A stretch of 64,000 bases of DNA, from the NCBI GenBank assembly GCA_964057225.1, contig CAXKVF010000094.1, forward strand, positions 74,453 to 138,452, written 5' to 3'. Both the position numbers and the translations under genes were made by a program. Each line of letters opens with the position of its first letter. Within the stretch, counting starts at the first letter, position 1. Under the pieces are notes generated by a model, which saw only the letters and a list, made by a program, of their open reading frames with translations, had not been told where the DNA came from and did no database searches. This DNA comes from Auanema rhodensis (taxonomy: Eukaryota > Animalia > Nematoda). Shown in pieces: positions 1 through 64,000 of this stretch.

Positions 1-3000
1 CTAATATGGACATGGGGAATCTAATTTTGAAAACCGCATCTCTTTATCTTTCACGTGAAGCGAGTTACATACCAAGTGCACATCACGTGTACATTTAATT
101 AGCATAAATTAAAGTTCACGTAAATTTCAAAGTCATGGTTACCATGCACCAATATCAATAAAAATTTGTTTTTAGACTAATATGGACATGGGGAATCTAA
201 TTTTGAAAACCGCATCTCTTTATCTTTCACGTGAAGCGAGTTACATACCAAGTGCACATCACGTGTACATTTAATTAGCATAAATTAAAGTTCACGTAAA
301 TTTCAAAGTCATGGTTACCATGAAGCAATATCAATAAAAATTTGTTTTTAGACTAATATGGACATGGGGAATCTAATTTTGAAAACCGCATCTCTTTATC
401 TTTCACGTGAAGCGAGTTACATACCAAGTGCACATCACGTGTACATTAAATTAGCATAAATTAAAGTTCACGTAAATTTCAAAGTCATGGTTACCATGCA
501 CCAATATCAATAAAAATTTGTTTTTAGACTAATATGGACATGGGGGATCTAATTTTGAAAACCGCATCTCTTTATCTTTTACGTGAAGCGAGTTACATAC
601 CAAGTGCACATCACGTGTACATTTAATTAGCATAAATTAAAGTTCACGTAAATTTCAAAGTCATGGTTACCATGAACCAATATCAATAAAAATTTGTTTT
701 TAGACTAATATGGACATGGGGAATCTAATTTTGAAAACCGCATCTCTTTATCTTTCACGTGAAGCGAGTTACATACCAAGTGCACATCACGTGTACATTT
801 AATTAGCATAAATTAAAGTTCACGTAAATTTCAAAGTCATGGTTACCATGCACCAATATCAATAAAAATTTGTTTTTAGACTAATATGGACATGGGGAAT
901 CTAATTTTGTAAACCGCATCTCTTTATCTTTCACGTGAAGCGAGTTACATACCAAGTGCACATCACGTGTACATTTAATTAGCATAAATTAAAGTTCACG
1001 TAAATTTCAAAGTCATGGTTACCATGCACCAATATCAATAAAAATTGGTTTTTAGACTAATATGGACATGGGGAATCTAATTTTGAAAACCGCATCTCTT
1101 TATCTTTCACGTGAAGCGAGTTACATACCAAGTGCACATCACGTGTACATTTAATTAGCATAAATTAAAGTTCACGTAAATTTCAAAGTCATGGTTACCA
1201 TGCACCAATATCAATAAAAATTTGTTTTTAGACTAATATGGACATGGGGAATCTAATTTTGAAAACCGCATCTCTTTATCTTTCACGTGAAGCGAGTTAC
1301 ATACCAAGTGCACATCACGTGTACATTTAATTAGCATAAATTAAAGTTCACGTAAATTTCAAAGTCATGGTTACCATGAACCAATATCAATAAAAATTTG
1401 TTTTTAGACTAATATGGACATGGGGAATCTAATTTTGAAAACCGCATCTCTTTATCTTTCACGTGAAGCGAGTTACATACCAAGTGCACATCACGTGTAC
1501 ATTTAATTAGCATAAATTAAAGTTCACGAAAATTTCAAAGTCGTGGTTACCATGCACCAATATCAATAAAAATTCGTTTTTAGACTAATATGGACATGGG
1601 GAATCTAATTTTGAAAACCGCATCTCTTTATCTTTCACGTGAAGCGAGTTACATACCAAGTGCACATCACGTGTACATTTAATTAGCATAAATTAAAGTT
1701 CACGTAAATTTCAAAGTCATGGTTACCATGAACCAATATCAATTAAAATTTGTTTTTAGACTAATATGGACATGGGCAATCTAATTTTGAAAACCGCATC
1801 TCTTTATCTTTCACGTGAAGCGAGTTACATACCAAGTGCACATCACGTGTACATTTAATTAGCATAAATTAAAGTTCACGTAAATTTCAAAGTCATGGTT
1901 ACCATGCACCAATATCAATAAAAATTTGTTTTTAGACTAATATGGACATGGGGAATCTAATTTTGAAAACCGCATCTCTTTATCTTTCACGTGAAGCGAG
2001 TTACATTCCAAGTGCACATCACGTGTACATTTAATTAGCATACATTAAAGTTCACGTAAATTTCAAAGTCATGGTTACCATGCACCAATATCAATAAAAA
2101 TTTGTTTTTAGACTAATATGGACATGGGGAATCTAATTTTGAAAACCGCATCTCTTCATCTTTCACGTGAAGCGAGTTACATACCAAGTGCACATCACGT
2201 GTACATTTAATTAGCATAAATTAAAGTTCACGTAAATTTCAAAGTCATGGTTACCATGCACCAATATCAATAAAAATTTGTTTTTAGACTAATATGGACA
2301 TGGGGAATCTAATTTTAAAAACCGCATCTCTTTATCTTTCACGTGAAGCGAGTTACATACCAAGTGCACATCACGTGTACATTTAATTAGCATAAATTAA
2401 AGTTCACGTAAATTTCAAAGTCATGGTTACCATGAACCAATATCAATAAAAATTTGTTTTTAGACTAATATGGACATGGGGAATCTAATTTTGAAAACCG
2501 CATATCTTTATCTTTCACGTGAAGCGAGTTACATACCAAGTGCACATCACGTGTACATTTAATTAGCATAAATTAAAGTTCACGTAAATTTCAAAGTCAT
2601 GGTTACCATGAACCAATATCAATTAAAATTTGTTTTTAGACTAATATGGACATGGGCAATCTAATTTTGAAAACCGCATCTCTTTATCTTTCACGTGAAG
2701 CGAGTTACATACCAAGTGCACATCACGTGTACATTTAATTAGCATAAATTAAAGTTCACGTAAATTTCAAAGTCATGGTTACCATGCACCAATATCAATA
2801 AAAATTTGTTTTTAGACTAATATGGACATGGGGAATCTAATTTTGAAAACCGCATATCTTTATCTTTCACGTGAAGCGAGTTACATACCAAGTGCACATC
2901 ACGTGTACATTTAATTAGCATAAAATAAAGTTCACGTAAATTTCAAAGTCATGGTTACCATGAACCAATATCAATTAAAATTTGTTTTTAGACTAATATG

Positions 3001-6000
3001 GACATGGGCAATCTAATTTTGAAAACCGCATCTCTTTATCTTTCACGTGAAGCGAGTTACATACCAAGTGCACATCACGTGTACATTTAATTAGCATAAA
3101 TTAAAGTTCACGTAAATTTCAAAGTCATGGTTACCATGCACCAATATCAATAAAAATTTGTTTTTAGACTAATATGGACATGGGGAATCTAATTTTGAAA
3201 ACCGCATCTCTTTATCTTTCACGTGAAGCGAGTTACATTCCAAGTGCACATCACGTGTACATTTAATTAGCATACATTAAAGTTCACGTAAATTTCAAAG
3301 TCATGGTTACCATGCACCAATATCAATAAAAATTTGTTTTTAGACTAATATGGACATGGGGAATCTAATTTTGAAAACCGCATCTCTTCATCTTTCACGT
3401 GAAGCGAGTTACATACCAAGTGCACATCACGTGTACATTTAATTAGCATAAATTAAAGTTCACGTAAATTTCAAAGTCATGGTTACCATGCACCAATATC
3501 AATAAAAATTTGTTTTTAGACTAATATGGACATGGGGAATCTAATTTTGAAAACCGCATCTCTTTATCTTTCACGTGAAGCGAGTTACATACCAAGTGCA
3601 CATCACGTGTACATTTAATTAGCATAAATTAAAGTTCACGTAAATTTCAAAGTCATGGTTACCATGAACCAATATCAATAAAAATTTGTTTTTAGACTAA
3701 TATGGACATGGGGAATCTAATTTTGAAAACCGCATATCTTTATCTTTCACGTGAAGCGAGTTACATACCAAGTGCACATCACGTGTACATTTAATTAGCA
3801 TAAATTAAAGTTCACGTAAATTTCAAAGTCGTGGTTACCATGCACCAATATCAATAAAAATTCGTTTTTAGACTAATATGGACATGGGGAATCTAATTTT
3901 GAAAACCGCATCTCTTTATCTTTCACGTGAAGCGAGTTACATACCAAGTGCACATCACGTGTACATTTAATTAGCATAAATTAAAGTTCACGTAAATTTC
4001 AAAGTCATGGTTACCATGCACCAATATCAATAAAAATTTGTTTTTAGACTAATATGGACATGGGGAATCTAATTTTGAAAACCGCATCTCTTTATCTTTC
4101 ACGTGAAGCGAGTTACATACCAAGTGCACATCACGTGTACATTTAATTAGCATAAATTAAAGTTCACGTAAATTTCAAAGTCATGGTTACCATGAACCAA
4201 TATCAATAAAAATTTGTTTTTAGACTAATATGGACATGGGGAATCTAATTTTGAAAACCGCATCTCTTTATCTTTCACGTGAAGCGAGTTACATACCAAG
4301 TGCACATCACGTGTACATTTAATTAGCATAAATTAAAGTTCACGTAAATTTCAAAGTCGTGGTTACCATGCACCAATATCAATAAAAATTCGTTTTTAGA
4401 CTAATATGGACATGGGGAATCTAATTTTGAAAACCGCATCTCTTTATCTTTCACGTGAAGCGAGTTACATACCAAGTGCACATCACGTCTAAATTTAATT
4501 AGCATAAATTAAAGTTCACGAAAATTTCAAAGTCATGGTTACCATGAACCAATATCAATAAAAATTTGTTTTTAGACTAATATGGACATGGGCAATCTAA
4601 TTTTGAAAACCGCATCTCTTTATCTTTCACGTGAAGCGAGTTACATACCAAGTGCACATCACGTGTACATTTAATTAGCATAAATTAAAGTTCACGTAAA
4701 TTTCAAAGTCATGGTTACCATGCACCAATATCAATAAAAATTTGTTTTTAGACTAATATGGACATGGGGAATCTAATTTTGAAAACCGCATCTCTTCATC
4801 TTTCACGTGAAGCGAGTTACATACCAAGTGCACATCACGTGTACATTTAATTAGCATTAATTAAAGTTCACGTAAATTTCAAAGTCATGGTTACCATGAA
4901 CCAATATCAATAAAAATTTGTTTTTAGACTAATATGGACATGGGGAATCTAATTTTAAAAACCGCATCTCTTTATCTTTCACGTGAAGCGAGTTACATAC
5001 CAAGTGCACATCACGTGTACATTTAATTAGCATAAATTAAAGTTCACGTAAATTTCAAAGTCATGGTTACCATGCACCAATATCAATAAAAATTTGTTTT
5101 TAGACTAATATGGACATGGGGAATCTAATTTTGAAAACCGCATCTCTTCATATTTCACGTGAAGCGAGTTACATACCAAGTGCACATCACGTCTAAATTT
5201 AATTAGCATAAATTAAAGTTCACGAAAATTTCAAAGTCATGGTTACCATGAACCAATATCAATAAAAATTTGTTTTTAGACTAATATGGACATGGGCAAT
5301 CTAATTTTGAAAACCGCATCTCTTTATCTTTCACGTGAAGCGAGTTACATACCAAGTGCACATCACGTGTACATTTAATTAGCATAAATTAAAGTTCACG
5401 TAAATTTCAAAGTCATGGTTACCATGCACCAATATCAATAAAAATTTGTTTTTAGACTAATATGGACATGGGGAATCTAATTTTGAAAACCGCATCTCTT
5501 CATCTTTCACGTGAAGCGAGTTACATACCAAGTGCACATCACGTGTACATTTAATTAGCATAAATTAAAGTTCACGTAAATTTCAAAGTCATGGTTACCA
5601 TGAACCAATATCAATAAAAATTTGTTTTTAGACTAATATGGACATGGGGAATCTAATTTTAAAAACCGCATCTCTTTATCTTTCACGTGAAGCGAGTTAC
5701 ATACCAAGTGCACATCACGTGTACATTTAATTAGCATAAATTAAAGTTCACGTAAAATTCAAAGTCATGGTTACCATGCACCAATATCAATAAAAATTTG
5801 TTTTTAGACTAATATGGACATGGGGAATCTAATTTTGAAAACCGCATCTCTTTATCTTTCACGTGAAGCGAGTTACATACCAAGTGCACATCACGTGTAC
5901 ATTTAATTAGCATAAATTAAAGTTCACGTAAATTTCAAAGTCATGGTTACCATGCACCAATATCAATAAAAATTTGTTTTTAGACTAATATGGACATGGG

Positions 6001-9000
6001 GAATCTAATTTTGAAAACCGCATCTCTTTATCTTTCACGTGAAGCGAGTTACATACCAAGTGCACATCACGTGTACATTTAATTAGCATAAATTAAAGTT
6101 CACGTAAATTTCAAAGTCATGGTTACCATGAAGCAATATCAATAAAAATTTGTTTTTAGACTAATATGGACATGGGGAATCTAATTTTGAAAACCGCATC
6201 TCTTTATCTTTCACGTGAAGCGAGTTACATACCAAGTGCACATCACGTGTACATTTAATTAGCATAAATTAAAGTTCACGTAAATTTCAAAGTCATGGTT
6301 ACCATGAACCAATATCAATAAAAATTTGTTTTTAGACTAATATGGACATGGGGAATCTAATTTTGAAAACCGCATCTCTTTATCTTTCACGTGAAGCGAG
6401 TTACATACCAAGTGCACATCACGTGTACATTTAATTAGCATAAATTAAAGTTCACGTAAATTTCAAAGTCATGGTTACCATGCACCAATATCAATAAAAA
6501 TTTGTTTTTAGACTAATATGGACATGGGGAATCTAATTTTGAAAACCGCATCTCTTTATCTTTCACGTGAAGCGAGTTACATACCAAGTGCACATCACGT
6601 GTACATTTAATTAGCATAAATTAAAGTTCACGTAAATTTCAAAGTCATGGTTACCATGCACCAATATCAATAAAAATTTGTTTTTAGACTAATATGGACA
6701 TGGGGAATCTAATTTTGAAAACCGCATCTCTTTATCTTTCACGTGAAGCGAGTTACATACCAAGTGCACATCACGTGTACATTTAATTAGCATAAATTAA
6801 AGTTCACGTAAATTTCAAAGTCATGGTTACCACGAAGCAATATCAATAAAAATTTGTTTTTAGACTAATATGGACATGGGGAATCTAATTTTGAAAACCG
6901 CATCTCTTTATCTTTTACGTGAAGCGAGTTACATACCAAGTGCACATCACGTGTACATTTAATTAGCATAAATTAAAGTTCACGTAAATTTCAAAGTCAT
7001 GGTTACCATGCACCAATATCAATAAAAATTTGTTTTTAGACTAATATGGACATGGGGAATCTAATTTTGAAAACCGCATCTCTTTATCTTTCACGTGAAG
7101 CGAGTTACATACCAAGTGCACATCACGTGTACATTTAATTAGCATAAATTAAAGTTCACGTAAATTTCAAAGTCATGGTTACCATGAACCAATATCAATA
7201 AAAATTTGTTTTTAGACTAATATGGACATGGGGAATCTAATTTTGAAAACCGCATCTCTTTATCTTTCACGTGAAGCGAGTTACATACCAAGTGCACATC
7301 ACGTGTACATTTAATTAGCATAAATTAAAGTTCACGTAAAATTCAAAGTCATGGTTACCATGCACCAATATCAATAAAAATTTGTTTTTAGACTAACATG
7401 GACATGGGGAATCTAATTTTGAAAACCGCATCTCTTTATCTTTTACGTGAAGCGAGTTACATACCAAGTGCACATCACGTGTACATTTAATTAGCATAAA
7501 TTAAAGTTCACGTAAATTTCAAAGTCATGGTTACCATGAACCAATATCAATAAAAATTTGTTTTTAGACTAATATGGACATGGGGAATCTAATTTTGAAA
7601 ACCGCATCTCTTTATCTTTCACGTGAAGCGAGTTACATACCAAGTGCACATCACGTGTACATTTAATTAGCATAAATTAAAGTTCACGTAAATTTCAAAG
7701 TCATGGTTACCATGAACCAATATCAATAAAAATTTGTTTTTAGACTAATATGGACATGGGGAATCTAATTTTGAAAACCGCATCTCTTTATCTTTCACGT
7801 GAAGCGAGTTACATACCAAGTGCACATCACGTGTACATTTAATTAGCATAAATTAAAGTTCACGTAAATTTCAAAGTCATGGTTACCATGAAGCAATATC
7901 AATAAAAATTTGTTTTTAGACTAATATGGACATGTGGAATCTAATTTTGAAAACCGCATCTCTTTATCTTTCACGTGAAGCGAGTTACATACCAAGTGCA
8001 CATCACGTGTACATTTAATTAGCATAAATTAAAGTTCACGTAAAATTCAAAGTCATGGTTACCATGAACCAATATCAATAAAAATTTGTTTTTAGACTAA
8101 TATGGACATGGGGAATCTAATTTTGAAAACCGCATCTCTTTATCTTTCACGTGAAGCGAGTTACATACCAAGTGCACATCACGTGTACATTTAATTAGCA
8201 TAAATTAAAGTTCACGTAAATTTCAAAGTCATGGTTACCATGAACCAATATCAATAAAAATTTGTTTTTAGACTAATATGGACATGGGGAATCTAATTTT
8301 GAAAACCGCATCTCTTTATCTTTCACGTGAAGCGAGTTACATACCAAGTGCACATCACGTGTACATTTAATTAGCATAAATTAAAGTTCACGTAAATTTC
8401 AAAGTCATGGTTACCATGAACCAATATCAATAAAAATTTGTTTTTAGACTAATATGGACATGGGGAATCTAATTTTGAAAACCGCATCTCTTTATCTTTC
8501 ACGTGAAGCGAGTTACATACCAAGTGCACATCACGTGTACATTTAATTAGCATAAATTAAAGTTCACGTAAATTTCAAAGTCATGGTTACCATGAACCAA
8601 TATCAATAAAAATTTGTTTTTAGACTAATATGGACATGGGGAATCTAATTTTGAAAACCGCATCTCTTTATCTTTCACGTGAAGCGAGTTACATACCAAG
8701 TGCACATCACGTGTACATTTAATTAGCATAAATTAAAGTTCACGTAAATTTCAAAGTCATGGTTACCATGCACCAATATCAATAAAAATTTGTTTTTAGA
8801 CTAATATGGACATGGGGAATCTAATTTTGAAAACCGCATCTCTTTATCTTTCACGTGAAGCGAGTTACATACCAAGTGCACATCACGTGTACATTTAATT
8901 AGCATAAATTAAAGTTCACGTAAATTTCAAAGTCATGGTTACCATGAAGCAATATCAATAAAAATTTGTTTTTAGACTAATATGGAAATGGGGAATCTAA

Positions 9001-12000
9001 TTTTGAAAACCGCATCTCTTTATCTTTCACGTGAAGCGAGTTACATACCAAGTGCACATCACGTGTACATTTAATTAGCATAAATTAAAGTTCACGTAAA
9101 TTTCAAAGTCATGGTTACCATGAACCAATATCAATAAAAATTTGTTTTTAGACTAATATGGACATGGGGAATCTAATTTTGAAAACCGCATCTCTTTATC
9201 TTTCACGTGAAGCGAGTTACATACCAAGTGCACATCACGTGTACATTTAATTAGCATAAATTAAAGTTCACTTAAATTTCAAAGTCATGGTTACCATGAA
9301 CCAATATCAATAAAAATTTGTTTTTAGACTAATATGGACATGGGGAATCTAATTTTGGAAACCGCATCTCTTTATCTTTCACGTGAAGCGAGTTACATAC
9401 CAAGTGCACATCACGTGTACATTTAATTAGCATAAATTAAAGTTCACGTAAATTTCAAAGTCATGGTTACCATGCACCAATATCAATAAAAATTTGTTTT
9501 TAGACTAATATGGACATGGGGAATCTAATTTTGAAAACCGCATCTCTTTATCTTTCACGTGAAGCGAGTTACATACCAAGTGCACATCACGTGTACATTT
9601 AATTAGCATAAATTAAAGTTCACGTAAATTTCAAAGTCATGGTTACCATGCACCAATATCAATAAAAATTTGTTTTTAGACTAATATGGACATGGGGAAT
9701 CTAATTTTGAAAACCGCATCTCTTTATCTTTCACGTGAAGCGAGTTACATACCAAGTGCACATCACGTGTACATTTAATTAGCATAAATTAAAGTTCACG
9801 TAAATTTCAAAGTCATGGTTACCATGCACCAATATCAATAAAAATTTGTTTTTAGACTAATATGGACATGGGGAATCTAATTTTGAAAACCGCATCTCTT
9901 TATCTTTCACGTGAAGCGAGTTACATACCAAGTGCACATCACGTGTACATTTAATTAGCATAAATTAAAGTTCACGTAAATTTCAAAGTCATGGTTACCA
10001 TGAAGCAATATCAATAAAAATTTGTTTTTAGACTAATATGGACATGGGGAATCTAATTTTGAAAACCGCATCTCTTTATCTTTTACGTGAAGCGAGTTAC
10101 ATACCAAGTGCACATCACGTGTACATTTAATTAGCATAAATTAAAGTTCACGTAAATTTCAAAGTCATGGTTACCATGCACCAATATCAATAAAAATTTG
10201 TTTTTAGACTAATATGGACATGGGGAATCTAATTTTGAAAACCGCATCTCTTTATCTTTCACGTGAAGCGAGTTACATACCAAGTGCACATCACGTGTAC
10301 ATTTAATTAGCATAAATTAAAGTTCACGTAAATTTCAAAGTCATGGTTACCATGCACCAATATCAATAAAAATTTGTTTTTAGACTAATATGGACATGGG
10401 GAATCTAATTTTGAAAACCGCATCTCTTTATCTTTTACGTGAAGCGAGTTACATACCAAGTGCACATCACGTGTACATTTAATTAGCATAAATTAAAGTT
10501 CACGTAAATTTCAAAGTCATGGTTACCATGAACCAATATCAATAAAAATTTGTTTTTAGACTAATATGGACATGGGGAATCTAATTTTGAAAACCGCATC
10601 TCTTTATCTTTCACGTGAAGCGAGTTACATACCAAGTGCACATCACGTGTACATTTAATTAGCATAAATTAAAGTTCACGTAAATTTCAAAGTCATGGTT
10701 ACCATGCACCAATATCAATAAAAATTTGTTTTTAGACTAATATGGACATGGGGAATCTAATTTTGAAAACCGCATCTCTTTATCTTTTACGTGAAGCGAG
10801 TTACATACCAAGTGCACATCACGTGTACATTTAATTAGCATAAATTAAAGTTCACGTAAATTTCAAAGTCATGGTTACCATGAACCAATATCAATAAAAA
10901 TTTGTTTTTAGACTAATATGGACATGGGGAATCTAATTTTGAAAACCGCATCTCTTTATCTTTCACGTGAAGCGAGTTACATACCAAGTGCACATCACGT
11001 GTACATTTAATTAGCATAAATTAAAGTTCACGTAAATTTCAAAGTCATGGTTACCATGCACCAATATCAATAAAAATTTGTTTTTAGACTAATATGGACA
11101 TGGGGAATCTAATTTTGAAAACCGCATCTCTTTATCTTTTACGTGAAGCGAGTTACATACCAAGTGCACATCACGTGTACATTTAATTAGCATAAATTAA
11201 AGTTCACGTAAATTTCAAAGTCATGGTTACCATGAACCAATATCAATAAAAATTTGTTTTTAGACTAATATGGACATGGGGAATCTAATTTTGAAAACCG
11301 CATCTCTTTATCTTTCACGTGAAGCGAGTTACATACCAAGTGCACATCACGTGTACATTTAATTAGCATAAATTAAAGTTCACGTAAATTTCAAAGTCAT
11401 GGTTACCATGCACCAATATCAATAAAAATTTGTTTTTAGACTAATATGGACATGGGGAATCTAATTTTGAAAACCGCATCTCTTTATCTTTTACGTGAAG
11501 CGAGTTACATACCAAGTGCACATCACGTGTACATTTAATTAGCATAAATTAAAGTTCACGTAAATTTCAAAGTCATGGTTACCATGCACCAATATCAATA
11601 AAAATTTGTTTTTAGACTAATATGGACATGGGGAATCTAATTTTGAAAACCGCATCTCTTTATCTTTCACGTGAAGCGAGTTACATACCAAGTGCACATC
11701 ACGTGTACATTTAATTAGCATAAATTAAAGTTCACGTAAATTTCAAAGTCATGGTTACCATGAAGCAATATCAATAAAAATTTGTTTTTAGACTAATATG
11801 GACATGTGGAATCTAATTTTGAAAACCGCATCTCTTCATCTTTCACGTGAAGCGAGTTACATACCAAGTGCACATCACGTGTACATTTAATTAGCATAAA
11901 TTAAAGTTCACGTAAAATTCAAAGTCATGGTTACCATGAACCAATATCAATAAAAATTTGTTTTTAGACTAATATGGACATGGGGAATCTAATTTTGAAA

Positions 12001-12255
12001 ACCGCATCTCTTTATCTTTCACGTGAAGCGAGTTACATACCAAGTGCACATCACGTGTACATTTAATTAGCATAAATTAAAGTTCACGTAAATTTCAAAG
12101 TCATGGTTACCATGAAGCAATATCAATAAAAATTTGTTTTTAGACTAATATGGACATGGGGAATCTAATTTTGAAAACCGCATCTCTTTATCTTTTACGT
12201 GAAGCGAGTTACATACCAAGTGCACATCACGTGTACATTTAATTAGCATAAATTA
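1..12255. repeat. 176-bp satellite array, block 1 (~70 monomers; continues beyond window start)
   Basis: CTAATATGGACATGGGGAATC recurs at 1, 177, 353 ... 881 (period 176); monomers differ by only a few substitutions. Confidence 0.99.
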
Positions 12256-12292
12256 GTCAAGGTTTATTGTTCTTTATCACAGGTTATAACAA
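12256..12292 (-). promoter_or_regulatory. 3'-terminal hairpin plus AATAAA of element A (candidate RT recognition signal)
   Basis: Sense sequence TTGTTATA-ACC-TGTGATAA-AGAACAATAAACCTTGAC; shares TTATAACCTGTGAT..GAACAATAAACC with the element B end. Confidence 0.65.
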
Positions 12293-12493
12293 TAGCAGTT
12301 TTGAAAAAAGAAAGTGGATAAAAGAAGTTCCTTACAATATGAACATGATTATATAAATTGATTGACATGAAAACATTAATTGTATAGAGATAAGAATAAT
12401 TATTGAATCAATTATGTCAGTAGAAAATATATATTCTAAACAAGTAAATCTATGTGTCATAGTTGTCAACCCATCCTTGATAAACAAGGGATT

Positions 12494-12644
12494 TGTTCAG
12501 TTCAAAAAATATGACCTGACCTCATTTTTACTTTTACCAGGTGCGGTGGAACTTAGAGAAAAAGTCGAGCCCGTTCTGGTAATCAGAGGTAACTATCACC
12601 AGATTCGTATGGCTAATGCCTATAGAGTCCATGGTGCAGTAACA
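12494..12644 (-). ncRNA. Conserved structured cis-RNA (four-way junction) in element A 3' UTR
   Basis: Conserved blocks and compensatory base pairs relative to 41140-41283. Confidence 0.7.
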
Positions 12645-12796
12645 TTGTAGCAAAGGGAACAAGGATGTGGTTGAAAACAAAAAATGATACATGAAGAACA
12701 TAGTTTGCATAGATATTTGTAGAAGACATATTGAAATAATAATTAGAGAACAAAATATCATAAGCAGACGAAAAACATTAATAATGAAAGTGCAAG

Positions 12797-15625
12797 CTAA
12801 TCGCTAAGGAAAAGTTGAAGATGTTTGCGAAATTTGGGAGCTTTTTCAAGACTCACAATGTTTGATGGTATTGAATTCCAGAGTTCTATGGCTCTGTACT
12901 CGATACCTCTTCTAGTTTGAGTCTTCTGGACGTTTGGAAAATCCACAGTCCATTCGTGACGCCTTAGTGAGTGTGTGAATTTTTTGAGCTTAAAAATTTT
13001 CAAAGTATTCTCTGAAATTGGTTGTTTTATTTGGTTAAAATAAAAAATTAAATCGAAAACTAGTCTTCTGAAAAATAACTTTTGCCCCCCTAGCAAAGAC
13101 AGTTGATCTTCATAGCTCATTTTAGATCCTGAGCGCATGAAAACTGCGCGCAGAAACTTTTTTTGAACATTTTCAATCCGGTCTTTGTCTTTAGAATCTT
13201 GTGGGGACCAGATAATAGAAGCATATTCCAATATTGGTCTTATGTAAGTACAGAATAAGTTGTACATAAGAGAAGGCGATTTAGAGTAGAAACAACGTAA
13301 AATTATTTTACATTTTTTTGCTGCTTCACTTGTGATTTTGTTTATGTGGTTTGAGAAGGAGAGATTGTAATCTGTGAATACTCCAAGATCTTTGTAACAA
13401 TCTACTGAAGATAGGTTAAAGTTACCAAAAGTGAAAGCGAAGTTTTCAGGATTACTAATTGGTTTATTTGACATAACCATTATTTTAGATTTAGAGATGT
13501 TAACGGCCATCCCGTTTGAGTCGCACCATAATTTTAATTGATCAAGGGCCCGCTGTAAACTAGTAGGGTTTTTGCTGTAGAGCTTCAAATCATCTGCATA
13601 GAGAATGGAGCTGACATCATTAGGAAAATCGGATGTTATGTCATTTATGTAAAATAAAAACAACAGAGGACCAAGAACTGTACCTTGTGGTACACCACAA
13701 GTGAGTTGTTTAGGTGGTGATAAGGAATTATTGACCATAACTGAAAAAAACCTACCAGAGATGAAACTTTGGAGAAAGGAATGAAGTGGGCCTTGAATAC
13801 CAATGGACTTGAGTTTTGAAAAAAGAGTAGAATGTTGTATAAGATCGAAGGCTTTTGAAAAGTCGATATAAGCTACAAAAACCGGAGTATTACAGTCCAA
13901 TGATGATCTGAAAGAGATGTGGCTACTGAGAATTGCAGAAACAGTGCTTCTTTTAGGAAGGAAGGCGTGTTGATTTTGAGATATGGCACCATTGGAAATA
14001 CCAAAATTAAGAAGTGGAGTACGTATTATACGTTCAAAGATTTTTGAGAGACTGGAAGTGAGTGAAATTGGGCGGTAGTTACTTGGATTTTCAGGTCGGC
14101 CCGTTTTGAAAATGGGACGAATCCAGGCTAACTTCCAATCAGGAGGACAAGTTGAGGTAACTAACAAATTGTGAAAAATAAAAGCTAATGGATTAGCCAG
14201 AGTAAAAGCACATTGTTTAAGAAAGTAATATGGAATACCATCCGGAGATGTGGATACCCTGAGTGGAAGACTATGAAGAGTTTTGTAGACCAATTCAGGT
14301 GTTATATCCATGAAATCAATGGTATGACTGGAAGAAGAAGAGACGGAAACATGAGTGTTTTCCTGAGAGACAAGAGGAGAAAGAGGAGAAACCGTGAAAA
14401 CCTCGGCAAATGCTGACACTTTATCAATATCTGAAGAAACTGACACATTGTTGACAGTGAGGTTTGGAATGTCAGATGTTTTACCATTTAATCGGGCCTT
14501 ACAAAAACGATAAAAAAGTTTGGAGTTTTTTAAGGCAGCAATACGCTCTTCCTCTAAAGCACAATTGATTTTTATTAGCTTGTCCAATTTTACTGAAAGA
14601 TTTTTACGGCGAATCTCGTCAGATAGATATAAAGAGCAACTTAGCCTGTTAATTTGATTTCTGAGTTTTGCAATGTTACGATCCGCTTTTTTATTTTTCC
14701 TCGGTTGTTTTTTAGGAACATAAATGTCAATGATTGAATGTAGAATAGAGATAAACTTTGAATACGATTGGAGTGGAGTAAGACCTGAAAGTTCAGAACA
14801 GAAGTCGATGTTGACCAGTTGCCTATTGATACGTTCATAATCAGCCAAAAGGAAATTGCGGTCTGATAACATGGAGAGAGATGTGGGTTCAGCACTATGT
14901 AAATCTTGTAGATGAAAATTTTCAGATTTTGAAAGTATATGAAAGGTGATGGAAAAATGATCCGAAGCCCCAAGTGGACCAGATCGCTTGATATTGTTGA
15001 CACAACGAACGTTATTTGTAATTATATAGTCAAGAATATTTTCACCTCTAGTAGGAAAATTTACTAGCTGGTTTAGACAATTGTGATTGAGAAATTGGAG
15101 TAGAATTCTACTAGAAGGAGTAGGTTGAGAACATATACCAAGATCCCAGTTTATTTTAGGGAAATTAAGATCACCAGTGAGATAGAGAGACCGATTAACT
15201 AAATGATTTTGTAGATCACAAAGATAGTTTGAGAAATCTAAGCTAGATGATGATGGAGAACGGTAACAAACAGAAAAAATAGAATTGGAAGATGTGATGA
15301 GAATATTTATAAACTGTATGGTAGATGAATTACAAGAGCAGGAAAGAAGACGAAAAGTAATATGTTTTTTGATGAAAAGTAGTACACCACCACCCCGTGA
15401 TGAACATCTATCAGCCCTGAGGATATTATAGATGTCACCTAACGGAAGAAGATTAGTGTTAAATTGGGGGTAAAGCCAGGACTCTGATATAGCAATTATA
15501 TCAGGAGAATTGGGAGAGATGATAACTGGGAGAAGATGAAGTTTGGTGAGAATTGAGCGTGCATTGTAACAGTGAACAGAAATGTAAGTGTGGTTAGAGA
15601 CGAGAACAGGTGTTGACGATAACAT
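12797..15625 (-). CDS. Element A ORF2: AP endonuclease + reverse transcriptase (942 aa from ATG at 15625; frame is open further upstream, overlapping the ORF1 end)
   Basis: EN motifs NARS, ISESW, RGGGV, CYR, GDLN, LDY, SDH; RT motifs NYRPISLTS, DFSKAFD, GVPQGTVLGPLLF, YADD, KDLGV; no internal stops. Confidence 0.97.
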   Translation of the reverse strand: MLSSTPVLVSNHTYISVHCYNARSILTKLHLLPVIISPNSPDIIAISESWLYPQFNTNLLPLGDIYNILRADRCSSRGGGVLLFIKKHITFRLLSCSCNSSTIQFINILITSSNSIFSVCYRSPSSSSLDFSNYLCDLQNHLVNRSLYLTGDLNFPKINWDLGICSQPTPSSRILLQFLNHNCLNQLVNFPTRGENILDYIITNNVRCVNNIKRSGPLGASDHFSITFHILSKSENFHLQDLHSAEPTSLSMLSDRNFLLADYERINRQLVNIDFCSELSGLTPLQSYSKFISILHSIIDIYVPKKQPRKNKKADRNIAKLRNQINRLSCSLYLSDEIRRKNLSVKLDKLIKINCALEEERIAALKNSKLFYRFCKARLNGKTSDIPNLTVNNVSVSSDIDKVSAFAEVFTVSPLSPLVSQENTHVSVSSSSSHTIDFMDITPELVYKTLHSLPLRVSTSPDGIPYYFLKQCAFTLANPLAFIFHNLLVTSTCPPDWKLAWIRPIFKTGRPENPSNYRPISLTSSLSKIFERIIRTPLLNFGISNGAISQNQHAFLPKRSTVSAILSSHISFRSSLDCNTPVFVAYIDFSKAFDLIQHSTLFSKLKSIGIQGPLHSFLQSFISGRFFSVMVNNSLSPPKQLTCGVPQGTVLGPLLFLFYINDITSDFPNDVSSILYADDLKLYSKNPTSLQRALDQLKLWCDSNGMAVNISKSKIMVMSNKPISNPENFAFTFGNFNLSSVDCYKDLGVFTDYNLSFSNHINKITSEAAKKCKIILRCFYSKSPSLMYNLFCTYIRPILEYASIIWSPQDSKDKDRIENVQKKFLRAVFMRSGSKMSYEDQLSLLGGQKLFFRRLVFDLIFYFNQIKQPISENTLKIFKLKKFTHSLRRHEWTVDFPNVQKTQTRRGIEYRAIELWNSIPSNIVSLEKAPKFRKHLQLFLSD

Positions 15626-15629
15626 TGGA

Positions 15630-15641
15630 TCAACGAAAGGA
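15630..15641 (-). other. Putative +1 ribosomal frameshift site TCC TTT CGT TGA (element A)
   Basis: Identical to the UCC_UUU_CGU PA-X motif; last three codons of ORF1; ORF2 lies in the +1 frame (CCT TTC GTT GAT); conserved in element B. Confidence 0.7.
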
Positions 15642-16699
15642 CCCGTTATTGGACAAAACAACAGAAGATGATGCAGAAGGACTACTCATAGATCTGGTAT
15701 TAGGTCCAGTTGGTTTAACTACCCGAGGCGGATTTTTTCTCCTTCTTGGGCTTATTGAATGATTTTTATCTGTTGGTACAGACACCTGCCTATTGTTAGA
15801 CCGACTGGGTCTACCAGATTTACGAGGGGGGCTGGAGATGAGAGAAGAAATTGGTTTTAAGATTGAACTGCAAACGGCATCAACTACTGAAGGGGTTTCA
15901 GCTGGTTGAGTGTCCACAGTGACAGAGAGAGTGTTGATGGCATGCGAAGTAACATTGGTAGATTTACGGGGGACTTCAATAATTTTGAGATCCCGTACAA
16001 GAAAAGTCTTTTCAGTGTTATTTTCATTCTTGATTTTTGCTTCTTTTCGCAAGTTTTTCTCCAGTTCAATTTCGAAGGGGAGATAATCTCGTCGCAAAAA
16101 CGTTTTTGAGAGGAAATCGAAGCATTTTGATTTATTGAATTTAATAACTTGAATAATCTTGTCACGTAAATCTACCGATGGACACGTAATTATGAGAGGG
16201 CCAGGGGAATTAGATTTGAGAGTTGAACGTGCAATAGTAATTTGATTGCTATCGATCAAAGAAGACAAAGTGGTGTCCTGAGATTTCTCGATAATAAGAT
16301 AATAAGTTTTAGTAACAACAGAGGTTCAGTTGGAAATTCTGTTGACTTTAATGGCACTCGAAACCAAAGGGCTCTTTTGGCACGGTAGAGGTACTTTGTC
16401 TCCTCTGATCGTAATTTTTGAAAATGACATGCTACATTGAGTGGGGAAAAAGTTGGAACACAGGTAGAATTAGTGTTGCTAGTGGTTTGAAATGAGTTAA
16501 AAGTTTGCTCTAACTTATCTAAGCGGGATTTGAAATCCGTTTCGATAGTTTTTAAGCGAGCCTCGTGCGACGTGATACTAATTTTCATACAGTTAAGCTC
16601 ATTTTTTATATCATTTGACAATTTTGAAAAAGAGTTCTCGAGAGACTTTGAGAAATTTTGAAGAGCATTTGTAAGAAAATCATTAGTCACGAAAGACAT
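15630..16699 (-). pseudogene. Element A ORF1 (coiled-coil N-terminus, conserved core, basic Ser/Pro-rich tail), split by one frameshift
   Basis: ATG at 16699 (MSFVTND...). Track ORFs 16256..16753 and 15630..16268 overlap and can be joined by one -1 frame change between ~16324 and 16256. The C-terminal part aligns with element B ORF1 (YLPFEI.LE.NLR.EAK, FLVRDL, SPRRRKNPPR, SFR*). Confidence 0.8.
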
Positions 16700-16899
16700 A
16701 TTGAAAAACGAGGGAGTAAAAGAAGGGAAGTAAGAAAGAATAAGAATAAACACTGAAGTGGAAAATAAAAAAGAAACAAATACGAGAGAAAGGAAATAAT
16801 GATAAAACTAAAATGCGATACGAAAGAGAGCGCACCTTGACAAAGCCAGTCCGACGAAAATTTCCTTGACAGAAACGGATCCGGATCCAAACAGCGGAA

Positions 16900-17519
16900 G
16901 TCAACTGACGAGTGGGAGGTCAACTGACGAGTGTGGAGGTCAACTGACGAGTGAGGAGGTCAACTGACGAGTGGGAGGTCAACTGACGAGTGTGGAGGTC
17001 AACTGACGAGTGGGAGGTCAACTGACGAGTGGGGAGGTCAACTGACGAGTGGGAGGTCAACTGACGAGTGAGGAGGTCAACTGACGAGTGGGAGGTCAAC
17101 TGACGAGTGAGGAGGTCAACTGACGAGTGAGAGGTCAACTGACGAGTGGGGAGGTCAACTGACGAGTGGGGAGGTCAACTGACGAGTGGGAGGTCAACTG
17201 ACGAGTGGGAGGTCAACTGACGAGTGAGGAGGTCAACTGACGAGTGGGAGGTCAACTGACGAGTGGGAGGTCAACTGACGAGTGTGGAGGTCAACTGACG
17301 AGTGGGAGGTCAACTGACGAGTGGGAGGTCAACTGACGAGTGGGAGGTCAACTGACGAGTGGGAGGTCAACTGACGACTGGGAGGTCAACTGACGAGTGA
17401 GGACGTCAACTGACGAGTGAGGAGGTCAACTGACGAGTGAGGAGGTCAACTGACGAGTGAGGAGGTCAACTGACGAGTGAGGAGGTCAACTGACGAGTGA
17501 GGAGGTCAACTGACGAGTG
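16900..17519. repeat. 32-copy 19-20-bp tandem array at the 5' end of element A
   Basis: Core GTCAACTGACGAGTG followed by a variable linker (GGAG, TGGAG, AGGAG, GGGAG, AGAG, AGGAC); cores start at 16900, 16919, 16939 ... 17505. Confidence 0.97.
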
Positions 17520-17548
17520 TTCACGTAAATTTCAAAATTTTAAATTTC
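17520..17548. other. Target-derived filler DNA at the element A 5' junction
   Basis: (G)TTCACGTAAATTTCAAA-ATTT-TAAATTTC are pieces of the satellite immediately downstream. Confidence 0.85.
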
Positions 17549-20500
17549 AAATTAAAGTTCACGTAAATTTCAAAGTCATGGTTACCATGAAGCAATATCA
17601 ATAAAAATTTGTTTTTAGACTAATATGGACATGGGGAATCTAATTTTGAAAACCGCATCTCTTTATCTTTTACGTGAAGCGAGTTACATACCAAGTGCAC
17701 ATCACGTGTACATTTAATTAGCATAAATTAAAGTTCACGTAAATTTCAAAGTCATGGTTACCATGAACCAATATCAATAAAAATTTGTTTTTAGACTAAT
17801 ATGGACATGGGGAATCTAATTTTGAAAACCGCATCTCTTTATCTTTCACGTGAAGCGAGTTACATACCAAGTGCACATCACGTGTACATTTAATTAGCAT
17901 AAATTAAAGTTCACGTAAATTTCAAAGTCATGGTTACCATGAAGCAATATCAATAAAAATTTGTTTTTAGACTAATATGGACATGTGGAATCTAATTTTG
18001 AAAACCGCATCTCTTTATCTTTCACGTGAAGCGAGTTACATACCAAGTGCACATCACGTGTACATTTAATTAGCATAAATTAAAGTTCACGTAAAATTCA
18101 AAGTCATGGTTACCATGAACCAATATCAATAAAAATTTGTTTTTAGACTAATATGGACATGGGGAATCTAATTTTGAAAACCGCATCTCTTTATCTTTCA
18201 CGTGAAGCGAGTTACATACCAAGTGCACATCACGTGTACATTTAATTAGCATAAATTAAAGTTCACGTAAATTTCAAAGTCATGGTTACCATGAACCAAT
18301 ATCAACAAAAATTTGTTTTTAGACTAATATGGACATGGGGAATCTAATTTTGGAAACCGCATCTCTTTATCTTTCACGTGAAGCGAGTTACATACCAAGT
18401 GCACATCACGTGTACATTTAATTAGCATAAATTAAAGTTCACGTAAATTTCAAAGTCATGGTTACCATGCACCAATATCAATAAAAATTTGTTTTTAGAC
18501 TAATATGGACATGGGGAATCTAATTTTGAAAACCGCATCTCTTTATCTTTTACGTGAAGCGAGTTACATACCAAGTGCACATCACGTGTACATTTAATTA
18601 GCATAAATTAAAGTTCACGTAAATTTCAAAGTCATGGTTACCATGAAGCAATATCAATAAAAATTTGTTTTTAGACTAATATGGACATGGGGAATCTAAT
18701 TTTGAAAACCGCATCTCTTTATCTTTCACGTGAAGCGAGTTACATACCAAGTGCACATCACGTGTACATTTAATTAGCATAAATTAAAGTTCACGTAAAT
18801 TTCAAAGTCATGGTTACCATGAACCAATATCAATAAAAATTTGTTTTTAGACTAATATGGACATGGGGAATCTAATTTTGAAAACCGCATCTCTTTATCT
18901 TTCACGTGAAGCGAGTTACATACCAAGTGCACATCACGTGTACATTTAATTAGCATAAATTAAAGTTCACGTAAATTTCAAAGTCATGGTTACCATGCAC
19001 CAATATCAATAAAAATTTGTTTTTAGACTAATATGGACATGGGGAATCTAATTTTGAAAACCGCATCTCTTTATCTTTCACGTGAAGCGAGTTACATACC
19101 AAGTGCACATCACGTGTACATTTAATTAGCATAAATTAAAGTTCACGTAAATTTCAAAGTCATGGTTACCATGCACCAATATCAATAAAAATTTGTTTTT
19201 AGACTAATATGGACATGGGGAATCTAATTTTGAAAACCGCATCTCTTTATCTTTCACGTGAAGCGAGTTACATACCAAGTGCACATCACGTGTACATTTA
19301 ATTAGCATAAATTAAAGTTCACGTAAATTTCAAAGTCATGGTTACCATGCACCAATATCAATAAAAATTTGTTTTTAGACTAATATGGACATGGGGAATC
19401 TAATTTTGAAAACCGCATCTCTTTATCTTTCACGTGAAGCGAGTTACATACCAAGTGCACATCACGTGTACATTTAATTAGCATAAATTAAAGTTCACGT
19501 AAATTTCAAAGTCATGGTTACCATGAAGCAATATCAATAAAAATTTGTTTTTAGACTAATATGGACATGGGGAATCTAATTTTGAAAACCGCATCTCTTT
19601 ATCTTTCACGTGAAGCGAGTTACATACCAAGTGCACATCACGTGTACATTTAATTAGCATAAATTAAAGTTCACGTAAATTTCAAAGTCATGGTTACCAT
19701 GCACCAATATCAATAAAAATTTGTTTTTAGACTAATATGGACATGGGGAATCTAATTTTGAAAACCGCATCTCTTTATCTTTCACGTGAAGCGAGTTACA
19801 TACCAAGTGCACATCACGTGTACATTTAATTAGCATAAATTAAAGTTCACGTAAATTTCAAAGTCATGGTTACCATGCACCAATATCAATAAAAATTTGT
19901 TTTTAGACTAATATGGACATGGGGAATCTAATTTTGAAAACCGCATCTCTTTATCTTTCACGTGAAGCGAGTTACATACCAAGTGCACATCACGTGTACA
20001 TTTAATTAGCATAAATTAAAGTTCACGTAAATTTCAAAGTCATGGTTACCATGAAGCAATATCAATAAAAATTTGTTTTTAGACTAATATGGAAATGGGG
20101 AATCTAATTTTGAAAACCGCATCTCTTTATCTTTCACGTGAAGCGAGTTACATACCAAGTGCACATCACGTGTACATTTAATTAGCATAAATTAAAGTTC
20201 ACGTAAATTTCAAAGTCATGGTTACCATGAACCAATATCAATAAAAATTTGTTTTTAGACTAATATGGACATGGGGAATCTAATTTTGAAAACCGCATCT
20301 CTTTATCTTTCACGTGAAGCGAGTTACATACCAAGTGCACATCACGTGTACATTTAATTAGCATAAATTAAAGTTCACGTAAATTTCAAAGTCATGGTTA
20401 CCATGAAGCAATATCAATAAAAATTTGTTTTTAGACTAATATGGACATGTGGAATCTAATTTTGAAAACCGCATCTCTTTATCTTTCACGTGAAGCGAGT

Positions 20501-23500
20501 TACATACCAAGTGCACATCACGTGTACATTTAATTAGCATAAATTAAAGTTCACGTAAAATTCAAAGTCATGGTTACCATGAACCAATATCAATAAAAAT
20601 TTGTTTTTAGACTAATATGGACATGGGGAATCTAATTTTGAAAACCGCATCTCTTTATCTTTCACGTGAAGCGAGTTACATACCAAGTGCACATCACGTG
20701 TACATTTAATTAGCATAAATTAAAGTTCACGTAAATTTCAAAGTCATGGTTACCATGAACCAATATCAATAAAAATTTGTTTTTAGACTAATATGGACAT
20801 GGGGAATCTAATTTTGAAAACCGCATCTCTTTATCTTTTACGTGAAGCGAGTTACATACCAAGTGCACATCACGTGTACATTTAATTAGCATAAATTAAA
20901 GTTCACGTAAATTTCAAAGTCATGGTTACCATGCACCAATATCAATAAAAATTTGTTTTTAGACTAATATGGACATGGGGAATCTAATTTTGAAAACCGC
21001 ATCTCTTTATCTTTCACGTGAAGCGAGTTACATACCAAGTGCACATCACGTGTACATTTAATTAGCATAAATTAAAGTTCACGTAAATTTCAAAGTCATG
21101 GTTACCATGCACCAATATCAATAAAAATTTGTTTTTAGACTAATATGGACATGGGGAATCTAATTTTGAAAACCGCATCTCTTTATCTTTCACGTGAAGC
21201 GAGTTACATACCAAGTGCACATCACGTGTACATTTAATTAGCATAAATTAAAGTTCACGTAAATTTCAAAGTCATGGTTACCATGAAGCAATATCAATAA
21301 AAATTTGTTTTTAGACTAATATGGAAATGGGGAATCTAATTTTGAAAACCGCATCTCTTTATCTTTCACGTGAAGCGAGTTACATACCAAGTGCACATCA
21401 CGTGTACATTTAATTAGCATAAATTAAAGTTCACGTAAATTTCAAAGTCATGGTTACCATGAACCAATATCAATAAAAATTTGTTTTTAGACTAATATGG
21501 ACATGGGGAATCTAATTTTGAAAACCGCATCTCTTTATCTTTCACGTGAAGCGAGTTACATACCAAGTGCACATCACGTGTACATTTAATTAGCATAAAT
21601 TAAAGTTCACGTAAAATTCAAAGTCATGGTTACCATGCACCAATATCAATAAAAATTTGTTTTTAGACTAATATGGACATGGGGAATCTAATTTTGAAAA
21701 CCGCATCTCTTTATCTTTTACGTGAAGCGAGTTACATACCAAGTGCACATCACGTGTACATTTAATTAGCATAAATTAAAGTTCACGTAAATTTCAAAGT
21801 CATGGTTACCATGCACCAATATCAATAAAAATTTGTTTTTAGACTAATATGGACATGGGGAATCTAATTTTGAAAACCGCATCTCTTTATCTTTCACGTG
21901 AAGCGAGTTACATACCAAGTGCACATCACGTGTACATTTAATTAGCATAAATTAAAGTTCACGTAAATTTCAAAGTCATGGTTACCATGAACCAATATCA
22001 ATAAAAATTTGTTTTTAGACTAATATGGACATGGGGAATCTAATTTTGAAAACCGCATCTCTTTATCTTTCACGTGAAGCGAGTTACATACCAAGTGCAC
22101 ATCACGTGTACATTTAATTAGCATAAATTAAAGTTCACGTAAATTTCAAAGTCATGGTTACCATGAACCAATATCAATAAAAATTTGTTTTTAGACTAAT
22201 ATGGACATGGGGAATCTAATTTTGAAAACCGCATCTCTTTATCTTTCACGTGAAGCGAGTTACATACCAAGTGCACATCACGTGTACATTTAATTAGCAT
22301 AAATTAAAGTTCACGTAAATTTCAAAGTCATGGTTACCATGCACCAATATCAATAAAAATTTGTTTTTAGACTAATATGGACATGGGGAATCTAATTTTG
22401 AAAACCGCATCTCTTTATCTTTCACGTGAAGCGAGTTACATACCAAGTGCACATCACGTGTACATTTAATTAGCATAAATTAAAGTTCACGTAAATTTCA
22501 AAGTCATGGTTACCATGCACCAATATCAATAAAAATTTGTTTTTAGACTAATATGGACATGGGGAATCTAATTTTGAAAACCGCATCTCTTTATCTTTCA
22601 CGTGAAGCGAGTTACATACCAAGTGCACATCACGTGTACATTTAATTAGCATAAATTAAAGTTCACGTAAATTTCAAAGTCATGGTTACCATGCACCAAT
22701 ATCAATAAAAATTTGTTTTTAGACTAATATGGACATGGGGAATCTAATTTTGAAAACCGCATCTCTTTATCTTTCACGTGAAGCGAGTTACATACCAAGT
22801 GCACATCACGTGTACATTTAATTAGCATAAATTAAAGTTCACGTAAATTTCAAAGTCATGGTTACCATGCACCAATATCAATAAAAATTTGTTTTTAGAC
22901 TAATATGGACATGGGGAATCTAATTTTGAAAACCGCATCTCTTTATCTTTTACGTGAAGCGAGTTACATACCAAGTGCACATCACGTGTACATTTAATTA
23001 GCATAAATTAAAGTTCACGTAAATTTCAAAGTCATGGTTACCATGAAGCAATATCAATAAAAATTTGTTTTTAGACTAATATGGACATGGGGAATCTAAT
23101 TTTGAAAACCGCATCTCTTTATCTTTCACGTGAAGCGAGTTACATACCAAGTGCACATCACGTGTACATTTAATTAGCATAAATTAAAGTTCACGTAAAT
23201 TTCAAAGTCATGGTTACCATGCACCAATATCAATAAAAATTTGTTTTTAGACTAATATGGACATGGGGAATCTAATTTTGAAAACCGCATCTCTTTATCT
23301 TTCACGTGAAGCGAGTTACATACCAAGTGCACATCACGTGTACATTTAATTAGCATAAATTAAAGTTCACGTAAATTTCAAAGTCATGGTTACCATGCAC
23401 CAATATCAATAAAAATTTGTTTTTAGACTAATATGGACATGGGGAATCTAATTTTGAAAACCGCATCTCTTTATCTTTCACGTGAAGCGAGTTACATACC

Positions 23501-26500
23501 AAGTGCACATCACGTGTACATTTAATTAGCATAAATTAAAGTTCACGTAAATTTCAAAGTCATGGTTACCATGAACCAATATCAATAAAAATTTGTTTTT
23601 AGACTAATATGGACATGGGGAATCTAATTTTGAAAACCGCATCTCTTTATCTTTCACGTGAAGCGAGTTACATACCAAGTGCACATCACGTGTACATTTA
23701 ATTAGCATAAATTAAAGTTCACGTAAATTTCAAAGTCATGGTTACCATGCACCAATATCAATAAAAATTTGTTTTTAGACTAATATGGACATGGGGAATC
23801 TAATTTTGAAAACCGCATCTCTTTATCTTTCACGTGAAGCGAGTTACATACCAAGTGCACATCACGTGTACATTTAATTAGCATAAATTAAAGTTCACGT
23901 AAATTTCAAAGTCATGGTTACCATGCACCAATATCAATAAAAATTTGTTTTTAGACTAATATGGACATGGGGAATCTAATTTTGAAAACCGCATCTCTTT
24001 ATCTTTCACGTGAAGCGAGTTACATACCAAGTGCACATCACGTGTACATTTAATTAGCATAAATTAAAGTTCACGTAAATTTCAAAGTCATGGTTACCAT
24101 GCACCAATATCAATAAAAATTTGTTTTTAGACTAATATGGACATGGGGAATCTAATTTTGAAAACCGCATCTCTTTATCTTTCACGTGAAGCGAGTTACA
24201 TACCAAGTGCACATCACGTGTACATTTAATTAGCATAAATTAAAGTTCACGTAAATTTCAAAGTCATGGTTACCATGAAGCAATATCAATAAAAATTTGT
24301 TTTTAGACTAATATGGACATGGGGAATCTAATTTTGAAAACCGCATCTCTTTATCTTTCACGTGAAGCGAGTTACATACCAAGTGCACATCACGTGTACA
24401 TTTAATTAGCATAAATTAAAGTTCACGTAAATTTCAAAGTCATGGTTACCATGAACCAATATCAATAAAAATTTGTTTTTAGACTAATATGGACATGGGG
24501 AATCTAATTTTGAAAACCGCATCTCTTTATCTTTCACGTGAAGCGAGTTACATACCAAGTGCACATCACGTGTACATTTAATTAGCATAAATTAAAGTTC
24601 ACGTAAATTTCAAAGTCATGGTTACCATGAAGCAATATCAATAAAAATTTGTTTTTAGACTAATATGAACATGGGGAATCTAATTTTGAAAACCGCATCT
24701 CTTTATCTTTCACGTGAAGCGAGTTACATACCAAGTGCACATCACGTGTACATTTAATTAGCATAAATTAAAGTTCACGTAAATTTCAAAGTCATGGTTA
24801 CCATGAACCAATATCAATAAAAATTTGTTTTTAGACTAATATGGACATGGGGAATCTAATTTTGAAAACCGCATCTCTTTATCTTTCACGTGAAGCGAGT
24901 TACATACCAAGTGCACATCACGTGTACATTTAATTAGCATAAATTAAAGTTCACGTAAATTTCAAAGTCATGGTTACCATGAACCAATATCAATAAAAAT
25001 TTGTTTTTAGACTAATATGGACATGGGGAATCTAATTTTGAAAACCGCATCTCTTTATCTTTCACGTGAAGCGAGTTACATACCAAGTGCACATCACGTG
25101 TACATTTAATTAGCATAAATTAAAGTTCACGTAAATTTCAAAGTCATGGTTACCATGCACCAATATCAATAAAAATTTGTTTTTAGACTAATATGGACAT
25201 GGGGAATCTAATTTTGAAAACCGCATCTCTTTATCTTTCACGTGAAGCGAGTTACATACCAAGTGCACATCACGTGTACATTTAATTAGCATAAATTAAA
25301 GTTCACGTAAATTTCAAAGTCATGGTTACCATGCACCAATATCAATAAAAATTTGTTTTTAGACTAATATGGACATGGGGAATCTAATTTTGAAAACCGC
25401 ATCTCTTTATCTTTCACGTGAAGCGAGTTACATACCAAGTGCACATCACGTGTACATTTAATTAGCATAAATTAAAGTTCACGTAAATTTCAAAGTCATG
25501 GTTACCATGAAGCAATATCAATAAAAATTTGTTTTTAGACTAATATGGACATGGGGAATCTAATTTTGAAAACCGCATCTCTTTATCTTTCACGTGAAGC
25601 GAGTTACATACCAAGTGCACATCACGTGTACATTTAATTAGCATAAATTAAAGTTCACGTAAATTTCAAAGTCATGGTTACCATGAACCAATATCAATAA
25701 AAATTTGTTTTTAGACTAATATGGACATGGGGAATCTAATTTTGAAAACCGCATCTCTTTATCTTTCACGTGAAGCGAGTTACATACCAAGTGCACATCA
25801 CGTGTACATTTAATTAGCATAAATTAAAGTTCACGTAAATTTCAAAGTCATGGTTACCATGAAGCAATATCAATAAAAATTTGTTTTTAGACTAATATGA
25901 ACATGGGGAATCTAATTTTGAAAACCGCATCTCTTTATCTTTCACGTGAAGCGAGTTACATACCAAGTGCACATCACGTGTACATTTAATTAGCATAAAT
26001 TAAAGTTCACGTAAATTTCAAAGTCATGGTTACCATGAACCAATATCAATAAAAATTTGTTTTTAGACTAATATGGACATGGGGAATCTAATTTTGAAAA
26101 CCGCATCTCTTTATCTTTCACGTGAAGCGAGTTACATACCAAGTGCACATCACGTGTACATTTAATTAGCATAAATTAAAGTTCACGTAAATTTCAAAGT
26201 CATGGTTACCATGCACCAATATCAATAAAAATTTGTTTTTAGACTAATATGGACATGGGGAATCTAATTTTGAAAACCGCATCTCTTTATCTTTCACGTG
26301 AAGCGAGTTACATACCAAGTGCACATCACGTGTACATTTAATTAGCATAAATTAAAGTTCACGTAAATTTCAAAGTCATGGTTACCATGAACCAATATCA
26401 ATAAAAATTTGTTTTTAGACTAATATGGACATGGGGAATCTAATTTTGAAAACCGCATCTCTTTATCTTTCACGTGAAGCGAGTTACATACCAAGTGCAC

Positions 26501-29500
26501 ATCACGTGTACATTTAATTAGCATAAATTAAAGTTCACGTAAATTTCAAAGTCATGGTTACCATGCACCAATATCAATAACAATTTGTTTTTAGACTAAT
26601 ATGGACATGGGGAATCTAATTTTGAAAACCGCATCTCTTTATCTTTCACGTGAAGCGAGTTACATACCAAGTGCACATCACGTGTACATTTAATTAGCAT
26701 AAATTAAAGTTCACGTAAATTTCAAAGTCATGGTTACCATGCACCAATATCAATAAAAATTTGTTTTTAGACTAATATGGACATGGGGAATCTAATTTTG
26801 AAAACCGCATCTCTTTATCTTTCACGTGAAGCGAGTTACATACCAAGTGCACATCACGTGTACATTTAATTAGCATAAATTAAAGTTCACGTAAATTTCA
26901 AAGTCATGGTTACCATGAAGCAATATCAATAAAAATTTGTTTTTAGACTAATATGGACATGGGGAATCTAATTTTGAAAACCGCATCTCTTTATCTTTTA
27001 CGTGAAGCGAGTTACATACCAAGTGCACATCACGTGTACATTTAATTAGCATAAATTAAAGTTCACGTAAATTTCAAAGTCATGGTTACCATGCACCAAT
27101 ATCAATAAAAATTTGTTTTTAGACTAATATGGACATGGGGAATCTAATTTTGAAAACCGCATCTCTTTATCTTTCACGTGAAGCGAGTTACATACCAAGT
27201 GCACATCACGTGTACATTTAATTAGCATAAATTAAAGTTCACGTAAATTTCAAAGTCATGGTTACCATGAACCAATATCAATAAAAATTTGTTTTTAGAC
27301 TAATATGGACATGGGGAATCTAATTTTGAAAACCGCATCTCTTTATCTTTCACGTGAAGCGAGTTACATACCAAGTGCACATCACGTGTACATTTAATTA
27401 GCATAAATTAAAGTTCACGTAAATTTCAAAGTCATGGTTACCATGAAGCAATATCAATAAAAATTTGTTTTTAGACTAATATGGACATGGGGAATCTAAT
27501 TTTGAAAACCGCATCTCTTTATCTTTCACGTGAAGCGAGTTACATACCAAGTGCACATCACGTGTACATTTAATTAGCATAAATTAAAGTTCACGTAAAT
27601 TTCAAAGTCATGGTTACCATGCACCAATATCAATAAAAATTTGTTTTTAGACTAATATGGACATGGGGAATCTAATTTTGAAAACCGCATCTCTTTATCT
27701 TTTACGTGAAGCGAGTTACATACCAAGTGCACATCACGTGTACATTTAATTAGCATAAATTAAAGTTCACGTAAAATTCAAAGTCATGGTTACCATGCAC
27801 CAATATCAATAAAAATTTGTTTTTAGACTAATATGGACATGGGGAATCTAATTTTGAAAACCGCATCTCTTTATCTTTTACGTGAAGCGAGTTACATACC
27901 GAGTGCACATCACGTGTACATTTAATTAGCATAAATTAAAGTTCACGTAAATTTCAAAGTCATGGTTACCATGCACCAATATCAATAAAAATTTGTTTTT
28001 AGACTAATATGGACATGGGGAATCTAATTTTGAAAACCGCATCTCTTTATCTTTCACGTGAAGCGAGTTACATACCAAGTGCACATCACGTGTACATTTA
28101 ATTAGCATAAATTAAAGTTCACGTAAATTTCAAAGTCATGGTTACCATGCACCAATATCAATAAAAATTTGTTTTTAGACTAATATGGACATGGGGAATC
28201 TAATTTTGAAAACCGCATCTCTTTATCTTTCACGTGAAGCGAGTTACATACCAACATCACGTGTACATTTAATTAGCATAAATTAAAGTTCACGTAAATT
28301 TCAAAGTCGTGGTTACCATGCACCAATATCAATAAAAATTCGTTTTTAGACTAATATGGACATGGGGAATCTAATTTTGAAAACCGCATCTCTTTATCTT
28401 TCACGTGAAGCGAGTTACATACCAAGTGCACATCACGTGTACATTTAATTAGCATAAATTAAAGTTCACGTAAATTTCAAAGTCATGGTTACCATGCACC
28501 AATATCAATAAAAATTTGTTTTTAGACTAATATGGACATGGGGAATCTAATTTTGAAAACCGCATCTCTTTATCTTTCACGTGAAGCGAGTTACATACCA
28601 AGTGCACATCACGTGTACATTTAATTAGCATAAATTAAAGTTCACGTAAAATTCAAAGTCATGGTTACCATGAACCAATATCAATAAAAATTTGTTTTTA
28701 GACTAATATGGACATGGGGAATCTAATTTTAAAAACCGCATCTCTTTATCTTTCACGTGAAGCGAGTTACATACCAAGTGCACATCACGTGTACATTTAA
28801 TTAGCATAAATTAAAGTTCACGTAAATTTCAAAGTCATGGTTACCATGCACCAATATCAATAAAAATTTGTTTTTAGACTAATATGGACATGGGGAATCT
28901 AATTTTGAAAACCGCATCTCTTTATCTTTCACGTGAAGCGAGTTACATACCAAGTGCACATCACGTGTACATTTAATTAGCATAAATTAAAGTTCACGTA
29001 AATTTCAAAGTCATGGTTACCATGCACCAATATCAATAAAAATTTGTTTTTAGACTAATATGGACATGGGGAATCTAATTTTGAAAACCGCATCTCTTTA
29101 TCTTTCACGTGAAGCGAGTTACATACCAAGTGCACATCACGTGTACATTTAATTAGCATAAATTAAAGTTCACGTAAATTTCAAAGTCATGGTTACCATG
29201 AAGCAATATCAATAAAAATTTGTTTTTAGATTAATATGGACATGGGGAATCTAATTTTGAAAACCGCATCTCTTTATCTTTCTCGTGAAGCGAGTTACAT
29301 ACCAAGTGCACATCACGTGTACATTTAATTAGCATAAATTAAAGTTCACGTAAATTTCAAAGTCATGGTTACCATGAACCAATATCAATAAAAATTTGTT
29401 TTTAGACTAATATGGACATGGGGAATCTAATTTTGAAAACCGCATCTCTTTATCTTTCACGTGAAGCGAGTTACATACCAAGTGCACATCACGTGTACAT

Positions 29501-32500
29501 TTAATTAGCATAAATTAAAGTTCACGTAAATTTCAAAGTCATGGTTACCATGCACCAATATCAATAAAAATTTGTTTTTAGACTAATATGGACATGGGGA
29601 ATCTAATTTTGAAAACCGCATCTCTTTATCTTTCACGTGAAGCGAGTTACATACCAAGTGCACATCACGTGTACATTTAATTAGCATAAATTAAAGTTCA
29701 CGTAAAATTCAAAGTCATGGTTACCATGAACCAATATCAATAAAAATTTGTTTTTAGACTAATATGGACATGGGGAATCTAATTTTAAAAACCGCATCTC
29801 TTTATCTTTCACGTGAAGCGAGTTACATACCAAGTGCACATCACGTGTACATTTAATTAGCATAAATTAAAGTTCACGTAAATTTCAAAGTCATGGTTAC
29901 CATGCACCAATATCAATAAAAATTTGTTTTTAGACTAATATGGACATGGGGAATCTAATTTTGAAAACCGCATCTCTTTATCTTTCACGTGAAGCGAGTT
30001 ACATACCAAGTGCACATCACGTGTACATTTAATTAGCATAAATTAAAGTTCACGTAAATTTCAAAGTCATGGTTACCATGCACCAATATCAATAAAAATT
30101 TGTTTTTAGACTAATATGGACATGGGGAATCTAATTTTGAAAACCGCATCTCTTTATCTTTCACGTGAAGCGAGTTACATACCAACATCACGTGTACATT
30201 TAATTAGCATAATTTAAAGTTCACGTAAATTTCAAAGTCGTGGTTACCATGCACCAATATCAATAAAAATTCGTTTTTAGACTAATATGGACATGGGGAA
30301 TCTAATTTTGAAAACCGCATCTCTTTATCTTTCACGTGAAGCGAGTTACATACCAAGTGCACATCACGTGTACATTTAATTAGCATAAATTAAAGTTCAC
30401 GTAAATTTCAAAGTCATGGTTACCATGCACCAATATCAATAAAAATTTGTTTTTAGACTAATATGGACATGGGGAATCTAATTTTGAAAACCGCATCTCT
30501 TTATCTTTCACGTGAAGCGAGTTACATACCAAGTGCACATCACGTGTACATTTAATTAGCATAAATTAAAGTTCACGTAAAATTCAAAGTCATGGTTACC
30601 ATGAACCAATATCAATAAAAATTTGTTTTTAGACTAATATGGACATGGGGAATCTAATTTTAAAAACCGCATCTCTTTATCTTTCACGTGAAGCGAGTTA
30701 CATACCAAGTGCACATCACGTGTACATTTAATTAGCATAAATTAAAGTTCACGTAAATTTCAAAGTCATGGTTACCATGCACCAATATCAATAAAAATTT
30801 GTTTTTAGACTAATATGGACATGGGGAATCTAATTTTGAAAACCGCATCTCTTTATCTTTCACGTGAAGCGAGTTACATACCAAGTGCACATCACGTGTA
30901 CATTTAATTAGCATAAATTAAAGTTCACGTAAATTTCAAAGTCATGGTTACCATGCACCAATATCAATAAAAATTTGTTTTTAGACTAATATGGACATGG
31001 GGAATCTAATTTTGAAAACCGCATCTCTTTATCTTTCACGTGAAGCGAGTTACATACCAAGTGCACATCACGTGTACATTTAATTAGCATAAATTAAAGT
31101 TCACGTAAATTTCAAAGTCATGGTTACCATGAAGCAATATCAATAAAAATTTGTTTTTAGATTAATATGGACATGGGGAATCTAATTTTGAAAACCGCAT
31201 CTCTTTATCTTTCACGTGAAGCGAGTTACATACCAAGTGCACATCACGTGTACATTTAATTAGCATAAATTAAAGTTCACGTAAATTTCAAAGTCATGGT
31301 TACCATGAACCAATATCAATAAAAATTTGTTTTTAGACTAATATGGACATGGGGAATCTAATTTTGAAAACCGCATCTCTTTATCTTTCACGTGAAGCGA
31401 GTTACATACCAAGTGCACATCACGTGTACATTTAATTAGCATAAATTAAAGTTCACGTAAATTTCAAAGTCATGGTTACCATGCACCAATATCAATAAAA
31501 ATTTGTTTTTAGACTAATATGGACATGGGGAATCTAATTTTGAAAACCGCATCTCTTTATCTTTCACGTGAAGCGAGTTACATACCAAGTGCACATCACG
31601 TGTACATTTAATTAGCATAAATTAAAGTTCACGTAAAATTCAAAGTCATGGTTACCATGAACCAATATCAATAAAAATTTGTTTTTAGACTAATATGGAC
31701 ATGGGGAATCTAATTTTAAAAACCGCATCTCTTTATCTTTCACGTGAAGCGAGTTACATACCAAGTGCACATCACGTGTACATTTAATTAGCATAAATTA
31801 AAGTTCACGTAAATTTCAAAGTCATGGTTACCATGCACCAATATCAATAAAAATTTGTTTTTAGACTAATATGGACATGGGGAATCTAATTTTGAAAACC
31901 GCATCTCTTTATCTTTCACGTGAAGCGAGTTACATACCAAGTGCACATCACGTGTACATTTAATTAGCATAAATTAAAGTTCACGTAAATTTCAAAGTCA
32001 TGGTTACCATGCACCAATATCAATAAAAATTTGTTTTTAGACTAATATGGACATGGGGAATCTAATTTTGAAAACCGCATCTCTTTATCTTTCACGTGAA
32101 GCGAGTTACATACCAAGTGCACATCACGTGTACATTTAATTAGCATAAATTAAAGTTCACGTAAATTTCAAAGTCATGGTTACCATGAAGCAATATCAAT
32201 AAAAATTTGTTTTTAGACTAATATGGAAATGGGGAATCTAATTTTGAAAACCGCATCTCTTTATCTTTCACGTGAAGCGAGTTACATACCAAGTGCACAT
32301 CACGTGTACATTTAATTAGCATAAATTAAAGTTCACGTAAATTTCAAAGTCATGGTTACCATGAAGCAATATCAATAAAAATTTGTTTTTAGACTAATAT
32401 GGACATGGAAAATCTAATTTTGAAAACCGCATCTCTTTATCTTTCACGTGAAGCGAGTTACATACCAAGTGCACATCACGTGTACATTTAATTAGCATAA

Positions 32501-35500
32501 ATTAAAGTTCACGTAAATTTCAAAGTCATGGTTACCATGAACCAATATCAATAAAAATTTGTTTTTAGACTAATATGGACATGGGGAATCTAATTTTGAA
32601 AACCGCATCTCTTTATCTTTCACGTGAAGCGAGTTACATACCAAGTGCACATCACGTGTACATTTAATTAGCATAAATTAAAGTTCACGTAAATTTCAAA
32701 GTCATGGTTACCATGAACCAATATCAATAAAAATTTGTTTTTAGACTAATATGGACATGGGGAATCTAATTTTGAAAACCGCATCTCTTTATCTTTCACG
32801 TGAAGCGAGTTACATACCAAGTGCACATCACGTGTACATTTAATTAGCATAAATTAAAGTTCACGTAAATTTCAAAGTCATGGTTACCATGCACCAATAT
32901 CAATAAAAATTTGTTTTTAGACTAATATGGACATGGGGAATCTAATTTTGAAAACCGCATCTCTTTATCTTTCACGTGAAGCGAGTTACATACCAAGTGC
33001 ACATCACGTGTACATTTAATTAGCATAAATTAAAGTTCACGTAAATTTCAAAGTCATGGTTACCATGAACCAATATCAATAAAAATTTGTTTTTAGACTA
33101 ATATGGACATGGGGAATCTAATTTTAAAAACCGCATCTCTTTATCTTTCACGTGAAGCGAGTTACATACCAAGTGCACATCACGTGTACATTTAATTAGC
33201 ATAAATTAAAGTTCACGTAAATTTCAAAGTCATGGTTACCATGCACCAATATCAATAAAAATTTGTTTTTAGACTAATATGGACATGGGGAATCTAATTT
33301 TGAAAACCGCATCTCTTTATCTTTCACGTGAAGCGAGTTACATACCAAGTGCACATCACGTGTACATTTAATTAGCATAAATTAAAGTTCACGTAAATTT
33401 CAAAGTCATGGTTACCATGCACCAATATCAATAAAAATTTGTTTTTAGACTAATATGGACATGGGGAATCTAATTTTGAAAACCGCATCTCTTTATCTTT
33501 CACGTGAAGCGAGTTACATACCAAGTGCACATCACGTGTACATTTAATTAGCATAAATTAAAGTTCACGTAAATTTCAAAGTCATGGTTACCATGAAGCA
33601 ATATCAATAAAAATTTGTTTTTAGACTAATATGGAAATGGGGAATCTAATTTTGAAAACCGCATCTCTTTATCTTTCACGTGAAGCGAGTTACATACCAA
33701 GTGCACATCACGTGTACATTTAATTAGCATAAATTAAAGTTCACGTAAATTTCAAAGTCATGGTTACCATGAAGCAATATCAATAAAAATTTGTTTTTAG
33801 ACTAATATGGACATGGAAAATCTAATTTTGAAAACCGCATCTCTTTATCTTTCACGTGAAGCGAGTTACATACCAAGTGCACATCACGTGTACATTTAAT
33901 TAGCATAAATTAAAGTTCACGTAAATTTCAAAGTCATGGTTACCATGAACCAATATCAATAAAAATTTGTTTTTAGACTAATATGGACATGGGGAATCTA
34001 ATTTTGAAAACCGCATCTCTTTATCTTTCACGTGAAGCGAGTTACATACCAAGTGCACATCACGTGTACATTTAATTAGCATAAATTAAAGTTCACGTAA
34101 ATTTCAAAGTCATGGTTACCATGAAGCAATATCAATAAAAATTTGTTTTTAGACTAATATGGACATGGGGAATCTAATTTTGAAAACCGCATCTCTTTAT
34201 CTTTCACGTGAAGCGAGTTACATACCAAGTGCACATCACGTGTACATTTAATTAGCATAAATTAAAGTTCACGTAAAATTCAAAGTCATGGTTACCATGA
34301 ACCAATATCAATAAAAATTTGTTTTTAGACTAATATGGACATGGGGAATCTAATTTTAAAAACCGCATCTCTTTATCTTTCACGTGAAGCGAGTTACATA
34401 CCAAGTGCACATCACGTGTACATTTAATTAGCATAAATTAAAGTTCACGTAAATTTCAAAGTCATGGTTACCATGCACCAATATCAATAAAAATTTGTTT
34501 TTAGACTAATATGGACATGGGGAATCTAATTTTGAAAACCGCATCTCTTTATCTTTCACGTGAAGCGAGTTACATACCAAGTGCACATCACGTGTACATT
34601 TAATTAGCATAAATTAAAGTTCACGTAAATTTCAAAGTCATGGTTACCATGCACCAATATCAATAAAAATTTGTTTTTAGACTAATATGGACATGGGGAA
34701 TCTAATTTTGAAAACCGCATCTCTTTATCTTTCACGTGAAGCGAGTTACATACCAAGTGCACATCACGTGTACATTTAATTAGCATAAATTAAAGTTCAC
34801 GTAAATTTCAAAGTCATGGTTACCATGAAGCAATATCAATAAAAATTTGTTTTTAGACTAATATGGAAATGGGGAATCTAATTTTGAAAACCGCATCTCT
34901 TTATCTTTCACGTGAAGCGAGTTACATACCAAGTGCACATCACGTGTACATTTAATTAGCATAAATTAAAGTTCACGTAAATTTCAAAGTCATGGTTACC
35001 ATGAAGCAATATCAATAAAAATTTGTTTTTAGACTAATATGGACATGGAAAATCTAATTTTGAAAACCGCATCTCTTTATCTTTCACGTGAAGCGAGTTA
35101 CATACCAAGTGCACATCACGTGTACATTTAATTAGCATAAATTAAAGTTCACGTAAATTTCAAAGTCATGGTTACCATGAACCAATATCAATAAAAATTT
35201 GTTTTTAGACTAATATGGACATGGGGAATCTAATTTTGAAAACCGCATCTCTTTATCTTTCACGTGAAGCGAGTTACATACCAAGTGCACATCACGTGTA
35301 CATTTAATTAGCATAAATTAAAGTTCACGTAAATTTCAAAGTCATGGTTACCATGAACCAATATCAATAAAAATTTGTTTTTAGACTAATATGGACATGG
35401 GGAATCTAATTTTGAAAACCGCATCTCTTTATCTTTCACGTGAAGCGAGTTACATACCAAGTGCACATCACGTGTACATTTAATTAGCATAAATTAAAGT

Positions 35501-37585
35501 TCACGTAAATTTCAAAGTCATGGTTACCATGCACCAATATCAATAAAAATTTGTTTTTAGACTAATATGGACATGGGGAATCTAATTTTGAAAACCGCAT
35601 CTCTTTATCTTTCACGTGAAGCGAGTTACATACCAAGTGCACATCACGTGTACATTTAATTAGCATAAATTAAAGTTCACGTAAATTTCAAAGTCATGGT
35701 TACCATGAACCAATATCAATAAAAATTTGTTTTTAGACTAATATGGACATGGGGAATCTAATTTTAAAAACCGCATCTCTTTATCTTTCACGTGAAGCGA
35801 GTTACATACCAAGTGCACATCACGTGTACATTTAATTAGCATAAATTAAAGTTCACGTAAATTTCAAAGTCATGGTTACCATGCACCAATATCAATAAAA
35901 ATTTGTTTTTAGACTAATATGGACATGGGGAATCTAATTTTGAAAACCGCATCTCTTTATCTTTCACGTGAAGCGAGTTACATACCAAGTGCACATCACG
36001 TGTACATTTAATTAGCATAAATTAAAGTTCACGTAAATTTCAAAGTCATGGTTACCATGCACCAATATCAATAAAAATTTGTTTTTAGACTAATATGGAC
36101 ATGGGGAATCTAATTTTGAAAACCGCATCTCTTTATCTTTCACGTGAAGCGAGTTACATACCAAGTGCACATCACGTGTACATTTAATTAGCATAAATTA
36201 AAGTTCACGTAAATTTCAAAGTCATGGTTACCATGAAGCAATATCAATAAAAATTTGTTTTTAGACTAATATGGAAATGGGGAATCTAATTTTGAAAACC
36301 GCATCTCTTTATCTTTCACGTGAAGCGAGTTACATACCAAGTGCACATCACGTGTACATTTAATTAGCATAAATTAAAGTTCACGTAAATTTCAAAGTCA
36401 TGGTTACCATGAAGCAATATCAATAAAAATTTGTTTTTAGACTAATATGGACATGGAAAATCTAATTTTGAAAACCGCATCTCTTTATCTTTCACGTGAA
36501 GCGAGTTACATACCAAGTGCACATCACGTGTACATTTAATTAGCATAAATTAAAGTTCACGTAAATTTCAAAGTCATGGTTACCATGAACCAATATCAAT
36601 AAAAATTTGTTTTTAGACTAATATGGACATGGGGAATCTAATTTTGAAAACCGCATCTCTTTATCTTTCACGTGAAGCGAGTTACATACCAAGTGCACAT
36701 CACGTGTACATTTAATTAGCATAAATTAAAGTTCACGTAAATTTCAAAGTCATGGTTACCATGCACCAATATCAATAAAAATTTGTTTTTAGACTAATAT
36801 GGACATGGGGAATCTAATTTTGAAAACCGCATCTCTTTATCTTTCACGTGAAGCGAGTTACATACCAAGTGCACATCACGTGTACATTTAATTAGCATAA
36901 ATTAAAGTTCACGTAAAATTCAAATTCATGGTTACCATGCACCAATATCAATAAAAATTTGTTTTTAGACTAATATGGACATGGGGAATCTAATTTTGAA
37001 AACCGCATCTCTTTATCTTTTACGTGAAGCGAGTTACATACCAAGTGCACATCACGTGTACATTTAATTAGCATAAATTAAAGTTCACGTAAATTTCAAA
37101 GTCATGGTTACCATGCACCAATATCAATAAAAATTTGTTTTTAGACTAATATGGACATGGGGAATCTAATTTTGAAAACCGCATCTCTTTATCTTTCACG
37201 TGAAGCGAGTTACATACCAAGTGCACATCACGTGTACATTTAATTAGCATAAATTAAAGTTCACGTAAATTTCAAAGTCATGGTTACCATGCACCAATAT
37301 CAATAAAAATTTGTTTTTAGACTAATATGGACATGGGGAATCTAATTTTGAAAACCGCATCTCTTTATCTTTCACGTGAAGCGAGTTACATACCAAGTGC
37401 ACATCACGTGTACATTTAATTAGCATAAATTAAAGTTCACGTAAATTTCAAAGTCATGGTTACCATGAAGCAATATCAATAAAAATTTGTTTTTAGACTA
37501 ATATGGAAATGGGGAATCTAATTTTGAAAACCGCATCTCTTTATCTTTCACGTGAAGCGGGTTACATACCAAGTGCACATCACGT
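17549..37585. repeat. 176-bp satellite array, block 2 (~114 monomers)
   Basis: Same monomer and orientation; resumes in phase after the TSD; two monomers carry a 5-bp deletion (~28255 and ~30186). Confidence 0.99.
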
Positions 37586-37590
37586 CACGA

Positions 37591-37760
37591 ATTATCTTCC
37601 TTTTGAAATTATCTTCCTTTTGAATTGATCTTCCTTTTGAAATTATCTTCCTTTTGAATTGATCTTCCTTTTGAAATTATCTTCCTTTTGAAATTATCTT
37701 CCTTTTGAAATTATCTTCCTTTTGAAATTATCTTCCTTTTGAAATTATCTTCCTTTTGAA
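37591..37760. repeat. 10-copy 17-bp tandem array ATTATCTTCCTTTTGAA at the 5' truncation point of element B
   Basis: Units start at 37591, 37608, 37625 ... 37744; units 3 and 5 begin TTGATC; the last unit runs directly into ORF1 (TAT CTT CCT TTT GAA ATT CAA = YLPFEIQ). Confidence 0.97.
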
Positions 37761-38204
37761 ATTCAACTGGAAAACAACCTTCGCGAGGAAGCAAAAGAAA
37801 AAAACAAAAACAACACTAAGTCTGTCTTTTTGGTACGAGATCTTCGACTTATTGAAGTTTCCCGCAATCCAGCCGATCCTCCAAACCCTCAAATAGCTCC
37901 CACTTCTTCTTGTAATCAAACTCCTAAAATACCATCTATTCACAACGTTCCATTACCAACACTCCATTCTCAAACTCTCACATCCCCAACTCTTTTTTCT
38001 AGCCCCCCTTGTAAATCTGGTAGAATGAGCCGGTCGAAGGAAAGACAGAACCGCACGTCAAAAGACAAGCGTTCTTCTGTTAGCCCAAGACGTCGCAAAA
38101 ATCCACCACGATCCGCAAAATTAACCACAGATCAAATTACCAGATCTGTTAGCATGAACAATACATCTCAACGTCTCACGTCTGACAAAATGTCCTTTCG
38201 TTAA
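37746..38204 (+). pseudogene. Element B ORF1, C-terminal remnant (5'-truncated)
   Basis: YLPFEIQLENNLREEAKEKNKNNTKSVFLVRDLRLIEV aligns with element A DYLPFEIELEKNLRKEAKIKNENNTEKTFLVRDLKIIEV; ends MSFR*. Confidence 0.9.
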
Positions 38205-41025
38205 CACTGTCACGTCTTCAACCCCCCCTGTCTCACATCCTACCAGCCTCTCAGTTCAGTGTCTTAATGCACGTTCTATTCTTAACAAACTTCATATACT
38301 ATCCCACGTTATTTCTTTATCCACTCCTGATATAATTGCAATATCAGAATCATGGCTTTTTCCTGAGTTCGATACCCACCTACTCCCATGTAAACATACT
38401 TACACTATTTTTAGAGCCGATAGGTGTCTCTCACGTGGTGGTGGTGTTGTCCTCTATATTAAAAGTCATATCAAACCTTTTCTTCTTTCCTGTTCTTCTC
38501 CTCAATCTTCTATACAATTCATTAACTTACTCATACCTTCACTTAATGCTGTTTTCTCACTTTGTTATCGTCCTCCAACAGCTTCTCATTCAGATTTCAT
38601 TTCGTTTCTTTCTGATCTACGTAAACAAATTTCCAAACGATCGTTCTTCCTAACGGGCGATCTTAATTTTCCTAAAATCAACTGGGACCTCGGTATTTGC
38701 TCTCAACCATGCTCCTCTAGTAGATCTATTCTTCAATTTCTTAACGATAGCTGTTCTCATCAGTTGGTAAAGTTCCCTACCAGAGGCAAGAACATTCTTG
38801 ATTATGTTATCACTGATAACATATCCAGTGTAGGCAACATATCCCGTTCTTCCCCCCTCGGCTCCTCGGATCACCATTCTGTGGTTTTCCAAATTGTTTC
38901 AGACTCTTTTCAGTTAGCTAATACAATCAGCTCTTCTAATACTTTGTCTCCGGTAGCATTACCTATGTTTTCTGATCGCAATTTTCAAGCTGCTGACTAC
39001 AATCTCATCAATCATAGACTAGCCAAAATTGATTTCGCTAATCATCTCTCCGGTCTCACTCCTTTAGATTCTTACTCTAAACTTGTTCACATTCTTCACT
39101 CGGTCATTGATAGCTGCGTTCCCAAAAAACAAGAAAGAAGAAAAAAGAAGATTGACCGAGATATTTTAAAACTCTCATCTCATATAAAAAAACTCAGTTG
39201 TTCTTATCATCATCATGATGAATCTCGTCGTAAAAAACTTTCACATTCTCTTGATAAACTTATCAAGAATAGATTGGCTTTGGAAGAGGAACGTATTGCC
39301 AACTATAATAATTCAAAACTTCTTTACCGCTTTTGCAGAACCCGTTTGGGTGGCAGCACTTCAGATATCCCAAATCTCAAAATAGATAATGATTCTGTTT
39401 CGTCTGATTCTGACAAAGCTTCTATCTTTGCTACTACCTTCTCTGTTCGCCCCCTTCCTATCTCTCTACCACATGCTCCTCATTCCTTTTCTTCTACTAT
39501 TATCGACTTTATTGATGTCTCCCCTCTCAACGTTCACAAAATTCTCTGTCAGTTACCTCTTCGGGTATCAACATCCCCAGACGGAATCCCTTATTTCTTC
39601 CTAAAAAATTGTGCTTCTACTCTCTCTCAGCCTCTGGCCTTTGTTTTCCACAATCTACTTGTTTCCTCCTCTTGCCCTCCTGACTGGAAAACAGCTTGGA
39701 TTCGTCCCGTTCATAAATCAGGACTTTCTTCTAACCCGGCTAATTATCGTCCTATTTCTCTCACATCCAGTCTATCTAAAGTTTTTGAACGTCTCCTTCG
39801 TTCACCTCTTCTTGACTTTGGTATTTCCTCCGGCTTTATTTCTCCTAATCAGTTTGCTTTTCTTCCAAAACGCAATACTGTATCAGCAATTCTTAGTAGT
39901 CATGTTCTCTGGAGATCTGCTGTAGACAAGAAAAAACCTGTTTATGTTGCCTTTATTGACTTTTCTAAGGTTTTTGATCTCATAAATCATTCCGTTCTGT
40001 TAGCTAAATTAAAATCAATTGGCATTGCCGGCTGTATTCTCACTTTTCTCAAAAACTTCATTACTAATAGATCTTTCTCTGTATTAGTTAATTACTCTCT
40101 ATCCGTCACAAATTCTTTGCCCTGTGGAGTTCCACAGGGGACAGTACTGGGTCCTCTTCTTTTTTTATTTTATATAAATGATATTACATCAAATTTACCT
40201 GATGATGTACATCCAACTCTTTATGCAGACGATCTTAAACTAAGCAGCACAAATCCGGTAAGTTTACAACTAGCTTTGAATATTCTCAAAAACTGGTGTC
40301 TATCTAACGGTATGAAAGTTAATACTTCCAAATCCAAAGTTATGATTATATCGAGTACCACTACACCAAGAACAAACACAATTTTCAAATTTGGAGACAT
40401 TTCTTTAGCTACAGTATCATCATATAAAGATCTAGGTGTGTGTACAGACTATAATCTCTCTTTTAACAGTCATATAGACAGAATTTCTAACATTGCTGCT
40501 CACAAATGTCGTGTTATTTTGCGTTGTTTTTACTCAAGATCACCAACTTTGATGTTCAAACTTTTTTGCTGCTATATCCGACCAATTTTAGAATATGCTT
40601 CAGTTGTATGGTCTCCTCAGAATAACAAAGATAAAGCGCGCATTGAGTCTGTCCAAAAAAAGTTTTTAAACGCTATTTTTAAGAGAGCCGAAATAGCTTT
40701 GGATTACAAGAACCAGCTATTGTTTCTTGGAGCCGAGGAGCTAACGTTTAGAAGACTACTAATTGATCTCGTTTTTTATCATAATCAGATTACTAAAAAT
40801 GTTCCAGAAAACAACCTTAACTTTTTTACTACCAAGCACTATGCTCATTCACTACGTAGACATCTATGGAATGTTGAATACCCTGATCTTTGGAAGAGCG
40901 AAACAAGAACTGGAATAGAATACAGAGCTATTCAAATCTGGAACACACTCCCTGAAAACATCGTTCAACTAAGAAACACTTCCAGCTTCAGAAAACATCT
41001 TTCTATTAATCTTAACAATATTTAA
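38158..41025 (+). CDS. Element B ORF2: AP endonuclease + reverse transcriptase, stop-to-stop open frame with no initiator ATG
   Basis: Manual translation extends track ORF 38764..41025 upstream without stops to TGA at 38155-38157, recovering CLNARSILNKL, ISESW, RGGGV and GDLNFP. RT motifs NYRPISLTS, GVPQGTVLGPLLF and YADD are intact (DFSKVFD instead of DFSKAFD). Confidence 0.95.
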   Translation, partial: TIHLNVSRLTKCPFVNTVTSSTPPVSHPTSLSVQCLNARSILNKLHILSHVISLSTPDIIAISESWLFPEFDTHLLPCKHTYTIFRADRCLSRGGGVVLYIKSHIKPFLLSCSSPQSSIQFINLLIPSLNAVFSLCYRPPTASHSDFISFLSDLRKQISKRSFFLTGDLNFPKINWDLGICSQPCSSSRSILQFLNDSCSHQLVKFPTRGKNILDYVITDNISSVGNISRSSPLGSSDHHSVVFQIVSDSFQLANTISSSNTLSPVALPMFSDRNFQAADYNLINHRLAKIDFANHLSGLTPLDSYSKLVHILHSVIDSCVPKKQERRKKKIDRDILKLSSHIKKLSCSYHHHDESRRKKLSHSLDKLIKNRLALEEERIANYNNSKLLYRFCRTRLGGSTSDIPNLKIDNDSVSSDSDKASIFATTFSVRPLPISLPHAPHSFSSTIIDFIDVSPLNVHKILCQLPLRVSTSPDGIPYFFLKNCASTLSQPLAFVFHNLLVSSSCPPDWKTAWIRPVHKSGLSSNPANYRPISLTSSLSKVFERLLRSPLLDFGISSGFISPNQFAFLPKRNTVSAILSSHVLWRSAVDKKKPVYVAFIDFSKVFDLINHSVLLAKLKSIGIAGCILTFLKNFITNRSFSVLVNYSLSVTNSLPCGVPQGTVLGPLLFLFYINDITSNLPDDVHPTLYADDLKLSSTNPVSLQLALNILKNWCLSNGMKVNTSKSKVMIISSTTTPRTNTIFKFGDISLATVSSYKDLGVCTDYNLSFNSHIDRISNIAAHKCRVILRCFYSRSPTLMFKLFCCYIRPILEYASVVWSPQNNKDKARIESVQKKFLNAIFKRAEIALDYKNQLLFLGAEELTFRRLLIDLVFYHNQITKNVPENNLNFFTTKHYAHSLRRHLWNVEYPDLWKSETRTGIEYRAIQIWNTLPENIVQLRNTSSFRKHLSINLNNI
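38193..38204 (+). other. Putative +1 ribosomal frameshift site TCC TTT CGT TAA (element B)
   Basis: Same motif and position as in element A; ORF2 is in the +1 frame and has no AUG before the endonuclease domain. Confidence 0.72.
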
Positions 41026-41139
41026 CCTTTCTCTGTTATTGTAACTTGAAATCTTGTTTATGTATATTCTTCTATTTACAAGCATTTAAGCCTCAAGCTA
41101 TGTTAAAGTTAGACAGTTCCCTAGTTTACCTCTGAGACC

Positions 41140-41283
41140 TGTTACTACGTATTTTATCCTATAGACATTAGTCATACGGATAGAACGATAGTTACCTCTT
41201 GCTGTCAGAACGGGCTTGACTCACATCAAGAGTTCCACCGTACCTGTCAGAATACTATAGAGGTCAGTGATCTACACTGAACA
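41140..41283 (+). ncRNA. Conserved structured cis-RNA (four-way junction) in element B 3' UTR
   Basis: Homologous to 12494-12644 (minus strand) with compensatory changes. Confidence 0.7.
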
Positions 41284-41481
41284 AATCAACTCTTCTTTAT
41301 CAAACTAGAACTGTTTCGAAACCTTAACAAACAAGTAGTGCTGCTCGCTATCATTGTAAAAGAAAATATGCTGAACCTGTTTCTTGTACATATATTTTTT
41401 TAGTCAATTATTACAAGTATGTTTGTATTGTAAGGTTCTTTTGAATATCTGCAATTTTCCCGATTTATTAACCTTGTTTTC

Positions 41482-41519
41482 CGATTATAACCTGTGATTC
41501 GAACAATAAACCCGTTCAA
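41482..41519 (+). promoter_or_regulatory. 3'-terminal hairpin plus AATAAA of element B
   Basis: GATTATA-ACC-TGTGATT-CGAACAATAAACCCGTTCAA; conserved with the element A end. Confidence 0.65.
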
Positions 41520-44500
41520 ACGTGTACATTTAATTAGCATAAATTAAAGTTCACGTAAATTTCAAAGTCATGGTTACCATGAACCAATATCAATAAAAAT
41601 TTGTTTTTAGACTAATATGGACATGGGGAATCTAATTTTGAAAACCGCATCTCTTTATCTTTCACGTGAAGCGAGTTACATACCAAGTGCACATCACGTG
41701 TACATTTAATTAGCATAAATTAAAGTTCACGTAAAATTCAAAGTCATGGTTACCATGCACCAATATCAATAAAAATTTGTTTTTAGACTAATATGGACAT
41801 TGGGAATCTAATTTTGAAAACCGCATCTCTTTATCTTTTACGTGAAGCGAGTTACATACCAAGTGCACATCACGTGTACATTTAATTAGCATAAATTAAA
41901 GTTCACGTAAATTTCAAAGTCATGGTTACCATGCACCAATATCATTAAAAATTTGTTTTTAGACTAATATGGACATGGGGAATCTAATTTTGAAAACCGC
42001 ATCTCTTTATCTTTCACGTGAAGCGAGTTACATACCAAGTGCACATCACGTGTACATTTAATTAGCATAAATTAAAGTTCACGTAAATTTCAAAGTCATG
42101 GTTACCATGAACCAATATCAATAAAAATTTGTTTTTAGACTAATATGGACATGGGGAATCTAATTTTGAAAACCGCATCTCTTTATCTTTCACGTGAAGC
42201 GAGTTACATACCAAGTGCACATCACGTGTACATTTAATTAGCATAAATTAAAGTTCACGTAAATTTCAAAGTCGTGGTTACCATGCACCAATATCAATAA
42301 AAATTCGTTTTTAGACTAATATGGACATGGGGAATCTAATTTTGAAAACCGCATCTCTTTATCTTTCACGTGAAGCGAGTTACATACCAAGTGCACATCA
42401 CGTGTACATTTAATTAGCATAAATTAAAGTTCACGTAAATTTCAAAGTCATGGTTACCATGAACCAATATCAATTAAAATTTGTTTTTAGACTAATATGG
42501 ACATGGGGAATCTAATTTTGAAAACCGTATCTCTTTATCTTTCACGTGAAGCGAGTTACATACCAAGTGCACATCACGTGTACATTTAATTAGCATAAAT
42601 TAAAGTTCACGTAAATTTCAAAGTCATGGTTACCATGAACCAATATCAATAAAAATTTGTTTTTAGACTAATATGGACATGGGCAATCTAATTTTGAAAA
42701 CCGCATCTCTTTATCTTTCACGTGAAGCGAGTTACATACCAAGTGCACATCACGTGTACATTTAATTAGCATAAATTAAAGTTCACGTAAATTTCAAAGT
42801 CATGGTTACCATGCACCAATATCAATAAAAATTTGTTTTTAGACTAATATGGACATAGGGAATCTAATTTTGAAAACCGCATCTCTTCATCTTTCACGTG
42901 AAGCGAGTTACATACCAAGTGCACATCACGTCTAAATTTAATTAGCATAAATTAAAGTTCACGAAAATTTCAAAGTCATGGTTACCATGAACCAATATCA
43001 ATAAAAATTTGTTTTTAGACTAATATGGACATGGGCAATCTAATTTTGAAAACCGCATCTCTTTATCTTTCACGTGAAGCGAGTTACATACCAAGTGCAC
43101 ATCACGTGTACATTTAATTAGCATAAATTAAAGTTCACGTAAATTTCAAAGTCATGGTTACCATGCACCAATATCAATAAAAATTTGTTTTTAGACTAAT
43201 ATGGACATGGGGAATCTAATTTTGAAAACCGCATCTCTTCATCTTTCACGTGAAGCGAGTTACATACCAAGTGCACATCACGTGTACATTTAATTAGCAT
43301 AAATTAAAGTTCACGTAAATTTCAAAGTCATGGTTACCATGAACCAATATCAATAAAAATTTGTTTTTAGACTAATATGGACATGGGGAATCTCATTTTA
43401 AAAACCGCATCTCTTTATCTTTCACGTGAAGCGAGTTACATACCAAGTGCACATCACGTGTACATTTAATTAGCATAAATTAAAGTTCACGTAAATTTCA
43501 AAGTCATGGTTACCATGCACCAATATCAATAAAAATTTGTTTTTAGACTAATATGGACATGGGGAATCTAATTTTGAAAACCGCATCTCTTTATCTTTCA
43601 CGTGAAGCGAGTTACATACCAAGTGCACCTCACGTGTACATTTAATTAGCATAAATCAAAGTTCACGTAAATTTCAAAGTCATGGTTACCATGCACCAAT
43701 ATCAATAAAAATTTGTTTTTAGACTAATATGGACATGGGGAATCTAATTTTGAAAACCGCATCTCTTTATCTTTCACGTGAAGCGAGTTACATACCAAGT
43801 GCACATCACGTGTACATTTAATTAGCATAAATTAAAGTTCACGTAAATTTCAAAGTCATGGTTACCATGAACCAATATCAATAAAAATTTGTTTTTAGAC
43901 AAATATGGACATGGGGAATCTAATTTTGAAAACCGCATCTCTTTATCTTTCACGTGAAGCGAGTTACATACCAAGTGCACATCACGTGTACATTTAATTA
44001 GCATAAATTAAAGTTCACGTAAATTTCAAAGTCATGGTTACCATGCACCAATATCAATAAAAATTTGTTTTTAGACTAATATGGACATGGGGAATCTAAT
44101 TTTGAAAACCGCATCTCTTTATCTTTCACGTGAAGCGAGTTACATACCAAGTGCACATCACGTGTACATTTAATTAGCATAAATTAAAGTTCACGTAAAT
44201 TTCAAAGTCATGGTTACCATGCACCAATATCAATAAAAATTTGTTTTTAGACTAATATGGACATGGGGAATCTAATTTTGAAAACCGCATCTCTTCATCT
44301 TTCACGTGAAGCGAGTTACATACCAAGTGCACATCAAGTGTACATTTAATTAGCATAAATTAAAGTTCACGTAAATTTCAAAGTCATGGTTACCATGCAC
44401 CAATATCAATAAAAATTTGTTTTTAGACTAATATGGACATGGGGAATCTAATTTTGAAAACCGCATCTCTTTATCTTTCACGTGAAGCGAGTTACATACC

Positions 44501-47500
44501 AAGTGCACATCACGTGTACATTTAATTAGCATAAATTAAAGTTCACGTAAATTTCAAAGTCATGGTTACCATGAAGCAATATCAATAAAAATTTGTTTTT
44601 AGACTAATATGGAAATGGGGAATCTAATTTTGAAAACCGCATCTCTTTATCTTTCACGTGAAGCGAGTTACATACCAAGTGCACATCACGTGTACATTTA
44701 ATTAGCATAAATTTAAGTTCACGTAAATTTCAAAGTCATGGTTACCATGAACCAATATCAATAAAAATTTGTTTTTAGACTAATATGGACATGGGGAATC
44801 TAATTTTGAAAACCGCATCTCTTTATCTTTCACGTGAAGCGAGTTACATACCAAGTGCACATCACGTGTACATTTAATTAGCATAAATTAAAGTTCACGT
44901 AAATTTCAAAGTCATGGTTACCATGCACCAATATCAATAAAAATTTGTTTTTAGACTAATATGGACATGGGGAATCTAATTTTGAAAACCGCATCTCTTT
45001 ATCTTTCACGTGAAGCGAGTTACATACCAAGTGCACATCAAGTGTACATTTAATTAGCATAAATTAAAGTTCACGTAAATTTCAAAGTCATGGTTACCAT
45101 GCACCAATATCAATAAAAATTTGTTTTTAGACTAATATGGACATGGGGAATCTAATTTTGAAAACCGCATCTCTTTATCTTTCACGTGAAGCGAGTTACA
45201 TACCAAGTGCACATCACGTGTACATTTAATTAGCATAAATTAAAGTTCACGTAAATTTCAAAGTCATGGTTACCATGCACCAATATCAATAAAAATTTGT
45301 TTTTAGACTAATATGGACATGGGGAATCTAATTTTGAAAACCGCATCTCCTTATCTTTCACGTGAAGCGAGTTACATACCAAGTGCACATCACGTGTACA
45401 TTTAATTAGCATAAATTAAAGTTCACGTAAATTTCAAAGTCATGCTTACCATGCACCAATATCAATAAAAATTTGTTTTTAGACTAATATGGACATGGGG
45501 AATCTAATTTTGAAAACCGCATCTCTTTATCTTTCACGTGAAGCGAGTTACATACCAAGTGCACATCACGTGTACATTTAATTAGCATAAATTAAAGTTC
45601 ACGTAAATTTCAAAGTCATGGTTACCATGCACCAATATCAATAAAAATTTGTTTTTAGACTAATATGGACATGGGGAATCTAATGTTGAAAACCGCATCT
45701 CTTCATCTTTCACGTGAAGCGAGTTACATACCAAGTGCACATCACGTGTACATTTAATTAGCATAAATTAAAGTTCACGTAAATTTCAAAGTCATGGTTA
45801 CCATGAAGCAATATCAATAAAAATTTGTTTTTAGACTAATATGGAAATGGGGAATCTAATTTTGAAAACCGCATCTCTTCATCTTTCACGTGAAGCGAGT
45901 TACATACCAAGTGCACATCACGTGTACATTTAATTAGCATAAATTAAAGTTCACGTAAATTTCAAAGTCATGGTTACCATGCACCAATATCAATAAAAAT
46001 TTGTTTTTAGACTAATATGGACATGGGGAATCTAATTTTGAAAACCGCATCTCTTCATCTTTCACGTGAAGCGAGTTACATACCAAGTGCACATCACGTG
46101 TACATTTAATTAGCATAAATTAAAGTTCACGTAAATTTCAAAGTCATGGTTACCATGCACCAATATCAATAAAAATTTGTTTTTAGACTAATATGGACAT
46201 GGGGAATCTAATTTTGAAAACCGCATCTCTTTATCTTTCACGTGAAGCGAGTTACATACCAAGTGCACATCACGTGTACATTTAATTAGCATAAATTAAA
46301 GTTCACGTAAATTTCAAAGTCATGGTTACCATGAACCAATATCAATAAAAATTTGTTTTTAGACTAATATGGACATGGGGAATCTAATTTTGAAAACCGC
46401 ATCTCTTTATCTTTCACGTGAAGCGAGTTACATACCAAGTGCACATCACGTGTACATTTAATTAGCATAAATTAAAGTTCACGTAAATTTCAAAGTCATG
46501 GTTACCATGCACCAATATCAATAAAAATTTGTTTTTAGACTAATATGGACATGGGGAATCTAATTTTGAAAACCGCATCTCCTTATCTTTCACGTGAAGC
46601 GAGTTACATACCAAGTGCACATCACGTGTACATTTAATTAGCATAAATTAAAGTTCACGTAAATTTCAAAGTCATGGTTACCATGCACCAATATCAATAA
46701 AAATTTGTTTTTAGACTAATATGGACATGGGGAATCTAATTTTGAAAACCGCATCTCTTTATCTTTCACGTGAAGCGAGTTACATACCAAGTGCACATCA
46801 CGTGTACATTTAATTAGCATAAATTAAAGTTCACGTAAATTTCAAAGTCATGGTTACCATGCACCAATATCAATAAAAATTTGTTTTTAGACTAATATGG
46901 ACATGGGGAATCTAATTTTGAAAACCGCATCTCTTCATCTTTCACGTGAAGCGAGTTACATACCAAGTGCACATCACGTGTACATTTAATTAGCATAAAT
47001 TAAAGTTCACGTAAATTTCAAAGTCATGGTTACCATGAACCAATATCAATAAAAATTTGTTTTTAGACTAATATGGACATGGGGAATCTAATTTTGAAAA
47101 CCGCATCTCTTTATCTTTCACGTGAAGCGAGTTACATACCAAGTGCACATCACGTGTACATTTAATTAGCATAAATTAAAGTTCACGTAAATTTCAAAGT
47201 CATGGTTACCATGCACCAATATCAATAAAAATTTGTTTTTAGACTAATATGGACATGGGAAATCTAATTTTGAAAACCGCATCTCTTTATCTTTCACGTG
47301 AAGCGAGTTACATACCAAGTGCACATCACGTGTACATTTAATTTGCATAAATTAAAGTTCACGTAAATTTCAAAGTCATGGTTACCATGCACCAATATCA
47401 ATAAAAATTTGTTTTTAGACTAATATGGACATGGGGAATCTAATTTTGAAAACCGCATCTCTTTATCTTTCACGTGAAGCGAGTTACATACCAAGTGCAC

Positions 47501-50500
47501 ATCACGTGTACATTTAATTAGCATAAATTAAAGTTCACGTAAATTTCAAAGTCATGGTTACCATGAACCAATATCAATGAAAATTTGTTTTTAGACTAAT
47601 ATGGACATGGGGAATCTAATTTTGAAAACCGCATCTCTTTATCTTTCACGTGAAGCGAGTTACATACCAAGTGCACATCACGTGTACATTTAATTAGCAT
47701 AAATTAAAGTTCACGTAAATTTCAAAGTCATGGTTACCATGCACCAATATCAATAAAAATTTGTTTTTAGACTAATATGGACATGGGGAATCTAATTTTG
47801 AAAACCGCATCTCTTTATCTTTCACGTGAAGCGAGTTACATACCAAGTGCACATCACGTGTACATTTAATTAGCATAAATTAAAGTTCACGTAAATTTCA
47901 AAGTCATGGTTACCATGAACCAATATCAATTAAAATTTGTTTTTAGACTAATATGGACATGGACAATCTAATTTTGAAAACCGCATCTCTGTATCTTTCA
48001 CGTGAAGCGAGTTACATACCAAGTGCACATCACGTGTACATTTAATTAGCATAAATTAAAGTTCACGTAAATTTCAAAGTCACGGTTACCATGCACCAAT
48101 ATCAATAAAAATTTGTTTTTAGACTAATATGGACATGGGGAATCTAATTTTGAAAACCGTATCTCTTTATCTTTCACGTGAAGCGAGTTACATACCAAGT
48201 GCACATCACGTGTACATTTAATTAGCATAAATTAAAGTTCACGTAAATTTCAAAGTCATGGTTACCATGAACCAATATCAATAACAATTTGTTTTTAGAC
48301 TAATATGGACATGGGCAATCTAATTTTGAAAACCGCATCTCTTTATCTTTCACGTGAAGCGAGTTACATACCAAGTGCACATCACGTGTACATTTAATTA
48401 GCATAAATTAAAGTTCACGTAAATTTCAAAGTCATGGTTACCATGCACCAATATCAATAAAAATTTGTTTTTAGACTAATATGAAAATGGGGAATCTAAT
48501 TTTGAAAACCGCATCTCTTTATCTTTCACGTGAAGCGAGTTACATACCAAGTGCACATCACGTGTACATTTAATTAGCATAAATTAAAGTTCACGTAAAT
48601 TTCAAAGTCATGGTTACCATGCACCAATATCAATAAAAATTTGTTTTTAGACTAATATGAAAATGGGGAATCTAATTTTGAAAACCGCATCTCTTTATCT
48701 TTCACGTGAAGCGAGTTACATACCAAGTGCACATCACGTGTACATTTAATTAGCATAAATTAAAGTTCACGTAAATTTCAAAGTCGTGGTTACCATGCAC
48801 CAATATCAATAAAAATTCGTTTTTAGACTAATATGGACATGGGGAATCTAATTTTGAAAACCGCATCTCTTTATCTTTCACGTGAAGCGAGTTACATACC
48901 AAGTGCACATCACGTGTACATTTAATTAGCATAAATTAAAGTTCACGTAAATTTCAAAGTCATGGTTACCATGCACCAATATCAATAAAAATTTGTTTTT
49001 AGACTAATATGGACATGGGGAATCTAATTTTGAAAACCGCATCTCTTTATCTTTCACGTGAAGCGAGTTACATACCAAGTGCACATCACGTGTACATTTA
49101 ATTAGCATAAATTAAAGTTCACGTAAATTTCAAAGTCATGGTTACCATGAACCAATATCAATTAAAATTTGTTTTTAGACTAATATGGACATGGGCAATC
49201 TAATTTTGAAAACCGCATCTCTTTATCTTTCACGTGAAGCGAGTTACATACCAAGTGCACATCACGTGTACATTTAATTAGCATAAATTAAAGTTCACGT
49301 AAATTTCAAAGTCACGGTTACCATGCACCAATATCAATAAAAATTTGTTTTTAGACTAATATGGACATGGAGAATCTAATTTTGAAAACCGTATCTCTTT
49401 ATCTTTCACGTGAAGCGAGTTACATACCAAGTGCACATCACGTGTACATTTAATTAGCATAAATTAAAGTTCACGTAAATTTCAAAGTCATGGTTACCAT
49501 GAACCAATATCAATAACAATTTGTTTTTAGACTAATATGGACATGGGCAATCTAATTTTGAAAACCGCATCTCTTTATCTTTCACGTGAAGCGAGTTACA
49601 TACCAAGTGCACATCACGTGTACATTTAATTAGCATAAATTAAAGTTCACGTAAATTTCAAAGTCATGGTTACCATGCACCAATATCAATAAAAATTTGT
49701 TTTTAGACTAATATGGACATGAGGAATCTAATTTTGAAAACCGCATCTCTTTATCTTTCACGTGAAGCGAGTTACATACCGAGTGCACATCACGTGTACA
49801 TTTAATTAGCATAAATTAAAGTTCACGTAAATTTCAAAGTCATGGTTACCATGCACCAATATCAATAAAAATTTGTTTTTAGACTAATATGGACATGGGG
49901 AATCTAATTTTGAAAACCGCATCTCTTCATCTTTCACGTGAAGCGAGTTACATACCAAGTGCACATCACGTCTAAATTTAATTAGCATAAATTAAAGTTC
50001 ACGAAAATTTCAAAGTCATGGTTACCATGAACCAATATCAATAAAAATTTGTTTTTAGACTAATATGGACATGGGCAATCTAATTTTGAAAACCGCATCT
50101 CTTCATCTTTCACGTGAAGCGAGTTACATACCAAGTGCACATCACGTGTACATTTAATTAGCATAAATTAAAGTTCACGTAAATTTCAAAGTCATGGTTA
50201 CCATGCACCAATATCAATAAAAATTTGTTTTTAGACTAATATGGACATGGGGAATCTAATTTTGAAAACCGCATCTCTTCATCTTTCACGTGAAGCGAGT
50301 TACATACCAAGTGCACATCACGTGTACATTTAATTAGCATAAATTAAAGTTCACGTAAATTTCAAAGTCATGGTTACCATGAACCAATATCAATAAAAAT
50401 TTGTTTTTAGACTAATATGGACATGGGGAATCTAATGTTGAAAACCGCATCTCTTTATCTTTCACGTGAAGCGAGTTACATACCAAGTGCACATCACGTT

Positions 50501-53500
50501 TACAATTAATTAGCATAAATTAAAGTTCACGTAAATTTCAAAGTCATGGTTACCATGAACCAATATCAATAAAAATTTGTTTTTAGACTAATATGGACAT
50601 GGGGAATCTAATGTTGAAAACCGTATCTCTTTATCTTTCACGTGAAGCGAGTTACATACCAAGTGCACATCACGTGTACATTTAATTAGCATAAATTAAA
50701 GTTCACGTAAATTTCAAAGTCATGGTTACCATGAACCAATATCAATAAAAATTTGTTTTTAGACTAATATGGACATGGGGAATCAAATTTTGAAAACCGC
50801 ATCTCTTTATCTTTCACGTGAAGCGAGTTACATACCAAGTGCACATCACGTGTACATTTAATCAGCATAAATTAAAGTTCACGTAAATTTCAAAGTCATG
50901 GTTACCATGAACCAATATCAATACAAATTTGTTTTTAGACTAATATGGACATGGGGAATCTAATTTTGAAAACCGCATCTCTTCATCTTTCACGTGAAGC
51001 GAGTTACATACCAAGTGCACATCACGTCTAAATTTAATTAGCATAAATTAAAGTTCACGAAAATTTCAAAGTCATGGTTACCATGAACCAATATCAATAA
51101 AAATTTGTTTTTAGACTAATATGGACATGGGCAATCTAATTTTGAAAACCGCATCTCTTCATCTTTCACGTGAAGCGAGTTACATACCAAGTGCACATCA
51201 CGTGTACATTTAATTAGCATAAATTAAAGTTCACGTAAATTTCAAAGTCATGGTTACCATGCACCAATATCAATAAAAATTTGTTTTTAGACTAATATGG
51301 ACATGGGGAATCTAATTTTGAAAACCGCATCTCTTCATCTTTCACGTGAAGCGAGTTACATACCAAGTGCACATCACGTGTACATTTAATTAGCATAAAT
51401 TAAAGTTCACGTAAATTTCAAAGTCATGGTTACCATGCACCAATATCAATAAAAATTTGTTTTTAGACTAATATGGACATGGGGAATCAAATTTTGAAAA
51501 CCGCATCTCTTTATCTTTCACGTGAAGCGAGTTACATACCAAGTGCACATCACGTGTACATTTAATCAGCATAAATTAAAGTTCACGTAAATTTCAAAGT
51601 CATGGTTACCATGAACCAATATCAATACAAATTTGTTTTTAGACTAATATGGACATGGGGAATCTAATTTTGAAAACCGCATCTCTTTATCTTTCACGTG
51701 AAGCGAGTTACATACCAAGTGCACATCACGTGTACATTTAATTAGCATAAATTAAAGTTCACGTAAATTTCAAAGTCATGGTTACCATGAACCAATATCA
51801 ATAAAAATTTGTTTTTAGACTAATATGGACATGGGGAATCAAATTTTGAAAACCGCATCTCTTTATCTTTCACGTGAAGCGAGTTACATACCAAGTGCAC
51901 ATCACGTGTACATTTAATCAGCATAAATTAAAGTTCACGTAAATTTCAAAGTCATGGTTACCATGAACCAATATCAATACAAATTTGTTTTTAGACTAAT
52001 ATGGACATGGGGAATCTAATTTTAAAAACCGCATCACTTTATCTTTCACGTGAAGCGAGTTACATACCAAGTGCACATCACGTGTACATTTAATTAGCAT
52101 AAATTAAAGTTCACGTAAATTTCAAAGTCATGGTTACCATGCACCAATATCAATAAAAATTCGTTTTTAGACTAATATGGACATGGGGAATCTAATGTTG
52201 AAAACCGCATCTCTTTATCTTTCACGTGAAGCGAGTTACATACCAAGTGCACATCACGTGTACATTTAATTAGCATAAATTAAAGTTCACGTAAATTTCA
52301 AAGTCATGGTTACCATGCACCAATATCAATAAAAATTTGTTTTTAGACTAATATGGACATGGGGAATCTAATGTTGAAAACCGCATCTCTTTATCTTTCA
52401 CGTGAAGCGAGTTACATACCAAGTGCACATCACGTGTACATTTAATTAGCATAAATTAAAGTTCACGTAAATTTCAAAGTCATGGTTACCATGAACCAAT
52501 ATCAATAAAAATTTGTTTTTAGACTAATATGGACATGGGGAATCTAATTTTGAAAACCGCATCTCTTTATCTTTCACGTGAAGCGAGTTACATACCAAGT
52601 GCACATCACGTGTACATTTAATTAGCATAAATTAAAGTTCACGTAAATTTCAAAGTCATGGTTACCATGCACCAATATCAATAAAAATTTGTTTTTAGAC
52701 TAATATGGACATGGGGAATCTAATGTTGAAAACCGCATCTCTTTATCTTTCACGTGAAGCGAGTTACATACCAAGTGCACATCACGTGTACATTTAATTA
52801 GCATAAATTAAAGTTCACGTAAATTTCAAAGTCATGGTTACCATGAACCAATATCAATACAAATTTGTTTTTAGACTAATATGGACATGGGGAATCTAAT
52901 TTTGAAAACCGCATCACTTTATCTTTCACGTGAAGCGAGTTACATACCAAGTGCACATCACGTGTACATTTATTTAGCATAAATTAAAGTTCACGTAAAT
53001 TTCAAAGTCATGGTTACCATGCACCAATATTAATAAAAATTTGTTTTTAGACTAATATGGACATGGGGAATCTAATGTTGAAAACCACATCTCTTTATCT
53101 TTCACGTGAAGCGAGTTACATACCAAGTGCACATCACGTGTACATTTAATTAGCATAAATTAAAGTTCACGTAAATTTCAAAGTCATGGTTACCATGCAC
53201 CAATATCAATAAAAATTTGTTTTTACACTAATGTGGACATGGGGAATCTAATGTTGAAAACCGCATCTCTTTATCTTTCACGTGAAGCGAGTTACATACC
53301 AAGTGCACATCACGTGTACATTTAATTAGCATAAATTAAAGTTCACGTAAATTTCAAAGTCATGGTTACCATGAACCAATATCAATAAAAATTTGATTTA
53401 GACTAATATGGACATGGGGAATCTAATTTTGAAAACCGCATCTCTTTATCTTTCACGTGAAGCGAGTTACATACCAAGTGCACATCACGTGTACATTTAA

Positions 53501-56500
53501 TTAGCATAAATTAAAGTTCACGTAAATTTCAAAGTCATGGTTACCATGAACTAATATCAATAAAAATTTGTTTTTAGACTAATATGGACATGGGGAATCT
53601 AATTTTGAAAACCGCATCTCTTTATCTTTCACGTGAAGCGAGTTACATACCAAGTGCACATCACGTGTACATTTAATTAGCATAAATTAAAGTTCACGTA
53701 AATTTCAAAGTCATGGTTACCATGAACCAATATCAATAAAAATTTGTTTTTAGACTAATATGGACATGGGGAATCTAATTTTGAAAACCGCATCTCTTTA
53801 TCTTTCACGTGAAGCGAGTTACATACCAAGTGCACATCACGTGTACATTTAATTAGCATAAATTAAAGTTCACGTAAAATTCAAAGTCATGGTTACCATG
53901 CACCAATATCAATAAAAATTTGTTTTTAGACTAATATGGACATGGGGAATCTAATTTTGAAAACCGCATCTCTTTATCTTTCACGTGAAGCGAGTTACAT
54001 ACCAAGTGCACATCACGTGTACATTTAATTAGCATAAATTAAAGTTCACGTAAATTTCAAAGTCATGGTTACCATGCACCAATATCAATAAAAATTTGTT
54101 TTTAGACTAATATGGACATGGGGAATCTAATTTTGAAAACCGCATCTCTTTATCTTTCACGTGAAGCGAGTTACATACCAAGTGCACATCACGTGTACAT
54201 TTAATTAGCATAAATTAAAGTTCACGTAAATTTCAAAGTCATGGTTACCATGAACCAATATCAATAAAAATTTGTTTTTAGACTAATATGGACATGGGGA
54301 ATCTAATGTTGAAAACCGCATCTCTTTATCTTTCACGTGAAGCGAGTTACATACCAAGTGCACATCACGTTTACAATTAATTAGCATAAATTAAAGTTCA
54401 CGTAAATTTCAAAGTCATGGTTACCATGAACCAATATCAATAAAAATTTGTTTTTAGACTAATATGGACATGGGGAATCTAATGTTGAAAACCGTATCTC
54501 TTTATCTTTCACGTGAAGCGAGTTACATACCAAGTGCACATCACGTGTACATTTAATTAGCATAAATTAAAGTTCACGTAAATTTCAAAGTCATGGTTAC
54601 CATGAACCAATATCAATAAAAATTTGTTTTTAGACTAATATGGACATGGGGAATCTAATGTTGAAAACCGCATCTCTTTATCTTTCACGTGAAGCGAGTT
54701 ACATACCAAGTGCACATCACGTTTACAATTAATTAGCATAAATTAAAGTTCACGTAAATTTCAAAGTCATGGTTACCATGAACCAATATCAATAAAAATT
54801 TGTTTTTAGACTAATATGGACATGGGGAATCTAATGTTGAAAACCGTATCTCTTTATCTTTCACGTGAAGCGAGTTACATACCAAGTGCACATCACGTGT
54901 ACATTTAATTAGCATAAATTAAAGTTCACGTAAATTTCATAGTCATGGTTACCATGAACCAATATCAATAAAAATTTGTTTTTAGACTAATATGGACATG
55001 GGGAATCAAATTTTGAAAACCGCATCTCTTTATCTTTCACGTGAAGCGAGTTACATACCAAGTGCACATCACGTGTACATTTAATCAGCATAAATTAAAG
55101 TTCACGTAAATTTCAAAGTCATGGTTACCATGAACCAATATCAATACAAATTTGTTTTTAGACTAATATGGACATGGGGAATCTAATTTTGAAAACCGCA
55201 TCTCTTCATCTTTCACGTGAAGCGAGTTACATACCAAGTGCACATCACGTCTAAATTTAATTAGCATAAATTAAAGTTCACGAAAATTTCAAAGTCATGG
55301 TTACCATGAACCAATATCAATAAAAATTTGTTTTTAGACTAATATGGACATGGGCAATCTAATTTTGAAAACCGCATCTCTTCATCTTTCACGTGAAGCG
55401 AGTTACATACCAAGTGCACATCACGTGTACATTTAATTAGCATAAATTAAAGTTCACGTAAATTTCAAAGTCATGGTTACCATGAACCAATATCAATAAA
55501 AATTTGTTTTTAGACTAATATGGACATGGGGAATCTAATTTTGAAAACCGCATCTCTTCATCTTTCACGTGAAGCGAGTTACATACCAAGTGCACATCAC
55601 GTGTACATTTAATTAGCATAAATTAAAGTTCACGTAAATTTCAAAGTCATGATTACCATGAACCAATATCAATAAAAATTTGTTTTTAGACTAATATGGA
55701 CATGGGGAATCTAATTTTGAAAACCGCATCTCTTTATCTTTCACGTGAAGCGAGTTACATACCAAGTGCACATCACGTGTACATTTAATTAGCATAAATT
55801 AAAGTTCACGTAAATTTCAAAGTCATGGTTACCATGCACCAATATCAATAAAAATTTGTTTTTAGACTAATATGGACATGGGGAATCTAATTTTGAAAAC
55901 CGCATCTCTTTATCTTTCACGTGAAGCGAGTTACATACCAAGTGCACATCACGTGTACATTTAATTAGCATAAATTAAAGTTCACGTAAATTTCAAAGTC
56001 ATGGTTACCATGAACCAATATCAATAAAAATTTGTTTTTAGACTAATATGGACATGGGGAATCTAATTTTGAAAACCGCATCTCTTTATCTTTCACGTGA
56101 AGCGAGTTACATACCAAGTGCACATCACGTGTACATTTAATTAGCATAAATTAAAGTTCACGTAAATTTCAAAGTCATGGTTACCATGAACCAATATCAA
56201 TAAAAATTTGTTTTTAGACTAATATGGACATGGGGAATCTAATGTTGAAAACCGTATCTCTTTATCTTTCACGTGAAGCGAGTTACATACCAAGTGCACA
56301 TCACGTGTACATTTAATTAGCATAAATTAAAGTTCACGTAAATTTCAAAGTCATGGTTACCATGAACCAATATCAATAAAAATTTGTTTTTAGACTAATA
56401 TGGACATGGGGAATCAAATTTTGAAAACCGCATCTCTTTATCTTTCACGTGAAGCGAGTTACATACCAAGTGCACATCACGTGTACATTTAATCAGCATA

Positions 56501-59500
56501 AATTAAAGTTCACGTAAATTTCAAAGTCATGGTTACCATGAACCAATATCAATACAAATTTGTTTTTAGACTAATATGGACATGGGGAATCTAATTTTGA
56601 AAACCGCATCACTTTATCTTTCACGTGAAGCGAGTTACATACCAAGTGCACATCACGTGTACATTTAATTAGCATAAATTAAAGTTCACGTAAATTTCAA
56701 AGTCATGGTTACCATGAACCAATATCAATAAAAATTTGTTTTTAGACTAATATGGACATGGGGAATCTAATTTTGAAAACCGCATCTCTTTATCTTTCAC
56801 GTGAAGCGAGTTACATACCAAGTGCACATCACGTGTACATTTAATTAGCATAAATTAAAGTTCACGTAAATTTCAAAGTCATGGTTACCATGCACCAATA
56901 TCAATAAAAATTTGTTTTTAGACTAATATGGACATGGGGAATCTAATGTTGAAAACCGCATCTCTTTATCTTTCACGTGAAGCGAGTTACATACCAAGTG
57001 CACATCACGTGTACATTTAATTAGCATAAATTAAAGTTCACGTAAATTTCAAAGTCATGGTTACCATGAACCAATATCAATACAAATTTGTTTTTAGACT
57101 AATATGGACATGGGGAATCTAATTTTGAAAACCGCATCACTTTATCTTTCACGTGAAGCGAGTTACATACCAAGTGCACATCACGTGTACATTTATTTAG
57201 CATAAATTAAAGTTCACGTAAATTTCAAAGTCATGGTTACCATGCACCAATATTAATAAAAATTTGTTTTTAGACTAATATGGACATGGGGAATCTAATG
57301 TAGAAAACCACATCTCTTTATCTTTCACGTGAAGCGAGTTACATACCAAGTGCACATCACGTGTACATTTAATTAGCATAAATTAAAGTTCACGTAAATT
57401 TCAAAGTCATGGTTACCATGCACCAATATCAATAAAAATTTGTTTTTACACTAATATGGACATGGGGAATCTAATGTTGAAAACCGCATCTCTTTATCTT
57501 TCACGTGAAGCGAGTTACATACCAAGTGCACATCACGTGTACATTTAATTAGCATAAATTAAAGTTCACGTAAATTTCAAAGTCATGGTTACCATGAACC
57601 AATATCAATAAAAATTTGATTTAGACTAATATGGACATGGGGAATCTAATTTTGAAAACCGCATCTCTTTATCTTTCACGTGAAGCGAGTTACATACCAA
57701 GTGCACATCACGTGTACATTTAATTAGCATAAATTAAAGTTCACGTAAATTTCAAAGTCATGGTTACCATGAACTAATATCAATAAAAATTTGTTTTTAG
57801 ACTAATATGGACATGGGGAATCTAATTTTGAAAACCGCATCTCTTTATCTTTCACGTGAAGCGAGTTACATACCAAGTGCACATCACGTGTACATTTAAT
57901 TAGCATAAATTAAAGTTCACGTAAATTTCAAAGTCATGGTTACCATGAACCAATATCAATAAAAATTTGTTTTTAGACTAATATGGACATGGGGAATCTA
58001 ATTTTGAAAACCGCATCTCTTTATCTTTCACGTGAAGCGAGTTACATACCAAGTGCACATCACGTGTACATTTAATTAGCATAAATTAAAGTTCACGTAA
58101 ATTTCAAAGTCATGGTTACCATGAACCAATATCAATAACAATTTGTTTTTAGACTAATATGGACATGGGGAATCTAATTTTGAAAACCGCATCTCTTTAT
58201 CTTTCACGTGAAGCGAGTTACATACCAAGTGCACATCACGTGTACATTTAATTAGCATAAATTAAAGTTCACGTAAATTTCAAAGTCATGGTTACCATGA
58301 ACCAATATCAATAAAAATTTGTTTTTAGACTAATATGGACATGGGGAATCTTATTTTGAAAACCGCATCTCTTTATCTTTCACGTGAAGCGAGTTACATA
58401 CCAAGTGCACATCACGTGTACATTTAATTAGCATAAATTAAAGTTCACGTAAATTTCAAAGTCATGGTTACCATGAAGCAATATCAATAAAAATTTGTTT
58501 TTAGACTAATATGGACATGGGGAATCTAATTTTGAAAACCGCATCTCTTTATCTTTCACGTGAAGCGAGTTACATAGCAAGTGCACATCACGTGTACATT
58601 TAATTAGCATTAATTAAAGTTCACGTAAATTTCAAAGTCATGGTTACCATGAAGCAATATCAATAAAAATTTGTTTATAGACTAATATGGACATGGGGAA
58701 TCTAATTTTGAAAACCGCATCTCTTTATCTTTCACGTGAAGCGAGTTACATACCAAGTGCACATCACGTGTACATTTAATTAGCATAAATTAAAGTTCAC
58801 GTAAATTTCAAAGTCATGGTTACCATGAACCAATATCAATAAAAATTTGTTTTTAGACTAATATGGACATGGGGAATCTAATTTTGAAAACCGCATCTCT
58901 TTATCTTTCACGTGAAGCGAGTTACATACCAAGTGCACATCACGTGTACATTTAATTAGCATAAATTAAAGTTCACGTAAATTTCAAAGTCATGGTTACC
59001 ATGAACCAATATCAATAAAAATTTGTTTTTAGACTAATATGGACATGGGGAATCTAATTTTGAAAACCGCATCTCTTTATCTTTCACGTGAAGCGAGTTA
59101 CATACCAAGTGCACATCACGTGTACATTTAATTAGCATAAATTAAAGTTCACGTAAATTTCAAAGTCATGGTTACCATGAACCAATATCAATAAAAATTT
59201 GTTTTTAGACTAATATGGACATGGGGAATCTAATTTTGAAAACCGCATCTCTTTATCTTTCACGTGAAGCGAGTTACATACCAAGTGCACATCACGTGTA
59301 CATTTAATTAGCATAAATTAAAGTTCACGTAAATTTCAAAGTCATGGTTACCATGAACCAATATCAATAAAAATTTGTTTTTAGACTAATATGGACATGG
59401 GGAATCTAATTTTGAAAACCGCATCTCTTTATCTTTCACGTGAAGCGAGTTACATACCAAGTGCACATCACGTGTACATTTAATTAGCATAAATTAAAGT

Positions 59501-62500
59501 TCACGTAAATTTCAAAGTCATGGTTACCATGAACCAATATCAATAACAATTTGTTTTTAGACTAATATGGACATGGGGAATCTAATTTTGAAAACCGCAT
59601 CTCTTTATCTTTCACGTGAAGCGAGTTACATACCAAGTGCACATCACGTGTACATTTAATTAGCATAAATTAAAGTTCACGTAAATTTCAAAGTCATGGT
59701 TACCATGAAGCAATATCAATAAAAATTTGTTTTTAGACTAATATGGACATGGGGAATCTAATTTTGAAAACCGCATCTCTTTATCTTTCACGTGAAGCGA
59801 GTTACATAGCAAGTGCACATCACGTGTACATTCAATTAGCATTAATTAAAGTTCACGTAAATTTCAAAGTCATGGTTACCATGAAGCAATATCAATAAAA
59901 ATTTGTTTATAGACTAATATGGACATGGGGAATCTAATTTTGAAAACCGCATCTCTTTATCTTTCACGTGAAGCGAGTTACATACCAAGTGCACATCACG
60001 TGTACATTTAATTAGCATAAATTAAAGTTCACGTAAATTTCAAAGTCATGGTTACCATGAACCAATATCAATAAAAATTTGTTTTTAGACTAATATGGAC
60101 ATGGGGAATCTAATTTTGAAAACCGCATCTCTTTATCTTTCACGTGAAGCGAGTTACATACCAAGTGCACATCACGTGTACATTTAATTAGCATAAATTA
60201 AAGTTCACGTAAATTTCAAAGTCATGGTTACCATGAACCAATATCAATAACAATTTGTTTTTAGACTAATATGGACATGGGGAATCTAATTTTGAAAACC
60301 GCATCTCTTTATCTTTCACGTGAAGCGAGTTACATACCAAGTGCACATCACGTGTACATTTAATTAGCATAAATTAAAGTTCACGTAAATTTCAAAGTCA
60401 TGGTTACCATGCACCAATATCAATAAAAATTTGTTTTTAGACTAATATGGACATGGGGAATCTAATTTTGAAAACCGCATCTCTTTATCTTTCACGTGAA
60501 GCGAGTTACATACCAAGTGCACATCACGTGTACATTTAATTAGCATAAATTAAAGTTCACGTAAATTTCAAAGTCATGGTTACCATGAACCAATATCAAT
60601 AAAAATTTGTTTTTAGACTAATATGGACATGGGGAATCTAATTTTGAAAACCGCATCTCTTTATCTTTCACGTGAAGCGAGTTACATACCAAGTGCACAT
60701 CACGTGTACATTTAATTAGCATAAATTAAAGTTCACGTAAATTTCAAAGTCATGGTTACCATGCACCAATATCAATAAAAATTTGTTTTTAGACTAATAT
60801 GGACATGGGGAATCTAATTTTGAAAACCGCATCTCTTTATCTTTCACGTGAAGCGAGTTACATACCAAGTGCACATCACGTGTACATTTAATTAGCATAA
60901 ATTAAAGTTCACGTAAATTTCAAAGTCATGGTTACCATGAACCAATATCAATAAAAATTTGTTTTTAGACTAATATGGACATGGGGAATCTAATTTTGAA
61001 AACCGCATCTCTTTATCTTTCACGTGAAGCGAGTTACATACCAAGTGCACATCACGTGTACATTTAATTAGCATAAATTAAAGTTCACGTAAATTTCAAA
61101 GTCATGGTTACCATGAACCAATATCAATAAAAATTTGTTTTTAGACTAATATGGACATGGGGAATCTAATTTTGAAAACCGCATCTCTTTATCTTTCACG
61201 TGAAGCGAGTTACATACCAAGTGCACATCACGTGTACATTTAATTAGCATAAATTAAAGTTCACGTAAATTTCAAAGTCATGGTTACCATGAACCAATAT
61301 CAATAAAAATTTGTTTTTAGACTAATATGGACATGGGGAATCTAATTTTGAAAACCGCATCTCTTTATCTTTCACGTGAAGCGAGTTACATACCAAGTGC
61401 ACATCACGTGTACATTTAATTAGCATAAATTAAAGTTCACGTAAATTTCAAAGTCATGGTTACCATGCACCAATATCAATAAAAATTTGTTTTTAGACTA
61501 ATATGGACATGGGGAATCTAATTTTGAAAACCGCATCTCTTTATCTTTCACGTGAAGCGAGTTACATACCAAGTGCACATCACGTGTACATTTAATTAGC
61601 ATAAATTAAAGTTCACGTAAATTTCAAAGTCATGGTTACCATGAAGCAATATCAATAAAAATTTGTTTTTAGACTAATATGGACATGGGGAATCTAATTT
61701 TGAAAACCGCATCTCTTTATCTTTCACGTGAAGCGAGTTACATACCAAGTGCACATCACGTGTACATTTAATTAGCATAAATTAAAGTTCACGTAAATTT
61801 CAAAGTCATGGTTACCATGAACCAATATCAATAAAAATTTGTTTTTAGACTAATATGGACATGGGGAATCTAATTTTGAAAACCGCATCTCTTTATCTTT
61901 CACGTGAAGCGAGTTACATACCAAGTGCACATCACGTGTACATTTAATTAGCATAAATTAAAGTTCACGTAAAATTCAAAGTCATGGTTACCATGCACCA
62001 ATATCAATAAAAATTTGTTTTTAGACTAATATGGACATGGGGAATCTAATTTTGAAAACCGCATCTATTTATCTTTCACGTGAAGCGAGTTACATACCAA
62101 GTGCACATCACGTGTACATTTAATTAGCATAAATTAAAGTTCACGTAAATTTCAAAGTCATGGTTACCATGAAGCAATATCAATAAAAATTTGTTTTTAG
62201 ACTAATATGGACATGGGGAATCTAATTTTGAAAACCGCATCTCTTTATCTTTCACGTGAAGCGAGTTACATACCAAGTGCACATCACGTGTACATTTAAT
62301 TAGCATAAATTAAAGTTCACGTAAATTTCAAAGTCATGGTTACCATGAACCAATATCAATAAAAATTTGTTTTTAGACTAATATGGACATGGGGAATCTA
62401 ATTTTGAAAACCGCATCTCTTTATCTTTCACGTGAAGCGAGTTACATACCAAGTGCACATCACGTGTACATTTAATTAGCATAAATTAAAGTTCACGTAA

Positions 62501-64000
62501 ATTTCAAAGTCATGGTTACCATGAACCAATATCAATAAAAATTTGTTTTTAGACTAATATGGACATGGGGAATCTAATTTTGAAAACCGCATCTCTTTAT
62601 CTTTCACGTGAAGCGAGTTACATACCAAGTGCACATCACGTGTACATTTAATTAGCATAAATTAAAGTTCACGTAAATTTCAAAGTCATGGTTACCATGC
62701 ACCAATATCAATAAAAATTTGTTTTTAGACTAATATGGACATGGGGAATCTAATTTTGAAAACCGCATCTCTTTATCTTTCACGTGAAGCGAGTTACATA
62801 CCAAGTGCACATCACGTGTACATTTAATTAGCATAAATTAAAGTTCACGTAAATTTCAAAGTCATGGTTACCATGAACCAATATCAATAAAAATTTGTTT
62901 TTAGACTAATATGGACATGGGGAATCTAATTTTGAAAACCGCATCTCTTTATCTTTCACGTGAAGCGAGTTACATACCAAGTGCACATCACGTGTACATT
63001 TAATTAGCATAAATTAAAGTTCACGTAAATTTCAAAGTCATGGTTACCATGAACCAATATCAATAAAAATTTGTTTTTAGACTAATATGGACATGGGGAA
63101 TCTAATTTTGAAAACCGCATCTCTTTATCTTTCACGTGAAGCGAGTTACATACCAAGTGCACATCACGTGTACATTTAATTAGCATAAATTAAAGTTCAC
63201 GTAAATTTCAAAGTCATGGTTACCATGCACCAATATCAATAAAAATTTGTTTTTAGACTAATATGGACATGTGGAATCTAATTTTGAAAACCGCATCTCT
63301 TTATCTTTCACGTGAAGCGAGTTACATACCAAGTGCACATCACGTGTACATTTAATTAGCATAAATTAAAGTTCACGTAAATTTCAAAGTCATGGTTACC
63401 ATGAACCAATATCAATAAAAATTTGTTTTTAGACTAATATGGACATGGGGAATCTAATTTTGAAAACCGCATCTCTTTATCTTTCACGTGAAGCGAGTTA
63501 CATACCAAGTGCACATCACGTGTACATTTAATTAGCATAAATTAAAGTTCACGTAAATTTCAAAGTCATGGTTACCATGCACCAATATCAATAAAAATTT
63601 GTTTTTAGACTAATATGGACATGGGGAATCTAATTTTGAAAACCGCATCTCTTTATCTTTCACGTGAAGCGAGTTACATACCAAGTGCACATCACGTGTA
63701 CATTTAATTAGCATAAATTAAAGTTCACGTAGATTTCAAAGTCATGGTTACCATGAACCAATATCAATAAAAATTTGTTTTTAGACTAATATGGACATGG
63801 GGAATCTAATTTTGAAAACCGCATCTCTTTATCTTTCACGTGAAGCGAGTTACATACCAAGTGCACATCACGTGTACATTTAATTAGCATAAATTAAAGT
63901 TCACTTAAATTTCAAAGTCATGGTTACCATGCACCAATATCAATAAAAATTTGTTTTTAGACTAATATGGACATGGGGAATCTAATTTTGAAAACCGCAT
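41520..64000. repeat. 176-bp satellite array, block 3 (~128 monomers; continues beyond window end)
   Basis: Same monomer and orientation; richer in variants at about 42-60 kb. Confidence 0.99.

Follow-up and report, generated by a model that had tools for sequence, protein, structure and literature searches.

Tandem arrays of terminal element sequence at the 5' junctions of a satellite-specific nematode LINE group suggest re-copying of the 5' end during insertion

How does a truncated LINE come to carry ten tandem copies of its own terminal 17 nt between its body and the target DNA? The question is raised by element B, one of two insertions in the window (the whole 64-kb stretch of DNA that was analysed), which according to TRF is a single 176-bp satellite array broken by elements A and B. 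A first-pass annotation had proposed that the reverse transcriptase of this family, or host end-joining, repeatedly re-copies the most 5' segment of the template at each insertion. The reading favoured here, with a probability of roughly 0.6, is that the array arose during the insertion of element B by re-copying of its terminal ~17 nt at the 5' junction, with the element's own reverse transcriptase (RT) as the likeliest polymerase.

Element A (12256–17548, minus strand) is a full-length satellite-specific non-LTR retrotransposon as judged by Pfam matches, open reading frames and ends. It consists of 3' UTR, ORF2, ORF1, 5' UTR, a native array and a junction filler, and is framed by the target site duplication (TSD) TAATTT, read directly from the sequence at 12250–12255 on its 3' side and again at 17549–17554 on its 5' side (both minus strand). 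ORF2 (12797–15661, minus strand) encodes 954 aa with an AP endonuclease and a reverse transcriptase, without RNase H. ORF1 (15630–16753, minus strand) lies in two frames, split by an 8-bp tandem duplication at 16290–16306 (CTTATTAT twice on the minus strand) that is missing in the relative L065. Pfam matches were RVT_1 (5e-34), Exo_endo_phos_2 (9e-8) and Exo_endo_phos (4e-5) for element A and RVT_1 (1e-32) for element B, while the Pfam scan of the ORF1 pieces of element A gave no match. The nearest solved reverse transcriptases are L1 ORF2p and R2 (both ~1e-12), and the closest database relatives share at most 35% identity. All copies have a common 3' end (...GAACAATAAACC(C)...), truncation points scattered along the element, short TSDs and no LTRs. 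A poly(A) tail is missing from the copies generally, and element A ends with ...GAACAATAAACCTTGAC. Elements A and B, with ~70% DNA identity to each other, belong to a non-LTR (LINE) group with an AP endonuclease followed by a reverse transcriptase. Within the 3' UTR, one block is kept between A (12530–12650) and B (41140–41283) while the neighbouring UTR has diverged; this block (...TAGCCATACG...GTTACCTCT...CAGAACGGGCT...GTTCCACCG.ACCTG...) is probably an RNA element read by the RT. The CR1/L2-like ('stringent') clade, marked by the lack of poly(A) and by an RT that recognises a 3' UTR stem, is a candidate placement for the group.

The satellite is the target of this group and occupies positions 1–12249 (TRF period 176, 98% matches) and, resumed, 41524–64000 (TRF) of the window. 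Almost all examined junctions of the group lie inside the 176-bp satellite; the exceptions are L038, L070 and L076. B-type lineages join at ...CACATCACGT| with the TSD ACGT, and the junction of element B recurs in L031, L033, L035, L039, L041, L046 and L047. A-type lineages join at ...GAACTTTAATTT| on the other strand, in the orientation opposite to the B-type and with the TSD TAATTT. The group is site-specific, as the same nucleotide position of the repeated target is reused at two fixed sites. No earlier report of a satellite-specific LINE of nematodes was found in a literature search. The arrangement resembles R1 and R2 in its fixed site within a tandem repeat, its short TSDs and its 5' truncation, but R1 and R2 target rDNA, whereas the target here is a non-coding 176-bp satellite with two sites used in opposite orientations by different lineages. 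R1 and R2 also show microhomologies, non-templated bases and, at full-length junctions, upstream target duplications of 16–27 nt (PMC2718515). The last of these are comparable to the 29-nt filler at the border of target and array in element A (17520–17548, minus strand, by direct reading), in which ~16 nt of upstream target (TTGAAATTTACGTGAA) occur a second time. A similar duplicated piece of target (GGTAACCATGACTTTGAAA) stands ahead of the arrays at C80:589651 and C84:487577, and all of these resemble the 'insertion site rearrangements' of Drosophila R1 (PMC2718515). Tandem reiteration of the element end is not described in that study.

Element B (37586–41519, plus strand) is a LINE truncated inside ORF1, as seen from direct reading and Pfam. 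Its TSD ACGT was read at 37582–37585 on the 5' side and again at 41520–41523 on the 3' side (both plus strand). The target ...CACATCACGT stops at 37585 and is followed by the junction filler CACGAATT (37586–37593, plus strand), which consists of a repeat of the target CACG (37586–37589) and a partial unit tail AATT (37590–37593). Nine added 17-nt units (ATCTTCCTTTTGAAATT) occupy 37594–37746 (plus strand; TRF and direct reading). They lead into the authentic unit at 37747–37763 (plus strand), which is the true 5' end of the truncated element according to its alignment with element A and with the copies L003–L012; it contains the YLPFE codons, and CAACTGG of ORF1 comes next. The body (37764–41519, plus strand) holds the rest of ORF1 (to 38204), ORF2 and the 3' UTR ending with ...AATAAACCCGTTCAA. 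In ORF2, the endonuclease part is broken and the RT reading frame spans 38764–41025. TRF describes the array as a 17-nt unit repeated 10.2 times with 94% matches (37590–37763), so that the tenfold repetition of the terminal 17 nt at the target, as first noticed, was borne out. The only variants are units 2 and 4 (37611–37627 and 37645–37661), which end with GAATTG in place of GAAATT, and they were rightly placed at the unit junctions.

The stretch that encodes YLPFE occurs once in ORF1 of element A (RDYLPFEIELE), as had been stated. In addition, ten longer copies of the B lineage (85–100% identical) read ...CGCGAC-TATCTTCCTTTTGAAATT-CAACTGG and have the 17 nt once each; the nine added units are missing from all of them. 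Because of this the array is private to element B, in agreement with the earlier view that it is not an inherited part of the element. An array of the 17-mer inside longer copies had been named as one of the observations that would speak against this view, and none was present in the ten relatives. A different claim did not survive the comparison with the parent copies. The 'ATT...ATT' microhomology that appeared to bound the unit is a product of the repetition itself. In the parent copies the base ahead of TATCTTCC is C (GAC|TATC), at most 1 nt is shared, and the ATT terminal redundancy suggested for a realignment in the manner of telomerase is absent. A truncation point lying 11 nt further upstream was considered as well, with ACGT as the microhomology and CACGAAT as an altered CGCGAC. 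It was dropped: ACGT was assigned to the target and not to element B because many copies use the target end ...CACGT|.

The element B junction is one of ~26 independent 5'-truncated junctions surveyed, for which the more distant lineages were only sampled. Besides element B, five clear independent truncated copies from several lineages and one imperfect one carry an array of their own terminal sequence at the target. L069 (C3:24025892) has a 19-nt unit nine times, taken from inside the RT domain (GPLLFLFY), and its body is ~99.8% identical to element A. The extra bases at its unit junctions are T seven times and then G, the G at the innermost junction being the sole variant. At C7:480767, only 34 nt of the 3' end are left behind nine 19–20-nt units of TATAACCTGTGATTCGAAC, with the junction extras T, none, C, G, G, T, T and T in order. 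L084 (C6:18510811) has a 17-nt unit four times, starting 57 nt into the 5' UTR, with TC at every unit junction; the unit is single-copy in L085. The remaining cases are L075 (21 nt twice, after an A10 run), L077 (28 nt three times, complex) and the imperfect, AT-rich L071. The longer relatives examined for these other private arrays likewise have the unit once. The inserted units are copied from the adjacent flank. In the clearest cases, element B and L069, the parent sequences have 0–1 nt of homology at the unit borders, and for the C7 copy it may be 4 nt (ATAA).

Reiteration of the 5' terminus is facultative, as about three quarters of the truncated copies are without a private array. The expectation that the terminal segment is re-copied at insertion was thus extended to five more clear copies and one imperfect copy, but not to each insertion, and an array of own sequence at the 5' junction was found in six to seven copies including element B, while ~19 of the ~26 truncated junctions were clean or had other end structures. 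Among the latter are an inverted 21-nt snap-back duplication in L034 (G000:C4:23316268-23317168) and a 5' inversion carrying a native array in L066 (G000:C3:10141400-10142700). A 1.2-kb internal direct duplication (positions 253–1474) together with a 14-nt unit repeated twice in ORF2 was seen in L065 (G000:C4:13079650-13081900). The three longest private arrays (37586–37763 of the window, 545–721 of L069 and C7:480767) have 9–10 units and a total of ~171–185 nt each. That these totals are near the satellite period of 176 bp may be a coincidence or may reflect a constraint imposed by chromatin or the enzyme.

It is highly improbable that such arrays are errors of assembly or stem from an internal VNTR inherited within an unseen subfamily. 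The former could be suspected for element B as no short-read contig spans its array: contigs from four runs of three studies covered some array-internal bins and left the bins 37612–37665 empty. Any array-internal 31-mer necessarily crosses a unit junction, though, and the k-mer contigs from all three studies cover array-internal positions. Moreover, the locus is found again on contig C95, where the array is unchanged and the 3 differences across 3737 bp all lie outside it; over the array, two contigs thus agree base for base, and the sixteen assembled copies of the C7 array agree as well. An inherited VNTR is at odds with the single unit in every longer relative. The stretch G000:C95:163348-189166 repeats the layout of A and B with 22,063 bp between the elements, compared to 25,502 bp in the window, at ~0.08% divergence; C95 represents either the second haplotype or a satellite block that underwent segmental duplication very recently.

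Private arrays are confined to one position of the elements. None was found within ~30 kb of element interiors (TRF score ≥50), and none was found at the 3' junctions. The sole interior array is an inherited, pyrimidine-rich 33–34-nt unit of the 5' UTR, repeated 2.7–3.6 times in the 86% subfamily (L043–L045, about 2820–2950; G000:C6:421900, C1:5110300 and C1:327300), which is not private to a copy. The interior rate is therefore at most ~1e-4 arrays per bp against six to seven arrays in ~1 kb of junction sequence (rough Poisson estimate <1e-6), and by this rough estimate the clustering of private arrays at the junction is far beyond chance.

This distribution bears on the possibility that replication slippage or unequal exchange within the satellite enlarged a short chance duplication at the element edge after insertion. 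Tandem arrays can expand in this way, the surrounding satellite has been amplified in blocks, and the a-b-a-b pattern of the variants in element B could be a 34-bp slippage step. Yet the six to seven independent arrays all sit precisely at a 5' junction, and L069 already has nine units despite a body ~99.8% identical to element A. In the C7 array, the extra bases differ from one junction to the next, which means that these junctions are not duplicates of an existing one. The same array has been duplicated with the satellite to at least 16 copies, and in 14 of 16 it still has the same nine units in the same order; likewise, the array of element B is identical in contigs C101 and C95 despite three nearby substitutions. 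Copied junctions, a position unrelated to the element ends and an unstable length, by which a minisatellite made by slippage would be recognised, were not observed. Slippage is accordingly regarded as very unlikely. As the arrays are kept in the duplicates and their successive junctions differ in extra bases, they were apparently made at insertion and have been stable since.

Full-length copies give a second view of the same end. All of those found begin with a native 18–23-nt unit, present from less than one or once up to 76 times, and such arrays head the full-length copies in at least four lineages. A presumed 5' end of L083 proved to be plain satellite. In element A, the array comprises 32 units of the 20-nt CACTCGTCAGTTGACCTCC (16896–17519, minus strand; TRF and direct reading) with 0–1 extra nt per junction, and its innermost unit forms the beginning of the unique 5' UTR. 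Across the copies of the A lineage, this unit occurs about 1, 6, 11, 19, 27 and 32 times. The unit of the B lineage, (CATT)CCGCGATTTGACCT, is present <1, 1, 2, 7, 8.6, 15 or 76 times depending on the copy, a third lineage has ~3 units of AGTTGACCTAGTTTCCTGGCC, and a further, fourth lineage has units of CACTACATTTTCGACTC.... A core, TTGAC(C)T (the TTGACCTC core), is common to the units of the A, B and third lineages, while the further lineage retains only TCGAC. The native unit is simply the first 18–23 nt of the element, since unique 5' UTR sequence follows on directly from the innermost unit. The array of element A, which had been noted as an independent array of an unrelated unit, is indeed present, but rather than an oddity of that copy it represents the group's native terminal repeat at the 5' end, with a core homologous between lineages.

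Variation in the native arrays is again confined to the unit junction, namely CCTCC[-/T/C/A]CACTC in the A lineage, [none/TC/AC] in L060 and GACC[1-5 nt]CCGCG in the B lineage. In several arrays (for example L044, L062 and L065), variants private to the copy are found on the outer (5') side and ancestral units beside the body. The clearest case is L065 with a three-step chain from ancestral inner to derived outer units, while in L047 an outer variant is loosely enriched and intermixed with ancestral units. Because the private variants are outer and the ancestral units adjoin the body, native arrays appear to grow at their 5' end, and those of up to 76 units were possibly built over several insertion cycles.

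From these end structures, we infer the following course for the favoured reading. During target-primed reverse transcription, the polymerase would run to the 5' terminus of an RNA template that had been shortened. The end of the nascent cDNA would not be joined immediately to the upstream satellite but would be set back by ~17 nt, and the terminal stretch would be copied again; in element B, this would have happened in nine rounds before the final joining. The same behaviour on full-length RNAs would yield the native arrays of 18–23-nt units. The 5' end of the RNA template is the probable stop, and all variation lies opposite the last template position. The restart, 17–21 nt back whatever the sequence and with 0–1 nt of homology in the clearest cases, suggests that a ruler in the enzyme–template complex and not microhomology would set the near-constant step. 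Microhomology as the cause of the step length had also been considered and was discarded as inconsistent across the arrays. Tiny copies re-inserted in tandem into the TSD, of the kind seen in R1 arrays, were rejected too, for the units are internal sequence without the 3' end of the element. Among the points against the favoured reading are runs of identical junction variants (a-b-a-b in element B, TTT and GG in the C7 array and TC throughout in L084), which hint that units already made may have served as template and are compatible with a process at the DNA level.

Such a process could be provided by a host end-joining polymerase, for example Pol theta, with cycles of annealing, limited synthesis, dissociation and re-annealing at the 5' junction. 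In nematode germ lines, mutagenic end joining runs mainly through Pol theta, and the templated insertions that it leaves usually consist of a single short stretch, or a few, bordered on each side by microhomology. The available text of PMC8654963 and PMC7368036 records templated insertions and tandem duplications that depend on Pol theta in C. elegans, with short flank copies at the repaired junction in direct or inverted orientation. The position of the arrays coincides with the junction left for host repair to seal, and the snap-back duplication of L034, the inversion of L066 and the target duplications (the filler of element A and CACG in element B) are typical of repair by templated insertion. 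The runs of identical junction variants would also suit a copying of DNA already made. On the other hand, 9–10 equal units with border homology of just 0–1 nt in element B and L069 differ from the known insertions. For the unit to stay constant, both the stop and the restart have to be fixed; in cDNA synthesis on RNA the template end supplies the stop, whereas it supplies none when the second strand is made on cDNA. The run of nine to ten equal cycles looks like a property of the element and not of generic repair, and so do the native arrays, which reach 76 units and keep their unit across lineages with ~30% divergence. A host polymerase as the maker of the arrays is hence judged unlikely.

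The favoured reading, with the element's RT as the polymerase, would be related to the serial template jumping and non-templated addition of R2-type enzymes. In vitro, such RTs append non-templated nucleotides where a template ends and move from one template to the next in series, as given in the available text of PMC8857657 and 10.1101/2021.04.30.442027 (= PMC8594491). The run-off at the 5' end, 0–2 extra nt at the joint and the onward synthesis described there fit the junction-limited variation observed here. The jumps of these accounts, though, lead in vitro to the 3' end of another molecule, while here the same stretch would be reused up to nine times per insertion, in vivo and with a fixed set-back. 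Known template jumps reach the 3' end of an acceptor and not an internal site of the same RNA, and we know of no established mechanism for a set-back of 19 nt. In another reading, the RT would jump serially onto separate short sense RNAs of ~17–23 nt, for example capped start-site RNAs or decay fragments. Nematodes possess capped small RNAs, and the unit sizes are within the range of small RNAs; abundant short start-site RNAs would account for the native arrays. The 3' end of an acceptor is, besides, the known mode of template jumping in the available text of PMC8857657. The truncated copies would nevertheless need many identical fragments whose 5' end falls at the template break, at positions as arbitrary as ORF1, the RT domain and the 3' UTR, and this makes the short-RNA route distinctly improbable.

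The first-pass annotation had likened the process to telomerase. Common to both would be an RT that copies a short template to its end, resets the product and copies it again, with a head-to-tail array at a DNA end as the result; here, head-to-tail arrays of 2–10 units of 17–28 nt were found in six to seven copies. A terminal redundancy that could realign the product was not found in element B and L069, where 0–1 nt are shared and an alignment region is thus lacking. Telomerase uses a dedicated internal template with terminal redundancy and steps of 5–8 nt, whereas the template here would be the arbitrary 5' end of the element mRNA, the step is 17–21 nt and the product is a junction within the chromosome and not a chromosome end. 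The bacterial defence RT DRT2 is another enzyme for comparison. Its unit is in the order of 100 nt. By rolling-circle reverse transcription, DRT2 builds a repetitive gene, the RT jumping from the end of the template region back to its start to give concatemeric cDNA, according to the available text of PMC11100668 and PMC12039810. A structured non-coding RNA joins the template ends in that account; none is evident here, and the truncated copies repeat arbitrary sequence.

Repeats at LINE ends are known in other forms. The 3'-end microsatellites of CR1-like elements and the (TAA)n of the I factor are short repeats attributed to slippage of the RT at the end of the LINE template. They differ from the arrays described here, as they are made at the 3' end at the start of synthesis and from 3–8-nt units of the element, while here the 5' end is concerned, at the finish, with 17–21-nt units of whatever is terminal. 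Variable tandem units in the 5' region are known from the monomers of mouse L1, from SLACS and from the 5' repeats of MoTeR. With these and with FoTeR, the LINEs of this study share a 5' region composed of a variable number of tandem units. The 5' repeats of FoTeR were attributed to slippage and recombination (PMC12857005). The units of all four, ~6–200 bp long, are treated as inherited promoter or VNTR modules, unlike the private arrays. In a literature search, no report was found of truncated LINE copies that make new arrays from their own 5' ends. The group is filed as a site-specific LINE group with putative insertion-coupled reiteration of the 5' terminus.

Completion of the 5' end is the least understood step of the LINE life cycle, and a natural record of it is preserved in these copies. 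As read here, it is the record of a polymerase that repeats the last 17–21 nt in equal steps at the template end with small errors only at the joints. If the polymerase is the RT of the element, this would be processive repeat addition by a retrotransposon enzyme in vivo, it would link LINE RTs with telomerase and DRT2, it would explain the origin and upkeep of the tandem 5' units of LINEs, and it would amount to a one-step mechanism for making minisatellites. A bolder version, which falls somewhat short of even odds, is that the ORF2 RT has a built-in repeat-addition processivity with a ruler of ~19 nt, can keep hold of the terminal stretch at any RNA 5' end for repeated copying, and in this way lets the elements regrow the 5' start-site or promoter arrays in each generation. 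An RT of this kind would parallel telomerase in countering the erosion of LINE 5' ends and would supply new minisatellites directly.

With its specialisation on a satellite, the group also illustrates clearly how LINEs can use such a repeat as a safe landing site, and its fragments are later amplified alongside the satellite. LINE remnants were found to be co-amplified with the satellite as higher-order repeat units in two regions. In G000:C7:480767-631000 (L049–L055), the unit consists of the 34-nt 3' end with its nine-unit array and is present in at least 16 copies. In G000:C4:13064303-13136570 (L037 and L057–L059), a 171-bp 3' end recurs with a spacing of 527 bp in at least eight copies.
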